The notes under the pieces are model-generated. The model was not told the origin of the DNA, searched no databases, and saw only the letters and a list, made by a program, of their open reading frames with translations. DNA of 64,000 nt from Deltaproteobacteria bacterium (lineage in GTDB: Bacteria > Desulfobacterota > JBBIRW01), in the NCBI GenBank assembly GCA_037441565.1, contig JBBIRW010000003.1, forward strand, positions 12,953-76,952, read 5' to 3'. Positions 1-64,000 of the stretch are shown here, piece by piece. How positions within the stretch are numbered: the stretch's first letter is position 1; each line of letters opens with the position of its first letter. Position numbers and translations under genes: made by a program.

Positions 1-2
1 CA

Positions 3-164
3 AAGGGGTTGCTTGTAGGATGGGTAACAAGGGTTGAAAAAACAGGAGGGATCTTCCAGAAAATAGAGGTCTCCCCTTCTGCTCAATTAAAAAGCCTCGA
101 AGAGGTATTGGTGATAAAAACGCAGCCTGAGTTATTAAAAGACAAAAACTATATTGAGGAATGA
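3..164 (+). CDS. mreC: rod shape-determining protein MreC, C-terminal fragment (gene begins upstream of the window)
   Basis: Frame-3 translation ...KGLLVGWVTRVEKTGGIFQKIEVSPSAQLKSLEEVLVIK... has no in-frame stop until TGA at 162-164, which overlaps the mreD ATG (ATGA). The position immediately upstream of mreD-mrdA-rodA fits the canonical mreBCD order. Confidence 0.6.
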   Translation, partial: KGLLVGWVTRVEKTGGIFQKIEVSPSAQLKSLEEVLVIKTQPELLKDKNYIEE

Positions 165-658
165 AGAAAATCTCGCTCAATGCATTGGTTGCACTTTTTG
201 TGATTCTCATACAGAGTACTATTATTTCGCGCATCGATATCTCAAATCTTAAACCAGATATAACGGTTATCCTTATTGTATTCCTTGGCTTCAATGTTGG
301 TTTTAACCATGGTATGATCCTTTCCTTCCTATCGGGTTATCTGATGGATCTTCTTTCCGGTAGTCCATCAGGCTTCTTTTCCCTGATAAAAACCGCTGGA
401 TTCCTCCAAAGCTACCTCATCCGCAGAAAGGTGGTAACGGGTGGAAGCCTTTTCTTCTTCATCGTTGTGGGATTGATAAGTCTCCTTGAAGGGATAGAGT
501 CTATTATTCTTATCATACTTCTTGGAATCGATCGGTCCATTGTTTACCAGATATGGGAAAATCTCATATCTTATGCATCACTAAATGTTATCTCTGCTGT
601 ATTTCTTCAGACAATCATTCAAAGATTCAGGAAGCCTTCCCTTCAGGAAGGGGTATAG
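161..658 (+). CDS. mreD: rod shape-determining protein MreD (polytopic membrane protein)
   Basis: 165-aa hydrophobic multi-TM protein directly preceding PBP2, with the start overlapping the mreC stop. Size and context are typical of MreD. Confidence 0.75.
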   Translation: MKKISLNALVALFVILIQSTIISRIDISNLKPDITVILIVFLGFNVGFNHGMILSFLSGYLMDLLSGSPSGFFSLIKTAGFLQSYLIRRKVVTGGSLFFFIVVGLISLLEGIESIILIILLGIDRSIVYQIWENLISYASLNVISAVFLQTIIQRFRKPSLQEGV

Positions 659-2512
659 ATGATACCAGGCTCAGAAATCTATTCCGATTATAAGGAGGAT
701 CCCGACGAGTTTTTAACGAGAACGAGGATAACCGTTTCCCTCGTTCTCATCATATTTCTGATCCTGATTGGCAGATTATTCTATCTCCAGATCCTCAAGG
801 GTGAATATTATAGACACCTTTCGGAAAATAACCGTATAAGGGTTTACAGGATTCAAGCCCCAAGGGGACTGATCAAGGACAGGGAGGGAAGGATAATAGC
901 ATCCAACAGACCATCCTTTGATCTCGTTTTCATGCCCTCTGAGATAAGGAATCCACGCGCCGCTGCGAAGATTCTCTCGCCCGTTATAAATATGAAAGAA
1001 GAAGAGATAGAGTCAATAATTGAGGAAGCAAAAGAAGAAGCATCTTTCCGTATCACAAGGCTCAAGAGGGATATTACAATGAACGAGGTATCATTTGTCG
1101 AATCAAACAGGCTTGATCTTCCCGGATTCTTCATCGTTTCACAAACAGTGAGAAACTACCCGTATCTTACGGTTCTTTCCCATCTTACTGGATACATTTC
1201 AGAAATTACAAAGAAGGAGCTTCAATCAGAAGAATATTCAGGATACAAGATGGGGGATTTTATCGGGAAATACGGCATTGAAAGGATATGGGATAAAACA
1301 TTGAGAGGGATAGATGGGGGGAGACAGGTTGAGGTTGATGCCTTTGGAAGGGAAATAAGTCCCATAAAGGAAGTTGAACCCATACCGGGTCATGATTTAA
1401 AAACCACCGTAGATCTTGATCTGCAGATAGTTGCAGAGGAGGCGATGCAGGGGAAAAACGGGGCAGTTATTGCCATGGACCCCAGGAATGGTGAAATCCT
1501 TGTTATGCTAAGTCACCCGGCTTTTGATCCCAATGAATTTATCGCTGGCATAAGCAGGGAGAAATGGCTGAATATTATTGAAAACCCTGACAAACCTCTT
1601 ATGAACAGATGCATTCAGGGTATTTACCCCCCTGGATCAACATTCAAGCTGGTAACAGCAATTGCTGGACTTGAGGAGGGTGTTATAATGCCTGATACAA
1701 TCCTTTATTGCCCTGGATATTATCCCTTTGGAAATAGAAACTTTAAATGCTGGAAGGAGAAGGGGCATGGAAGTGTTAATCTTCATCGCGCAATAGTGGA
1801 ATCATGTGATGTCTACTTCTATCAGGTAGGGCTCAGGACTGGCGTGGATACACTTTCCCATTACGCAAGGATGCTGGGTCTGGGTGTGCAAACAGGCATA
1901 GGGCTTCTTAATGAAAAGGATGGTATTATCCCATCTTCATCATGGAAGAGGCTTGTTCTCGGAGAAGATTGGTTTGAGGGAGAAACACTTTCTGTTGCAA
2001 TAGGGCAGGGTTACACAAGTATAACCCCGATTCAGCTTCTTACCCTTGTTTCCGCTATAGCCAACGGTGGAAAGGTATACATGCCAATCATCGTGAGTGA
2101 AATAGTTAGCAGGGAGGGTTTTCTATTGCAGAAATACCTCCCGACCATTGTAAGGGAACTCGATATAAATCCATCAACACTCGAGATCATAAGGGATGCT
2201 ATGTATGGTGTGGTTAATCAGCCCCATGGAACAGGATGGTCAGCAAGGCTTCCTGATGTTGAGGTAGGAGGGAAAACAGGAACAGCACAGGTAATAAGCT
2301 ATGATTCAAGGAGAAATGGTGGAACAAAATTAGACGATCATGCCTGGTTTATATCCTTTGCTCCTGTAAAGGGTCCTGAATTAGCTATTGTGGTTCTTGT
2401 TGAGCATGGAGGTCATGGTGCAACAGCAGCAGCACCAATTGCCCGAAAAATATTAAGTGCATATTTTGAAAAGAAAAAGAGGGCACAGAATGATAAATCA
2501 AAAGGGTCTTAG
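659..2512 (+). CDS. mrdA: peptidoglycan D,D-transpeptidase MrdA (penicillin-binding protein 2)
   Basis: N-terminal TM segment plus the transpeptidase motifs SxxK (GSTFKLVTA), SxN (ESCD...) and KTG (GKTGTAQ). Lies between mreD and rodA. Confidence 0.93.
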   Translation: MIPGSEIYSDYKEDPDEFLTRTRITVSLVLIIFLILIGRLFYLQILKGEYYRHLSENNRIRVYRIQAPRGLIKDREGRIIASNRPSFDLVFMPSEIRNPRAAAKILSPVINMKEEEIESIIEEAKEEASFRITRLKRDITMNEVSFVESNRLDLPGFFIVSQTVRNYPYLTVLSHLTGYISEITKKELQSEEYSGYKMGDFIGKYGIERIWDKTLRGIDGGRQVEVDAFGREISPIKEVEPIPGHDLKTTVDLDLQIVAEEAMQGKNGAVIAMDPRNGEILVMLSHPAFDPNEFIAGISREKWLNIIENPDKPLMNRCIQGIYPPGSTFKLVTAIAGLEEGVIMPDTILYCPGYYPFGNRNFKCWKEKGHGSVNLHRAIVESCDVYFYQVGLRTGVDTLSHYARMLGLGVQTGIGLLNEKDGIIPSSSWKRLVLGEDWFEGETLSVAIGQGYTSITPIQLLTLVSAIANGGKVYMPIIVSEIVSREGFLLQKYLPTIVRELDINPSTLEIIRDAMYGVVNQPHGTGWSARLPDVEVGGKTGTAQVISYDSRRNGGTKLDDHAWFISFAPVKGPELAIVVLVEHGGHGATAAAPIARKILSAYFEKKKRAQNDKSKGS

Positions 2513-3590
2513 GAACTTTGACTTCTTCCTTTTCTTTCTCACTTTGATACTGCTTCTGGCAGGACTTATAAACCTCTACAGTGCCACATTCAATCAATCA
2601 TCTGGAGGAGCATCTTCTATATTTTACAGACAGATCTACTGGACTGCATTAGGGATTCTAACCCTTCTGATCTTTGCATTCTTTGATTACCATTCTTTTG
2701 AGAACTATTCATATCATCTCTATGTACTTTCCATTGCCCTCCTTCTGCTTGTACTCATAGGAGGTAAAACAGTGGGTGGTGCGAAGAGATGGATCGGATT
2801 CGGCTCATTTACCATACAGCCATCTGAATTTGCAAAGCTGTGTCTGATCTTTGCCCTTTGCCGCTACTTCTCGCATAACCCAATCCCGGATGGTTACGGC
2901 CTATTCCAGATAATAATACCTATTGCAATATCCTCAATACCTGCAATTCTCATACTTTTTGAACCGGATCTCGGAACATCTGCCCTGTTGATGATAATGG
3001 CCTTCTCACTATTTGTTTATGCTGGCCTGCGTTTATATGCACTTTTATTTATGGTAATAGCCGGGGTTCTATCTACCCCTGTGCTCTGGGAATTTCTGAA
3101 GGATTATCAGAAGAAAAGGATCATCTACTTTCTTAACCCTGAATTGGACCCACTTGGTTCGGGATACCATCTGCTTCAATCCAAGATTGCCATAGGTTCG
3201 GGAAAACTTATCGGCAAGGGATTTCTGGAAGGCAAACAGGGGCAGCTTCACTTCCTACCAGAGGGGCATACGGATTTTATATTTTCTGTTTTTGCGGAGG
3301 AATGGGGATTTATAGGTGCTGTTGTGCTTCTTATTGCATTGGCTATGATAATTATTAAGGGGTTCCTTATTGCGGGAAATGCAAGGGATAGATTCGGAAC
3401 CTATGTAGCTGCATCAATTTCCTTTTATCTTCTCTGGCATACAGCTATCAACGTTGCTATGGTAACAGGCCTGATCCCTGTTGTGGGAATCCCCATGCCA
3501 TTTATGAGCTACGGTGGCTCTTTCCTATTTACAACAATGACATCCATAGGGATACTGATCAATATAAGCATGAAAAGAAATATCTTCTGA
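2490..3590 (+). CDS. rodA: peptidoglycan glycosyltransferase RodA (SEDS family, FtsW/RodA/SpoVE)
   Basis: Ten-TM SEDS-type protein with conserved C-terminal ...GIPMPFMSYGGSFLF. The start is set at ATG 2490 (MINQKGL), which has an AGAGGG RBS 7 nt upstream; the track ORF from 2457 would overlap mrdA. Confidence 0.9.
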   Translation: MINQKGLRNFDFFLFFLTLILLLAGLINLYSATFNQSSGGASSIFYRQIYWTALGILTLLIFAFFDYHSFENYSYHLYVLSIALLLLVLIGGKTVGGAKRWIGFGSFTIQPSEFAKLCLIFALCRYFSHNPIPDGYGLFQIIIPIAISSIPAILILFEPDLGTSALLMIMAFSLFVYAGLRLYALLFMVIAGVLSTPVLWEFLKDYQKKRIIYFLNPELDPLGSGYHLLQSKIAIGSGKLIGKGFLEGKQGQLHFLPEGHTDFIFSVFAEEWGFIGAVVLLIALAMIIIKGFLIAGNARDRFGTYVAASISFYLLWHTAINVAMVTGLIPVVGIPMPFMSYGGSFLFTTMTSIGILINISMKRNIF

Positions 3591-3592
3591 TA

Positions 3593-4075
3593 TCACTCCT
3601 TCAACTTCCTGGACTTTGATAAACCCTCGGAGAGATTGATCTTTGTGTCCTCCTTCTTGGTGGATAGCACAACAGATGTAAGGGTCCTTGTAACACCATC
3701 AATTGATCTTATTGCCCTTATAAGTTGCTCAAGGGTGGATGTATCCTTCGTCTTCACCTTCAGGAAAAGTGTATGTTCACCTGTTACGTGATGGCATTCA
3801 AGGATATCATCAAATTTCTCTATGGAGGTTTCGAAATTCTCAATATACTGCGGATGTATAATTGAGACCCCTATAAATGCGGTTATATCCCTGCCTACCT
3901 TTTTTGCATCAAGGATAGCCGTGAACTTCTTTATGATCCCTTTTTCCTCTAATTTTTTTACCCTTTCAAGAACCGATGGCGGGGAAAGTTTGACCTTTGC
4001 TGCAATATCAGAGAGGGGCTTTCTGCCATTTTCCTGAAGCATCTCAAGGATTTTAATATCTATCTCATCAAGCAT
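3593..4075 (-). CDS. Lrp/AsnC family transcriptional regulator
   Basis: Contains an HTH_AsnC N-terminus (ILEMLQENGRKPLSDIAAKVKLSPPSVLERVKKLEEKGIIKKF) and a C-terminal RAM domain. The start is trimmed to ATG 4075 (MLDEIDIK), preceded by a GGTGGAGGG RBS; the longer ORF to 4189 has no RBS. Confidence 0.85.
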   Translation of the reverse strand: MLDEIDIKILEMLQENGRKPLSDIAAKVKLSPPSVLERVKKLEEKGIIKKFTAILDAKKVGRDITAFIGVSIIHPQYIENFETSIEKFDDILECHHVTGEHTLFLKVKTKDTSTLEQLIRAIRSIDGVTRTLTSVVLSTKKEDTKINLSEGLSKSRKLKE

Positions 4076-4182
4076 ATACCCTCCACCTAATTTTATTAGG
4101 ATCTTGTGATCCCCTCTTTGCTTATAAGGGGTTTCCACTCCTATGTCAAGATAAATCTTGAGGGACTGGAAGAGTATAGTTC

Positions 4183-4210
4183 TTGACACATTGAAAAAAG
4201 GGGATATATT
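4183..4210 (+). promoter_or_regulatory. sigma-70-type promoter for gmhA (TTGACA-N16-TATATT)
   Basis: TTGACA at 4183-4188, a 16-nt spacer and TATATT at 4205-4210 give near-consensus hexamers. The -10 ends only about 10 nt before the gmhA ATG at 4220, implying a very short or leaderless 5'UTR. Confidence 0.5.
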
Positions 4211-4219
4211 TGTATATCA

Positions 4220-4810
4220 ATGGATCAAGAGGCAATTGAGCGAAGGATTTTGGAAAGTTTCTATGAGGGTGCAGAGCTGAAGAAGAGATTTGTGGATAGT
4301 AATGCATCCCTTATATTTGAGATATCTTCACTCATTGCAAATGCGATAAAAAATGGGAAAAAGATTATGCTTTTTGGTAATGGAGGAAGTGCCTCTGATG
4401 CCCAGCATATAGCCTCGGAATTTGTTAACCGATTCCTTATTGACAGACCACCGCTTCCTGCCATGGCCCTCACAACCGATACATCCATTCTGACAAGTAT
4501 TGGCAATGACTACAGATTTGAAGAGATCTTCTCCCGCCAGATCCGCGCGGTTGGGAAGGAAGGGGATGTTGCTATTGCCATATCAACAAGTGGTAATTCG
4601 AAGAATGTTATTGAGGCAGTGAAGATGGCAAAGTCAATGAAAATAAAAACTGTTGCGCTCACAGGAAAGGATGGTGGTCTTCTGGCAAAAATTGCGGACT
4701 ACTGCCTTCTTGTGGACTCATTTGAAACCCCGAGAATTCAAGAAATACATATCACTATTGGACATGTAATCTGCGATATAGTTGAAAGCATCCTCTTTAC
4801 AAATTTATGA
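4220..4810 (+). CDS. gmhA: D-sedoheptulose-7-phosphate isomerase (SIS domain, GmhA/DiaA family)
   Basis: SIS-domain protein of 196 aa carrying the GmhA-like motifs ...MLFGNGGSASDAQHIASEF... and ...AISTSGNS.... Confidence 0.85.
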   Translation: MDQEAIERRILESFYEGAELKKRFVDSNASLIFEISSLIANAIKNGKKIMLFGNGGSASDAQHIASEFVNRFLIDRPPLPAMALTTDTSILTSIGNDYRFEEIFSRQIRAVGKEGDVAIAISTSGNSKNVIEAVKMAKSMKIKTVALTGKDGGLLAKIADYCLLVDSFETPRIQEIHITIGHVICDIVESILFTNL

Positions 4811-5475
4811 AAAAGGGTAAGGAAAAAAAGATTATTTCAATATACGAGGGAATGCTGCATCATTTCGGACCCCGGGGATGGTGGCCTGCAGAAACGTCTT
4901 TTGAGGTAATAATAGGTGCGATTCTGACACAGAATACCAGCTGGTCAAATGTGGAGAAAGCAATCAAGAACATGAAAGAAAACAACTGCCTTGATCCGCA
5001 TGCACTCTTAATGATGGATGAGCGATTGCTTTCCCAAATCATAAAACCATCCGGTTTTTATAAGATCAAGGCCTCAAGGATAAAGGAGTTCATCAATTAT
5101 CTCTTCAAAAGACATAATGGTGATATAAGCCGTATGTTTACAATGGATCCAGATTCTTTAAGAAAGGAGCTCCTCTCAATAAGGGGGATAGGTCCTGAAA
5201 CAGCAGATAGTATACTTCTCTATGCAGGAGGCATGCCCTTCTTTGTTGTAGATTCATATACAAAAAGAATACTATCAAGGCATGGCGCCGTGGAAATGAA
5301 TGCTTCATATGACAGGATACAGTCATTTTTCCATAAAAATCTGCCTCGTGACTCCAGACTTTTTAATGAATTTCATGCACTCTTTGTTGCCACAGGAAAG
5401 TATTACTGCAGGAAGAATCCCAGCTGTGATCCGTGCCCTCTTAATAAAAGGGCGCTTTGGGGATGGAGGATATGA
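4807..5475 (+). CDS. HhH-GPD superfamily DNA glycosylase (endonuclease III-related, non-FeS-cluster type)
   Basis: Helix-hairpin-helix GPD motif (LLSIRGIGPETADSILLYAGGMPFFVVDSY) and an endonuclease III-like fold. The start overlaps the gmhA stop (ATGA). Confidence 0.75.
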   Translation: MKKGKEKKIISIYEGMLHHFGPRGWWPAETSFEVIIGAILTQNTSWSNVEKAIKNMKENNCLDPHALLMMDERLLSQIIKPSGFYKIKASRIKEFINYLFKRHNGDISRMFTMDPDSLRKELLSIRGIGPETADSILLYAGGMPFFVVDSYTKRILSRHGAVEMNASYDRIQSFFHKNLPRDSRLFNEFHALFVATGKYYCRKNPSCDPCPLNKRALWGWRI

Positions 5476-5516
5476 TCTTCAAAAAGTATAATTGAAGGAA
5501 GAGGGAGGTAACATAT

Positions 5517-6326
5517 ATGTTGATGAAGGAAAGGTTTATAACACTTCTTACAGATTTTGGAACAAAGGATCCATATACTGCATCACTCAAGGGTGCAATC
5601 CTTACAATCAATCCAAAAGTGGATATAATCGATATAACCCATGACATCCCTCCTCAGGACATCTTTGAGGCAGCATTCATACTTAAATGCACATATAAAT
5701 TCTTTCCAAGGGATACAATACACATTGCAGTTGTTGATCCCGGAGTTGGTGGAAGCAGAAAACCTATCCTTGTTAAAACAAGGGATTATATGTTTGTTGG
5801 CCCGGACAACGGCATCTTCAGTTTTATACTTGAGGAAGAAGAGGAGAAATATATATATCATCTGAATAACAAAAAATATCATCTCCCCGTGATAAGTGAC
5901 ACATTTCACGGAAGAGATATTTTCGCACCTGTTGCAGCCCATCTTTCACTTGGAGTTAATCCAGAAAAGGTTGGTGAGCTTATAGAAACAGCCTTCATTC
6001 TTGATATACCAAAACCTGAGATTAAAAAAGGGAAAATATGTGGAACGATCATACATGTTGACCGTTTCGGAAATCTCATAACAAACATTTCGGCGCATCT
6101 ATTCAGTAATTTTGTTGGAAATAATCCATTTGAAATAGAACTTGCACAAAGAACTATAAAGAAGGTAAACCGGGCTTATTCGGAATCCAATCCTGGTGAA
6201 CTGCTTGCAATATTTGGAAGTGCAGGTTTCCTTGAGATATCCATAAATCTCGGAAACTGCTCCAGGGAGCTTTCACTCGGCAAAGGTGATAAAATATCAG
6301 TAAGGGTCCACAGACTCGTTGGTTGA
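5517..6326 (+). CDS. S-adenosyl-L-methionine hydroxide adenosyltransferase (DUF62; SalL/FlA-like chlorinase/fluorinase fold)
   Basis: DUF62 signature N-terminus (ITLLTDFGTKDPYTASLKGAIL...IIDITHDIPPQDI...VVDPGVGG) and a protein of about 270 aa. Confidence 0.8.
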   Translation: MLMKERFITLLTDFGTKDPYTASLKGAILTINPKVDIIDITHDIPPQDIFEAAFILKCTYKFFPRDTIHIAVVDPGVGGSRKPILVKTRDYMFVGPDNGIFSFILEEEEEKYIYHLNNKKYHLPVISDTFHGRDIFAPVAAHLSLGVNPEKVGELIETAFILDIPKPEIKKGKICGTIIHVDRFGNLITNISAHLFSNFVGNNPFEIELAQRTIKKVNRAYSESNPGELLAIFGSAGFLEISINLGNCSRELSLGKGDKISVRVHRLVG

Positions 6327-6328
6327 TC

Positions 6329-8314
6329 ATGAAAAGATATACCATAAAGCCCGCTATTGAGAAAAAACCCTTCAGAATAGATTACGAAAAGGAGCTAAAC
6401 CCTCAACAGCTTGAAGTAGTAATGGCGCCATCCGGTCCTATTCTCGTAATAGCGGGGGCAGGAAGTGGAAAGACAAGGGTTGTCACCTTCAGGGTTGCGA
6501 GGTTAATTGAATCAGGTGTTGACCCTTCAAGAATACTCCTCCTCACATTTACAAACAAGGCTGCAAAAGAAATGCTTCACCGTGTTGAACATCTCCTCAG
6601 TATAGACACGAGGAGCATATGGGGAGGAACTTTTCATCACACAGGAAATTTAATATTACGAAGGCATTCAGAAATTCTTGGGTTCAAATCAAACTTCACA
6701 ATACTGGACTCAGAAGATTCAAAGGAATTACTTGAAACATGTATAGCGGAACTTGGCATTGAGACAAAGAAGAAGAGATTTCCAAAAGGTGAAGTCCTCA
6801 GGGACATTTCGGGATTAAGCATAAACAGGGAAAAGAGCATTGAGGAGATATTTGATGAGAGATACCCTTATTTCCTTGACCTCCATGAAGAGATACAGAG
6901 TGTGCTTACATTTTACAAAAAGAAAAAATTTCAGATGAATGCCATGGATTTTGATGACCTTTTGCTTTACTGGAGACATTTGCTTGAAAATCACCCAGAT
7001 ATACTTAATTATTATGCAAACAGATTCCTTCATATCCTTGTTGATGAGTATCAGGATACAAACAAATTGCAAGCAGATATTGTTGATCTTCTCGCTTCCA
7101 CCCATAGGAATCTAATGGTTGTTGGAGATGATTCCCAGTCTATTTATTCATTCAGGGGCGCACATTTTTCAAATATAATTGATTTCCCTTCAAGATACCC
7201 TGACTGCAAGATTTTCAAACTTGAAATAAATTACAGGAGCACACCCCAGATACTCTCCCTTGCAAACTCATCCATCTCAAACAACAAAAGGCAGTTTAAG
7301 AAGAGGCTCGTTTCGGTCAGGAAAGACGGACCCCTTCCTGCCATAGTTTCCCTGAGGGATCCATCACTTCAAGCAGAGTTCGTTGCCCAGAGAATACTTG
7401 AATTGAGAGAAAATGGTATACCATTCAATGAGATCGCTGTCCTTTACAGGGCACATTACCAATCTATGGAATTGCAAATGGAGCTTACCAGGAGGGGTAT
7501 TCCATATGAGGTGAGATCAGGAATCAGGTTTTTTGAACAGGCACACATCAAGGACATAGTATCCTTCCTGCGCTTCATTCTCAACCCCCATGATGAACTC
7601 TCTTTTAAAAGGATCCTGAAGATCTATCCTGGTTTAGGTCCTTCAACTGCGGAGAGGCTCTGGAATCTCTGTGTCTCTTCCAACAATCCTATTGAGGCGC
7701 TGAAAAGTAATGATTCAAAAAAAATAATTCCAAAAATGGGGATCGATGGATACAGGGATTTTCTTGAAACGATCGATAAATTAACAAAATGTGATATAAA
7801 TTCTGAGCCTTCCCCTCTGATAGAGATCATACTCGAAGGTGGATACATTGATTACCTGATCAGCCGTTATCCAAATGCAGAGTCCCGCCTCGAGGATATC
7901 GAGCAGCTTTCACTTTTTGCAAAGAAATTCAAAAATCTTGAATCTCTCCTTAGCGAGCTTTCACTGATGAGTGCTGTTGCTGCTGAGGATATAGCAGAAT
8001 CTGAGGCAGAGGATGAAAGGGTAGTGCTCAGCTCCATCCATCAGGCAAAAGGGCTGGAATGGGGAGTCGTATTTATCATATATCTTGCTGAGGGCAGGAT
8101 GCCATCTGCAAAAGGACTTCGTGATCCCGAGGGTGAAGAGGAAGAGAGAAGACTCTTCTATGTTGGAACAACAAGGGCAAAGGATGAGCTTTATCTCTGT
8201 TATCCACTGATGGGAAATAGCTGGGAAAGAGGTGGCCTCCTTCTGAAGCCATCGAGATTTATCCAGGAGCTCCCTGAGAACGTTTACGAGGAGTGGATTG
8301 TGGAGGAAAAATGA
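6329..8314 (+). CDS. UvrD/PcrA/Rep-family ATP-dependent DNA helicase
   Basis: Walker A (AGAGSGKTRVVTFRV) and SF1 helicase motifs (LVDEYQDTN, VGDDSQSIYSFRGA, and Q/R motifs in the 2A domain), 662 aa. The ATG at 6329 is preferred over the TTG at 6323 reported by the track. Confidence 0.88.
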   Translation: MKRYTIKPAIEKKPFRIDYEKELNPQQLEVVMAPSGPILVIAGAGSGKTRVVTFRVARLIESGVDPSRILLLTFTNKAAKEMLHRVEHLLSIDTRSIWGGTFHHTGNLILRRHSEILGFKSNFTILDSEDSKELLETCIAELGIETKKKRFPKGEVLRDISGLSINREKSIEEIFDERYPYFLDLHEEIQSVLTFYKKKKFQMNAMDFDDLLLYWRHLLENHPDILNYYANRFLHILVDEYQDTNKLQADIVDLLASTHRNLMVVGDDSQSIYSFRGAHFSNIIDFPSRYPDCKIFKLEINYRSTPQILSLANSSISNNKRQFKKRLVSVRKDGPLPAIVSLRDPSLQAEFVAQRILELRENGIPFNEIAVLYRAHYQSMELQMELTRRGIPYEVRSGIRFFEQAHIKDIVSFLRFILNPHDELSFKRILKIYPGLGPSTAERLWNLCVSSNNPIEALKSNDSKKIIPKMGIDGYRDFLETIDKLTKCDINSEPSPLIEIILEGGYIDYLISRYPNAESRLEDIEQLSLFAKKFKNLESLLSELSLMSAVAAEDIAESEAEDERVVLSSIHQAKGLEWGVVFIIYLAEGRMPSAKGLRDPEGEEEERRLFYVGTTRAKDELYLCYPLMGNSWERGGLLLKPSRFIQELPENVYEEWIVEEK

Positions 8315-9513
8315 TCTCTTTCGAACTCCTTGCAGAAAGGGTGATTAAAAAAATTGATGAAATAAAGAGTAACATCATAGAACTCAGTCATTATATACAT
8401 TCAAATCCAGAGATTGCATGGGAAGAGGTCAAGTCATCAAAAAGGATTTTAGAAATCTTGAAGAGTTTTTCCTTTGAGATAGATCATGTACCGCCCTCCA
8501 CTCCAACAGCTGTTGTAGCGAGAAAAACAAAAACTCCATCACTATCTGTTGCATTTATCGCTGAATACGATGCCCTTCCAAAAATTGGACATGGATGCGG
8601 ACATAACATTATTGCGGCAAGCAGTGTGGGGGCTGCAGTAGGTATTTCGGATATAATCGATCAAATAAATGGATCCATCTATATTATCGGCACACCAGCA
8701 GAGGAAGGCGGCGGAGGAAAAATCCACCTCCTGAAGGAGGGCATCTTTGATGGGATTGATGTTGCAATGATGATCCATCCTTCAAACAGGACGCAGATTG
8801 TTAAAAGAACACTTGCTGTAAAGGAGGTTACCTTCAAATTTTACGGAAGATCATCACATGCATCAGCAACACCCTTTTTAGGTATCAATGCACTGGATGC
8901 TGTTATCCAGACCTTCAATGCTGTTAATGCCTTAAGGCAGCAACTCCGTCCTGATGCAAGGGTTCATGGCATAATACTGGATGGAGGCGTAAGACCAAAT
9001 ATCATCCCTGATTTTGCATCATGCCAGTTTCTTGTAAGGGCTATTGATCTCGATTATTTATATGAAATTCTTGAAAAGGTGAAGAACTGTGCGCATGGAG
9101 CAGCACTTTCAACGGGGGCGAGGCTTGAGGTGGATATCTCGGAAAGGGTTTATGAGCCATTCCTTCCAAATTATGAACTATCGGGTTTATTCAGGAAGCA
9201 TCTTAAATCATTGGGTGTTGTCCCGGATGAGGAAGACGAGATGAAAAATCTCGGATCATCCGATATTGGAAATATAAGCAGGCGCCTTCCAACCCTCCAT
9301 GCCTATATAGCTATTTGTGACAGAAACATTCCCCTCCACTCTTCCACCTTTGCAGATATGAGTAAATCCCCACGGGCTGATGAAGTATGTTTAATTGCAG
9401 CAAAGGCGCTTGCACTAACAGCACTTGAAATTATTATATCGCCGGATATTTTAAAAAGGATTAAGGAAGAATTTAGAAGATCCTCCTCCCGGGGACAATC
9501 TTACCAAGGATAA
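8311..9513 (+). CDS. M20D-family amidohydrolase/peptidase (HipO/AbgA-like)
   Basis: M20 metal-binding region (GHGCGHN...GTPAEEGGGGK...H) is present. The start is set at ATG 8311 (MISFELL), which has a GGAGGA RBS and an ATGA overlap with the helicase stop. Confidence 0.8.
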   Translation: MISFELLAERVIKKIDEIKSNIIELSHYIHSNPEIAWEEVKSSKRILEILKSFSFEIDHVPPSTPTAVVARKTKTPSLSVAFIAEYDALPKIGHGCGHNIIAASSVGAAVGISDIIDQINGSIYIIGTPAEEGGGGKIHLLKEGIFDGIDVAMMIHPSNRTQIVKRTLAVKEVTFKFYGRSSHASATPFLGINALDAVIQTFNAVNALRQQLRPDARVHGIILDGGVRPNIIPDFASCQFLVRAIDLDYLYEILEKVKNCAHGAALSTGARLEVDISERVYEPFLPNYELSGLFRKHLKSLGVVPDEEDEMKNLGSSDIGNISRRLPTLHAYIAICDRNIPLHSSTFADMSKSPRADEVCLIAAKALALTALEIIISPDILKRIKEEFRRSSSRGQSYQG

Positions 9514-10639
9514 CAGGACCTTTTGCACCTGTTACTGATGGGATATTCGCGGGGATATTTAGGAAACACTGTCTTGCCAGAAGGGCAAAAGTGACAGCCT
9601 CAACAGCATCAGCGTTAATTCCATAATCATCAAATACTCTTACAGGGATTGGATCCATTGCATCACTTAATGCCTTCATTATAGAAGGATTCCTCGATCC
9701 TCCACCACAAACAACTATTTCATCAATTCTATCCCAGGGAAGGAATTTTCTATAATGATACTCAACAGATCTTACTGTAAATGCAACAAGGGTTGCAAGC
9801 AAGTCACTGAGATCGATCATCCTTCTTCCACTCCATGTAAGGATGTTTTTAAGAAAAACGCCACCGAATTCCTCCCTGCTTGTTGATTTGGGAGGTCTTT
9901 TTTTCAAAAAAGGATGATTCATAAGGATATGAAGAAGTTCATCATTAACTTTTCCCTTAACAGCAATCCTTCCATCTCTGTCCATCCTCTTCCTTCCTCT
10001 GGAAAGTTGATATATAACAGAGTCAAGAAGTGCATTACCGGGTCCTGTATCAAAAGCTATAACATCATATAGTGAAGAATTGACTGAAATGAAAGTTACA
10101 TTTCCAATACCACCAAAATTCTGAACTGCAATATTTTTTAATGAATTTTTAAAAAACTCATAGTGAAAATATGGTGAAAGTGGAGCACCCTGCCCACCTG
10201 CTGCCATATCAGCAATCCGAAAATCACCAATAGTTATAATACCTGTCCTTTCAGCAATGACTGAAAGCTCACCGGCCTGAAATGTTACCCTTGTATTTTT
10301 GAAAATTCCCCTACCCTTTGATGGATAATGACATAATGTCTGTCCATGGGATCCTATAAGTGCTACATCTCTGATATCTATTCCACTATCCTTTACGATT
10401 CTTAATGCGGCTGAGGCAAAAAGATCACCAATGAGAAAATGTAAACGGAAAAGCTCTTCCATTTTCACATCCTCACCGGAGGACACATTCATTATCATCC
10501 TCCTTACCTTTTCAGGATACCTGTATGTTTTAAATGATATAAGGTTGAACTTCAGACCATTTTCACCTTGCTCTATATCAACAAGTGCAGCATCAATCCC
10601 ATCCGCCGACGTTCCTGAAATAAGACCTATTATTAACAA
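9473..10639 (-). CDS. anmK: anhydro-N-acetylmuramic acid kinase
   Basis: N-terminus MLIIGLISGTSADGIDAALVDI is typical of AnmK (ASKHA fold), and the size of about 380 aa fits. Confidence 0.88.
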   Translation of the reverse strand: MLIIGLISGTSADGIDAALVDIEQGENGLKFNLISFKTYRYPEKVRRMIMNVSSGEDVKMEELFRLHFLIGDLFASAALRIVKDSGIDIRDVALIGSHGQTLCHYPSKGRGIFKNTRVTFQAGELSVIAERTGIITIGDFRIADMAAGGQGAPLSPYFHYEFFKNSLKNIAVQNFGGIGNVTFISVNSSLYDVIAFDTGPGNALLDSVIYQLSRGRKRMDRDGRIAVKGKVNDELLHILMNHPFLKKRPPKSTSREEFGGVFLKNILTWSGRRMIDLSDLLATLVAFTVRSVEYHYRKFLPWDRIDEIVVCGGGSRNPSIMKALSDAMDPIPVRVFDDYGINADAVEAVTFALLARQCFLNIPANIPSVTGAKGPVILGKIVPGRRIF

Positions 10640-11658
10640 CCCTCGTTCCCCCTTTTTAAGAGAATTACTTTTTCCATGTAAACAACAGCATCTTCAACAG
10701 ATGTCCTATCAGGAAGATTTGATGACGGAAGCATTATACTTCTTGATATATGTGTATCTCTTCCTATATGGCAGTTATTACCTATAACAACAAATGGACC
10801 TGCTGTTACATTTTTTCCGATACTTACATTCTCACCTATAACAACAGGTGGAATTATCCTTACCCCTTTTTTGTATGTTGTATTCTCTTCAATCCAAACG
10901 CCTTTTTCCACCTCCACCCCCTTTCTCAGATGAAGAAAGAGCTCATTTCTCAGCATCTCCATTGATGCCCTGTGATACTCATGAATATTCCCCATCTCAA
11001 ACCATAAATTCTTGTGAAGGTATCCGTAAACCTCCTCCCCAGAAAGGATGATCGGGACAAGGGTATCTCTCACAATGCAGGATGGTTTTCCATCCCCAAT
11101 GAAATCAAATATCCTTGATGATAAAACCTGAAGACCAGCATACATATAATTAGCATCAGGGGATGATGCGGGCATTTGCTTTATTCTTAACTCATCATCT
11201 ATGACAACTCCACTGTATCCTTTTTCCCTTTTCCTTATAAGTAGAGTTGCAATCCCTCCTTTTGACATATGGTAACTTGCTATATGATCATAATCAACAT
11301 CCATAATTGTATCGCCATTAAGAAGAAACAGCATCGGCGTTTTTATATAAGATGATGCCTTTTTCAATCCCCCACCGGTTCCAAGCAGTTCATTTTCAAA
11401 GGAAAAATTTATCTTTATTCCATATCTATCACCAACTGCGATTATCTCCTTAAACTTCTCACTTAAATGATGAACATTCATAACGATTTCCCTGATTCCA
11501 CTCCTTGAGAGGAGATAGAGATGATATTCAATAAGTGGCACATTAAGGAGAGGAATCAACACCTTTGGATACCTTTCTGTAATGGGTCTCATCCTCATCC
11601 CGTAACCTGCTGCGAGTATCATGAAGGAGAAATCTTTTATCCTATCGGACTTTATCAT
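10633..11658 (-). CDS. sugar-1-phosphate nucleotidyltransferase with C-terminal left-handed beta-helix (MurU/GlmU-like NDP-sugar pyrophosphorylase)
   Basis: N-terminal NTP-transferase motif (ILAAGYGMRMRPITERYPKVLIP) and C-terminal hexapeptide repeats (GENVSIGKNVTAGPFVVIGNNCHIG). Translationally coupled to anmK downstream and to the AmgK-like kinase upstream. Confidence 0.7.
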   Translation of the reverse strand: MIKSDRIKDFSFMILAAGYGMRMRPITERYPKVLIPLLNVPLIEYHLYLLSRSGIREIVMNVHHLSEKFKEIIAVGDRYGIKINFSFENELLGTGGGLKKASSYIKTPMLFLLNGDTIMDVDYDHIASYHMSKGGIATLLIRKREKGYSGVVIDDELRIKQMPASSPDANYMYAGLQVLSSRIFDFIGDGKPSCIVRDTLVPIILSGEEVYGYLHKNLWFEMGNIHEYHRASMEMLRNELFLHLRKGVEVEKGVWIEENTTYKKGVRIIPPVVIGENVSIGKNVTAGPFVVIGNNCHIGRDTHISRSIMLPSSNLPDRTSVEDAVVYMEKVILLKRGNEGC

Positions 11659-12671
11659 TCAAGATAACCAAATAGAACTTTTTTTAAATTTCTCAGCCAG
11701 GGGAACTTCTCAAGATTCTCACGGACATAGGAAAGGGTTGCCGGTATATAAGAAAGGTAATCATCTTTTCCCCTGACGGTCTTCTGATATGCAAATGTAC
11801 CCACTGCCTTGAGATTCCTCTGTATGCTCATAAGATCAAAAATCTCCATAAACCTCTCACGGTTATCTATCCTGCAACCATGTTCTATAAGGTTATCAAT
11901 ATAGTATGAAAGCATCCTGTTCCTTATCTCATCAGGAATGACCGTGTATGAGTCCCTGAGGAGCGATGCAATGTCATACTGAAGAGGACCCATCCTTGCA
12001 TCCTGGAAATCGATAATTCTTATTTCATCAGTGTAAATCATTATATTTCTGCTATGATAGTCCCTGTGTGTAAAGAAACGAGGCTCATGTGAAAGTATAT
12101 CGCAAATAAAGTGAAACTCCTTTCTCAAGATATTGAGGTCACAATTTGTTATTTTCCTTCCGAGAAGACCCTCTATCATGTGTTTAAGGAAAAAATCGAT
12201 TTCAAACATCAGTTTCTCTGTATCAAAACATACATGGCTGGCAATACACTCATCATCTAATCTTTCTGTTCCAACAGTCTGTATAAGAACAAGCTCATCG
12301 ATTGCCTTTCTGTAAATACGGATGAATTCCTCTTCTGATTTTCCAGCAAGATATTCCTGCATGGTGATATCCCCAACATCCTCAAGTATTATTATCCCTT
12401 CCTCAAGATTAAAAAAGTATATATTTGGGATACTGCAACCTATTCTGTTAAGATGCCTGTAAATATTTAGAAATGGATATTGAAAAGGATCACTGAGTCT
12501 TATGGACTCGTTCAAATCCATTAGCACAACCGAGGGGATCTGAGAGTCATGAAGAGTAATTCTGTAATAAGATCTAACAGATGCATCTCCTCTCAGTTTC
12601 TCAACAGATATATCTGAAAAGGTAAAGCCTGCTTCCCTGCTTAGAATCTCAGAGATTCTACCTTCATTCAT
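11655..12671 (-). CDS. aminoglycoside-phosphotransferase-fold sugar kinase, AmgK-like (N-acetylmuramate/N-acetylglucosamine anomeric kinase candidate)
   Basis: APH/ChoK-fold with the Brenner motif HRDYHSRNIMI and an IDFQDA (DFG-like) motif. It overlaps the start of the nucleotidyltransferase, a kinase/NTP-transferase pairing like the AmgK-MurU pair. Confidence 0.65.
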   Translation of the reverse strand: MNEGRISEILSREAGFTFSDISVEKLRGDASVRSYYRITLHDSQIPSVVLMDLNESIRLSDPFQYPFLNIYRHLNRIGCSIPNIYFFNLEEGIIILEDVGDITMQEYLAGKSEEEFIRIYRKAIDELVLIQTVGTERLDDECIASHVCFDTEKLMFEIDFFLKHMIEGLLGRKITNCDLNILRKEFHFICDILSHEPRFFTHRDYHSRNIMIYTDEIRIIDFQDARMGPLQYDIASLLRDSYTVIPDEIRNRMLSYYIDNLIEHGCRIDNRERFMEIFDLMSIQRNLKAVGTFAYQKTVRGKDDYLSYIPATLSYVRENLEKFPWLRNLKKVLFGYLE

Positions 12672-13494
12672 TGATGATCCTCATAAATTCCCCGTGAATT
12701 CTGTTAACCTCGCGGAGAAGTAGTTCATTTTTGCTTTCTCCCTGATCCCTCAATTCATATACAAATGGCCCGCTGTATCCTTTTCTCGAAAGAATCTCCA
12801 GCATCTCACTCCACGGTATCGTCCCTTGAAAGGGAAGAAGATGTTCATCACTGGAGCCCTTATTATCATGAATATGTATTGTCATAAGGTGGTTTATTAT
12901 GGCCTCAAGATTTTCTGAGAAATTACCAGAAATATGAGCATGTCCTGTATCAAAACATGTTCCAATTCTCAAAGATGAATATCTCTCTATGAAGGTGAGG
13001 ATGGAGTTTATCGATGCCGAAGAAGAAACACCATTTTCAAGTGCAATATTCAGGGCCATTCCATTACAATGATCCAGGATCTCCCCCAGTGAATAGAAAA
13101 GATTCTCCATCTCTTCCTCATTTATATCTCCCGAAAGACCTGTGTGGGTAATAACAGTATTACAATCAAAGAACTCCATCGCATCGACGACCCTCTTGAA
13201 AAGATCCAGCGTCCTCCTCCTTAATGATCTATCCTTGCTTGCCAGACTGAGCCATCTTCCCTTCACTGCATCGGAAATATCCTCATAAAGCGGCCCATGA
13301 AAGGATATAACCTTTATTCCATGAGAAGAGATGATATCCGCTATTTGCTTCAGATAATCCCTGTTATCGAATTCAAAATGAGGCTTCATTGCCCAGATTT
13401 CAAGGAACTGAAAGTTATTCCTGCTAATAATATCTATTGTTTCTCTTGACAGAGGATTGTAAAGGAAAAGGTGTGTGGAAATTGCCTTTATCAT
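12664..13494 (-). CDS. xylose-isomerase-like TIM-barrel sugar-phosphate isomerase/epimerase (AP_endonuc_2 fold)
   Basis: TIM-barrel family motifs (...VITHTG..., ...FDTGHAHISG..., ...HIHD...). Overlaps the AmgK-like gene by 8 nt and is the first gene of the operon. Confidence 0.75.
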   Translation of the reverse strand: MIKAISTHLFLYNPLSRETIDIISRNNFQFLEIWAMKPHFEFDNRDYLKQIADIISSHGIKVISFHGPLYEDISDAVKGRWLSLASKDRSLRRRTLDLFKRVVDAMEFFDCNTVITHTGLSGDINEEEMENLFYSLGEILDHCNGMALNIALENGVSSSASINSILTFIERYSSLRIGTCFDTGHAHISGNFSENLEAIINHLMTIHIHDNKGSSDEHLLPFQGTIPWSEMLEILSRKGYSGPFVYELRDQGESKNELLLREVNRIHGEFMRIINE

Positions 13495-13565
13495 AATTAA
13501 TAAATAATAACATCACCGTACACCATGGTCAATTTCCTAAAGCCATAACCCTACTCCTCCTTTTA

Positions 13566-15674
13566 TTGAAAGATGATCAACTATGTGATAATTTTCCTTT
13601 TATAATGTTAGGGGTCATCATCCAGATATTACTGGCACTTTCCTTATTAACCCAAAAAGCATACCCTTTAAACATTCCCATCGATATGGAGACAAAAAAG
13701 TTCCTCTCTGATGTCTCATCATCAAAGATCGAGAATATAGATACCGCCATATTAAAACTGGAGTCCATGAGGGGAAGATTAACGGAAATAGATGATTACC
13801 TCCTCTATTTCATTATAAAGCTTTACCTGAAAAAGGGAGACATCCAGGGGGCATACAGATATCTCGATCAATTTAATAACACTCATCAAAGATCCATCCT
13901 GAGGGGAAAGGTGAACCTCGCTTTTGCAAAAAGCCTCTATGAAAATGGGAATCCTGATGATGCACACAAATTTATAAAAATTGCAATGGAATGCTGGCTT
14001 GGAAGATCAAAGCCTGAGGCTCTGCTCATCGAAGGTCTCATACTTGAATCGATGGGAAATATAAGGGATGCGCTCAAATCATACTACAGGCTTCGTGGAG
14101 CCTTCCCCCTCTCTCCGGAGGTCAGAATAGCGAAGCAGAGAACCGAGCTTATCAGGAAAACAAGAGATATAACGCTGTATCCTTCGCTGGAGGAATATCT
14201 CTTTGTCGAAGGATCACTCCTAATAAAGGAAAGGCAATATGATGAAGCGGCTAAAAATCTTGATAGACTCATAAAGGAATTCCCTGAAAGTAATTTCGCA
14301 AGGGAGGGTAAATTCAAAAGGGCAGAGCTATTTGTGTTAATGGGAGAGCCGAAAAAGGCCCTTGATAGATTTATCAGCATAAAAAATGCATATCCAGGAC
14401 AGAGGATAGCTGCAGAAAGTATTATCAAGGCGATAAGTATTCTGTGGAAGGAAGATTCCATAAGTGATGTAAGATCCCTTGCACTTGAGCTTTACAATAA
14501 TTATCCCTATATCCCGTGGTCAGACAAGGCAGCCTATATCCTGGGCAGATTGTTTGAGGAGGAGGGGAAATGGGATCAGGCAGCATCCCTCTATAAAAAG
14601 GCATTGGACCAGTTCAAGAATAGCCCACTTCAAGAGAATCTTATGAAGAGAATAGCCTGGTGCTACTACTTAAAAGGGGATTTTTCTCGCTCCTCGGAAA
14701 TCTTCAATAAATTATCCAATAAATTTTCATCCCTTAAAGAATATGGCCTTTACTGGAAGGCAAGATCATTTGAAAAGATGGGCAAGAGGAGGGAGGCATG
14801 GGAAATCTTTAATTCATTGGCTAATCTTCCCTATACCTCCTATTATGGGGTCCTTTCATTAAAAAAGATAGGAAAATTAACCCCATGCAATGAAGGACGG
14901 ATCAGAGAAACCAAGGATAATAAAGGTGATGGCGCTTTCAATATTCCAGGGCTATTACGAGCAATGATACTGTCCGAATTATCTCTTCTTCCAGAAGCCG
15001 AGGAGGAGCTGGATGTCATAAGTAAGGCTGGTCTCGATCTGTCTGAAAAGCTCCAGCTCTCCCGCCTTTATAAAAAGGCCGGTTCACCTTATAAATCAAT
15101 AAAGATCGCATCCTCCATTGAAATGGAGTTAAAAAGCCGTAATGAGTTAGCCTTACCACTTCCTGAACTTGATATCCTGCTATTTCCCCTTGAATATAAA
15201 GATGAGATAATTAAATATTCCTCGGAAAACGGATTTGATCCTCTACTGATAGCCTCGATAATCAGACAGGAGAGTGCCTTTGACCCAGCAGCCATCTCGA
15301 GATCAAATGCGCTGGGACTCATGCAGATCATTCCTCAAACAGGGGTAATGATTGCAAAGAAAACAGGAATTTCGGAATTCACCCCTGATATGCTCTATCA
15401 ACCATCCATAAATATAGAGCTGGGCATATCCTATCTGAAGATGCTTAACAAAAAATTTAAAGGCGATACCATAAAAACCCTTGCAGCCTATAATGCGGGA
15501 GAAACAATTGTAGAAAAATGGTGGAAGAGGATTTCACATATGGAAGACGATGAAATTGTTGAGAATATACCCTACAGTGAAACAGAGAACTACATAAAGA
15601 ATATAATAAGAAACCACTACCATTACAGAAGGATATACTGTGAATCATCCGCGATGCCCAATCCATCCCTGTAA
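13566..15674 (+). CDS. soluble lytic murein transglycosylase (Slt70-like; superhelical TPR-like N-terminus + SLT catalytic domain)
   Basis: C-terminal SLT-domain motifs (ASIIRQESAFDPAAISRSNALGLMQIIPQTG; AYNAGE) and a long alpha-helical repeat N-terminus with signal/TM. Confidence 0.88.
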   Translation: MKDDQLCDNFPFIMLGVIIQILLALSLLTQKAYPLNIPIDMETKKFLSDVSSSKIENIDTAILKLESMRGRLTEIDDYLLYFIIKLYLKKGDIQGAYRYLDQFNNTHQRSILRGKVNLAFAKSLYENGNPDDAHKFIKIAMECWLGRSKPEALLIEGLILESMGNIRDALKSYYRLRGAFPLSPEVRIAKQRTELIRKTRDITLYPSLEEYLFVEGSLLIKERQYDEAAKNLDRLIKEFPESNFAREGKFKRAELFVLMGEPKKALDRFISIKNAYPGQRIAAESIIKAISILWKEDSISDVRSLALELYNNYPYIPWSDKAAYILGRLFEEEGKWDQAASLYKKALDQFKNSPLQENLMKRIAWCYYLKGDFSRSSEIFNKLSNKFSSLKEYGLYWKARSFEKMGKRREAWEIFNSLANLPYTSYYGVLSLKKIGKLTPCNEGRIRETKDNKGDGAFNIPGLLRAMILSELSLLPEAEEELDVISKAGLDLSEKLQLSRLYKKAGSPYKSIKIASSIEMELKSRNELALPLPELDILLFPLEYKDEIIKYSSENGFDPLLIASIIRQESAFDPAAISRSNALGLMQIIPQTGVMIAKKTGISEFTPDMLYQPSINIELGISYLKMLNKKFKGDTIKTLAAYNAGETIVEKWWKRISHMEDDEIVENIPYSETENYIKNIIRNHYHYRRIYCESSAMPNPSL

Positions 15675-15722
15675 TAAACCTGCAATTTCTAAAAATGGGG
15701 TTTTGATGTAAAATTTATACCA

Positions 15723-17312
15723 ATGCAAATCTTCAGGTTAAAGAGCCTGCAGATAAAGTTAATCTTGCTTATTATCCCCATACTTATAGCCATATTCATC
15801 ATCTCCACCTTTCTCAGTGCAAGGATGCTTAAAAGGTCTACAGAGGAGGATATGAAAAAAAGGTCTGTATCTATCGCCGAGGACCTTGCTTCCGACCTCC
15901 TTGAGCTCGAAACGATTAATGAAAAAAATATAAATGCCTTTTTACTGGAATCGATGAAATCCCATAGAGAAGTCCTTCAGATAGATCTCTTCAGAATAAA
16001 AAATGGGAGGGTATCAATTATAGCATCAACATCAGCAAAGAAAGAGGCGGTTCATTTTGATCCAAAAAGGATAATAAATTCCTTTTCGAGAGGGGAAATT
16101 GTAACAAAGCTTGAATCGAAGGAAGAGAGGAGACTCTGGACTGTTTACTATCCACTGAAGGAATTATCATTATGTTTGAGGATAAGGATTTCACTCCATG
16201 AGGCTGATGTGATAATAGAAAGACAGAAAAAACAGGCCATGATTATATCATCTATTTCTATCCTGCTCATAGCCTCTGTTATTATACTTTTTGTGAGAAA
16301 TACAATAAACAAACCCATAAGTAAGCTTATCAATGCTATGAAGCTTGCTGAAGAAGGAAAACTTGATACAGAGGTAAGTGTGGGAAGTGGAGATGAAATA
16401 GAAATCCTTACAAGGAATTTCAATAATATGATGAAAAAAATAAAGGAGAGCAGGGATGAAAATATCCTTCTACTCGAAAAGATAAATAAATTCAATCTTG
16501 AACTTCAAGAAAAGATAAAAGAAGCAACAAGGGAACTTGAGAATAGAAACCTTGAATTGCAAAGGGTAAATGAAATCCTCTTCCAAACGCAGATACAGCT
16601 TGGCCATATGGAAAAACTCGCTGCGGTTGGTCAGCTTGCAGCCATCATTGCACATGAAATAGGAACACCGCTTAATTCAATATCGGGCTATATTCAGTTA
16701 CTGCTGAGGGAAGATGCAGATAACGACTTGATAAGAAAGAGACTTGAAATAATGGATTCACAGGTCAATCGTGTAACGGAAATCCTTAAAAATCTGCTTA
16801 TAGCAACAAGACCGCCAGCTCCCTCAATTGAAAAGGTTAATTTAAAGAAGATACTCGATGAAATCCTGAGTTTCGCAACCCTCGGTCTCAGCGCCAAGGG
16901 GATTGTAACTGAAGTGGATATAGAGGAACTTCCAGAAATTGAAGCTGATCCGAACCAGCTTCAGCAGGCATTTCTTAATATAATAATGAACGCAATAGAT
17001 GCCATGCCTGATGGAGGAATACTGAGAATTAAAGCAGCAATGGATGGCAATGCCATAACCATATCCTTTACTGATACGGGCACAGGTATTCCTCCCGAGC
17101 ATCTGAAAAAGATCTTTGACCCCTTCTTCACAACAAAGGAAAGGGGGAAGGGTGCAGGTCTTGGACTCACGGTCTGCAAGGAAATTGTTAAGAAACACAA
17201 TGGTGAGATAAGGGTTGATAGTAAACCCGGTGAGGGAAGTTGTTTTACCCTCCATTTTCCATTGAAAGAGGAGAGCAACAATGATGAAGGGAAAAAGGAT
17301 ACTGATTCTTGA
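15723..17312 (+). CDS. sensor histidine kinase (TM-HAMP-coiled coil-HisKA-HATPase; NtrB/AtoS-like)
   Basis: H-box HEIGTPLNSISGY, N/G boxes (NIIMNAIDAM, DTGTGIP, GLGLTVCKEIV) and N-terminal TM segments followed by HAMP. Confidence 0.9.
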   Translation: MQIFRLKSLQIKLILLIIPILIAIFIISTFLSARMLKRSTEEDMKKRSVSIAEDLASDLLELETINEKNINAFLLESMKSHREVLQIDLFRIKNGRVSIIASTSAKKEAVHFDPKRIINSFSRGEIVTKLESKEERRLWTVYYPLKELSLCLRIRISLHEADVIIERQKKQAMIISSISILLIASVIILFVRNTINKPISKLINAMKLAEEGKLDTEVSVGSGDEIEILTRNFNNMMKKIKESRDENILLLEKINKFNLELQEKIKEATRELENRNLELQRVNEILFQTQIQLGHMEKLAAVGQLAAIIAHEIGTPLNSISGYIQLLLREDADNDLIRKRLEIMDSQVNRVTEILKNLLIATRPPAPSIEKVNLKKILDEILSFATLGLSAKGIVTEVDIEELPEIEADPNQLQQAFLNIIMNAIDAMPDGGILRIKAAMDGNAITISFTDTGTGIPPEHLKKIFDPFFTTKERGKGAGLGLTVCKEIVKKHNGEIRVDSKPGEGSCFTLHFPLKEESNNDEGKKDTDS

Positions 17313-18645
17313 TGATGATCCTGTAACCTGCAATTTTCTAAAAGAGCTACTCACTAAGGAGGGATACGAGGTATTCACAACAACAAAGGGCCATGAGGCA
17401 CTTAAACTCGGTAGGGAAATAGATTTCAATCTTGTTATATCCGACATAAGGCTTGATGAAAGTGATGGATTTGAGATTCTCAAAACCTTCAGAAGGATTA
17501 AGCCCGGATTACCAATAATCCTTATTACAGCATTCGGATCCGTTGAGGGAGCCCTTGAAGCAATAAAGGAGGGTGCATTTGATTATATAAGTAAGCCATT
17601 CAGAATTGATGATCTTCTCCAAAAGATATCTCAGGCTATTGAAAGAAGCATAAGTGAAGATGAAATAAAAACTCAGACTACAAGGAGACAATATGATTTC
17701 TCAGATATAGTAGGGATAAATACAAAAATGCTTGATATTTTTAAAACAGTTGCAAGAATTGCCAGCTCAAAGAGCACTGTTTTGATCCAGGGTGAAAGCG
17801 GAACAGGAAAGGAGGTTGTTGCACGTGCAATACATTTAAACAGTCCAAGGGCCTCGAAACCATTCATAGTTATAAACTGTAGCTCCATTCCCGAAACACT
17901 CCTGGAAAGCGAACTTTTTGGCTATGTTAGAGGAGCATTCACCGGGGCAACGATAAACAAAAAGGGATTGCTGGAAGAGGCGCATTATGGAACATGCTTT
18001 ATAGATGAAATCGGAGATCTTCCACAATCCATCCAGATAAAGCTCCTTCGCTTCCTTCAGGATCACAGGATAAGAAGGATAGGGAGCAATGAGGAAATAG
18101 AGGTTGATGTAAGAATTGTTGCTGCAACAAACAAGAATCTCGAAGAATTGGTAAAAAGGGGGGTTTTCAGAGAAGACCTTTATTACAGATTAAATGTCGT
18201 AAATATATACATACCTCCTCTCAGGGAAAGAAAGGATGATATACCCGCTCTCGTCGATCATTTTATAAGAAAATATGGTATTGAGAACAATAAAAAAGTA
18301 TATGGAATTTCTGATGAAGCAATTGATATACTTCTTTCATACGAATGGCCTGGCAATGTCAGGGAACTTGAAAATGTTATTCAGAGGGCAGTAACACTTT
18401 CTCATGGACCAATAATAAGACCGGAAGATCTCCCTGATCACATATGCAGGAAGGAACCATCCTGTCTTTCTTCAGATGAGCTTCTCTCCCTCAGAGAGGT
18501 GCAGAAAAGATATATTATAAAAGTCCTCGAGAAAACAGGCGGAAACAAAAGCAGAGCAGCGGAAATTCTTGGAATAAACAGAAAAACACTGTATAGAATT
18601 GCAAGGAGATACGGAATTGATATCGACAGAGACAGCAAAAACTGA
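17281..18645 (+). CDS. sigma-54-dependent response regulator (REC-AAA+-Fis HTH; NtrC family)
   Basis: REC domain (ILILDDD...D55), Walker A GESGTGKE, GAFTGA sigma-54 contact motif, ESELFGY, and a C-terminal HTH (AAEILGINRKTLYRIARRYGI). Confidence 0.92.
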   Translation: MMKGKRILILDDDPVTCNFLKELLTKEGYEVFTTTKGHEALKLGREIDFNLVISDIRLDESDGFEILKTFRRIKPGLPIILITAFGSVEGALEAIKEGAFDYISKPFRIDDLLQKISQAIERSISEDEIKTQTTRRQYDFSDIVGINTKMLDIFKTVARIASSKSTVLIQGESGTGKEVVARAIHLNSPRASKPFIVINCSSIPETLLESELFGYVRGAFTGATINKKGLLEEAHYGTCFIDEIGDLPQSIQIKLLRFLQDHRIRRIGSNEEIEVDVRIVAATNKNLEELVKRGVFREDLYYRLNVVNIYIPPLRERKDDIPALVDHFIRKYGIENNKKVYGISDEAIDILLSYEWPGNVRELENVIQRAVTLSHGPIIRPEDLPDHICRKEPSCLSSDELLSLREVQKRYIIKVLEKTGGNKSRAAEILGINRKTLYRIARRYGIDIDRDSKN

Positions 18646-20284
18646 GAAATTTTTGTTTCTATCCATTCTCATACTTTCCTTCTTTTTATTCATTTATGGA
18701 AATGGATCGATCAGCCTCTTTGATGTAGATGAGGTGAGTTTCGCTCAAGCTGCCCGTGAAATGATGGAGAGGGGAGACTACATCGTACCAACCTTCAATA
18801 ATCAATATAGATTTGATAAACCTGTATTTTTTTACTGGTTACTTATTGCGTCCTATAAAATCTTTGGAATAAATGAATTCTCCGCAAGATTCCCCTCTGT
18901 GATCTCTGCACTCCTTCTTCTTTCTATCCAGTACCTATTCCTTAAAGGATTTACAAATCGAGAAATATCGATCATCAGTATTGTTATGCTTATTACAAAT
19001 CTTGAATTTTTTGTTGTTGCAAAGGCTGCGATCACCGATATGCTTCTCTGCCTCTTTACATATATTATCCTTTACTCATTCTTTACTGCATTTCATAGGG
19101 AAGACAAATGGAGAAACATTTTTATATATTTAGCATCCATATCCGCCTCACTTGCTGTTCTCACAAAAGGACCTGTTGGAATAGTCCTTCCTTCAATTGT
19201 GATATTTTTTTATCTTATTATCAGTGGTGATCTCAAGAGAGTTTTTAAAACATTTCCGATTTTTACTTCATTGCTTATTTTCCTTATTATTGTTATTCCC
19301 TGGTATATAATAATACATTTAAAAACCGCAGGAAAATTCACTGAGGTATTCTTTTTTAAACACAACATACAAAGATATACAAGACCTATATCAGGCCATG
19401 CTGGACCTTTCTACTATTACTTACCTGTAATAATACTGGGTTTCTTTCCATGGTCAATAATGCTATTTCCATCTATTATCAGCTCCTTGAATAGTTTATG
19501 GAATAAAAATAATACAAGGCCAAGCTTTAGCCTTGATCTCTTTATGCTAATTATAATAGCAACATACATTATATTCTTCTCATTTGCAAAAACAAAACTT
19601 CCCCACTACATCCTTCCCATCTTTCCGGCAATGGCAACAATCTGCTCAGAATGGATTGTAGGAAAAAAGAAGAAACAAAAAGCAATTACTATATCGCTTT
19701 ATATAATGGCGATTATCCTTGGTCTCATCATCTATTCAATATTTATAATCAATAAAGACCCATCAATAATTGGCGAACACCTGGCAAATATTATTTCAGA
19801 ATACAGGATTCAGAAAGCTTACATATTGCTCATCTTCTCTATCCTGTTCTTCTCATCGTTTATTACTGCTGGTTATCTCTTTTCAAAAAATAAGATAACA
19901 ACAGCTTTTATCATTCTATCAGCAACGATGATAGTCTTTCAGATTAGTTCAATAAAGATCCTTGCCCCGCAGATAGAAGAGTTCGTCCAGGGTGATAGAT
20001 TAAGGATTGCAAAGGCATGCCGCTCAATTTTAAAGCCCGAGGATCAGCTCTATATATACAGGGACAATCTTCCAAGCATACTCTATTATTCAGGTCACCC
20101 ATATATATGGGTTACTTCATCAGGCATTGATATCATAAAAGAGAAGGTATCATCAGGTGAGCCATTTTTTCTGATCACATCAAAAAAGAATATGAAAAAT
20201 TTAATGGAAAAAGGATTTCATCTTCGCATATTGAAAATGGAAGGGAAATATGTAATCCTTTCCAATGGTATCCATGGGAATTAA
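18599..20284 (+). CDS. GT-C glycosyltransferase, ArnT/PMT (family 39/83)-like, 4-amino-4-deoxy-L-arabinose-transferase-like
   Basis: Multi-TM protein with the ArnT/PMT N-terminal motif LFDVDEVSFAQAAREMMERGDYIVPTFNN and ...KPVFFYWL.... The start is uncertain; it overlaps the 3' end of the regulator gene. Confidence 0.8.
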   Translation: MQGDTELISTETAKTEKFLFLSILILSFFLFIYGNGSISLFDVDEVSFAQAAREMMERGDYIVPTFNNQYRFDKPVFFYWLLIASYKIFGINEFSARFPSVISALLLLSIQYLFLKGFTNREISIISIVMLITNLEFFVVAKAAITDMLLCLFTYIILYSFFTAFHREDKWRNIFIYLASISASLAVLTKGPVGIVLPSIVIFFYLIISGDLKRVFKTFPIFTSLLIFLIIVIPWYIIIHLKTAGKFTEVFFFKHNIQRYTRPISGHAGPFYYYLPVIILGFFPWSIMLFPSIISSLNSLWNKNNTRPSFSLDLFMLIIIATYIIFFSFAKTKLPHYILPIFPAMATICSEWIVGKKKKQKAITISLYIMAIILGLIIYSIFIINKDPSIIGEHLANIISEYRIQKAYILLIFSILFFSSFITAGYLFSKNKITTAFIILSATMIVFQISSIKILAPQIEEFVQGDRLRIAKACRSILKPEDQLYIYRDNLPSILYYSGHPYIWVTSSGIDIIKEKVSSGEPFFLITSKKNMKNLMEKGFHLRILKMEGKYVILSNGIHGN

Positions 20285-20308
20285 TAAAAACAGAGAGGAC
20301 GATTTCAG

Positions 20309-21304
20309 ATGATATCCATAGTTATTCCATGTTTTAATGAGGAGAAGAGTCTGGAACCCCTTGTTGAGAAAATCAGAGATGTAATGAGCAGGATAACTGA
20401 AAGCTATGAAATAATCATTGTTGATGACGGCAGCACAGATAGAAGCACAGAAAGGATAAAAAATCTTTCCTTACGCTATACATCCGTCAAAGGATTAAGG
20501 CTCAAGAGGAACTTTGGACAAACAGCTGCCCTTGCATGCGGTTTTCATTATGCAAAAGGTGAGATAATAGTAACGATGGATGCGGATTTACAGAATGATC
20601 CTGAAGACATCCCTATTCTCCTTGAAAAAATAAATCAGGGCTATGATGTTGTAAGTGGATGGAGAATCAACAGGAAGGATAATTTCCTTACAAGAATTCT
20701 TCCATCAAAGATCGCAAACTACCTGATAGGAAAAATCACCGGTATAAAACTCCATGATTATGGATGCTCACTCAAGGCATACAGATCGGAAGTTATTAAA
20801 AATATGGAGCTTTACGGAGAACTTCACAGATTCATACCGGCGCTTGCAAAGATACAGGGTGCAGAAATAACAGAGGTGCCTGTTCAACATCATCCCCGTA
20901 TTCACGGAAAAAGTAAATATACACTTTCAAGAACATTTCGCGTTCTGCTTGATCTTATTCTTGTCAAGTTCCTTCTGAGTTATTCCACAAGACCGATTCA
21001 CTTTTTTGGAGCAGCTGGTCTTTTATTCTCATCGATCGGTTTTCTTATCTGCCTTTATCTTGGTTCAATGAAAATCCTCTATGCATACAGCATAGGGGGG
21101 AGACCACTGCTCCTCCTCGGAATACTTTTAATAACTACAGGCATACAGTTGCTTACAATCGGAATCCTTTCTGAGATCCAGATAAGAACATATTTTGAAT
21201 CACAGAAAAAGCCCATTTATGCAGTAAAGGAATTCATCAACATAAAAGAGACGAATCACTCAGGTAAGGTTTTCAACAAAGCTTCTGTTTCTGTCAAGGA
21301 TTGA
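20309..21304 (+). CDS. GT2 polyprenyl-phosphate glycosyltransferase (ArnC/DPM1/GtrB-like)
   Basis: GT2 N-terminus ISIVIPCFNEE...IIVDDGSTD, a DAD motif (TMDADLQND) and two C-terminal TM helices. Confidence 0.88.
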   Translation: MISIVIPCFNEEKSLEPLVEKIRDVMSRITESYEIIIVDDGSTDRSTERIKNLSLRYTSVKGLRLKRNFGQTAALACGFHYAKGEIIVTMDADLQNDPEDIPILLEKINQGYDVVSGWRINRKDNFLTRILPSKIANYLIGKITGIKLHDYGCSLKAYRSEVIKNMELYGELHRFIPALAKIQGAEITEVPVQHHPRIHGKSKYTLSRTFRVLLDLILVKFLLSYSTRPIHFFGAAGLLFSSIGFLICLYLGSMKILYAYSIGGRPLLLLGILLITTGIQLLTIGILSEIQIRTYFESQKKPIYAVKEFINIKETNHSGKVFNKASVSVKD

Positions 21305-22309
21305 ATAGAAAAGTCTCTTCTGAAAGCGCTGTACAGGAGGGAGTGATCTCCTTACTGTTTCAATTCTTCTGTGGCTTGCCTCAAGCTCAATCCTGTCAAT
21401 CTTTCCTTCCCTTATTGCTTTCTCAATCCCCTCTATTGCCATAAGTTGTTTTTTGTAATCATGACATATGAGCACAAGATCACATCCCGCCTTAAGCGAA
21501 AGCACAGCTGCCTCCTCTATTGAATAATTTGAAACGATCGCACCCATTTCCATATCATCAGTTATCACAAGGCCCCTGAACTCCAACTCCTCCCTGAGAA
21601 GATTTCTTATAATAATCCTTGAGAGTGTAGCCGGAAAAACATCGTCAATTAAAGTATAAAGGATATGTGCTGTCATTATGAGATTTACGCCCTCCTTTAT
21701 AGCCTCAATAAATGGTATTAGCTCCAGGTTTTTTAATCTTTCGATACTGTGATTTAAAACAGGCATATCATGATGGGAATCAGTTAACGTATCACCGTGC
21801 CCGGGAAAATGCTTACCCGTGGAAAGCAAACCAGCACTTCTCAGCCCCCTTATAACTGCCCTTCCCAGTCTTGCAACCTTATGTGGCTCCTTTCCCATTG
21901 ATCTATCACCAATCGCAAGATTCATCGGATTTGTATTCACATCAAGGACAGGGGAGAAAACTGCATTGATTCCAACATGGCTCAGTTCCTCACCAATGGC
22001 TTTCCCGAATGAATACGCAAGAAGTTCTGAGTCCCTTAATCCAAGATCCCTCATGGATGGAAATGGCGTAAAGGGTTCCTTTAATCTAAGAACCCTTCCG
22101 CCTTCTTGATCGACAAATATGAAAAGGGGGGTCTTTGATAGAGATTGGATTTCATGACACAGATTGTGAATTTGTTCCGGGCTTTCATAATTTCTTGTAA
22201 AAAGAACAATGCCTGCTATTCCCTTCCTTATAAGATCTTTTAATTCAACAGAAACACTCTTTCCCTTAAATCCTGCAACGATGAATGACCCACCCTGAAA
22301 ATTGGACAT
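21260..22309 (-). CDS. nagZ: beta-N-acetylhexosaminidase NagZ (GH3)
   Basis: GH3 N-terminal domain motifs (GGVILFTRN-like ...AGIVLFTRNY..., ...KHFPGHGDT...DSH..). The start is trimmed to ATG 22309 (MSNFQGG), which has an AGGA RBS 7 nt upstream and avoids overlap with lpd. Confidence 0.85.
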   Translation of the reverse strand: MSNFQGGSFIVAGFKGKSVSVELKDLIRKGIAGIVLFTRNYESPEQIHNLCHEIQSLSKTPLFIFVDQEGGRVLRLKEPFTPFPSMRDLGLRDSELLAYSFGKAIGEELSHVGINAVFSPVLDVNTNPMNLAIGDRSMGKEPHKVARLGRAVIRGLRSAGLLSTGKHFPGHGDTLTDSHHDMPVLNHSIERLKNLELIPFIEAIKEGVNLIMTAHILYTLIDDVFPATLSRIIIRNLLREELEFRGLVITDDMEMGAIVSNYSIEEAAVLSLKAGCDLVLICHDYKKQLMAIEGIEKAIREGKIDRIELEASHRRIETVRRSLPPVQRFQKRLFYSILDRNRSFVENLT

Positions 22310-22319
22310 CTTCAGATCC

Positions 22320-23729
22320 TCACGGTGTTTTTCCTCTGGGTGGAAGGTGAATGGCATTTCCATAGAAATCGTGGGCTGCCTCCATCAGTGACTCAGAAAA
22401 GCATGGGTGTGCATGAATTGTCTCAGCAATATCCCTGATATGAAGTCCAGCCCGCATAGCAACAGCAATCTCATGCACTAAATCAACAGCATGAGGTCCA
22501 ATTATATGTGCACCGATAATCCTCCCACTTTCACTATCTCCTATAATCTTTACCTCACCCACGATCTCCCCGGATGCATGTGATTTACCCAGAGCACGGA
22601 ATGGAAACCTTCCAATTCGAACGTTATATCCTGCTTCTCTTGCCTGCTTCTCCGTGAGTCCAATCCTCCCTATCTCTGGAGATGTAAATATACCCACGGG
22701 AACAACAGAGTAGTCCATCATTATTCTTCCACCTGTTGCATTCACTGCAGCCACAATCCCCTCTGCTGAGGCAACATGAGCAAGCATTAAACCCCCTACT
22801 ACATCACCAGCAGCATATATTCCTTTAACAACAGTTTCCATATACTCATTGACCCGCACAAACCCCTTTCCATACATATCGACACCGATCTCCTCAAGAC
22901 CAATCATGCTGGAATTTGGAGCCCTTCCAACAGAGACAATAATAATATCTGCCTCTACTGTCTTTCCATTGGAAAGATACGCCCTGATACCCTCTTCACC
23001 TTTTTCCACTGACTCAACCTTTGATTTAAGATGGAGGTCAATCTTTCTTTTTCTCATTTCCCTTTCAAGTATTTTTGAGATATCCTCATCTTCAAAGGGA
23101 AGCACCCTTTCCATGATCTCAACGGCAGTGACCCTGCATCCAAGCATATTAAAAATCATCGCATATTCACATCCGATAACACCTGCACCCACTATAAGCA
23201 CCCTCTCCGGTAGATATTCAAGACTCACAGCCTGATCTCCGGAAATGATCTTCTTTCCATCTATTTCCAGTCCCGGAAGATTATCAGGCCTTGAGCCTGT
23301 GCAGAGTATAATACTTCCGCAGGTGACCTCCATTTCTTCACCATCAACATTTACAAGCACCCTTCCCTTTCCCAGCACCTTCCCTTCTCCCCTGATAAGG
23401 TTAATTCCATTCTGTTTAAAAAGCGTTTCTATCCCATTTGAAAGTATACTCACAATTCGTTCCTTTCTTGAAATCGCATCCTTCATAGAAAAATAAACAT
23501 TTCCCTCTATCCTTATTCCAAACTCATTTGCCCTTCTTATTGATTCAAAAGCCGCTGCTGATGCTACAAGTGATTTTGTAGGTATACACCCTCTGTTAAG
23601 ACACACACCTCCAGTTTTCTCCTTCTCGATCACAAAAACCGAAGCACCCAGCTGTGCTGCCTTTATAGCTGCCACATATCCTGCAGGACCAGAGCCGATC
23701 ACTGCAATATCACACTTTTCCATTTTCAT
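22320..23729 (-). CDS. lpd: dihydrolipoyl dehydrogenase (E3)
   Basis: FAD-binding site (VIGSGPAGY), redox-active disulfide (GGVCLNRGCIPTK), NAD-binding site (VGAGVIGCE) and a dimerisation domain with HAHP. Confidence 0.92.
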   Translation of the reverse strand: MKMEKCDIAVIGSGPAGYVAAIKAAQLGASVFVIEKEKTGGVCLNRGCIPTKSLVASAAAFESIRRANEFGIRIEGNVYFSMKDAISRKERIVSILSNGIETLFKQNGINLIRGEGKVLGKGRVLVNVDGEEMEVTCGSIILCTGSRPDNLPGLEIDGKKIISGDQAVSLEYLPERVLIVGAGVIGCEYAMIFNMLGCRVTAVEIMERVLPFEDEDISKILEREMRKRKIDLHLKSKVESVEKGEEGIRAYLSNGKTVEADIIIVSVGRAPNSSMIGLEEIGVDMYGKGFVRVNEYMETVVKGIYAAGDVVGGLMLAHVASAEGIVAAVNATGGRIMMDYSVVPVGIFTSPEIGRIGLTEKQAREAGYNVRIGRFPFRALGKSHASGEIVGEVKIIGDSESGRIIGAHIIGPHAVDLVHEIAVAMRAGLHIRDIAETIHAHPCFSESLMEAAHDFYGNAIHLPPRGKTP

Positions 23730-23735
23730 CCTCCA

Positions 23736-24056
23736 TTATCTCTTTGTTTCATCGCAAACCCATTTTATATATCCTTCAAATCCGTTTGTAACAGGAAGTG
23801 ATATTATTTCCGGAACAGTATAGCTGTGGATACTCCTCACCCTTTCCACAAGCTCTGAGACCCTCTCAGGAACTGTCTTTACGATGAGCAGAACCTCATT
23901 CTCCTCCGAGAGCTTTCCTTCCCACCAGAAGAAGGACTTTACGCCTGGAACGATATTGACGCATGCGGCAAGCCTTTCCTCAATAAGTGTTTTTCCCAAT
24001 GTTTCAGCTTCCTTGTATGATGCTGATGTAATCAATATTACGCATATAGAACTCAT
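23736..24056 (-). CDS. cutA: divalent-cation tolerance protein CutA1
   Basis: 106 aa with the CutA1 signature ...SFFWWEGKLSEENEVLLIVKT.... Confidence 0.85.
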   Translation of the reverse strand: MSSICVILITSASYKEAETLGKTLIEERLAACVNIVPGVKSFFWWEGKLSEENEVLLIVKTVPERVSELVERVRSIHSYTVPEIISLPVTNGFEGYIKWVCDETKR

Positions 24057-24082
24057 ACTTCCTCCATCATCTTAATATTTCT

Positions 24083-25096
24083 TCAGGAAAAAAGTTTTGC
24101 GATCTCATCCCGCTCAAAGCGGGGAAGATCAAACCATCTATCACCACTCTTTATCTTCAATCCCATCTTACGTGATACAACTTCACCTATTATAGATGCC
24201 TTTATACCTGAGGCAATCAGTGCATTTAATATGTTTTCGGCGTCAGGAGATGGTGAGGAAATCAGCAGTGACCCGGAAGAAATAGCACCAAGGGGATCAA
24301 GGGGGTAATATTCCCTTATCTTCTCAAATTCCGCTATCACAGGTATTGAATCCTCGTAGACCCTTATACCAACAGAGGATGCTATTGAAAGTTCGTAGAG
24401 GGCCATGGCGAGACCCCCTTCGGTTGGATCATGCATTGCATGAACCCTTCCTGCATTCATGGATATCTCTGCTTCTTTTATAACACTAATACCCGGATCA
24501 TATATAAAATTCTTGCATCGCTCAACAAAATCACTTCCAGTTCTTTTTAAAAGTTCATCGTGCTTTTCTCTCGCAATTATTGATATTGCCTCAAGAGGAA
24601 CGCCCTTTGTCAATATAAGTAGATCTCCTTCCTTCGCCCCTCCTGTTGAAACAAGCCTTTCCTTCTCAACCTCACCGGCCATAAGACCAATAACAATTGG
24701 TCTGTCGATTCCGTAAGTTATCTCCGTATGACCACCACATAGTGAAACATTTATTGAGGAACAAGCTTGATTTATCTGGCTGAATAGCCTCTCAACATCC
24801 TCAGCGAAGAAACCCTCGGGGATCAGAAGTGTTACAAGAAACCATTTTGGTCTTCCACCGCTTGCAGCTATATCATTGGCATTTATGTGTACAGCATAGT
24901 ATCCAATATCCTCTGCAACGAAAGTAATGGGGTCTGTTTTTAAAAGAAGATACCTGTCACCGAAATCTATTGCAGTTGCATCCTCACCGATACATGGACC
25001 GAGAACAATCCTTCTGTCAGTGATGTTAACTTTGGAGATAAGTCTTTCAAGCAGGTCTAAGGGGATCTTTCCAATTGGAAGAGGCTGACCCTTCAT
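24083..25096 (-). CDS. AIR-synthase-related (PurM-like) ATP-binding protein of unknown specific function
   Basis: PurM-fold N- and C-domains (...GEDATAIDFGD...; ...HAMHDPTEGG...). It does not match the HypE, ThiL or SelD C-termini by eye. Confidence 0.6.
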   Translation of the reverse strand: MKGQPLPIGKIPLDLLERLISKVNITDRRIVLGPCIGEDATAIDFGDRYLLLKTDPITFVAEDIGYYAVHINANDIAASGGRPKWFLVTLLIPEGFFAEDVERLFSQINQACSSINVSLCGGHTEITYGIDRPIVIGLMAGEVEKERLVSTGGAKEGDLLILTKGVPLEAISIIAREKHDELLKRTGSDFVERCKNFIYDPGISVIKEAEISMNAGRVHAMHDPTEGGLAMALYELSIASSVGIRVYEDSIPVIAEFEKIREYYPLDPLGAISSGSLLISSPSPDAENILNALIASGIKASIIGEVVSRKMGLKIKSGDRWFDLPRFERDEIAKLFS

Positions 25097-25097
25097 C

Positions 25098-26531
25098 CTA
25101 CCTTACACCTTTATCCTTAAGGATCTTCTCTGCAAATTCAACCGCCTCATTCTTTGTTTTTATTATCCCCAGTAATCTCTTCTCATCAACCAGATCCAGT
25201 ATCTTGCCTATTATTGGACCTGGCGGGATCCCGAATATCTCCATAATATCCTTTCCCGTGATAAGTCTTTCCCTCTTCTTCGATGGGATGTAGGTGTTGA
25301 AATAGTAGTAAGTAAAGTGATTTACAAAATCATAAAGATTATCAAATTCTTTAATATCCCTCCTGGATGCCATTTTATCTGCGAAAAACAGGAGCATTGA
25401 TGATATAAACTCCTCTGTTCTTCTGAAAAATCTTGCCATTGTCCTTTCACTTTCATGCTTTCCATAAAAGAGCTGTGTGAGATATATGTAGGTCTCCATT
25501 GTATTCTCGATAAAAACAACTTCTCTTGTCGAAAGTTTTAGATTTCTTGCAATGGATTTTGCGATTTCAATACTCTCCTTTTCATGTCCATAGAAATGAA
25601 TTTTGCTATCAATGCCTCTTATTGCTGTTCTCGTTTTTCCCGAATCGTGAAGTAACGAAAGAAATTTTAAAAGTGACCTCCTGCTTCTCCCTTTAACAGG
25701 CTCTTCATCCATATAGGAGGATATGTGTTCTCGATTATTTATAAACTCATCCAGGATCTCAGTTGATCCACTCTCAATACCATTACATATAAGTTCAAGC
25801 TTCTCAAGGCAGATAAGTGTATGGGTCCAAACATCCTCCATATGGTAAGTATCCTGTTCAATCCTCTTCATCTCCTCTACAACTGGAATCATGAATGAAA
25901 GGAGTCCACTTTCCTCCATCTTTGCTATCAGATATGCACTATTTCTAATACCCAGTATTTTGAAAAACTCATCCCTTATCCTTTCGGGTGAAACATCCAT
26001 TATCTTGCTTTTATTTTCAGAAATTGCCTCAAGTGTTTCAGGCTCAATTATAAATCCAAGTGTGCCCGCAAGTCTGAAGGCACGGATAAGCCTTAATGGA
26101 TCAGCAACAAGGGTTTCTACTGACGTCATCCTGATAATTCCCTTACTGATATCATCTATCCCTCTCAATGGATCAACAATAGTCCTCCTCTTTAGATCGT
26201 AGGCTATTGCATCAATGGTAAAGTCCCTTAAAGAAAGGTCGTTCTCTATTGAACGTATCAGTGGTGAAAAATCAAAATTCCTCCCCCCTTTTTCCACAAA
26301 TCTAACAACCCCCTGTTCCCTGTCGAGAAAAAAAGGGGAGCCTTCAATTATTCCGGAGAGCTTTTTTGCAACAGAGAAGGGCTCGTCTTCCATAACAAAA
26401 TCTAAATCCTCAGGAATCCTGCCAAGGAGGATATCCCTTACCGCACCACCAACGAGATAGATATTTCCATTTACTATTTGTGACAATCTTTTAAATATTT
26501 CACAATCAAAGCCTGCTTTTTCCATGATCAT
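25098..26531 (-). CDS. cca: CCA-adding tRNA nucleotidyltransferase (PolyA_pol head + HD domain)
   Basis: [12 protein letters not shown]...EDLDF head-domain motif, RDFTIDA and a C-terminal HD domain (H...HD). Confidence 0.88.
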
Positions 26532-27823
26532 CCCTTTCTAATTAACCTCTTTCCGTAAACTTCCTTCCCTCTGTATATACCTTCCTTTCCCAGCTCCTCC
26601 TCTATCCTTATGAGCTGATTATATTTTGAAACCCTATCGGTTCTGCTTATGGAGCCTGCCTTTATCTGTCCTGCATTTACTGCAACTGAGATATCAGAAA
26701 TGAATGTATCCTCCGTTTCCCCTGATCTGTGGGATACAATAACAGTATAACCTGCTGACCTTGCAATCTCGATAACATCCAGTGTTTCAGATATTGTGCC
26801 TATCTGATTCACCTTGATAAGGACTGCATTTGCAACACCTTCCTCTATCCCCTTTGATAAAAGCGTTGGATTGGTAACGAATACATCATCGCCGACTATT
26901 TGAACGGTATCGGACATGCTCTCTGTTAACTTTTTCCAGCCCTCCCAATCATCCTCGCTCATCCCATCTTCTATACTGATTATTGGATATTGGTTTACCC
27001 AATTTGCATACAATTCTATAATTTCATCATTTCCATATTCCTTACCTGTTGACTTTTTGAATATATATTTCCCTTTTTCGTAAAGATTGGATGCCGCAAC
27101 ATCGATGGCAAGCCCTATATCTACACCAGGCTCATATCCTGCAACTTTTATTGCCTGACATATAAGATCAAAGGCTTCTTCATGGGCTTTCAACGACGGT
27201 GCAAAACCTCCTTCATCCCCAACAGAGGTGGAATATCCTTTTTTTCTTAAAATACCCTTTAGTTTATGGAATACCTCCGAACCCATCCTGATTGCATCAG
27301 AAAAGCTTTTCGCTCCGTAGGGAACTATCATGAACTCCTGAATATCAAAATTGTTATCTGCATGAAGTCCACCATTGATTATATTCATCATAGGAACTGG
27401 TAACACCCTGCCTGAAACACCTCCAACATACCTGTAAAGGGGGATCTTCAGATAGTTTGCAGCAGCTTTTGCCACAGCCACGGAAACACCAATAATTGCA
27501 TTAGCTCCAATTCTTCTTTTATTTTCTGTTCCATCAGCCTCAATCATGATTCTATCAATCTCCCTCTGCTTGAAAACATTAATCCCTTTTATTGCAGGTG
27601 CAATCAGTTCTTTTATATTCGATATGACCTTAAGAACACCCATTCCTGAATATCTTTTCCTATCGCCATCCCTTAATTCAAGTGCCTCCCTTTTTCCTGT
27701 TGATGCACCCGATGGAACTGAAGCCCTTCCCACTGTTCCATCCCTCAGAATAACGTCAACTTCTACAGTGGGATTTCCCCTGGAGTCAAGAATCTCCCTC
27801 GCATTAATTGTTAGAATCTCCAC
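26528..27823 (-). CDS. eno: enolase (phosphopyruvate hydratase)
   Basis: N-terminus (M)[23 protein letters not shown] is highly conserved. The start codon is GTG (complement of cac at 27821-27823), with an AGGAGG RBS 6 nt upstream. Confidence 0.95.
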
Positions 27824-27842
27824 CTCACACCTCCTGCCAGCT

Positions 27843-27880
27843 AAAACTGAAAAACCCCGCTGCCATCAGAACAGCGGGGT
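27843..27880 (-). terminator. rho-independent terminator downstream of nfu
   Basis: On the minus strand an 8-bp GC-rich stem (CCCCGCUG / CAGCGGGG) with an 11-nt loop is followed by UUUUUCAGUUUU. It ends only about 20 nt before the eno GTG start. Confidence 0.6.
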
Positions 27881-27902
27881 CTCTTTAGTCCGGACCATCA
27901 TT

Positions 27903-28127
27903 CTATATAGCGATAACTTCCTTTACTTCAGGAACCTCCTCCTTGAGATACTGCTCAACACCCATTCTCAATGTTATCTGTGAGGCAGGACAACCAGCGC
28001 ATGCGCCTGTTAATTTAACCTTAACAACACCCTCAGTTACATCAACGAGCTCAATATCACCCCCATCAGCCTGCAGCGATGGTCTTATCCTTTCAATAGC
28101 CTTTTCTATCCTTTCCCTCATTATCAA
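27903..28127 (-). CDS. NifU-like Fe-S cluster assembly/scaffold domain protein (Nfu)
   Basis: 74 aa with the Nfu/NifU C-terminal domain motif ...GGDIELVDV...LTGACAGCPAS.... Confidence 0.85.
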   Translation of the reverse strand: MIMRERIEKAIERIRPSLQADGGDIELVDVTEGVVKVKLTGACAGCPASQITLRMGVEQYLKEEVPEVKEVIAI

Positions 28128-28178
28128 TCCTCCTTCATTATTATTTTATCATATCCATTTTTTCCCGTCTAAAAGATT

Positions 28179-28859
28179 CTATCTATCCTCAATTATACGC
28201 TTAATTCCATCTGCAGAGATTATTTCTATAAAACCTCTTCCGCAGACAAGAACCCCCTTCCTTTCCATCTTTTTTATTATCCTTATTGCCGTCTCCAGTG
28301 TAATCGCTGACATATCTGCGATATCCCTTCTTGTAAAATTCAGCACATACCTTCCCCCTTTTCCTTCTTGTATCCTTTCCATAAGCTTTAGGATAATCCT
28401 TGCAATCCTTTTTTCTGCACTCTCTGTTGATACTGTGGCAATAAGTTCATGAGCACTTCTTAGCCTCTCCCATATGATTTTCATAATATGCGAATATATG
28501 TGCGGGTTTTTCCCGATGAATTGACTAAAACTGCTTCTACCTATTTTCAGGACAACACAATCACTCAATGCCTGAGCCGATGCCGGATAGGGTTCACCTC
28601 TCATAGCAGCAACAACTCCAAATATATCCCCTGGAAACAGTATTTCAAGGATTGTGTCCTTCCCCTCTTCTGAAGTCCTCAATATTCTTACTAATCCCTT
28701 TAATACAAAGTATATATAATGTGATGGATCACCTTCCATGAAAATGAATTCACCTTTTGTTATCTTCACTTCGATCGAACCGGAAAGGAGATCGTCAAGT
28801 GCCTTCTCAGTAATACCTGGAAAAACCTTTATATGATGGAGAAACTCCTTTGATTTCAT
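28179..28859 (-). CDS. Crp/Fnr family transcriptional regulator (cNMP-binding + HTH)
   Basis: cNMP-binding beta-roll (...GDIFGVVAAMRGEPYPASAQAL...) and a C-terminal HTH (RRDIADMSAITLETAIRIIKKMERKG). It lacks an Fnr-type N-terminal Cys cluster. Confidence 0.85.
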   Translation of the reverse strand: MKSKEFLHHIKVFPGITEKALDDLLSGSIEVKITKGEFIFMEGDPSHYIYFVLKGLVRILRTSEEGKDTILEILFPGDIFGVVAAMRGEPYPASAQALSDCVVLKIGRSSFSQFIGKNPHIYSHIMKIIWERLRSAHELIATVSTESAEKRIARIILKLMERIQEGKGGRYVLNFTRRDIADMSAITLETAIRIIKKMERKGVLVCGRGFIEIISADGIKRIIEDR

Positions 28860-28895
28860 TTTTCAGATTATTATATCATGATGATCAGATGAATA

Positions 28896-28944
28896 AAAAC
28901 ACAAGAGCCGGCCCCCCAACGGTTGCCGGCTCTTGTGTTTTTCC
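28896..28944. terminator. bidirectional rho-independent terminator (perfect 13-bp inverted repeat)
   Basis: aaaaaCACAAGAGCCGGC-cccccaacggtt-GCCGGCTCTTGTGttttt: a 13-bp perfect stem and 12-nt loop, flanked by an A5 run on one side and a T5 run on the other. Confidence 0.75.
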
Positions 28945-28977
28945 AGTGCGCCCCAATACAGCTCTGAAGCCCCTATT

Positions 28978-29058
28978 TACTTTTTCCCCTTCTTTGCAGA
29001 TTTCTTTGCCGAACCACCTTTCTTAGCACCGCAACCAGATCCTTTCTTTGTTGCCATT
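28978..29058 (-). CDS. putative 26-aa lysine/glycine-rich micro-protein (MATKKGSGCGAKKGGSAKKSAKKGKK)
   Basis: Minus-strand ATG at 29058 is preceded by an AAGGGGGUG RBS with 5-nt spacing. The ORF runs 26 codons to TAA (28978-28980) and is followed 38 nt later by the bidirectional terminator. It falls below the 60-aa cutoff of the ORF track. Confidence 0.35.
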
Positions 29059-29171
29059 CATTTCACCCCCTTTCTCTGTAGAATTTCTTTTTACTTCTCT
29101 CCTCATTTACCTATATCATAATAAAAATGCCTTTGTAAATATTTTTTTGATATTTTCTCAATTTTTTATCT

Positions 29172-30284
29172 TCAGAATCCATGCTTTTCCCTACCGAGAT
29201 TTTCCAGTGAAACAGAGATCCCGTATTTTTCGAATACGACCTTCAGCTGATCAAAATTTTTTCTCAAAAAATTCTCTGCGGAATCGTAACCATATTTCAA
29301 TATCCTATCCTTTCCCCTGGTACTCATAATATTGTAGCTAAACATAACAAGATCTTTCGGATCAGGCTCAATAACAACGAAATCTTTATCAGGGTATTTC
29401 TCCTTCATCCTTTTTAGATGGATGTAAGTTTTTGCATCGCTACTGATTCTTAAAGCCTGCTCAGCAATGTAGCTCAATCCCTTTTCACTTATACTACTAC
29501 ATTTTCCATAAAATGTTGGGATACACGGCTCCCTTTTTTCATTTTTTATGTGAACAAGTGGATTTACAACAATAATAAGCCCTGCGTTTTTATCTATTGC
29601 TATATCAAGATATGCCTCCCTCCCCAATCCACCATCAACAAAATATATATCCTTTATCTTAACCGGTTCAAAGAAAATAGGAATTGCACATGATGCCATG
29701 ATAGCCTTTGATATCTGAACATCAGAAAAATCTCCATCACCGAACACATGATACCATCCGGTATCGATATCAAAAGCAGGGATGTAAAGTTCCTTTCCTA
29801 CTGATCTGAAATCATCACTTAACCCGAAATGCGAGAAAACCCTCTTCATATATTTTTCAAGTCTGTCCAGATTATAAATTCCCTGTGGGAGGTTCTCTTC
29901 GATTGCATGGAGCGCATCAAGGAAGGAAAAGGATCCCCTGTTTTTCCTGTAATAATCAACTATATCAAAAATTCTCTGGAGAATCTTTTTAATAAACTCG
30001 AGCTGCCCTTTTATATTTAATCTGTAGAGATCGCTTCTCCTGAAATTCAATGGGTGGTCAGTATCAAAAAGAAGTGCTTTAAAGATTGACAAGGGTTTTA
30101 TTTTTTGACTGACCAGTGATGCCAGAACAGATCCAGAACTAACCCCTATGAATATATCAAATTCATTTACGGAAAAACCTTCTTTTAAAAAATCATCAAG
30201 TGCCGTAAGACAACCAACTTCATAAAGAACCCCTATAATCCCTCCTCCGGCCAGAGCAAGGGCAGTTTTTCCCTCTCTTTTCAT
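29172..30284 (-). CDS. patatin-like phospholipase
   Basis: Oxyanion motif GGGIIG, nucleophile GVSSG (GxSxG) and a catalytic Asp in a DGG motif (FVDGGLG). Confidence 0.88.
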   Translation of the reverse strand: MKREGKTALALAGGGIIGVLYEVGCLTALDDFLKEGFSVNEFDIFIGVSSGSVLASLVSQKIKPLSIFKALLFDTDHPLNFRRSDLYRLNIKGQLEFIKKILQRIFDIVDYYRKNRGSFSFLDALHAIEENLPQGIYNLDRLEKYMKRVFSHFGLSDDFRSVGKELYIPAFDIDTGWYHVFGDGDFSDVQISKAIMASCAIPIFFEPVKIKDIYFVDGGLGREAYLDIAIDKNAGLIIVVNPLVHIKNEKREPCIPTFYGKCSSISEKGLSYIAEQALRISSDAKTYIHLKRMKEKYPDKDFVVIEPDPKDLVMFSYNIMSTRGKDRILKYGYDSAENFLRKNFDQLKVVFEKYGISVSLENLGREKHGF

Positions 30285-30383
30285 ATCTTAATTCTAAGCT
30301 TCTGTTTATCAGAAACTATGCTGCCTCTCTATACTCAATCAAAGCCACGCTTCGGTAATATGCCTGAGCATACCTTCAATTTT

Positions 30384-30656
30384 TTATTTTACTGCGTCCT
30401 TTAATGCCTTCCCGGGCTTAAACTTAGGAACCCTTGTTGCAGGTATCTTGATTTCCTTTCCCGTTTGAGGATTCCTTCCCACCCTTGCCTTTCTCTTAGC
30501 AACAGAAAAGGTTCCAAAACCTGTAAGTGCAACCTTCCCTCCCTTCTTAAGGGTATTCGTCACTGCTTTAATAAAGGATCCAAGCGCTTTCTCTGCTGAC
30601 ACCTTGCTGATTCCTGATTCCTCGGCAATCTTTGCTACAAGTTCTGCCTTTGTCAT
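30384..30656 (-). CDS. hup: DNA-binding protein HU
   Basis: 90 aa with the HU/IHF signature ...GFGTFSV..R.AR.GRNP.TG..I.IPA and a strong AAGGGAGG RBS. Confidence 0.93.
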
Positions 30657-30695
30657 GACTATACCTCCCTTATTTTTTTATTAAAACAGCTATCA

Positions 30696-32567
30696 TCAAG
30701 TTGCCTGTCTCCCTATACTTACAACAGTATTTCCACCTCGACTTTTTGCAATATAAAGTGCATGATCTGCTTCTTTAACAAGGTCTACTGAACTATTCAC
30801 ATTATCATGAGGATAAACAGAAATACCTATGCTTGCAGTAATAGAAACACCTTTCCTTCCTATAAGAAATGTATCATTCTTCAACCTGCTCTTTATCCTC
30901 TCAGCAACAACTTCTGCCTCCTTTAAATCAGTATGGGGCAGCAAAATAATAAACTCATCACCTCCATATCGAGCAAGGATATCAACCTCTCTTAACTGAT
31001 TTTTAATAATCATGGATATCTCTCTAAGAACAGTATCTCCTGCTTGGTGGCCGAAGATATTATTTATGTTTTTGAAGTCATCAAGATCAACCATGATGCA
31101 GGACAGCGAATGTTTGTAACGCATTGCCCTTTTGAATTCATCATTTAGCCTTTCGTAAAAATGTCTGTGATTATAAAGCCCGGTCAGACTATCTATAATT
31201 GTAAGCTCCCTCAATCTCTCATTGGCTCTACGGAGAAGCTCTGTTGTCCTCCTTAGACCCTCTTCAAGGGACTTTTCCTTTGATATATCACGAAATGATA
31301 ACATTGCCAATTTCTTTTTTCCAGGAATGAGGCTTGCATTGATATAAACCCACTTTAATTCCTTTTTCCTTGTTTGAATTATAACCTCGGTACTCCTCGT
31401 TCCCTTTTCCTGAGAGAAAAGTTCCATTAAATTGTTTATCCTTTCCCTTGAATCATCTGAAATGAATTCAAGAAAACTTATCCCCCTTAACTCCTTTATA
31501 TTGTATCCCACAAAGTTCCTAAATTTTTTATTTATATGGACAATGGACCCATTTTCATTAACTGTTATGAGGGGATCCGATGCATTCTCAAACAAGAAAC
31601 GGGATTCTTTATTCATCTGGAGTCTCTTTTCCAGATATTTCTTCTCCCTGCTTTCCTTCAAGAATGCATCCTTGAGTATCTGGTGCTCAACAGCCTTTTT
31701 CAATGCACCCGCACAGATGCTTGCAACTGCCTGACAGAATCTTATCTCCCTCTCGATAAACCTCCTTTTCTTCTTATAAGCTTTAAGTATAAGTGTCCCG
31801 ATAACCTCCATTCCAAAAATTATTGGAACAACAAGGATTGATTTTATCTTCAGCATCAATAGTTGTTTTCGGACCTTTTCAAGTAAAGGATCTCGTGATA
31901 CGTCCTCAATTATAACTACTTCACCTGTAATTAGTGCCTTCTTTATCTCCGGATATTTATCTATTGAGATTTCGAGCCCCTTGATATCAGGATTATCATG
32001 GGATGCCATGACATATGCTTTATTTTTCGAAAGATCAACACTTATTATTGAACATCTCGAAACATCTATATTATCAGCAATTTTCTTAACACTTATGTAA
32101 AGAATCTCTACTGGATCAAGTGAGGATGAAACAATCCTTGCAATTTCAAGAAGTGCATGAATATCCCCACTTTCCCTACTGGTATCTTCTATCACCTCTA
32201 TCTGCTTCAAAGCCATTCCGAATTTCCAATTAATGTATCTCTTCCCCCACTCAATGCATATACAATCATCAACATAATATTTCTCAAAATCTATACTGGA
32301 AAGCTCCTTTGTACGGCTAAAAAGACATAAAATCGGAATATTTCCTGTTGAGTCATTACTCTTTATGGATTTAGTAAAACTCCACCCCTCACGCAACAGT
32401 AATCTCCCCTCTACAACGATAATGTCAGGACGGTCATCCATTGTGAAGTAGTATATTGAAGGAAAGCCATTAATAAAAGAAAAGCTAAAAAATTTCCCTT
32501 CGATGGTCTCTGCAAATTCTTTCTTTAATTTCTCATCGGAGAAGTAACAGTAAACTCTTCTCTTCAT
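30696..32567 (-). CDS. diguanylate cyclase with degenerate N-terminal receiver-like domain, GAF, PAS and GGDEF domains
   Basis: Active-site GGDEF (RYGGDEFIIL) with an upstream RxxD I-site (REVD), and a PAS segment (NASDPLITVNENGSIVHINKKFRNFVGY). The N-terminal roughly 120 aa are REC-like but lack the canonical phosphoacceptor context. Confidence 0.85.
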   Translation of the reverse strand: MKRRVYCYFSDEKLKKEFAETIEGKFFSFSFINGFPSIYYFTMDDRPDIIVVEGRLLLREGWSFTKSIKSNDSTGNIPILCLFSRTKELSSIDFEKYYVDDCICIEWGKRYINWKFGMALKQIEVIEDTSRESGDIHALLEIARIVSSSLDPVEILYISVKKIADNIDVSRCSIISVDLSKNKAYVMASHDNPDIKGLEISIDKYPEIKKALITGEVVIIEDVSRDPLLEKVRKQLLMLKIKSILVVPIIFGMEVIGTLILKAYKKKRRFIEREIRFCQAVASICAGALKKAVEHQILKDAFLKESREKKYLEKRLQMNKESRFLFENASDPLITVNENGSIVHINKKFRNFVGYNIKELRGISFLEFISDDSRERINNLMELFSQEKGTRSTEVIIQTRKKELKWVYINASLIPGKKKLAMLSFRDISKEKSLEEGLRRTTELLRRANERLRELTIIDSLTGLYNHRHFYERLNDEFKRAMRYKHSLSCIMVDLDDFKNINNIFGHQAGDTVLREISMIIKNQLREVDILARYGGDEFIILLPHTDLKEAEVVAERIKSRLKNDTFLIGRKGVSITASIGISVYPHDNVNSSVDLVKEADHALYIAKSRGGNTVVSIGRQAT

Positions 32568-32634
32568 AAAAACCTTATTTTCTTACTATTTTATAAGGCA
32601 TCAGTGTATTTTATACAAGCTTTTTCTTTGTAAT

Positions 32635-33318
32635 TCAAGGCAAAATGTGGCTTCTTCTGCGCCTTACAAAGAAAAAAACGAGGATAACACCGGAAATAAA
32701 CCCACCAATATGTGCCCACCATGCAACACCACCATGAATGCCCTGGGCTATAGATGCGGTGCCCGATAGAAATTGCATAAAGAACCAGATCCCGAGAAAG
32801 ATGAGTGCAGGGACTTCAACAATCTGCAAGAAAAAGAAAACAGGGATAATTGTTAGAACCCTCGCCCATGGATAGAGAATAAAATATGCACCAAGCACAC
32901 CAGCTATCGCACCACTGGCACCCACAATCGGAACTCTTGAAAAAGGATTCATTATTGCCTGAACAAGATTGGCAATTACCCCACAAGAGAGATAAAATAT
33001 GAGAAACCTCAAATGACCCATCCTGTCCTCAACATTATCACCAAATATCCAGAGATAGAGCATATTCCCACCGATATGAAACCAGCCACCATGAAGAAAC
33101 ATAGCAGTAAAAAGAGAAAAGATTCTTGAAAGTATCCCGATGTCGATATGCCCCCCAAAGAAAAGAATATATGGGATAAGACCATATCTGAAGATAAATT
33201 CATCGAGTCTTCTTCCCATCCCGAGTTCTATTATGAATACAACAATATTTAGCAGTATCAGTGAAACATTTATTATGGGATATGTCCTTGATGGGATTGT
33301 ATCCTTAAGAGGGATCAT
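32635..33318 (-). CDS. rhomboid-family intramembrane serine protease
   Basis: Six-TM protein with the GxSG catalytic motif (GASGAIAGVLGAYF), a catalytic His in the last TM helix (AHIGGFISG) and the HxxxN motif region (HGGWFHIGGNMLYLWIFG). Confidence 0.88.
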   Translation of the reverse strand: MIPLKDTIPSRTYPIINVSLILLNIVVFIIELGMGRRLDEFIFRYGLIPYILFFGGHIDIGILSRIFSLFTAMFLHGGWFHIGGNMLYLWIFGDNVEDRMGHLRFLIFYLSCGVIANLVQAIMNPFSRVPIVGASGAIAGVLGAYFILYPWARVLTIIPVFFFLQIVEVPALIFLGIWFFMQFLSGTASIAQGIHGGVAWWAHIGGFISGVILVFFFVRRRRSHILP

Positions 33319-33588
33319 CTGCTTTCTCGGTATATTTTAATTAATCATAATTAAAATAGAGCCTTTCCAATTAAAATTCTTTTAAGATAGTATTATTTCT
33401 GGACCTTTCCAATCAATCTATTTTTAAAGCCACTCAAAATTCACTTAAAAGGTATACCTCCGATTCACTAAACTACATAGAGATCTATTTTATTGATGGG
33501 ATTAAAGGGGATGTAGCAAGGATTGATCTCAAAATGTCCCGGATATATATAGGTGCGAGACCTGGTCTGGCATTCATGATTTCATTAA

Positions 33589-33668
33589 AGAAGGGGCAGG
33601 GTATCTGGGGGCCAAGAGTCTTTATATCAAGGGGCTTCAGAGGCTGACCCCGCCCCTTCAGTGGCGCC
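33589..33668 (-). other. candidate structured RNA / cis-element with mutually exclusive helices in a long intergenic gap
   Basis: On the minus strand, AAGGGGC can pair locally with GCCCCUU (16-nt loop), or AAGGGGCGGGG can pair with CCCUGCCCCUU about 45 nt downstream (11 bp with one G-U), followed by a CUUUCUUUAAU run. The site is about 35 nt past the ccsB stop. Confidence 0.25.
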
Positions 33669-33701
33669 TTAAAATAATATCAGGTTGCCAGCCCAATGTC
33701 A

Positions 33702-34802
33702 TCAGAAATCTTGAGGGGCAAGTAATCCCTTTATAATCCTTCCTGAAAGTAAAATCAAGAAAAGAAAGGAACCCAAAAAAAGAACAGGGACCCCCGGGTC
33801 CCACCTATAGGATAACGTTACACCCTCAATCACCCTTATTGGGGTAATGGAGACCTCCCCAAGGATAATATTCTCGCCTAAATGAAGCACAACAGGACCC
33901 TCGTCTTCTGTATTGTTTATGCCAGCCCTGAATAAGATTAGATAAGGTTTAATCTCCTCCACTGATCCGTCCCTTTTAAAAAGCCTTCCAGTTCTTAATG
34001 GAGAAACCTTGAAGGTTCCATTTTTAAGATTGAAGGGTTTTTCAGGCAGGACCGTAAATTCACCACCTCCCTTATCTTCCCTAATTAAAATCCTCTGCTC
34101 AATTCCCATGAGATAGAATACGAATCCCCACAACCTCAATGGATCATTCACCTCGAGTTCCTTTTCTCTGATCTTAACCCCATCCCTGTATAAAATTACC
34201 CTTGCCCTCCAGTCCTTTGGTTGAAGATTATCATCCCTGAGCTCAAATCTTGGTCCTCTTCCCCCGATACCGAAGGCTGTCTTCCATCTTTCAATCTTAT
34301 CCTTTGGATACTTAAGATGGGGCTTTTGATAATATTCCGTTTTCAGAGATAGAAGCTCTATTTCGATCCTTCCATCACTGCCTCCCACCCCCTCTACTAC
34401 CTTCCTTTCACCTTCAAAAACCGTTATTTCACCTTCAAATGAATAAAGATATGTAAGCCAGAATCCAGCAAAGCACAATATAAGACAGATGTGGAAACCC
34501 AGTGAGAAGAGTGATCCATATCCGATCCCCTGTTTATAAGCACGAATAGCTGCACTGACTGTACAGCATATAAGGTTTAAAAAGAAAAGGAGGCTTAAAA
34601 AAAGGAAGAGTGGGGAAGAAAAGATATTCAATAAATTAAAGGTTCTCACAAATCCTACATACCGCCCCCCTGCCCTGATATATTCCTCCAGATCACTCCC
34701 TTGCGGAAAGATCGTTCCAAGAAGAAAGAAAATGCACAAAATGCCAAGCAGGAGTATGGAAGTCTTTATGGATGTAAGTGCTTTTAAAATCCAGCGAACC
34801 AT
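33702..34802 (-). CDS. ccsB: cytochrome c biogenesis protein CcsB/ResB (system II)
   Basis: ResB-like N-terminal TM segments (...SIKTSILLLGILCIFFLLGTIFPQG...), a large periplasmic domain and a C-terminal TM segment. It lies immediately downstream of ccsA. Confidence 0.75.
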   Translation of the reverse strand: MVRWILKALTSIKTSILLLGILCIFFLLGTIFPQGSDLEEYIRAGGRYVGFVRTFNLLNIFSSPLFLFLSLLFFLNLICCTVSAAIRAYKQGIGYGSLFSLGFHICLILCFAGFWLTYLYSFEGEITVFEGERKVVEGVGGSDGRIEIELLSLKTEYYQKPHLKYPKDKIERWKTAFGIGGRGPRFELRDDNLQPKDWRARVILYRDGVKIREKELEVNDPLRLWGFVFYLMGIEQRILIREDKGGGEFTVLPEKPFNLKNGTFKVSPLRTGRLFKRDGSVEEIKPYLILFRAGINNTEDEGPVVLHLGENIILGEVSITPIRVIEGVTLSYRWDPGVPVLFLGSFLFLILLSGRIIKGLLAPQDF

Positions 34803-34810
34803 TTTTTATC

Positions 34811-35686
34811 TCAAACTGAATATATATGGAGGCTTGGTATACCAAGAAGTTTTGCAAGCCAGTTTACACCAAGAAATGTCATTATCATACAAATAAATCC
34901 CAATATATTGAAGAGTGATGATTGCCACCCCCTCCACTCGCGCACAACCATAGAGTGGAGATACAGTGTATATACACACCATGTTATAAGTGACCATGTT
35001 TCTTTTGGATCCCAGCCCCAGAATCTTCCCCACGCCTGATACGCCCATGCAGCACCTGAGATAATCCCGAAACTGAGAAATGGAAAACCGATCAGGGCAA
35101 GCTTGTAGGCAATTTCCCTCATCTGGTTTACCGTTACAGGATTCCCTGATGACCCTCCTCTTCTTTCCAGCAGACTCGCATAGATACTGCTTATTTCAAA
35201 GGAGGCACTTACAACGAAGACTGCATAGGATAGGAATGACAGGGCAACATGCCATATAAAAAACCCACTCTGAAGTGCGGGAGGTAAGGGATCAATGGAT
35301 GGGATCCTCGAGCTTATTGCATAAAATGTTGAACCGAATGAAATTGCAGACACAATAAGCGCAGGAAGTAAAACCCTGGCCTTTATGTAATAAACAAAAA
35401 CAAGCGTAACAGCACCAATCCATGAAAACCATGAAAGGCTTTCATATAATGACTGGAATGGTGCCCTTCCTCCCTCATATATCCTGAGAATAACAACAGC
35501 CGTATGGAGAAGAACATTTATAGTAAGAATCCTCATGCACATGCGACCGATGATTCCCTTTCCTGTTGCCCAGTATAAAAGGGAAAGGATTGTGCTCAAT
35601 CCATAAATAATGGATACAGTTGCAAACAGTTTTAATTCCAGAGCAAGCAGATATGCATCCTTTTCGAGAAGGATTCCGATATGCAT
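34811..35686 (-). CDS. ccsA: cytochrome c biogenesis protein CcsA/ResC (system II haem-handling WWD protein)
   Basis: WWD domain (AWAYQAWGRFWGWDPKETWSLITW) and conserved His residues within a polytopic membrane protein. Confidence 0.88.
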   Translation of the reverse strand: MHIGILLEKDAYLLALELKLFATVSIIYGLSTILSLLYWATGKGIIGRMCMRILTINVLLHTAVVILRIYEGGRAPFQSLYESLSWFSWIGAVTLVFVYYIKARVLLPALIVSAISFGSTFYAISSRIPSIDPLPPALQSGFFIWHVALSFLSYAVFVVSASFEISSIYASLLERRGGSSGNPVTVNQMREIAYKLALIGFPFLSFGIISGAAWAYQAWGRFWGWDPKETWSLITWCVYTLYLHSMVVREWRGWQSSLFNILGFICMIMTFLGVNWLAKLLGIPSLHIYSV

Positions 35687-35723
35687 TTTCTCATCCCCTT
35701 TTATTAAATATCCTTAAAAATAC

Positions 35724-36887
35724 TTAATCAAGCCTCTTCTGGAATCTCACTATGCTTAAGAATATTATTACTATCCCTAAAAGGATGAGGGCAATCGTAT
35801 GAATCCATAAATGATAGAGTCCAACACCCTTTAGTATAATCCCCCTCAATATGATGAGAAAATATGTAATGGGAAGAAGATAGCCAGCCATCTGAGCAAG
35901 CCAGGGCATTGCCTCCCTCGGAAAAATAAATCCTGAAAGAAGTATACTTGGAAGGAAGATAAAAAATGAAAGCTGGAATGCCTGGGCCTGGGTCTTTGAT
36001 ATCGTGGAGAGCCATAATCCCAATCCGAGACTTGAAAGCATGAAGAAGAATGTGAGTGCATATAGAAGAAGAATTGACCCCGCAACTGAAACATCAAATA
36101 TCCATGAACCAAGCAGAAGTATTATCGTAAACTGCATATAGCCGATAAATATGTATGGAAGCATCTTTCCCAGCATAAGCTCAATCTTTGTAATCGGTGT
36201 GACAATTAGCTGCTCAAGTGTTCCCTGCTCCCTCTCCTTTACTATTGCAACTGCAGTATATGTCATTGTTGTCATCATAAGGATGATCCCGCAGATTCCC
36301 GGGATCATAAAATTAGCACTCAGCTGATCAGGATTATACCATGCCCTGATCTCCACATTAACGGGAAGAAGCCTCTTCGATTCTTCCTCTGAAGGAAGTG
36401 TACTTCTTATCCCATTTCCCCCCTCCCTTATCCTCATGATAAGAAGATCTATGGACCAGAGCTGACCTATGGCATGTGCAGCACTGAGTGCTGATGAAGA
36501 GGTCATCGGATCCGATGCATCTATGATAACCTGAACCTGTGTGCTCCTTCCCGCCTTAATGTTTTTCTCAAAATCAACAGGGATAATAATACCAACCTTT
36601 GCACTACCACTGTCTATGAGATCTGAGAGTGTCTTAAAATGGGGAGGATAAAATCTTATATCAAAATACTGTGTATTTCTAAAATTATCAATAAGTCTTC
36701 TTGATTGTTCTGATCGACTGTAATCTATAACAGCAGTGGGAAGGTGTTTTGCCTCGGTATTGATGGCGTAGCCATAAAGGAGAAGTTGAAAAGTAGGAAT
36801 TATAACCATCATAGCAAGTGTTATTCTGTCCCTTTTTACATGAATTAACTCCTTCCATACTATTGAAAATAGCCTTGTTGTTGACAT
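35724..36887 (-). CDS. ABC-2 family transporter permease (YbhS/YbhR-like)
   Basis: N-terminal TM segment, a large extracytoplasmic loop and five C-terminal TM segments, characteristic of ABC-2 permeases of HlyD-linked efflux systems. Confidence 0.8.
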   Translation of the reverse strand: MSTTRLFSIVWKELIHVKRDRITLAMMVIIPTFQLLLYGYAINTEAKHLPTAVIDYSRSEQSRRLIDNFRNTQYFDIRFYPPHFKTLSDLIDSGSAKVGIIIPVDFEKNIKAGRSTQVQVIIDASDPMTSSSALSAAHAIGQLWSIDLLIMRIREGGNGIRSTLPSEEESKRLLPVNVEIRAWYNPDQLSANFMIPGICGIILMMTTMTYTAVAIVKEREQGTLEQLIVTPITKIELMLGKMLPYIFIGYMQFTIILLLGSWIFDVSVAGSILLLYALTFFFMLSSLGLGLWLSTISKTQAQAFQLSFFIFLPSILLSGFIFPREAMPWLAQMAGYLLPITYFLIILRGIILKGVGLYHLWIHTIALILLGIVIIFLSIVRFQKRLD

Positions 36888-36890
36888 TCC

Positions 36891-37616
36891 CTACTCCTTT
36901 GAATGTAAAAGTGATATGAATATATCCTCAACTGTTTTATACCCGGACATCTTCAATTCTTCGGGCGATCCACAAACACGAATCATTCCATCATACATTA
37001 TCCCAATCCTGTTGCATTGCTCAGCCTCATCCATATGGTGGGTCGTAAGAAAAACTGTGGTTCCTTTATCAGATAGATCGTAAATGAGATCCCATATCCT
37101 CCTTCTCTCCTCAGGATCCATGCCCGCTGTTGGTTCATCAAGAAAAACGAGCTCCGGTTCATGGATTATTGCACATGCAAGGCCAAGGGATTGTCTTACA
37201 CCCGAAGGCAATGTTGATGCCTTATTCTTCCTGTATCCTTTAATATCCAGGAGTTCCAAAAGATACTCAACCCTATCCTTGAAACCTTCATAGCTCGAAT
37301 AATACAGACCCCAATAAAAATAGAGATTATCCTCAACATCCATATCCCTGTAAAATCCAAATCTCTGTGACATATACCCGATTCTTTTTCTTATCTCTTC
37401 TGCCTCTCTTTCTATATCAAATCCTAATACAAGACCCTTTCCCGAGGTTGGTCTTAGCAGACCGCATAACATCCTAACGGTTGTTGATTTCCCCGCACCA
37501 TTGGGACCAAGGAGGCCAAATATCTCTGCTCTTTTCACCTCGAGATCTACACCTTTTACAGCATAAAAATTTCCGAATTTCTTTGTGAGACCCTTTACAG
37601 AGATTTCAAGTTCCAT
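36891..37616 (-). CDS. ABC transporter ATP-binding protein
   Basis: Walker A GLLGPNGAGKST, ABC signature (LSGGMRQ-like ...PSGVRQSLGLA...) and Walker B VFLDEPT. Confidence 0.9.
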   Translation of the reverse strand: MELEISVKGLTKKFGNFYAVKGVDLEVKRAEIFGLLGPNGAGKSTTVRMLCGLLRPTSGKGLVLGFDIEREAEEIRKRIGYMSQRFGFYRDMDVEDNLYFYWGLYYSSYEGFKDRVEYLLELLDIKGYRKNKASTLPSGVRQSLGLACAIIHEPELVFLDEPTAGMDPEERRRIWDLIYDLSDKGTTVFLTTHHMDEAEQCNRIGIMYDGMIRVCGSPEELKMSGYKTVEDIFISLLHSKE

Positions 37617-37622
37617 ATCCCT

Positions 37623-38555
37623 TTATCTCTCAGATAAAGACCCTTCCTTCTTGAAGAAATTGAAAAGATCGCTAACAGAAAATTCACTACTGGTTATTAG
37701 AAAATCATCATAACCTTCTCCTCTCACATATTCAGCTATCCTATCACCATCATCTTTAGTTTCCACCCAGATATATATACTATCACCGGAAAGCCTCACG
37801 CCTTTTACAAAATCAAGTGATCGAAGTTTTTGTCCGATCTTCCCCGGCCTTCTGCATCTCATCACAAAAAGTTTACCAGCCATCCTTGATTTAAGATCAG
37901 AAAGAGATCCTGAAGCAATCAACCTGCCTCTGTGGAAAAAACCGATCCTGCTGAATTTATCAGCCTCCTCCATATAGGATGTTGAAATAATAAACGTTAT
38001 CCCCTCCCTGTGTAGTTCGTTCAAAAAACCCCATATATCCATCCGGGAAACAGGATCAAGACCTGTTGTCGGTTCATCCAGTAGAAGTAAGCCGGGTTTA
38101 TGAATAACCGCACAGGCAAGGGCAAGTTTCTGTTTCATCCCTCCTGAAAGGGAGCCTGATCGATGGTGGCGAAAGGATTTAAGTTTTGTTATCTCAAGGA
38201 GAAAAGATATCCACTCCTCGTTTCCCTTTTCCTGAACACCGTAGATAGATAAAAAGAATCTCAATAATTCACTAACTGTGAGATAATCATACAGATTTAC
38301 TCCCTGGGGAAGATAGCCTATGTTGCGCTTTATTGACTCCTCCTCCTCTAAAATATCTTTCCCAAAAATTTTTACACTTCCTTTTGTTGGCGATATTATA
38401 CCCGCAATAATCCTTAAAAGCGTTGACTTCCCTGCCCCATCAGGACCAATTAAGCCAAAAACCTCGTCTTTCTTTATGTCTAAATTTATTCCACGGAGTG
38501 CTTCATCCTCTCCAAAGCTCTTTGTTAGATTCGTGATTTCAACGATATTTACCAT
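37623..38555 (-). CDS. ABC transporter ATP-binding protein (second ATPase, with C-terminal extension)
   Basis: Walker A GLIGPDGAGKST, signature LSGGMKQKLALA, Walker B LLLDEPTTGLD and an extra C-terminal domain of about 80 aa. Confidence 0.9.
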   Translation of the reverse strand: MVNIVEITNLTKSFGEDEALRGINLDIKKDEVFGLIGPDGAGKSTLLRIIAGIISPTKGSVKIFGKDILEEEESIKRNIGYLPQGVNLYDYLTVSELLRFFLSIYGVQEKGNEEWISFLLEITKLKSFRHHRSGSLSGGMKQKLALACAVIHKPGLLLLDEPTTGLDPVSRMDIWGFLNELHREGITFIISTSYMEEADKFSRIGFFHRGRLIASGSLSDLKSRMAGKLFVMRCRRPGKIGQKLRSLDFVKGVRLSGDSIYIWVETKDDGDRIAEYVRGEGYDDFLITSSEFSVSDLFNFFKKEGSLSER

Positions 38556-38573
38556 ATCCTGATATGAGGATCT

Positions 38574-39563
38574 TTAGGGTTTGTATATGATCACATCAGC
38601 AGGCATGCCTGGCTTAAGGAGCATCTCCTTATTTTCCACCAGGATCTTTACCGAAAAAACAAGATGAACCCTTTCCTTCCGTGTTTGAATAAACTTGGGG
38701 GTAAATTCAGCCTTACCTCCAATTTCACTAACAATCCCATGAAAGATCCTTCCAGGGAATGAATCAACCATGATGTCAACCTTAGCCCCTATCATCACCC
38801 TTCCAATCTCATCCTCAGGGATAAATACCCTTACCCATGCATTTTCAATATCACCAATTACAGCCACTGGATAAAGGGGTGAGACCACCTCACCTTCATC
38901 CATGTTTTTAAGAAGAACAACACCCGATACAGGGCTTTCAAGTACTGCCTCATCGAGCTGCTTCCTCGCATATTTCAATGCTGCTTCAGCCTCTCTTACC
39001 CTTTCCCTTGCCTCTTCTATCTGGTATTTCCTTGAGCCCTCTTCAAGCAGTTTTAACTTCTCCTTTGCTTCTCTGACACGTGACTCAGCCTGATCAAGAA
39101 GTGTCTTTGCCTCATCCCTCTTCCTCTCAGGAATAACACCTTCCTCAAAAAGTGCCTTTGCCCTTTCAAATTCGTTCCTTGCAAACACAAAATCGGATTC
39201 TGCCCTCCTTAGTTCTGCCCTTGCCATTTCGATTTCCTGAATCCTAAAGCCTTCAAGAAGATCATTAAGGTATGCCCTTGCCCTCCTCAGGGCCGCCTCT
39301 GCCTCCTCCACCCTTGCCTTCAGCTCCTCATCATCAAGGGTGGCGAGGATCTGCCCTTTTTCAACCCTATCACCTTCTCTGAAGTTTATCTTCTTTATCC
39401 TTCCTGGAATTTTAAATGCAACTTCAACCTGCTTTACCTCCACAGTCCCTGTTGCCCTTAATGTGCTACTGTTCTCTTTAACCCATACCCTGTATGTCCT
39501 TATACCAAGGAGGAAAAAACCAGCTATGATGGCAATACTCGCATATATCCACTTACGTCTCAA
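38574..39563 (-). CDS. HlyD-family membrane fusion protein (YbhG-like)
   Basis: N-terminal TM segment, a biotin/lipoyl-like half, a long coiled-coil region and a beta-barrel C-terminus. The start codon is TTG (complement of caa at 39561-39563), preceded by a GGGAGGGG RBS. Confidence 0.85.
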   Translation of the reverse strand: MRRKWIYASIAIIAGFFLLGIRTYRVWVKENSSTLRATGTVEVKQVEVAFKIPGRIKKINFREGDRVEKGQILATLDDEELKARVEEAEAALRRARAYLNDLLEGFRIQEIEMARAELRRAESDFVFARNEFERAKALFEEGVIPERKRDEAKTLLDQAESRVREAKEKLKLLEEGSRKYQIEEARERVREAEAALKYARKQLDEAVLESPVSGVVLLKNMDEGEVVSPLYPVAVIGDIENAWVRVFIPEDEIGRVMIGAKVDIMVDSFPGRIFHGIVSEIGGKAEFTPKFIQTRKERVHLVFSVKILVENKEMLLKPGMPADVIIYKP

Positions 39564-39574
39564 AACCCCTCCCT

Positions 39575-40720
39575 TTAAACCTTAAATCTGAGAAGGGCAC
39601 CTATTTGAATGGGTTTATCGTTGTAATAGAAATCATAGTGGATCTCTTTTAGTTCACTCCCTGTGCTTATAGAGAGATTTACTGCATCATCAACAATATT
39701 TTCCCTCTCCTCCATCTCCTTTCTGCAGTAGGGGCATGCCTCCTGCCTCCACCAGATATAACCGCACTCCCTGCATATGGCACCCTTTTCCCTGTAGCCT
39801 TCACGCACGATGAGCAAGCGAACAGCCCCCTTCTGTATTGCGAAGAGCGTATTATCAAGTCCAAAACAACCAGGTCCCTTTGAGGAAACCTCTTTAAAAA
39901 TCTCATCCATAAGCCTTTTCTCTTCCGCCTTTCTTATCTCCTCCTCCACCGATCTCATGACCTCCTGCACCTGGGATACAGGTGCATTGATAGCCATATC
40001 CAGCCTTGCTGCAATCCGGCTTTTCAGGTTATTTGGAAGATGAAGCTCAAATTTGCTGATGAGTTTCTGATTCCCTCCAATGATCATATATTCAATATCC
40101 CGAATTTTGAAGAATTCAGAGACTGCATCACCAACCCTTTTAAGGTATCTCTGCAGGTGATCCTCTATGTGTCTCTCAATTCGTCTTTCCGCAAGTCCAT
40201 ACCATCCCGCCATCTTTACCTTTGATGGAACATCACTTAGCATGTGTGACTCTTCACTTATAATACCCATGTAGTAGTGGAATATACGGGATGCATCCCT
40301 GTCAAGGATTACCATCCCGAATCTATGATACCCATCCATCAGAAACATAAGCGGTTTAATAAAAGGCCTGCTATCAACAATCATCATATTTCTTACAGGT
40401 ACTGGAAGGCAAATTAATTCCCAGAGTCCAGCATTGCGAGATGAGAAAAGAACGAGACCTTTTGTTCCTTTTCTCTCAAATTTCCGTGTTACAAAATTAA
40501 GGGTATCCTGAAGCTCTTTTTCAATAATTAATCTCTTTTCCCTTTCAACCTCGAGTCTTTCCATCTCTTCCTTTTTCTCCTTTATCAATCCTTTGAGCAC
40601 GATTTCATACTCCTTTTTTGGATACAATTTCCCATCGACATTGAGATAAAGACTCACCACAGGGAAGCCTTTTGTATCCATTGAGATGATCTCTTTTACT
40701 TTCTGCAAAACATTAATCAT
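39575..40720 (-). CDS. bacterial eRF1/Pelota-like (baeRF-type) protein with C-terminal zinc ribbon; GGQ motif absent
   Basis: Central domain (HRFGMVILDRDASRIFHYYMG) and C-terminal domain (GPGCFGLDNTLFAIQKGAVRLLIV) follow the eRF1/Dom34 domain 2-3 pattern. A CRECGY...CPYC insert forms a Zn ribbon. The GGQ-loop position reads MAGWYG, so peptidyl-tRNA hydrolysis is not expected. Confidence 0.6.
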   Translation of the reverse strand: MINVLQKVKEIISMDTKGFPVVSLYLNVDGKLYPKKEYEIVLKGLIKEKKEEMERLEVEREKRLIIEKELQDTLNFVTRKFERKGTKGLVLFSSRNAGLWELICLPVPVRNMMIVDSRPFIKPLMFLMDGYHRFGMVILDRDASRIFHYYMGIISEESHMLSDVPSKVKMAGWYGLAERRIERHIEDHLQRYLKRVGDAVSEFFKIRDIEYMIIGGNQKLISKFELHLPNNLKSRIAARLDMAINAPVSQVQEVMRSVEEEIRKAEEKRLMDEIFKEVSSKGPGCFGLDNTLFAIQKGAVRLLIVREGYREKGAICRECGYIWWRQEACPYCRKEMEERENIVDDAVNLSISTGSELKEIHYDFYYNDKPIQIGALLRFKV

Positions 40721-40730
40721 AAAAAACCCC

Positions 40731-41459
40731 CTATTTAGCTCTGCCGTGATATATTGAAAACATCTCTTTCATGCGGATGGCATCTTCAAACATCGAGATA
40801 TTATTAAACATGAAATATCCTTCCTTAAAATCCTCTGTCATCTCAATGAGCTTCTTCAGATCACTATAAGTGTATTTATATCTGTACCCATCCCTTCCAT
40901 GCAATCGTAGATAGAATATTGAGAAGCCTGGAGGTATTGTTCTGAAAGGGTCCAGGCATGGGACTAAATCAAGTTCCCTGCATATATGGAAGATCTGCTC
41001 ATTTTCCCAGTATCCCCTTGGTTCCCAAACACATATTATCCCCTTCCTTTCGATCTTTCTGAAAAATCCTTTTAAATTTCTTATGCTCTCATCTGATGGA
41101 ATGAATGATGAAGAGGTCTGAAAAACAACAATCCGTGATGAAAGGACTTCAGCAATTTTTCTTACAACCTCCCACGCTTCAAAAACCTCGTCAGTATTCT
41201 GAAAATTTCCATATCTCCCCTTCTTACCCTCATCAATCCTTCTCTTTAATCTCCTGTATGTTGGGCTTGTGGGAGAATGGGTAATGAGCTGCCAGGCCTT
41301 TACAGTAAATTCAAAACCCTCAGGAACATCCTTTCTCCATTTCTCAATAGTTGAAAGACAAGGTGGATCATAGAAGATCTGCTGAACCTCAACAACATCA
41401 AGATACCTCACATACTTTTCCCTTGATACGGAAAAGCCACAACATCCAACCCTTATCAT
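40731..41459 (-). CDS. DUF72 (YecE/UPF0759) family protein
   Basis: TIM-barrel-like DUF72 pattern: N-terminal ...IRVGCCGFS..., ...FEFTVKAWQ..., ...YLRLHGR.... Confidence 0.75.
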   Translation of the reverse strand: MIRVGCCGFSVSREKYVRYLDVVEVQQIFYDPPCLSTIEKWRKDVPEGFEFTVKAWQLITHSPTSPTYRRLKRRIDEGKKGRYGNFQNTDEVFEAWEVVRKIAEVLSSRIVVFQTSSSFIPSDESIRNLKGFFRKIERKGIICVWEPRGYWENEQIFHICRELDLVPCLDPFRTIPPGFSIFYLRLHGRDGYRYKYTYSDLKKLIEMTEDFKEGYFMFNNISMFEDAIRMKEMFSIYHGRAK

Positions 41460-41905
41460 AAATCTTTATTCCTGGAAATGTCCTTTATAATTACAGATGC
41501 CTTAAGAATGATATCCCTTTCACTATCATAGTTCATAATCTTCACAGCCTCCTCAATTGGAAACCACCTTACCTCCTCAACCTCAAAGTCGTGATCCTCA
41601 ACACTTCCAGATAGATATTCAAGGAGATAGAAATGAACAGTTTTATTGATCTTGCTTTCGCTCTCCCTATCATAAAACCAGTAGTTTATCTCGCCTATCT
41701 TATCCACAATCCTTCCATCAAGTCCTGTTTCCTCTTTTACCTCCCTTGCGGCTGTCTTTTCAAGATCCTCTGATTCCTCAACGATCCCCTTTGGTAAGCA
41801 CCAGATCCTGCCACCTCCTCTGCGTATAAGGGCAATAAATACCCTCTCTCCTTCACTCCTGTATATGACACCTCCGGATGAGACTTGCTTTATAATTCTC
41901 CCCAT
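41456..41905 (-). CDS. NUDIX hydrolase
   Basis: Nudix box GIVEESEDLEKTAAREVKEETGL (Gx5Ex7REUxEExGU), 149 aa. Confidence 0.88.
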   Translation of the reverse strand: MGRIIKQVSSGGVIYRSEGERVFIALIRRGGGRIWCLPKGIVEESEDLEKTAAREVKEETGLDGRIVDKIGEINYWFYDRESESKINKTVHFYLLEYLSGSVEDHDFEVEEVRWFPIEEAVKIMNYDSERDIILKASVIIKDISRNKDL

Positions 41906-42975
41906 AGCGAACTCCTGCCAAGCTCTCTTCCAGAGCTACATATCTTTAATGAGCCCAGCTGAAGAAATCTTACCCTTGCTGGAATCTTCAGTGGTGTAAG
42001 TATATGAAATACACATCTTCTTATATCAAATTTTATCAATATTCCAAGGGCAATTGTATTTAAATGCCTGTCACTCAGACCAACAAGGAGATTTTCGAAA
42101 TCCTCTATTTCGTAAATCTCTAATTCATTAACAGAAAAGACATCCTTTATTCTGAAAAGATTTTCCCTGCTATAACCTCCCCTCGTGATTATGGTCATCC
42201 TGTTTGTCTTTCTTTCCGCATAGAGCACAGATGTTTCGAGTTCCCTCGATAGGAAGGAAAGGTCACTACTTGTAACCCTCTTCCCAATCCCAATTGTTGC
42301 ACCTATTATGGATATATCCTCGATGGGAAACTCCAGTTCTGATGCCATGGAAAAATATTCTCCAAACATCTTCTCCCTGTATGCCTTTCTTGCCTCCCTT
42401 TCCCTCTGTTTCACTGCCCCAACCGGTTTTAACTCATAGATCCTTAAATCCTCCATCTTCCTGAAAGGGTTCAAGATAGGCTCAAGCTCTCCATCATCAA
42501 TCACAACTATGTTTTCCGGTTTAATTACATCTATTTTGTACAGTTTAAGCGTCCTTGCTGCCCTTCCATGGATAAGACCTGATGTGTCAACAATAGTGTA
42601 TTCACAGCCAAGATAAGCTGACCTCTCCATAAGTGCCTTTACACCAGCAATGATAGGAACAAAGAATCCAACAGGTGAGGTGGAACCTATGAATCTGGTT
42701 CCCACACATCTGATTTCATATCTACCTTCCTGCTTCTTTCTTGCAAGTCCTAATGCTATTGTTGTGGGAAGACCGATTGACTGTTGACCGACATCTGTAT
42801 CGAGCAAACTTACACGCTCGCCTCGCATTGTAAGTTCATCAACGATAAACCTTGAGAGTGTGCTCTTTCCTGAATCGGTTTTTCCGAGAATTACAGTTGG
42901 ACCCCTTCTCTTTCTTATTTCAGAAACAAGATCGACCCATTCGGGCGGGATCAGAATTTTATCTCTCCTTTCCAT
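41890..42975 (-). CDS. Clp1/Grc3-family P-loop polynucleotide 5'-hydroxyl kinase-like protein
   Basis: Walker A GKTDSGKSTL followed by the Clp1-diagnostic LDxDxGQ motif (LLDTDVGQQSIGLP) and a Walker B-like IVDTSG. Overall Clp1 N-/central-/C-domain proportions at about 360 aa. Confidence 0.65.
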   Translation of the reverse strand: MERRDKILIPPEWVDLVSEIRKRRGPTVILGKTDSGKSTLSRFIVDELTMRGERVSLLDTDVGQQSIGLPTTIALGLARKKQEGRYEIRCVGTRFIGSTSPVGFFVPIIAGVKALMERSAYLGCEYTIVDTSGLIHGRAARTLKLYKIDVIKPENIVVIDDGELEPILNPFRKMEDLRIYELKPVGAVKQREREARKAYREKMFGEYFSMASELEFPIEDISIIGATIGIGKRVTSSDLSFLSRELETSVLYAERKTNRMTIITRGGYSRENLFRIKDVFSVNELEIYEIEDFENLLVGLSDRHLNTIALGILIKFDIRRCVFHILTPLKIPARVRFLQLGSLKICSSGRELGRSSLWGEL

Positions 42976-42993
42976 TTTAACTCACCTGAAATC

Positions 42994-44091
42994 TCAATAG
43001 GCATCGGAAAGCAGGTGAACATTTCCGATTCTAACCCTTCTTAATCCCTCTTCGTGGGCAACCTCCATGCATCTCTCCGCATGTGATCTTGATGTCCTCG
43101 GAAGATCTGTAAGATAAAACTGAGGATAGAATCCAAGAAGGGAATAAGGGATCTCAGGGTCAATAGAAGAGATAAAGCGTGCTATGGATCTTACCTCTTT
43201 TTCATCCACATATCCCGGAACAAGTAGTGTGCTTGCAATAAGCAAAGGAGGTTCCCTTCTCTTTTTAACAAATGATGCTGCAAAACGAAAATTCTCCAGG
43301 GTCTGATCATTATATGTATTGCACAGTGCCATATGGAGATTCTTATCCCATGCCTTTAAATCAAACTTCACACAACCTCCGCTATTAAGTGCAATATTCA
43401 TGATCTCTTCGAGAAAATCCTCCTTCATGGAACCATTCGTCTCCCAGCAGATCCTCAATATCCTCTCCCTCTTTCTCTTCAATGCAATCCTTGATGCTTT
43501 TATAGAATGGATGATCTGGGATGAAGGATCCCCACCAAAATAGCACACGCAGCTCGTTCTCTCATCGATAGCATCAACCAGCTCCTCTGCAGATATACCC
43601 TTTCCCTTTATGTCCATCCTTCTGAAATGCCAGTTCTGACAGAAAAGGCAGTTGAATGTGCATGCGTGATAGAAAACAGCAAGATTTTTATAACCTATTT
43701 CGGGTCCTTTTTTATAACAGAACTCGGGATAACCCGAGCCAGTCCCTCCTGGACATACCCAGTCAGCAACACAGTTTGTTGGGAGCGGATCATGATAGTA
43801 GCTAAGATAGCCTTCTCCTCCTCCCCTGAGATAACCATCTTCAAACCTCCTTATGCCGCAAAAACCCCTTTCACCTTCCGGGATGATACATCTGTTGCCA
43901 CAAAAATCACATTCCTTACCGCCAACCTTTGGGATCTCCTCTCTTAACCCAAATCTCCTTCTGCTTTCTCTATGCAGTTCGAAAATATCTTCTCTAATAT
44001 CGAAAGAACCTCCCCTTATACAATCCGCACAATATCCAAGAATAGATGAAATGGTCAATGAACGATTTTTACAACTTTTACATCTGCCCAC
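42994..44091 (-). CDS. radical SAM enzyme, pyruvate-formate-lyase-activase-like (AmmeMemoRadiSam/PflX-type) with N-terminal CxxC-CxxC zinc ribbon
   Basis: Radical SAM cluster motif CTFNCLFCQNW (Cx3Cx2C), a preceding C..C...G..G.CG.R element as in the PFL-AE-like subgroup, and an N-terminal CKSC...CADC. Confidence 0.75.
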   Translation of the reverse strand: MGRCKSCKNRSLTISSILGYCADCIRGGSFDIREDIFELHRESRRRFGLREEIPKVGGKECDFCGNRCIIPEGERGFCGIRRFEDGYLRGGGEGYLSYYHDPLPTNCVADWVCPGGTGSGYPEFCYKKGPEIGYKNLAVFYHACTFNCLFCQNWHFRRMDIKGKGISAEELVDAIDERTSCVCYFGGDPSSQIIHSIKASRIALKRKRERILRICWETNGSMKEDFLEEIMNIALNSGGCVKFDLKAWDKNLHMALCNTYNDQTLENFRFAASFVKKRREPPLLIASTLLVPGYVDEKEVRSIARFISSIDPEIPYSLLGFYPQFYLTDLPRTSRSHAERCMEVAHEEGLRRVRIGNVHLLSDAY

Positions 44092-44099
44092 TTATTTCC

Positions 44100-45368
44100 C
44101 TAAAAAAGCTTCATCTGTCTGTCATCACTTATCGGGACATCCTTTCCATGCTCACCTTCGTCATCCCATGCAATGGAAACCTTACCGTAAATACCATCAT
44201 AACCAGGGATTACTTTTACACAACCCTCCCTTACCTTTATAACGCCGGAATATATTTTTTGTGGAAGAAGCTTTGAAAGTTCTTCAGGGGTAAGGTTCAG
44301 AAGTATATTAAATTCCGATCCACATTGGGAGACTATTTTTCTATATTCCTTCTCAACCCTTTCTGTTCCCACACCAACCCCTAATGCATCTGCAATGATT
44401 TCCTCAAGCGGAATCAGATGCTTCGCAGGAATCGCGCCTTCTGGAGTATAGCCCTCGGGTCTGTCAGCAAGCTCCTCGACCCTGTGCATAACACCTATGG
44501 TTAATGGAGAATTACATACTGGACACCTGTTATTATACTTTCTACTCTCAGCAGGAGAAAGGGAAACCCCACAATTCCTGTGACCATCGAAATGGTATTT
44601 ACCTTCCTGGGGAAAGAACTCAATTGTAAAACGAAACTTATCCCTGGATTTCGTCTTTAAGGACTCCACAATATCCCTGTATGTAAGGGGGCAATTGAAA
44701 ACATTTGCCTCCCTTCCAATTCTCGATGGTGAATGGGCATCTGAATTAGAGATCAGGGTAATATTATCAAGTGCTGACAGACGCCAGTTCATCTGTGGAT
44801 CTGAGGAAAGACCTGTCTCAATGACCCTTATCAGATCTGCCTGATCCTCAAATGCCTCCTCAATGGAATCAAAACCGGAGAATGAACCGAAGAGGGAAAA
44901 CCAGGGTGTCCATACATGTGCAGGGATGATCATTGCATCAGGAGAGATATCGTAAACCATCTTTACCAGATCCTTTACAGGAAATCCGAACACCGGTCTT
45001 CCATCTGATCCGATCTTACCCATTCGTGAAAGCAATGAATTAAGTTTTTCAGCAGCTTCAAAGGATGGAAGGAAGATGATGCAGTGAACTTTTCTGAGCC
45101 TTCCACCACTTGAAAAGATGTTGCTAACCTCTCCTGTGAGCATGAATTTTACCGATGGATCACCCTTCTTTAATGAGAATAGCCCATTTCCCTCAGGTTT
45201 GAGCTTTCCCATCAATTCTGCAAAGTATGTTGGATGGGTAAAATCACCTGTTCCAAGAAGGTTTATCCCCTTCAGCTTTGCCCATTTCGCCATATTCTCC
45301 ACATCCATATCCCTGCTCGTTGCCCTGCTATACTTCGAATGGACATGAAAATCCGCAATAATCCTCAT
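44100..45368 (-). CDS. endonuclease Q-like PHP-domain nuclease (TIGR00375-type) with C4 zinc finger
   Basis: PHP motifs (DFHVHSKYS; GTGD; PAHVWTPW; SNSDAHSP), a CPVC...C zinc finger and C-terminal VIPGYDGIYGKV. Length 422 aa fits EndoQ. Confidence 0.7.
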   Translation of the reverse strand: MRIIADFHVHSKYSRATSRDMDVENMAKWAKLKGINLLGTGDFTHPTYFAELMGKLKPEGNGLFSLKKGDPSVKFMLTGEVSNIFSSGGRLRKVHCIIFLPSFEAAEKLNSLLSRMGKIGSDGRPVFGFPVKDLVKMVYDISPDAMIIPAHVWTPWFSLFGSFSGFDSIEEAFEDQADLIRVIETGLSSDPQMNWRLSALDNITLISNSDAHSPSRIGREANVFNCPLTYRDIVESLKTKSRDKFRFTIEFFPQEGKYHFDGHRNCGVSLSPAESRKYNNRCPVCNSPLTIGVMHRVEELADRPEGYTPEGAIPAKHLIPLEEIIADALGVGVGTERVEKEYRKIVSQCGSEFNILLNLTPEELSKLLPQKIYSGVIKVREGCVKVIPGYDGIYGKVSIAWDDEGEHGKDVPISDDRQMKLF

Positions 45369-45407
45369 GAAAACCCCCTTTTGAACATTACATGTTTCCC
45401 TTTCTGG

Positions 45408-45662
45408 CTATTCAATAACCCTGTAGACAAGATCAGAAGGTCTTACCCTCTCACTGACCTTTATCCCCACGAGATCCCCCTCTGATGCTGTTTCTACATT
45501 CTGGTGTTCAATCTGCATGGACTCAACCCTCTGCACAAAGTCAGTGGTGTTTCCCTGAAAATGGAGGGAGTCCCCTAACCTTATAGAACCCTTTGTAATC
45601 TTTACTGCTGCAACCCCTATCTTTGCAAAATATTTAACAACCTCTCCAACCTTTTCTTCCAT
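45408..45662 (-). CDS. small EF-Tu-domain-II-like beta-barrel protein (hypothetical)
   Basis: 84 aa with the G.V..G.I..GD.L......V.S.......V..A..GD.VGI pattern typical of translation-GTPase domain 2 barrels. Lies between the EndoQ and PolX genes. Confidence 0.4.
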   Translation of the reverse strand: MEEKVGEVVKYFAKIGVAAVKITKGSIRLGDSLHFQGNTTDFVQRVESMQIEHQNVETASEGDLVGIKVSERVRPSDLVYRVIE

Positions 45663-45683
45663 AAAAACCTCCTGATTCAGGTT

Positions 45684-47402
45684 TTATCTCCCTCTCGAGG
45701 TCCTCTTAATAAGTTCATTAAGAGGGAGGGTATTCAATACATCATCCTTTGTCAGCCAGCCTCTCCTCGCTACAGCTATACCAAATTCCATCAGTTCAAG
45801 ATGATTTATAATATGTGCATCCGTATTTATACAAAGCTTTACCCCTAACTCTTTTGCCCTCCTTGAGAGGATATCATTTAAATCCATCCTCTGAGGGTAA
45901 GCATTTACCTCAAGCGAAATATCTCTCCTCTTTGCCTCTTTCATAATAAGGTCGAAGTCCAGCTCATAAGCCTCCCTTTCTCCAATAAGCCTTCCAGTGG
46001 GATGGGCTATGATATTTACATAGGGGTTAGACATGGCATTCAGGATCCTTTTTGTAAGAATCTCTTTTCCTGCCTTGAACCCATAATGGATCGATGCAAT
46101 AACTATATCAAGCTTCTTTAGAACCTCATCAGGTAGATCAAGTGATCCATCTCCGAGGATGTCAACCTCAATCCCTTTAAGTATCTTTATCTTTGATTTC
46201 TTATTGAGCCTTTCAATCTCCTCTATCTGGTCCATAACTTCCTCTGGTCCCATCCCCCTTGCAATCCCAAGGGATTTTGTGTGATCTGCTATCGCTATAT
46301 ACTCGTAACCCTTTTTTTCTGCATATCTGGCAATCTCCTCTATATCATGAGCACCATCACTCCATTTAGAGTGTATGTGGAGATCTCCTCTTATATCAGA
46401 TAGTTCAATAAGCTGAGGAAGTCTTCCTTCGGCTGCTGCCTCAATCTCCCCCTGGTCCTCCCTTAATTCCGGTGAAATCCATTTGAGTCCGAGCGCACTG
46501 TAAACCTCATCCTCCTCCTTTCCCGCGATCTTTTTCCCTGTTTTTTCATCAAAAACGCCATATTCACTTATTTTCAGGCCCAGCCTATCTGCTATCTGTC
46601 TTAGGTGTATATTATGATTCTTTGATCCTGTGAAATACTGAAGCGCTGCACCGAAACTTTCAGGTTCAACGACCCTCAGATCAACCTGAAGCCCATCATG
46701 GGTAAGCACGCTGGACTTTGTTGAACCCTTGGCAAGCACATCAGCGACATAGGGAAGAGAAACGAAATGATCCATAATCTTTTTTGGATCATGGGAAATT
46801 ATGAGTATATCCACATCCTTTATGGTTTCTTTCATCCTCCTTAAACTCCCCGCTATATTTAATCTCTTTACCTCTTTGAGCGAAAGTAGTGCCTTTTCAA
46901 ACTCCCTGGCAATGGGAAGAACCCTTCCAAGGGGCATCCTCTCCCTCCCCTTTTTATAAAGCTCTATACCCTTTCTGATATTCTCCTCGGTTTTTTCCCT
47001 TATCCCTGGAAGTTTACACAGCTTGTGACTTTTTGCAGCCTCCTCCAGTTCTTCTATAGTTTTTATCCCAAGGGATTCATATATAAGCTTTGCAGTCTTT
47101 GGTCCAAGACTGGGTATGGAGAGCATCTGCACAAGTCCTCTGGGTATCTCCTTTTTCAGCTTCTCATAATCCTCAAATGTCCCTCTTTCTATGATCTCAA
47201 CGATCTTCTGTGCGAGGTCTTTGCCTATACCCGGAATCTTTGTAAGCTCGCCCCTTTTGGAAATATCCTCTATATTCTCCGTAAGATTTTCTATATTCTG
47301 GGCTGCCTTCCGGTAGGCTCTGATTCTGAAAGGGTTTTCATCTTTGATTTCGAGGAGATCAGCAACATCGTTGAATATCCTTGCAATTTCCATGTTTCTC
47401 AT
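45684..47402 (-). CDS. DNA polymerase X (Pol-beta-like polymerase + C-terminal PHP 3'-5' exonuclease/AP endonuclease domain)
   Basis: N-terminal 8-kDa/HhH domain (IARIFNDVADLLEIKDENPFRIRAYRKAA), Pol-beta palm (GS.RR..E...D.DIL) and C-terminal PHP motifs (DLHIHSKWSDG, ADH). Confidence 0.92.
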   Translation of the reverse strand: MRNMEIARIFNDVADLLEIKDENPFRIRAYRKAAQNIENLTENIEDISKRGELTKIPGIGKDLAQKIVEIIERGTFEDYEKLKKEIPRGLVQMLSIPSLGPKTAKLIYESLGIKTIEELEEAAKSHKLCKLPGIREKTEENIRKGIELYKKGRERMPLGRVLPIAREFEKALLSLKEVKRLNIAGSLRRMKETIKDVDILIISHDPKKIMDHFVSLPYVADVLAKGSTKSSVLTHDGLQVDLRVVEPESFGAALQYFTGSKNHNIHLRQIADRLGLKISEYGVFDEKTGKKIAGKEEDEVYSALGLKWISPELREDQGEIEAAAEGRLPQLIELSDIRGDLHIHSKWSDGAHDIEEIARYAEKKGYEYIAIADHTKSLGIARGMGPEEVMDQIEEIERLNKKSKIKILKGIEVDILGDGSLDLPDEVLKKLDIVIASIHYGFKAGKEILTKRILNAMSNPYVNIIAHPTGRLIGEREAYELDFDLIMKEAKRRDISLEVNAYPQRMDLNDILSRRAKELGVKLCINTDAHIINHLELMEFGIAVARRGWLTKDDVLNTLPLNELIKRTSRGR

Positions 47403-47455
47403 GGTTTCACCATGAATAGATTATACTACGGCTTTTCTCCTCCATAAAGTTTCCC

Positions 47456-48676
47456 CTAACAAACAGGAAATCTCCCATCTAAAAGCATCTCGCAGAATGA
47501 CCCTATACGGGAAAGTTCTTCATCGATTATATGCTCACAGCTTCTCGATATCTTTTTAAAACTCACCCGATCCTTCTTCAATATCTGTGCCGATGCGATC
47601 TTCGGCCGATCAATGGGAGAGCCGATCTGACTGCATAACCACACATATACCTCCCTTATTCCATCCACCTCCTTATATATCCTGTTTGCAATCTGGTGGG
47701 CAAGGATATTGTATATCTTTCCCACATGACTTACAGGATTTTTCCCAGCAGCTGCCTCTGCGCCCGTAGGCCTGTTCAGGGCAATTATCCCGTTTACCCT
47801 GTTCCCCCTCCCAACCTGACCTGAATCTGCATCCTCAGCTGAGGTCCCAAGGACGCTCAAATATACCCCTTCAACCCCCCTCCCTTTCCTGTCAAGGGTA
47901 TTGAAGTACAGGTTGGTATTTCTGAAGTAGCCTTTATTTGAAAGGGTAAAGTTTTTTATTTCCCTCATTACAACCCTCTTTCTCTCGAAATAATATGCCT
48001 CATTCTCGATAAATCTATCTATGAAAGGCATGGCAATGGTAAGGTGGATATCCCTCCCCTCCCTGAACCCCATAACTTTTACATCTTCACCCGTTTCAGG
48101 AAACTTGTTTTTGAACTCTGAAGAATTAAGGAATCTCTCGATCTCCAGAACAAGCTTTTCCGTTGGTGTAAGTGGCGCATAACCAATAGCAGCTGATGTA
48201 TCATTTGATCCATACAATCCCTTCCTGTCCTTTTTGAATATAGATGTAAGTTCCGATGATCCCGGCTTCAACTCAACTTGGTAACGGACATGCTCTTCAG
48301 GATCAACAAACCTCAAATTCTTTCTTATCCAGTCCTTTGCAGTTTCAACTGCAATCTCCTCCACTGCTATCACTTTTCCATCCACCCTGACCGTTGCCCT
48401 ATCACCTATGATAATCTTCATAGGCTCTATAACCCTTCCACCACCAAATCTTCTCTCCACACCACCTGCAACAAGAAGCCCCTTGTCTATGTTAAAATGG
48501 CATATACTCCCTGTGATCCGTAAATACTCGCGCGAAAGTGCCCTTGAGACCTCCTCCATTATGGAATCACATATGAAATCAGGATGACCAAGACCCTTGC
48601 GCTCAACTATCTCAACCTTCTGTTCTTCGATCGGGATTGACTTCAGCTCTTCCACAATTATCTTCCTTATACTCAT
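47456..48676 (-). CDS. archaeal-type S-adenosylmethionine synthetase (methionine adenosyltransferase, PF01941 class)
   Basis: ERKGLGHPDFICDSI, GYAPLTPTEKLVLEIERFLNS and GTSAEDADSGQVGRGNRVNGII...GKNPVSHVGKIYN are near-identical to archaeal MAT signatures. The start is trimmed to ATG 48676 (MSIRKIIVEE), which has a GGAGAGGGG RBS. Confidence 0.9.
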   Translation of the reverse strand: MSIRKIIVEELKSIPIEEQKVEIVERKGLGHPDFICDSIMEEVSRALSREYLRITGSICHFNIDKGLLVAGGVERRFGGGRVIEPMKIIIGDRATVRVDGKVIAVEEIAVETAKDWIRKNLRFVDPEEHVRYQVELKPGSSELTSIFKKDRKGLYGSNDTSAAIGYAPLTPTEKLVLEIERFLNSSEFKNKFPETGEDVKVMGFREGRDIHLTIAMPFIDRFIENEAYYFERKRVVMREIKNFTLSNKGYFRNTNLYFNTLDRKGRGVEGVYLSVLGTSAEDADSGQVGRGNRVNGIIALNRPTGAEAAAGKNPVSHVGKIYNILAHQIANRIYKEVDGIREVYVWLCSQIGSPIDRPKIASAQILKKDRVSFKKISRSCEHIIDEELSRIGSFCEMLLDGRFPVC

Positions 48677-48833
48677 CCTTCCCCTCTCCATTTTCCTTTT
48701 TTCTCTTCTGGATTGCCTGCTGGGCAATACACTCCCCATCCGTTGGATCACAACCCTTCTCTCTCAATTCACACCATCCATCCATGCTGTACTTGCAATA
48801 CATCTATTCCTTTTTACCACAAAAAGGGCTCGA

Positions 48834-50204
48834 CTATAAACCCCTTATTTTCTTTTTCAAGTCCCTCAGCAGGTCAATATCCCACCCTGACTTTCTACAG
48901 CATAGTATGGAATTGTTATGAAAGAGGGGCTCCTCCTCAATGGGAAATGGTGATGCAGCAACAGCCTCTTTCCACATCTCTGTTCCAGGAATGGGTGAGT
49001 ATTCAACAAGTATCGGTTTTGCACCGCAGGTATGAACGAATATGGCCGTATCGAGAACCTCATGGGAGCGCTGTCCTGGAAGACCGCACATTATATAAAC
49101 CCCTATATCATCCCTCCTGTATCCAGCTTTTCTAAGGGATTTTACACAATCAATGAATTCACTCTCCGTTACCTTCGCTCCTTCTCTTTCATGCCACTCA
49201 TCATCCTTTACCTCAAATCCAAGTCTTATGGTTTTGAATCCTGAAAGATAAAGTAACCGAGCAACCTCCTCATCTATAAACCTTATATGAAGCCCGTTGG
49301 GACAGTGAAACCTGAGTTGAAGATTCTTCTTGATTATCTCTTTGAGTAATGGGACAAAATATTCATATGCATTAACAAGGAGCGCATCGTCGTAGAACAC
49401 AAAATCAAGGCAGCCAAATCTGTTATGCCAGTAAAGGACCTCCTTTAAAACATTCTCAGGTGTTCTTCTTTTAAATGAAGGAAAGAGCATATTGGAGGCA
49501 CAGTAAGAACATTGGAATGGGCAGCCTCTCGAGGTCAGGATAGTAACATAATCGATCCTTTTCAAAAGATCAAAGGCGGGGTATGGAAGGGTTTCCGGTG
49601 AAAGCGCATCGGGAACAAAATCGGGTTCGAACTTGAATAACCCCTTAATTACTTGCAAAATTTCATTTTCACCATAGCCCTTAATAACATAATCAGCCCC
49701 GGAATATTTGAGTGCATGCTCATGGCAGAGTGTCGCATATATTCCACCCAGTACCACAGGTATCCCTGGAAAGTTCCTCTTAAGGATTGATATAGCTTCA
49801 AAAACACCCTGATACCAGTATGTCATCCCTGATGTGACAAGGATGAGATCAGGTGGAGGGGAGATACTTAACTCCCTGAGAAACAGGTCCTCCGGATAAC
49901 CAAACCTCTTGTACCTCCTTGGTATCGATGAAAGCTTTTCGGGCTTCTTCGCTTCAGTCCAGAAGAACTCTCCTCTGCCGTCAAACCTTCTCTTAATCGG
50001 TTTTCTCCTATAAAGCCCCAAGCAGGGATGGTGTACATCCAGTGCATCTATAAGGGTGATTGCAAAGCCATTCTCTCTTAAAATGGATGCAATATAAAGA
50101 AGGCCAAGGGGTTTTGCCCAGAGATCAAAGTAAGAAAAATCGTAAACCCATGGATTGATCAGAAGGACATGCCTTTTGCCTTCCATCCCTATAAATGTTA
50201 TCAT
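48834..50204 (-). CDS. B12-binding-domain radical SAM enzyme (class B)
   Basis: N-terminal cobalamin-binding Rossmann domain (VLLINPW...LGLLYIASILRENG) and a radical SAM core (TSRGCPFQCSYCAS). The start is trimmed to ATG 50204 (MITFIG) or 50186 (MEGKRH); the longer track ORF would overlap dtd. Confidence 0.82.
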   Translation of the reverse strand: MITFIGMEGKRHVLLINPWVYDFSYFDLWAKPLGLLYIASILRENGFAITLIDALDVHHPCLGLYRRKPIKRRFDGRGEFFWTEAKKPEKLSSIPRRYKRFGYPEDLFLRELSISPPPDLILVTSGMTYWYQGVFEAISILKRNFPGIPVVLGGIYATLCHEHALKYSGADYVIKGYGENEILQVIKGLFKFEPDFVPDALSPETLPYPAFDLLKRIDYVTILTSRGCPFQCSYCASNMLFPSFKRRTPENVLKEVLYWHNRFGCLDFVFYDDALLVNAYEYFVPLLKEIIKKNLQLRFHCPNGLHIRFIDEEVARLLYLSGFKTIRLGFEVKDDEWHEREGAKVTESEFIDCVKSLRKAGYRRDDIGVYIMCGLPGQRSHEVLDTAIFVHTCGAKPILVEYSPIPGTEMWKEAVAASPFPIEEEPLFHNNSILCCRKSGWDIDLLRDLKKKIRGL

Positions 50205-50235
50205 TCCATAAATATAATATAAACGGGTTGCAGAA

Positions 50236-50685
50236 TTGAGGGCAGTTGTCCAGAGGGTGAAAAGGGCTGAAGTGAGGGTTAATGGAGTCATTTGTGGTTC
50301 CATAGGGAAGGGGCTTGTTGTTCTTATTGCAATCGGAAGGGAAGATGGGGATGAAGATATAAGCTATATGGTTTCAAAAATATTGAATCTGAGAATCTTT
50401 GAGGATGAACAGGGGAAGATGAATCTCTCACTCAAAGATATCTCAGGGGAACTCCTCATTGTCTCCCAATTCACACTATATGGCGATTGTAGAAAGGGAA
50501 GAAGACCCAATTTCCTTGAAGCTGCACCGCCAGAGCAAGCACTACTTCTTTACAGCAGATTTATAGATGAAATAAGAAAAGAGGGATTCGACCCAAAACA
50601 GGGTGAATTCCAGAAGATGATGGAGCTTGAGCTTGTAAATGATGGTCCTGTTACCATCCTTCTTGACAGCAAAAGGATATTCTAA
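50236..50685 (+). CDS. dtd: D-aminoacyl-tRNA deacylase
   Basis: SQFTLY motif and Gly-cisPro-like region of Dtd, 149 aa. The initiation codon at 50236 is TTG. Confidence 0.88.
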
Positions 50686-51365
50686 AGCTCTAACTCCTCA
50701 CCTGGTTTCAGAATTATGCACTTTGTTTCCGTTCCTGCTATCTTTTCAGAAAATCTCTCTGGATCAGCCTTTATAATATCAAATGTATCGTAGTGCATCG
50801 GTATAACAAAAGCTGGTTTCAGCATTTTTACTGCCTCAGCTGCATCATCGATACCCATTGTGAAGTTATCACCTATTGGTATCATAGCGAGATCAATCTT
50901 TTTACTCCTTCCCAGAAGCTCCATATCGCCGAAAAGACCTGTATCTCCAGGATGATAGATCCTTTTACCTCCGATCTCGATCAGGAAGCCACAGGGATTG
51001 CCCGTATACTCTATCGTATCCCCGACGACTGCTGAACCATGAAGTGCAGGTGTCAATTTAACCATTCCAAAATCAAATTTGAAACTTCCACCTATGTGCA
51101 TCGGATGAACCTTTGCACCCTGCCTCTGGCAATACATAGCAAGCTCAAAAGGTGCAATTATCGTTGCATCAGTCCTTTTTGCAATAGGAATTGCATCGCC
51201 AAGATGATCCCCATGACCGTGTGTAACAAGTATGTACTGAACACTTATATCTTCCATCTTCATAGCCGCCTTTGGATTTCCGGTGATGAATGGATCTATT
51301 ACAATCCTGTAATTGTTGTGGGTTATGAGGAAGGCTGCATGGCCGATAAATTTTACCTTTGGCAT
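50682..51365 (-). CDS. metallo-beta-lactamase-fold metal-dependent hydrolase (UPF0173-like)
   Basis: HxHxDH motif ([11 protein letters not shown]) plus downstream His/Asp ligands, 227 aa. Confidence 0.8.
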
Positions 51366-51395
51366 TATCTCCCCCTTTCTTTATTCAGGAAGCAA

Positions 51396-52313
51396 TCAGT
51401 AAATAAAAAGTGGTTTGTTATCCTGTATTATTCTCTGTTGCTCTTCCAGTTCTGTTCTCAAATACCTCGGAAGCGAGAACATACCTATGTGTGCTGTTCC
51501 ATCGTAGAATTTGAGTTCACCGGAAATACGTGTGCCAACTCTCCTGTCGATCTCCTCCTTTTTAATAGAAAGCGGATCGAGCCCGCGGGTTGCCATATTA
51601 AATCCCCACGGTTGTCCGAAAGATGATATAGGAACCCAGTATGGTGCAACAACGGGAAAAACGACTTTCAATGTTCTGTGGATTGCCGTAAAGCTCAACA
51701 ACTCGCCCACCTTTGTGCTTCCCGATTGAATAGCAACAATCCCATCCTCTGTCAGTCTTTCCTTCAGTATTTTGAAAAACTCAACAGTAAATAATAAGTA
51801 TGATGGTCCCTCTTCAATGGGATCGGTACTATCCATAAGTATCACATCAAACTTCTCCTCAGTTTCTTCCAGATACTTTCTTGCATCAGCATATATAATC
51901 CCTGCCCTGCTATCGTAAAAAGAGCCGCAGTGGATCTCCGGCAAGTATTCCTTGCAACTTTCAACAACATCCCTGTCTATATCAACCATAAGAACCCTTT
52001 TAACAGTCTTATGCTTAAGTATCTCCCTCAGTGTTGCTCCCTCTCCACCACCAACAATAAAGACCTTTTCAGGACATGGATGGAGTATCATTGCAGGGTG
52101 AACAAGTGTTTCATGATATAGGAACTCATCCTTCTCCGTTGACTGAACCTTTCCATCGAGGATAAGACTTTTCCCATAGCTTCCAAGCTCAACAATATCA
52201 AGATTCTGATAAGGTGTTTTTTTAGAAAAGATGATCCTCTTTATTGAATGGAGATGAGCCTCATCAGGACTCAGGTAGTCAAAAAACCATTTTGTATTCT
52301 TTTGCTCCATCAC
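51396..52313 (-). CDS. speE: spermidine synthase (aminopropyltransferase)
   Basis: N-terminal tetramerisation domain plus ...VFIVGGGEGATLREILKH... and ...DSTDP... aminopropyltransferase motifs. Confidence 0.9.
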   Translation of the reverse strand: MMEQKNTKWFFDYLSPDEAHLHSIKRIIFSKKTPYQNLDIVELGSYGKSLILDGKVQSTEKDEFLYHETLVHPAMILHPCPEKVFIVGGGEGATLREILKHKTVKRVLMVDIDRDVVESCKEYLPEIHCGSFYDSRAGIIYADARKYLEETEEKFDVILMDSTDPIEEGPSYLLFTVEFFKILKERLTEDGIVAIQSGSTKVGELLSFTAIHRTLKVVFPVVAPYWVPISSFGQPWGFNMATRGLDPLSIKKEEIDRRVGTRISGELKFYDGTAHIGMFSLPRYLRTELEEQQRIIQDNKPLFIY

Positions 52314-52707
52314 TTTCTCCGCTTTTCTCTACCTTATGAGGGAGTTCTGAAATAGAAACCGAGAGAATTCCGCGGCTGATTTCCACTATCTGCGGACTTT
52401 TTGATTGGAACCTTTCTATGAGGTATTCAGCAGCCTTCTCAGGTTTGAGCTGGGTTCCACAGGTAAATATATCACATGCGGCATATCCATATTCAGGCCA
52501 TGTATGAATGGAAAGATGGGATTCCGCAATGATAACCACGCCGCTTATTCCAAACGGATTGAATCTGTGAAAGCATGCCTCGACAATTGTTGCACCGGAT
52601 CGCCTGGCTGCTTCCATTAAGACCTCTTTGATCCCCTCGATGTCATCAAGAATTTTTGTTTCGCACTCCCTGAGTTCGAGCAGTATATGTCTTCCCAGGG
52701 CTTTCAA
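52279..52707 (-). CDS. speH: S-adenosylmethionine decarboxylase proenzyme (small class 1, SpeH-type)
   Basis: Processing-site motif ESHLSIHTWPE (Ser pyruvoyl precursor), 142 aa. Confidence 0.88.
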   Translation of the reverse strand: MKALGRHILLELRECETKILDDIEGIKEVLMEAARRSGATIVEACFHRFNPFGISGVVIIAESHLSIHTWPEYGYAACDIFTCGTQLKPEKAAEYLIERFQSKSPQIVEISRGILSVSISELPHKVEKSGESDGAKEYKMVF

Positions 52708-52801
52708 TCCTCATCCTCCACATCAATCTTTATGTCACCTTTAAAATAGAAACATCAAAGCTAAAATATATATAAATGATTTTATCATTGCAAGAAAAAT
52801 T

Positions 52802-53485
52802 TCAATTACCTCCCCTTTTTAACCCTCCTTTCCCAAACCTTTTTCCAAGTTCTTTGAAAATATCATCGGGTGTTATTTCGCAGTAACCCATGATCAGCAG
52901 GGAGTGAAACCATAGATCTGCTATCTCATATATAATCCCTTCTTTGACTCCATCCTTTGCACTGAGACAGACTTCTCCTGCCTCCTCAATAATCTTCTTT
53001 AAAATCCCATCCAGCCCCTTCTTCATCATATGTGAAACATAAGAATTCTCCTTTGGATGGATCTTCCTGTCCACAATGACATTGTAAATCTTCTTTATTA
53101 TAGCTGATCCATATAGCTCTTCAGGTCCGATCTCCCTTTCTATAATAGTGGATGATCCGCTGCTCCCCCACTTTCTGAAAAAGCAACTTTTATATCCCTC
53201 ATGACAGCAAACACCATGTTGCTTTACTTTAAGAAGTATTGCGTCCAGATCACAGTCGTAAAATACCTCTTTTACCTCCTGTATATTTCCCGACTCCTCA
53301 CCCTTCATCCAGATTCTATTCCTCGATCTGCTAAAGAAATGCGAATAACCTGTTTTTACTGTTCTCTCTACTGCCTCCCTGTTCATATATGCGAGCATCA
53401 GAACCTCTCCACCTTCAGCATCCTGAACGATTGCCGGAATAAGGCCTCTCTCATCAAACTTTACAATACCCATCAGGTCTTCCAA
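52802..53485 (-). CDS. hisI: bifunctional phosphoribosyl-AMP cyclohydrolase / phosphoribosyl-ATP pyrophosphatase
   Basis: HisI domain (LIPAIVQD...VLMLAYMN...[11 protein letters not shown]) fused to a HisE MazG-like C-terminus. Confidence 0.9.
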
Positions 53486-53498
53486 ATTCCACCTCCTT

Positions 53499-54257
53499 TT
53501 AAATGATCCTCACAGGAATACCCTTTGATCTTAAATATTCTTTTACTTCATTTATCGTATACTCACGAAAGTGAAATATCGATGCTGCCAGTGCAGCATC
53601 AGCAAAACCCTCTGCAAATACCCTCCAGATATGTACAGCTGATCCCGCACCACCCGATGCAATAACAGGTATATTAACTGAAAGTGAAACCTTCTTTGTA
53701 AGCTCTATATCATATCCATCCTTTGTTCCGTCCATATCCATGCTTGTAAGAAGTATTTCACCTGCGCCAAGTTTTTCTACATCCTTTGCCCACTGAATTG
53801 CATCGATGCCTGTTTCCCTTCTTCCACCATGTGTGTAGACAACCCAGCTATCACCTTTCCTTTTTGCATCAATGGCAACGACAATACACTGGCTTCCAAA
53901 TTTCCACGCTGCCTCGGCAACAATGGATGGATTCTCAACCGCTGCTGTATTAATAGAAACCTTATCAGCCCCCGCATTCAGAAGATCTCTTATATCATCA
54001 AGCGTTCTTATACCTCCTCCTACAGTAAGGGGCATGAAAACCTCAGCAGCTGTTCTTTCCACAACATTGAGCATTATCTTCCTTTTTTCGTATGATGCTG
54101 TTATGTCAAGAAAGGTCAGCTCATCTGCACCTTCATCCTCATAAAATTTTGCATTAATAACAGGATCCCCCGCATCCCTGAGGCTAAGAAATCTTATACC
54201 TTTGACAACCCTTCCATCCTTAACATCAAGGCATGGTATTATCCTCTTTGCAAGCAT
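53499..54257 (-). CDS. hisF: imidazole glycerol phosphate synthase cyclase subunit
   Basis: (beta/alpha)8 HisF motifs: [29 protein letters not shown] and GGGIR. Confidence 0.93.
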
Positions 54258-54268
54258 GCGAGATCCCT

Positions 54269-55024
54269 CTAAAGAGATTTCTTCCTTAACAGATCGATTG
54301 CATTCCTTAATGAAATCGCACCTGTGTAGAGTGCCTTTCCGATAATAATACCCTTAAGATTTTCAGCCCCTATATTAAGGATCGATTCAACATCTGCAAG
54401 CGATGATATCCCACCCGATACGATAACAGGAATCCTCGTGTTCTCAAGCACCCTCTTCAATAAATCAATATTGGGTCCCTTAAGTGTTCCATCCCTGCTT
54501 ATGTCCGTATAAACTATTCCACCAACGCCTCTTCCTTCCATCATCCTGATAAATTCCTCTGGTGCAAAATTACTCACACTCCTCCAACCCCTTATTGCAA
54601 CCTTTCCAGATTTTACATCCATCGCAACATACACCCTTCGAGGGTATATCGAACAGACTGTGCTTACAAAACTCGCATCCTCAACAGCGGATGTGCCAAG
54701 AATGATCCGTTCAACACCCCAGGAGAGATATTCCTCTATATCCTCCATCTTTCTCAATCCACCCCCAACCTGGATGGAAACGCCTGCTTTATCTATTATC
54801 CTTTTTATCAAATCCTTATTTACTGCCCTTCCCTCGAAAGCACCATCAAGATCAACGACGTGAACTATCCTTGCACCCTCCTGACCCCATCTTATAGCAA
54901 CATCAACAGGGGACAGTGAGTAGATCTGCATCTTTTCCACCATCCCCTGAATAAGTCTTACAACCTTTCCATCCTTTATATCTATTGCAGGGATTATATC
55001 CAAGGTCGACCTCAGCTGATCCAT
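54269..55024 (-). CDS. hisA: 1-(5-phosphoribosyl)-5-[(5-phosphoribosylamino)methylideneamino]imidazole-4-carboxamide isomerase
   Basis: HisA motifs [23 protein letters not shown] and VSGGISS. Confidence 0.92.
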
Positions 55025-55632
55025 TTCATGAAGTTGGAAAGAAATCTCAAACCCTTTTTCTGGCTTTTCTCAGGGTGAAACTGCACAGCAACTATATTAT
55101 CCACTGCAATGGCTGAAACAAATTCTATTCCATAATCCGATGTCATAAGCACAACTGAACTATCATCAGGTTCAACATAGTATGAATGCACAAAATAGAA
55201 ATATTCCCCATCCTCCAGACCATCAAAAACAGGATGGGATTTTTTCATCCTTACCTTATTCCATCCCATGTGTGGTATCTTAAAGGGAGAGCAGGAATCT
55301 TTAAATGAAAATCTCTTCACACTACCCCTCAGTATATTCAATCCAGGGGTCTTCCCGAACTCTTCACTTTCAGTGAATAAAATCTGCAGTCCAAGACATA
55401 TTCCAAGGTATGGTTTCCCTGCTCTTATTTCATCCCTCAATATATCAATGAGTCCCATCGCCTTTAGATTCTCCATACAATCCCTGAATGCACCCACACC
55501 CGGTAGAACTATCGCATCTGAAGATTTTATCGCAAACTTATCCGAGCTAACAAAAGCGGGTGCACCAATCTTCTCAAATGCTTTCAAAACACTCCTCAGA
55601 TTTCCCATCCCGTAATCTACTATTGCTATCAT
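55012..55632 (-). CDS. hisH: imidazole glycerol phosphate synthase glutaminase subunit
   Basis: Class I glutamine amidotransferase with the Cys-His-Glu triad context (GICLGLQ...HSY). Confidence 0.92.
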   Translation of the reverse strand: MIAIVDYGMGNLRSVLKAFEKIGAPAFVSSDKFAIKSSDAIVLPGVGAFRDCMENLKAMGLIDILRDEIRAGKPYLGICLGLQILFTESEEFGKTPGLNILRGSVKRFSFKDSCSPFKIPHMGWNKVRMKKSHPVFDGLEDGEYFYFVHSYYVEPDDSSVVLMTSDYGIEFVSAIAVDNIVAVQFHPEKSQKKGLRFLSNFMKWIS

Positions 55633-56213
55633 AGAAACCCTTTTGTTGAAGGAACATCCGTCAATCTCTCATCCTCCCTGGTTGCCTCCTTAATTGCCCT
55701 CCCCAGTGATTTAAATATTGCTTCTGCTATATGATGCATGTTTCTTCCGTAAATGAGATTAATATGGATTGTGACTCCCCCATGCACGCAAAATGCCTGA
55801 AGAAATGTTTCAATAAGCTCCATGTCAAATTTTCCGCTCCTCTTTCTCCTCACATCTACATTGTAGACAAGGTATGGTCTTCCACTGAGATCAACAACAC
55901 TCTGCGCCAGTGTTTCATCCATCGGGACTGTTGCTTCACCGTATCTGTTTATTCCCCTTTTATCGCCCACTGCCTTTTTTAATGCCTCACCAAGACATAT
56001 TCCAACATCCTCGACGGTATGATGGTAATCCACATCCACATCACCCTTTGCATGGATGAAAAGATCAAAGAGTGCATGTTTCGCCATTAGTGAAAGCATG
56101 TGATCGAAAAATGGTATCGATGTTGAAATTTCATATTTCCCGCTTCCATCGATATTCAATTCCACCCTTATATCGGTTTCAGAACTCTTTCTTTCTACAA
56201 AAGCCCTCCTCAT
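55629..56213 (-). CDS. hisB: imidazoleglycerol-phosphate dehydratase (monofunctional)
   Basis: IGPD motifs (...HH..ED.GI..G...) in a 194-aa protein with no fused phosphatase domain. Confidence 0.9.
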   Translation of the reverse strand: MRRAFVERKSSETDIRVELNIDGSGKYEISTSIPFFDHMLSLMAKHALFDLFIHAKGDVDVDYHHTVEDVGICLGEALKKAVGDKRGINRYGEATVPMDETLAQSVVDLSGRPYLVYNVDVRRKRSGKFDMELIETFLQAFCVHGGVTIHINLIYGRNMHHIAEAIFKSLGRAIKEATREDERLTDVPSTKGFL

Positions 56214-57502
56214 TTCTCCTCCATCCTTATTATAATGGATCTTCCATGCCCCTCAAGACCCTCCATCCCTGATAACAAAATGGCAAAATTACCCATCCTC
56301 CTGAGGGAGCTTTCAGTCATGGATATTATGTTTGTCCTCTTAATAAAATCATCAACATCCAGTGGTGAAGAAAAACGGGCGCATCCTCCAGTTGGGAGCG
56401 TATGGTTAGGTCCCGCAATATAATCCCCTATTGCCTCAGGACTGTAGGAACCAAGGAATACGGCACCAGCATTCCTGATACCGGGAAGAAATTTCCATGG
56501 ATCCTTCACAGCAAGCTCAAGGTGCTCGGGTGCAATCTCATTCACAATCTCCAGGGCTTCATCGATATTGCTTGCAACAAGGATGAATCCTCTACTCTCA
56601 AGCGATTTATTCGCAATCGCCGCTCTGGGAAGCGTTGAAATCTGCAATCTTATCTCGTCAAGAATAAGAGACGTAATATCCTCATCTATAGTTATTACAC
56701 CCGCAAGAGCGTCTTCATCATGTTCTGCCTGCGAGAGAAGATCAGATGCTATATACCGTGCTGGAGTGCTCCCATCGGTCAATATCAGTATCTCACTTGG
56801 ACCCGCAATCATATCGATCCCCACATCGCCAAAAACAAGCCTCTTGGCTGTCTCAACATAGATATTTCCTGGACCAACAATCTTGTCCACTCTGGGAACA
56901 GTGGCTGTTCCATATGCGAATGCGGCGATCGCCTGTGCACCTCCTATCCTGAAGATGCGTTTAACACCTGCAAGTTCTGCAGCAACAAGCACAGCAGGGT
57001 TTATCCCCTCAGATGATGGAGGTGTTGCCATATATATTTCGGAAACACCCGCTATATTTGCAGGAACTGCATTCATAAGAACAGTTGATGGATAGCTAGC
57101 CTTTCCTCCAGGAACATAGATTCCAACCCTTTTAAGGGGTCTAACAATCTGTCCAAGCACGATACCATCTTCACAATCATTAAACCATGAGAGAAAACTT
57201 CTCCTGCTGTGAAATTTCTCTATCCTCTCCTTCGCCAATTTAAGCGCAGCAAACTGCTCATCCGAAATTCTCCTTCTTGCATTTAAAATCTCCTCATCTT
57301 TTACAATGAGTTCATTCTCCTTCATCTCAATCCCATCGATCTCCCTTGTCAATCTCAAAATGGCACTATCTCCATGATTGCGAACATCTTCGATAATCCT
57401 CTTTACCCTTTCCAGAACAGCCCTCTCCCTCTCAGTATCCCTCTTTATTCTTTCAAACAGTTCTCTTCTGAAGGCAGTGTTTTTCGTATTGAAAATCTTC
57501 AT
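56210..57502 (-). CDS. hisD: histidinol dehydrogenase
   Basis: 430 aa with conserved HisD regions (...GPGNIYV..AK...; ...SQAEHDE...). Confidence 0.92.
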   Translation of the reverse strand: MKIFNTKNTAFRRELFERIKRDTERERAVLERVKRIIEDVRNHGDSAILRLTREIDGIEMKENELIVKDEEILNARRRISDEQFAALKLAKERIEKFHSRRSFLSWFNDCEDGIVLGQIVRPLKRVGIYVPGGKASYPSTVLMNAVPANIAGVSEIYMATPPSSEGINPAVLVAAELAGVKRIFRIGGAQAIAAFAYGTATVPRVDKIVGPGNIYVETAKRLVFGDVGIDMIAGPSEILILTDGSTPARYIASDLLSQAEHDEDALAGVITIDEDITSLILDEIRLQISTLPRAAIANKSLESRGFILVASNIDEALEIVNEIAPEHLELAVKDPWKFLPGIRNAGAVFLGSYSPEAIGDYIAGPNHTLPTGGCARFSSPLDVDDFIKRTNIISMTESSLRRMGNFAILLSGMEGLEGHGRSIIIRMEEK

Positions 57503-58167
57503 CGCTTCACCATCCCGACAGGTTTTGCCTCATCCATCCTTCTTAAAATATCCCCGATCCTCTTTGATTTAAGCTTCATAGAAGCCCTGTTTACAATAAC
57601 CCTTCCGGTAACCTTCATAATCTCCTCCACTTCCTCAAGATCGTTAACTCTGAGTGTCTCACCTGTACTTACAAGATCAACAATCATATCCGATAAACCA
57701 AGCAATGGGGCAAGCTCAACGGCTCCATAAAGTCTGATTATCTCAACCTGTATACCTTTGTGTATAAAATATTTTTGTGTTATTGATGGAAATTTTGTTG
57801 CAACACGAGGGATACCCATTGGAATTAATAAATTTTTCCTCTTGGGTCTTGCAAGGACCATCCGGCAGAATCCTATACCGAGATCAAGCGGTTCATAAAC
57901 ATCCCTTCCCTGCTCCATGATAACATCCTTTCCAGCAATGCCGATATCACACACACCTTTCTCCACATAAGTAGGAATATCGAAGGATCTTAGAACAACG
58001 ATCTTAAGTCCTTCATGATGATATTCAAAACAGAGCTTCCTTGTATTGTTAATAATCTCTTCAACAGAAAGCCCCATTTTAGAAAGTATCTCGCAGGTCT
58101 CCGGAAGAAGCCTTCCCTTGGATATTCCAATCGTAATAAGATCTTTCACCTCTCCTTTACCCTCCAT
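57499..58167 (-). CDS. hisG: ATP phosphoribosyltransferase, short form
   Basis: [12 protein letters not shown]-terminus and a PRPP-binding region. At 222 aa it is the HisZ-dependent short class with no C-terminal regulatory domain. Confidence 0.88.
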
Positions 58168-59402
58168 ATCTTTGCACCAAGGGATGCCATCTTTTCCTCT
58201 ATCCTCTCATAGCCTCTGTCCAGATGATAAACCCTGAGGACTTCTGTTCTTCCTTCCGCAACAAGCCCTGCAAGTATAAGGCATGCACTTGCCCTCAAAT
58301 CCGTTGCCATAACAGGAGCCCCTGTAAGCTTTTCTACCCCTCTTACAATAGCACAGTTACCTTCAAGCTTTATATCAGCACCCATCCTTTTAAGTTCGCT
58401 TACATGCATGAATCTATTTTCAAAAATTGTTTCTCTGATCACACTTATACCCTTTGAGATACACATTAGCGCCATCATCTGCGCCTGCATATCAGTTGGA
58501 AATCCAGGATAGGGTGCTGTCTTTATATCAACACTCCTTATCTCATCTTTACCTATCACCCTTACCGCACGATCCTCCTCAACGATTTCAACACCACTTT
58601 CCTTCAGCTTATCGACAACTGCAGTCATAAAGTGAATGGGTGCATTTAAAATCCCTATATCACCTCCTGTGATTGCGGCTGCAACCATAAACGTCCCTGC
58701 CTCTATCCGATCGGGCATAACAGCATAATCAACAGGTTTGAGATCTGAAACTCCTTCAATCTCTATGGTTTCCTCTCCGGCCCCATCGATCCTTGCTCCC
58801 ATCCTCTGAAGTGCCTTTGCAAGTTCAAGAACTTCTGGTTCTTTTGCAGCATTGTTTATCACCGTCCTTCCTTCAGCAAGCACTGCGGCCATCATAATAT
58901 TTTCGGTTCCTGTAACTGTTGGAATGTCAAGATTTATGATGTTCCCTTTTAATTTCCTGCATGAAGCCTCTATATAGCCGTGCTTTATATCTATCTCAGC
59001 ACCAAGTGCCTGTAACCCCTTTAAATGAAGATCTACAGGTCTTGCCCCTATTGCGCAACCACCTGGAAGCGAAACACGTGCCCTCCCATACCTTGCAATA
59101 AGTGGACCAAGGACAAGAACAGAAGCCCTCATCGTCCTGACAAGATCATAAGGGGCTTCAAAATTTTTTATATTATGTGTGTCTATGATAAGGGTATCAT
59201 CCTTTCTTTCTATCTCAGCACCCAGATGGTTCAGAAGAACACACATGGTTTTTATGTCAACAAGATCAGGTATGTTTCTTAATATGTTTTTTCCACACGT
59301 AAGGAGTGTGCTTACCATCAGTGGAAGCGATGCATTTTTAGCACCGCTTATGCTAACATAACCCTTAAGAGGTTTCCCGCCCTCGATTATAATCCTATCC
59401 AT
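58146..59402 (-). CDS. murA: UDP-N-acetylglucosamine 1-carboxyvinyltransferase
   Basis: N-terminus [29 protein letters not shown] and EPSP-synthase fold. Active-site region ...[16 protein letters not shown]... with Cys. Confidence 0.93.
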
Positions 59403-60249
59403 CCGCCTTCCTGCTTACTATGTACCTTTCACTTCCCGAAAGGTCTTTGAATATCATGCAATCAATATAATTACAGCCCTTCAAAATTTCAAGGACAGAA
59501 GGTTCCTGACCTTCACCTATCTCCATCACCAGAAAACCCCCTTTTTGTATATAATGATGGGAATCCCTTGCAATTCTTCTTATTACATCAAGCCCATCCA
59601 AACCGCCATCGATAGCAATCCTCGGCTCATAATCCCTTACCTCCGGGCCCAGAAGGGGTATGTCACGGGATGGTATGTATGGAGGGTTTGAAACAATGAG
59701 ATCAAATTTCTCTCCGGGATCCAGTCCATCGAAGAGATCTGACTTTACAAATTCTATTCGGGACTCTACCCCATGCAGTATTGCATTCTTCCTTGCAACA
59801 CTAAGGGCATCATCAGAGATATCGGTAGCACATATCTTAAGCTCTGGAAAATATAGCGATAATGTTATAGCAATAACGCCACTTCCAGTTCCTATATCCA
59901 GCATATTTTTGATATTATTTAATGCAATGATATCCATCACCCTCTCAACGAGTGTTTCTGTCTCGGGCCTTGGAATCATCACTTTCTGTGATACAAGGAA
60001 TTCCCTCGAAAAGAACTCCTTCTTTCCTGTGATATAGGCAACAGGCTCCCTTTTCTTCCTCCTTTCGATAAACTTCATAAAATAATCGGTCCTATCCCGA
60101 TCGAGCATCTCGTTAAGAAGCAAAAAGAGCCCTTCCCTCCTGCATCCAAGGGCATGCCTCATCAGTATTTCAGCATCGAGATACGCTGTATCTATACCTT
60201 CTTCTGCGAGCATCCTGCCTGCAGAACAGATCAGCTCCGCAATCTTCAT
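59395..60249 (-). CDS. prmC: release factor glutamine N5-methyltransferase (HemK/PrmC)
   Basis: Class I SAM-binding site ([10 protein letters not shown]) and N-methyltransferase motif IVSNPPY. Confidence 0.9.
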
Positions 60250-61322
60250 GAATTCTCTCCCCCCATCACACTTCTCTTATTCGTAAGTGCAAGTGCATCG
60301 ATTATCTCATCAAGATCTCCATCGAGCACATCCTCCAGTTTATGGAGTGTTAATCCTATCCTGTGATCTGTAACCCTCCCCTGTGGAAAATTGTATGTCC
60401 TTATTCGCTCACTTCTGTCCCCTGTTCCAACCTGCTTTCTCCTCTCCTCCGATATCTGCTCCTCCTGCTCCCTCCTCCTCATATCGAGAAGCCTTGACCT
60501 GAGGATCTTCATCGCCTTCGCCCTGTTCTTATGCTGAGATTTTTCATCCTGACATACAACAGAGATTCCTGTAGGAAGGTGTGTTACTCTTACTGCGGAG
60601 TCCGTTGTATTTACACTCTGCCCACCAGGCCCTGATGCCCTGAAAACATCAATCCTTAGATCCTTCGGATCTATCCCAACCTCAACCTCCTCCGCTTCAG
60701 GAAGTATGGCAACTGTTACAGTTGATGTATGGATTCTTCCCTGTGATTCGGTAACAGGTATCCTCTGAACCCTGTGAACTCCCGATTCATATTTGAGCCT
60801 GCTGTAGGCACCCTTCCCCTCTATAAGGGCAATTATCTCTTTGAACCCGCCAAGTCCCGTTGGATGAGCACTCATTATTTCAACCTTCCACGATCTCTTC
60901 TCGGCATATTTCGAATACATCCTGAATAGATCAGAAACAAAGAGTGCTGCCTCCTCACCCCCAGCTCCTGCCCTTATCTCCAGAATAATATTCTTCTCAT
61001 CCCTTGGATCCTTCTCAATAAAATGACTTTCGAGCTCCCTCTTTATCCTTTCTTTCTCCTTTATCAACTCTTCGATCTCCTGTTCAGCAAGCTCCCTGAT
61101 CTCTGAATCATCTTCCTTCAAAAGCAGCCTGTTATTTTCGATCTCTTTGTTAATCTTCTTCAATTCAGCGTAAAGTTCAACAATCCTCTTTAACCTTGAA
61201 TGTTCCCGAAGGAGCTGCTGATACTCTTTTACATCCTTGATGAACTCATGATCTGAGAGTTTTTTCTCAAGTTGCCTGTATCTCTCCTCTATTTCTATTA
61301 GTCTATTTTCAAGGATTTCCAT
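60246..61322 (-). CDS. prfA: peptide chain release factor 1
   Basis: GGQ motif ([16 protein letters not shown]) and a PxT-type decoding region (...[12 protein letters not shown]...), 358 aa. Confidence 0.93.
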
Positions 61323-61351
61323 TTTCTCAATCCTGAGTCTTTATTTACAAA

Positions 61352-61382
61352 ATAAAAAAAGGGATGCATCATGCATCCCCTT
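61352..61382 (-). terminator. rho-independent terminator downstream of thyX
   Basis: On the minus strand the hairpin GGGAUGCAUGAUGCAUCCC (7-bp stem) is followed by UUUUUUUAUUUU, about 25 nt past the thyX stop. Confidence 0.6.
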
Positions 61383-61403
61383 AAAGCACAACCCCTTCAT
61401 CCT

Positions 61404-62090
61404 TCAAATCCGTGAAAACTCTTCCCTTACACCCGCAGGATCTCCACAACTCATCTCCCCTTCCTGACATCTACCGGAGATGCATGATGGCCCAGCATAT
61501 TGAAATACTGAATATGCCTTCTCCCTTGCAACTCTGAGCATCTCCTTTGCAACCTGCCTGATCTCCCACTGCGCCCTTCTGCAACACCTAAGCTTGAAGA
61601 AATGAATGAGTTCTCTTGCGTTCATGGTAACGATGATCTTTGTCTCCGTTGCATTAGGAAGTATGTAGCGTGCATCCTCTATGGGACAACCCATCTGCAC
61701 AAGTTCCACATATCTCTTTTTTATCAACTTCAATGTATTCATGTAAATCTTCATTGCCTTTCTGTCAGCTTCAATGCTCGGCGGGATAACAAACAGCGAT
61801 TTCTCCATATTCACATATCTTTGACTCTGCTGGGAATACGATGCTATCCTGTGACGAACAAGCTGATGAGAGCAAGCCCTTGAGATCCCCTCGATTCCGA
61901 ATGTGAATGATACATGTTCAAGCACCGAGAGATGACCCATCCTGATTATTTTCCTGATAAGCGCTCTTGCACCATCAATTGTAAGCTTATCCTTTAATCC
62001 ATCGATATCACTCGATGAATAGCAAAGCCTTGCTGCAAGAGCAATAGTCATCTCAGGATCCGGTGTATGCTCAAGAAGGACTACCTTCAA
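61404..62090 (-). CDS. thyX: flavin-dependent thymidylate synthase ThyX
   Basis: ThyX motif [14 protein letters not shown] (RHRx7-8SxR) and a protein of about 228 aa. Confidence 0.9.
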
Positions 62091-62311
62091 CGCTTCTCCA
62101 CCTTCTTTCCTTCACCTTCATATTTCCTCATGAACTTCTCTATCCTTCCCTCAGTGTCAATTATCTTCTGTTTTCCGGTAAAGAGTGGGTGGCATTTTGA
62201 GCATATCTCTACCTTTATTTCCCTCTTTGTTGATCTTGTAATAAATGTATTACCGCATGCACAGCTTACCCTGGCAATACCATAGCTCGGATGGATCCCC
62301 TTTTTCATCAC
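62087..62311 (-). CDS. rpmE: 50S ribosomal protein L31 (Zn-ribbon type)
   Basis: ...IHPSYG...CxCG...[13 protein letters not shown]... with four Cys. GGGAG RBS. Confidence 0.92.
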
Positions 62312-62399
62312 TTTTTCTCCCTTCTATAAGGCGTTATTTAAGGCTAACAGAAATTGCATTCTTTATCAATATTCAATGGAATTTGCTTAAATTGCAGCC

Positions 62400-63674
62400 C
62401 TACTTATTCATTGACTCAAGGAATTCCTTATTTGTCTTTGTCTGGGACATCTTATCGAGGAGAAACTCCATACTCTCAATAGGACTGAGCGCTGAGAGAA
62501 CCTTTCTAAGGATCCATACCCTGTTAAGCTCATCCTTCTCTAAAAGCAGTTCTTCTTTTCTTGTCCCTGATTTTGTTATGTCGATGGCGGGGAATATTCT
62601 TCTGTCTGCAAGTCTCCTGTCGAGCACAATCTCAAGATTTCCTGTTCCTTTGAATTCCTCAAAAATCACCTCATCCATGCGGCTTCCCGTATCTATCAGT
62701 GCAGTTGCTATAATTGTAAGACTTCCACCTTCCTCTATGTTCCTTGCTGCGCCAAAAAATCTCTTTGGCTTCTGAAGGGCATTGGAATCAACACCTCCTG
62801 AAAGCACCTTTCCGCTGGGAGGTATTATGGCATTATTTGCCCTTGCCAGTCGGGTAATGCTGTCAAGAAGTATCACCACATCCCTTTTATGTTCAACAAG
62901 CCTCTTTGCCTTTTCGAGAACCATATCAGCCACCTGAATATGCCTCTGTGGCGGTTCATCAAAGGTTGAGCTTATAACCTCCCCTCTCACAGTCCTCTGC
63001 ATATCTGTTACTTCTTCAGGTCTTTCGTCTATTAGAAGAACGATCAGGTATATTTCCGGATGATTCTTTGTAATAGCATTTGCAATATTTTGCAGAAGCA
63101 TGGTTTTTCCTGCTCGTGGAGGTGAAACAATAAGACCCCTTTGACCCTTACCTATTGGACAGAGCAGGTCAAGCACCCTCGTAGAGAGATTCTTTGGATC
63201 CGTTTCAAGCTTTATCCTTTCCATGGGGTAGATAGGCGTGAGGTTATCGAAGAGGGTCTTCTCCCTTGCTACTTCAGGATCATCCATATTTATAGATTCA
63301 ACCTTCAGGAGAGCAAAATACCGCTCCCCATCCTTGGGCGGTCTGATCAAACCAGCAACAGTATCTCCAGTTCTTAGATTGAATTTTCTGATCTGGGATG
63401 GGGAAACATAGATGTCATCAGGACCTGGAAGGTAGTTGTAATCGGGACTCCTTAAAAATCCAAACCCCCCATCCTGAATGATTTCAAGCACACCTTCTCC
63501 ATAAATCATTCCGTTCTTTTCACTCTGGGCCTGAAGTACAGCAAATATGAGCTCCTGCTTTGTCAAATTTAAAACCCCATCCACATTAAGAGCCTTTGCT
63601 ATGGAGACAAGCTCGTTTATTTTCTTCTCTTTAAGTTCTTTTAGATTAATCCTTTCAAGCTTTACTTCTGTCAT
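62400..63674 (-). CDS. rho: transcription termination factor Rho
   Basis: N-terminal RNA-binding OB fold, Walker A ([12 protein letters not shown]), Q and R loops, 424 aa. Preceded by a GGGAGAAGGGG RBS and a leader of more than 300 nt. Confidence 0.95.
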
Positions 63675-64000
63675 AAATATCCCCTTCTCCCATATGGGTT
63701 TTTATTAATGATTGTGTGCTTCGAATAAATGTCAAATTGACAAAAATCTTCAACTGTTTTAATGAAGATAAACCTTTATGTGGATGGAGCTCCCACTATT
63801 TAATCTTAATAAATATATAATTCTTTCCCTTGATGTGAAATTAAAAAGATGTATTATTTATCCTCTTTACCGTTGTTTTTTCGAAAATTCCTTTTTTTGA
63901 TAGAACTGATCTCTCTGAAAGGTTCTTCTGTTTATTTTAAATCCATTTTAAATCATAAAATATATTTGTGTCAATTATTTTCAATCCCCATTAGCTCATA

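Follow-up and report, generated by a model that had tools for sequence, protein, structure and literature searches.

A co-directional run of genes around a Clp1-like kinase

The window, by which we mean the whole stretch of 64,000 nucleotides that was analysed, carries a complete run of seven co-directional, tightly spaced or overlapping genes, given here in their order of transcription:

45684-47402, minus strand: PolX DNA polymerase with a C-terminal PHP domain, 572 aa (NCBIfam PolX equivalog)
45408-45662, minus strand: small EF-Tu-domain-2-like (EF-Tu-D2-like) beta-barrel protein, 84 aa (Pfam GTP_EFTU_D2, 33.2 bits)
44100-45368, minus strand: Endonuclease Q (EndoQ) homologue, 422 aa, with a PHP nuclease and a Zn finger
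42994-44091, minus strand: radical SAM (rSAM) enzyme, 365 aa, GTG start (open reading frame and Pfam Radical_SAM)
41890-42975, minus strand: Clp1-like kinase, 361 aa (open reading frame and Pfam CLP1_P)
41456-41905, minus strand: Nudix hydrolase, 149 aa (open reading frame and Pfam NUDIX)
40731-41459, minus strand: DUF72 protein (Pfam DUF72, 102.5 bits)

Reading the open reading frames and their junctions gave the same coordinates and spacings for the rSAM, Clp1 and Nudix genes as the first-pass annotation: the end of Clp1 and the beginning of Nudix share 16 nt (41890-41905), and 18 nt separate the rSAM stop from the Clp1 ATG, a gap that holds a Shine-Dalgarno-like AGGTGAG. The Nudix and DUF72 genes overlap by 4 nt (ATGA), and a gene for a baeRF ribosome-associated factor comes after DUF72. 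The three open reading frames are real genes, not chance ones, since their proteins recur in other assemblies, either identical or at 75-94% identity, with gene order kept.

From the MAT gene through DUF72, genes overlap or are separated by 8-53 nt, and a scan of the region for terminator-like sites found no excess over shuffled sequence. Since the whole 35-50 kb region is a single long co-directional run, close spacing is by itself weak evidence. At least 14 minus-strand genes follow one another with short gaps, and their unrelated functions include MAT, an ABC transporter and cytochrome c assembly. Such a layout would suit a possible but rather doubtful explanation in which there is no functional unit: the genes would have inherited their proximity within a dense region transcribed in one direction, Clp1 would work on RNA or DNA by itself, and recurrence would arise because a few related lineages have a common ancestor.

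Family, motifs and fold of the kinase

The product of 41890-42975 is a P-loop kinase of the Clp1/Grc3/Nol9 family, on the evidence of its score against Pfam, the motifs it conserves and the fold predicted for it. It scored 120.7 bits against Pfam CLP1_P (cut-off 26.6, E 8.5e-35) and contains the Walker A motif GKTDSGKST together with LDTDVGQ; in alignments of 30-33 homologues, G31/G36/K37/T39, D61/G63/Q64 and the lid arginines R196/R200 were invariant. The protein is built from a kinase domain (residues ~30-210) and a beta-rich C-terminal domain (~212-355), and when its AF2 model (pLDDT 92) was compared with the PDB using Foldseek, ranks 1-22 were all Clp1/Grc3/Nol9 proteins (E 4e-18 to 5e-9), with other P-loop families entering the list only from E 3e-5. 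The protein does not group with ABC-type or other NTPases, and the family membership proposed in the first pass thus stands.

The eukaryotic members of this family, which act in tRNA splicing, mRNA 3' end formation and pre-rRNA ITS2 processing, have the fold and catalytic motifs in common with the window protein: human CLP1 (8hmy_E) matched at E 4e-18 with a TMq of 0.64 over 361 columns, phmmer matched human and C. elegans Clp1 at E 4e-9 and 4e-7, and the well-predicted C-terminal domain aligns with that of eukaryotic Clp1. Identity with eukaryotic Clp1/Grc3/Nol9 is, however, 11-17%, and the window protein lacks the N-terminal domain; where human and C. elegans Clp1 have a Trp in their 'TCGW' motif, it has Leu ('TSGLI'), at a position that is not conserved among bacterial homologues. 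The locus is also without TSEN, Pcf11 or Las1, its partners being bacterial DNA-repair-type genes.

Bacterial Clp1 homologues had been described in the first pass as rare and uncharacterised. They are indeed rare, being catalogued in 0.9% of complete genomes, but 'uncharacterised' is outdated, since Thermus scotoductus Clp1 (Ts-Clp1) was assayed in 2019 and is a polynucleotide kinase that prefers ssRNA over ssDNA (PMC6777427). Like the window protein, Ts-Clp1 and Pyrococcus horikoshii Ph-Clp1 have CLP1_P with Walker A, DxDxGQ, Walker B and lid motifs and no eukaryote-type N-terminal domain, whereas Ts-Clp1, by its published description, is without N- and C-terminal domains (PMC6777427) and the window protein has its beta-rich C-terminal domain. 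Gene context, which was not analysed in that work (PMC6777427), is considered here.

Neighbours of Clp1 across bacteria

We sampled 80 species-representative Clp1 loci, corresponding to 37 lineages at 60% identity, and counted genes lying within 6 kb of Clp1, all on the same strand as Clp1 except in one Fpg locus. DUF72 (with one further case outside this count) and the rSAM orthologue were each found in 8 loci from 4 lineages, PolX in 5 loci from 4 lineages (Methylomirabilota, an unclassified MAG, Bacillota and the window lineage), EndoQ in 7 loci from 2 lineages, Fpg in 4 loci from 2 lineages and RecJ in 2 loci from 1 lineage; a divergently transcribed LigA was also among the recurrent neighbours. 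By our own estimate, a single-copy gene would fall by chance in such a 13-kb window of a 3-Mb genome in ~0.16 of the 37 lineages, compared with the 4 observed for each of DUF72, rSAM and PolX. An unbiased Pfam scan of 74 Clp1 loci likewise gave DUF72 as the commonest immediate neighbour family (7 of 141 proteins at -1/+1). Gene order varied as follows:

Window: EndoQ-rSAM-Clp1-Nudix-DUF72
Brocadiales: DUF72-Clp1-rSAM-NTPase_1
Anammox-type contig (with a hydroxylamine-oxidoreductase-like gene): DUF72-Clp1-NTPase_1-DUF488
Syntrophobacterales: EFTuD2-rSAM-DUF763-EndoQ-DUF72-Clp1-SplB-like rSAM-DUF488
Brocadia: RecJ-Clp1, with a 1-nt overlap
Methylomirabilota and an unclassified MAG: Fpg-Clp1 and Clp1-PolX

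These differing orders fall in separate Clp1 clades. Linkage of Clp1 to repair genes therefore recurs in several bacterial lineages in different orders, while the Nudix gene is a local neighbour only: it adjoins Clp1 in the window and two other loci, which make up 1 of the 37 lineages. Of the trio proposed in the first pass, Clp1 and rSAM are adjacent in distant lineages too, but the three genes together are not co-conserved.

The Nudix protein itself scored 83.1 bits against Pfam NUDIX, has an intact Nudix box (GX5EX7REUXEEXGU, here G-IVEES-E-DLEKTAA-REVKEETGL) and gave an Ap4A hydrolase as its best PDB match (3i7u, E 3.2e-25). It reached the cut-off of no NCBIfam equivalog model, and scored at most 30 bits against the RppH models, missing every one of their cut-offs (116-259). 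Its orthologues elsewhere lie in Dxr-RseP-Nudix housekeeping contexts without Clp1. We conclude that its nearest kin are Nudix enzymes of the Ap4A-hydrolase type, to whose branch RppH-like RNA pyrophosphohydrolases also belong, and that it is a lineage-specific insertion; it would be an Ap4A-hydrolase-like housekeeping enzyme whose gene, in the window lineage, came to lie between Clp1 and DUF72.

These data bear directly on the end-healing/decapping pair that the first pass had made of the kinase and the Nudix hydrolase, in which Clp1 would phosphorylate 5'-OH RNA, the Nudix enzyme would strip 5' pyrophosphates or NpN caps and the rSAM enzyme would modify RNA or a protein partner. The ssRNA preference of Ts-Clp1 and Ph-Clp1 (PMC6777427) speaks for such a module, as do the affinity of the Nudix protein with the RppH-containing branch, the 16-nt overlap, which suggests translational coupling, the baeRF gene downstream, and neighbours of Clp1 at other loci, namely His_Phos_1 (4 loci), a metallophosphatase (3 loci) and a divergently transcribed RtcA (RNA 3'-phosphate cyclase; one locus), the sole RNA-type neighbour seen. 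The single lineage with Nudix adjacency, the unrelated housekeeping contexts of the orthologous Nudix genes and the low RppH scores nevertheless make it unlikely; moreover, neither RtcB, Rnl, Hen1 nor Ro was among the top 25 recurrent neighbour families listed for the 74 loci, and the recurrent neighbours (DUF72, EndoQ, PolX, RecJ, Fpg and LigA) are DNA enzymes, which leaves the RNA framing weak.

The rSAM enzyme (Pfam Radical_SAM, 51.5 bits; CxxxCxxC as CTFNCLFC) has the PflA-like core and N-terminal CxxC-CxxC ribbon that had been noticed earlier: PflA gives the best match to its fold (3c8f, E 3.8e-11, TMt 0.73), and the ribbon cysteines C4, C7, C21 and C24 do not vary among 16 orthologues that are 58-79% identical, in an alignment with 100+ invariant columns and a second conserved set CxxCxxxC...C (C61, C64, C68, C78). 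The closest NCBIfam model, TIGR04337 (AmmeMemoRadiSam; E 7.5e-22), gave 77.6 and PFLA gave 43.2, both far short of their thresholds (220 and 231.75 respectively). With these enzymes it shares CxxxCxxC and an upstream CxxCxxxC...GFCG segment, whereas the Cys4 ribbon and a PTNCVADWVCPGGTG insert are additions. Among 8000 scored candidates, 7613 were relatives at E<=1e-3, and among the 120 best of these identity was 56-62% across phyla. The enzyme thus belongs to a very large, widespread, strongly conserved and unnamed family with a PflA-like core.

As the first pass had observed, no glycyl-radical enzyme, AMMECR1 or Memo gene lies beside it. Its own links, independent of Clp1, are with EndoQ (3-4 loci beyond the 7 Clp1 loci), DUF763, DUF72, DUF488, a THEP1 NTPase (THEP1/NTPase_1 flanking it in ~9 of 80 rSAM-anchored loci) and the EF-Tu-D2-like gene, which is at -1 of rSAM in five loci and directly upstream of it in five others. 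Clp1 was found in none of these 80 loci, showing that rSAM does not depend on Clp1. We might guess that the enzyme uses radical chemistry to process damaged nucleic acids or nucleotides, or that it activates a partner protein.

The frequent P-loop neighbours of rSAM, including two loci where Clp1 and NTPase_1 both flank it, would also agree with a Clp1-like protein that is no polynucleotide kinase here but an NTP-binding accessory of rSAM/DUF72, comparable to yeast Clp1, an ATP-binding scaffold that has no kinase activity (PMC6777427); in one version it might act on a substrate other than nucleic acid, by phosphorylating or activating it, with THEP1 able to take its place. The loss of the 'TCGW' Trp points the same way. 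We regard this as very unlikely, considering that the Walker A Lys and Ser/Thr, the DxDxGQ Asp and Gln and the lid arginines are all invariant, as in active Clp1/Grc3, that kinase activity was measured for a bacterial homologue (PMC6777427) and that most Clp1 genes occur without rSAM or NTPase_1.

A possible 5'-end-healing step in DNA repair

Gene context suggests to us, with a probability of roughly 0.45, that Clp1 is an ATP-dependent polynucleotide 5'-hydroxyl kinase most likely serving the 5'-end-healing step of a DNA-repair island, rather than Nudix-paired RNA decapping or healing. The identity of the partners fits this: PolX scored 605 bits against its equivalog model (cut-off 426), and the EndoQ homologue matched P. 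furiosus EndoQ (5zb8) over its full length (E 1.7e-53, residues 3-399 against 3-382), while staying below the TIGR00375 cut-off (194.7 against 326.6 bits). DUF72 is a structural relative of UvdE and is over-represented close to damage-response polB2 operons (PMC11791011). The substrates that prokaryotic Clp1 enzymes phosphorylate include ssDNA, but those enzymes that have been characterised prefer ssRNA (PMC6777427). Also against a repair role, the window cluster contains no ligase gene, ~27 of the 37 Clp1 lineages have no repair-type neighbour, the lone RtcA is an RNA enzyme, and the gene after DUF72 in the window is that of a ribosome-associated factor, baeRF. EndoQ leaves a 5'-phosphate and so creates by itself no need for a kinase.

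The absence of these partners from about three-quarters of the Clp1 lineages, the restriction of the strongest cluster (Syntrophobacterales) to a single lineage and the lack of Clp1 in rSAM-anchored loci would be expected if there were no functional unit. Common descent accounts less well for partner families that recur in different orders and in separate Clp1 clades of Thermodesulfobacteriota and Planctomycetota/Brocadiales, with PolX adding Methylomirabilota and Bacillota, for frequencies so far above chance and for the nucleic-acid repair theme common to the partners. Altogether, the first-pass observation is confirmed and its interpretation partly supported.

Two known systems help to picture the proposed repair role. 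Pnkp-Hen1 RNA repair of Clostridium thermocellum also places a 5'-kinase in an operon with end-processing enzymes, and a few Clp1 loci adjoin a metallophosphatase or histidine phosphatase; in contrast, the Clp1 system has no ligase domain or Hen1 methyltransferase, uses a different kinase family and has mainly DNA enzymes as neighbours. Mammalian PNKP is the DNA 5'-kinase/3'-phosphatase of single-strand-break and base-excision repair, acting with Pol beta and NEIL glycosylases. It resembles the window system in proposed role only, through 5'-OH healing beside an X-family polymerase and, in some Clp1 lineages, Fpg/Nei-family neighbours. Unlike PNKP and T4 Pnk, whose kinases are adenylate-kinase-like, the window protein is of the Clp1 type, has no fused phosphatase and owes its suggested role to gene context.

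In a DNA-repair island, 5'-OH nicks or gaps would be produced by radical damage, by cleavage where ribonucleotides are embedded or by a nuclease of the cluster that leaves 5'-OH. Clp1 would then phosphorylate the 5' end while the PHP domain of PolX would clean the 3' end, a task that may fall to a His_Phos_1 protein or metallophosphatase encoded next door in other lineages, before the gap is filled by PolX and sealed by a ligase. Clp1 would thus act like the kinase half of mammalian PNKP, although it comes from a different kinase family.

The Clp1-like kinase and its gene run

As proposed in the first-pass annotation, the Clp1-like kinase gene is overlapped by a Nudix hydrolase gene and preceded by a radical SAM gene (rSAM, a name used here also for its family). 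The ORF list and a reading of the junctions confirmed the coordinates of this trio, together with the 16-nt overlap between the Clp1 stop and the Nudix start and the 18-nt spacer, carrying an AGGTGAG string, that separates the rSAM stop from the Clp1 ATG. The Nudix gene is joined to the next gene, DUF72, by a 4-nt ATGA overlap, and the gene order in the window is PolX-EFTuD2-EndoQ-rSAM-Clp1-Nudix-DUF72, where EFTuD2 denotes a small EF-Tu-domain-2-like (EF-Tu-D2-like) beta-barrel protein.

Genes of the run
40731-41459, minus strand: DUF72 gene
41456-41905, minus strand: Nudix hydrolase, 149-aa ORF; NUDIX 83.1 bits (Pfam)
41890-42975, minus strand: Clp1-like kinase, 361-aa ORF; CLP1_P 120.7 bits (Pfam)
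42994-44091, minus strand: radical SAM enzyme (rSAM), 365-aa ORF, GTG start; Radical_SAM 51.5 bits (Pfam)
44100-45368: endonuclease Q (EndoQ) homologue, full-length match to P. furiosus EndoQ
45408-45662: EF-Tu-D2-like protein, 84 aa
45684-47402: PolX, above the NCBIfam equivalog cut-off

The trio proteins were found in other assemblies in the same gene order, either exact or at 75-94% identity, the closest named genome being an uncultured Thermodesulfobacteriota MAG. The remainder of the window is ordinary chromosome, with thyX and with mreD/mrdA/rodA, eno, the his operon, prfA and rho, the latter genes ruling out a mobile-element or defence-island origin. A promoter and terminator scan gave a signal no better than shuffled sequence and did not define the operon limits.

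Directly downstream of DUF72, after a 10-nt gap, lies a gene (39575-40720) for a bacterial aeRF1-like protein of baeRF family 10, a family for which peptidyl hydrolase activity has been considered possible (PMC6514570); it is kept at that place in the window's lineage only. The protein also matches mycobacterial ribosome-hibernation-factor families weakly and contains a CxxC...CxxC insert, no GGQ-type motif was seen in it by eye, and Clp1, Nudix, rSAM and DUF72 are absent from the text of the baeRF paper (PMC6514570). The same run is headed, in this bacterial genome, by an archaeal-type methionine adenosyltransferase (PF01941, 662 bits), the gene before it encoding a B12-binding radical SAM enzyme (the pair at 47456-48751 and 48834-50303); the position of a SAM-supply gene next to two genes for radical SAM enzymes could be meaningful or incidental. 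A second small repair-type group, composed of an HhH-GPD glycosylase, a SAM hydroxide adenosyltransferase (SAM_HAT) and a UvrD-like helicase, is found at 4807-8314 on the plus strand.

The proposed membership of the kinase in the Clp1/Grc3/Nol9 family was borne out by its Pfam score, its invariant motifs and its predicted fold. The CLP1_P match (120.7 bits vs a gathering score of 26.6) aligns residues 31-209 with profile positions 1-187 of 188. Among 30-33 aligned homologues, the Walker A residues G31, G36, K37 and T39, the residues D61, G63 and Q64 of the DxDxGQ segment that holds the catalytic Asp and Gln, and the lid arginines R196 and R200 (RxxxR) are all invariant; in the Walker B VDTxG region of the homologue alignment, D130 and T131 are conserved at 90% or more and G133 is invariant. 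These segments line up with the same motifs in human and C. elegans Clp1, and we consider it very improbable that the protein is a non-kinase accessory. When an AlphaFold2 model (pLDDT 92, pTM 0.89) was compared with the PDB using Foldseek, ranks 1-22 were all Clp1/Grc3/Nol9 proteins (E 4e-18 to 5e-9; the human CLP1 alignment spans 361 columns), and other P-loop families (SRP54/FtsY) began only at E 3e-5 or worse. Since the top matches all belong to this family, the kinase does not group with ABC-type or other NTPases, the outcome that had been named as contrary to the assignment. Identities as ParA/MinD, APS kinase or SRP GTPase were also rejected, the Pfam matches being marginal and the fold E-values about 13 orders of magnitude weaker. 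The predicted architecture is a kinase domain followed by a beta-rich C-terminal domain, without the eukaryote-type N-terminal domain, and long Clp1 proteins (408-612 aa) searched for Rosetta-stone fusions contained no domain besides CLP1_P. The Trp of the eukaryotic 'TCGW' motif, which presumably stacks on an RNA base in C. elegans Clp1 structures, is replaced by Leu in the window protein ('TSGLI') and by L, F, M or Y among bacterial homologues.

To our knowledge, the Clp1 family has been treated as RNA kinases across biology, and we know of no physiological role proposed so far for bacterial Clp1. Saito et al. (2019) catalogued Clp1-family proteins across all three domains of life and put their frequency among complete bacterial genomes at 0.9% (PMC6777427), so that bacterial members were rightly called rare. 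They were also called uncharacterised, which applies to their cellular role, not proposed in that study, and does not apply to their biochemistry: ATP-dependent 5'-OH polynucleotide phosphorylation was measured there for another bacterial member, Thermus scotoductus Clp1 (Ts-Clp1), which prefers ssRNA and phosphorylates ssDNA at higher enzyme concentration, as does archaeal Ph-Clp1 (PMC6777427). Gene context was not treated either (PMC6777427), and our literature search retrieved no description of bacterial Clp1 in such a context and no paper linking the trio or the DUF72/DUF488/DUF763/EndoQ network. The homologues and one assay were already known; the DNA-repair-type gene context appears to be the new part.

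Conservation of the trio and recurrent neighbours of Clp1

Clp1 loci were collected from one genome per GTDB species with an alignment of 9 sequences. The resulting 80 loci, with flanks of up to 10-kb, were searched by tblastn with the window proteins, by unbiased ORF clustering and by Pfam annotation of the -1/+1 and -2/+2 neighbours, and they were collapsed into 37 lineages at 60% Clp1 identity.

The co-conservation expected for Clp1, Nudix and rSAM was not found: the three occur together only in the window and in two retrieved loci (L004 and L011), with Nudix accompanying Clp1 in 1/37 lineages and rSAM in 4/37. When 90 loci were searched by Nudix-box regex and tblastn, Nudix stood next to Clp1 in the window's own lineage only. 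Nudix orthologues at 50-57% identity exist in Nitrospirota, NC10, Bathyarchaeia and others, where they stand in Dxr-RseP-Nudix contexts without Clp1; such housekeeping contexts, with the own-lineage adjacency, led us to reject Nudix as a dedicated Clp1 partner. The protein itself is a genuine match to the strict Nudix box (GX5EX7REUXEEXGU) and to PF00293 (83.1 bits), its best solved relative being the Ap4A hydrolase 3i7u (E 3e-25). It reaches the NCBIfam equivalog cut-offs of neither RppH (at most 29.7 bits vs 116-259) nor MutT (MutT 33.1 vs 148, MutT1 63.6 vs 475). Given the missing recurrence, the housekeeping contexts and these scores, the suggested pairing of the kinase with a decapping Nudix enzyme is unsupported.

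Other genes do recur at distances of up to 6 kb from Clp1, sharing its strand except at one Fpg locus, and chance would yield, by our own estimate, about 0.16 lineage per single-copy gene in a 3-Mb genome. DUF72 is the top Pfam family among immediate Clp1 neighbours.

Genes recurring near Clp1 (loci; lineages out of 37)
DUF72: 8 loci; 4 lineages
rSAM orthologue: 8 loci; 4 lineages (54-59% identity outside the window's own lineage)
PolX: 5 loci; 4 lineages
EndoQ: 7 loci; 2 lineages
Fpg: 4 loci; 2 lineages
EF-Tu-D2-like protein: 6 loci; 2 lineages
RecJ: 2 loci; 1 lineage

Gene orders around Clp1 in other lineages
Brocadiales (L010, L032): DUF72-Clp1-rSAM-NTPase_1
Anammox-type contig, also with a hydroxylamine-oxidoreductase-like gene (L171): DUF72-Clp1-NTPase_1-DUF488
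Syntrophobacterales (L051, L057, L072, L081): EFTuD2-rSAM-DUF763-EndoQ-DUF72-Clp1-SplB-like rSAM-DUF488
Other Thermodesulfobacteriota (L085, L087): DUF72-Clp1 with a divergent LigA
Brocadia: RecJ-Clp1, 1-nt overlap
Methylomirabilota and unclassified MAG (L013, L017, L018, L020): Fpg-Clp1 and Clp1-PolX

In a neighbour-joining tree, the Clp1 genes with these differing orders fall in separate Clp1 clades. About three quarters of the 37 lineages are without any of these partners, which favours a merely syntenic neighbourhood that is no functional unit; weighing this together with the recurrence in several lineages, we hold that explanation to be unlikely.

Characterised EndoQ has a PHP domain, a Zn finger and a C-terminal domain. 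The EndoQ homologue of the window matches PfuEndoQ at E 1.7e-53 (residues 3-399 vs 3-382) and scores 194.7 against TIGR00375, below the cut-off of 326.6; it therefore represents a divergent bacterial branch. PDB sequence searches with the EF-Tu-D2-like protein and DUF763 returned nothing useful.

Further contexts were seen among the Clp1 loci, some lineages without the partners above having only a phosphatase gene beside Clp1. A His_Phos_1 protein (E 4.5e-63) directly follows Clp1 (+1) in four loci (L019, L022, L041, L068) from Armatimonadota, Bacillota and a 'Thermosaccharophagus' MAG, possibly forming a separate kinase/phosphatase end-healing pair, and a calcineurin-like metallophosphatase adjoins Clp1 in 3 other loci. 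Asgard Clp1 genes (Jordarchaeia, Freyarchaeota; L034, L042, L052, L053) encode proteins of 427-441 aa with an N-terminal extension and have a conserved context of their own: the gene of a 256-aa protein that carries no annotation lies upstream, and subunits of pyruvate:ferredoxin oxidoreductase are encoded downstream. The bacterial repair-type partners are all missing from these four loci.

The radical SAM enzyme

The description of rSAM as a radical SAM enzyme that lacks glycyl-radical enzyme, AMMECR1 and Memo genes as neighbours was right. The CxxxCxxC cysteines C144, C148 and C151 are invariant, PF04055 scores 51.5 bits vs 29.5, and the best Foldseek match, PflA 3c8f (E 3.8e-11, TMt 0.73 over 243 columns), covers the core only. 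Identity as PflA (TIGR02493, 43.2 bits vs 231.75) was rejected, no glycyl-radical enzyme being found in the window or in any of the 80 loci anchored on rSAM. The same holds for the AmmeMemoRadiSam enzyme (TIGR04337, 77.6 bits vs 220), whose partners AMMECR1 and Memo were absent from the ten cluster genes, from ten further ORFs scanned and from the ORF list of the 64-kb window.

The family is large, with at least 7613 relatives at E of 1e-3 or better among 8000 candidates scored, and the best 120 relatives, 56-62% identical, come from Desulfobacterales, Aminicenantes, Brocadiales and archaea. Sixteen orthologues have more than 100 invariant columns in common, including the N-terminal Cys4 ribbon (C4, C7, C21, C24), a CxxCxxxC...C set (C61, C64, C68, C78) and C107 and C113 within the PTNCVADWVCPGGTG insert. 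Public gene calls (P0041, 354 aa; P0165, 353 aa) have their start sites downstream of the GTG at 44091; since the alignment reaches the C-terminus, their shortfall is N-terminal, and they would lose ribbon residues C4 and C7 (window 44059-44091). The 16-orthologue alignment supports the 365-aa form.

With rSAM as the anchor in metagenomes, 80 loci (39 lineages) were obtained; Clp1 was present in none of these 80, and at least one network gene was present in 25 of them (15/39 lineages).

Network genes near rSAM (loci out of 80)
THEP1/NTPase_1: 9
DUF488: 7
EF-Tu-D2-like protein: 6 (immediately upstream in 5)
DUF72: 4
EndoQ: 3-4
DUF763: 3-4
SplB-like rSAM: 3

The rSAM network was noted among loci L098-L167, L010, L032 and L171, besides 42994-44091 and 45408-45662 in the window. 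At further rSAM loci, a paralogue resembling the AmmeMemoRadiSam enzyme lies directly upstream, or the context is of the housekeeping type FabD-rSAM-NusB-ACP. The literature search retrieved no paper linking the network families. As Clp1 is missing from all 80 loci and network genes occur in 25, rSAM is an independent, widely conserved enzyme that has a neighbourhood network in common with Clp1. The suggested Clp1-rSAM partnership consequently stands as a linkage in a minority of lineages (4/37) and falls as a dedicated one (0/80 loci).

A proposed role in DNA end healing

Our main reading, to which we give a probability of roughly 0.45, is that a Clp1-type 5'-kinase is embedded here in a DNA-repair island. 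Because the neighbours are DNA-repair enzymes, they suggest that the physiological substrate is DNA and not RNA, and prokaryotic Clp1 enzymes are able to use DNA (PMC6777427). An RNA-healing role, one of the alternatives, appears quite unlikely. One Clp1 locus (L172, 4883-6843) does carry a divergent RtcA gene (RNA 3'-terminal phosphate cyclase), set 75 bp away from the gene of a 280-aa Clp1 homologue; this speaks against the DNA-repair reading, but no other neighbour of RNA-repair type was observed among the Clp1 loci. The lineage counts and the Nudix scores leave the Nudix pairing and RNA decapping unsupported. The original decapping idea lacks support on the same grounds, its Nudix partner being lineage-bound and the recurrent neighbours being DNA-repair enzymes.

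For the DNA-repair island, the most economical mechanism would be that Clp1 heals 5' ends at 5'-OH nicks or gaps, a role that would correspond in function to the kinase half of PNKP. Since EndoQ cleavage leaves 5'-phosphate ends, this enzyme alone does not account for the need for a kinase, and the uncharacterised DUF72 protein, encoded directly alongside, is a stronger candidate for producing 5'-OH ends. The PHP domain of PolX might clean the 3' end, and the gap would then be filled by PolX and sealed by a ligase; 3'-phosphatase activity of the PHP domain is documented for bacterial PolX (PMC6616362).

A broader and rather unlikely proposal is that the Clp1 kinases of anaerobes are the missing DNA 5'-OH kinase of an undescribed repair network, whose central rSAM performs a new radical-based reaction. 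Such a network would comprise DUF72, EndoQ, DUF763, DUF488, SplB-like rSAM, THEP1 NTPase and PolX/RecJ/Fpg; its highly conserved, PflA-like rSAM, with the small EF-Tu-D2-like partner, would carry out radical-based repair or processing of damaged nucleic acid, and the whole might parallel PNKP-dependent single-strand-break and base-excision repair without depending on oxygen.

Altogether, bacterial Clp1 is reproducibly linked to DUF72, EndoQ, PolX, RecJ and Fpg, and this linkage offers the kinase a concrete, testable role in DNA end healing, which, if true, would make it a bacterial analogue of the PNKP kinase. It also highlights large families of unknown function that co-occur repeatedly in anaerobes, namely the rSAM family, whose thousands of members are about 55-60% identical from phylum to phylum, DUF72, DUF763, DUF488, THEP1 and the 84-aa EF-Tu-D2-like protein. 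The most promising lead is the neighbourhood network around rSAM. Should the link prove functional, a new repair module would be defined and these families would gain functions.
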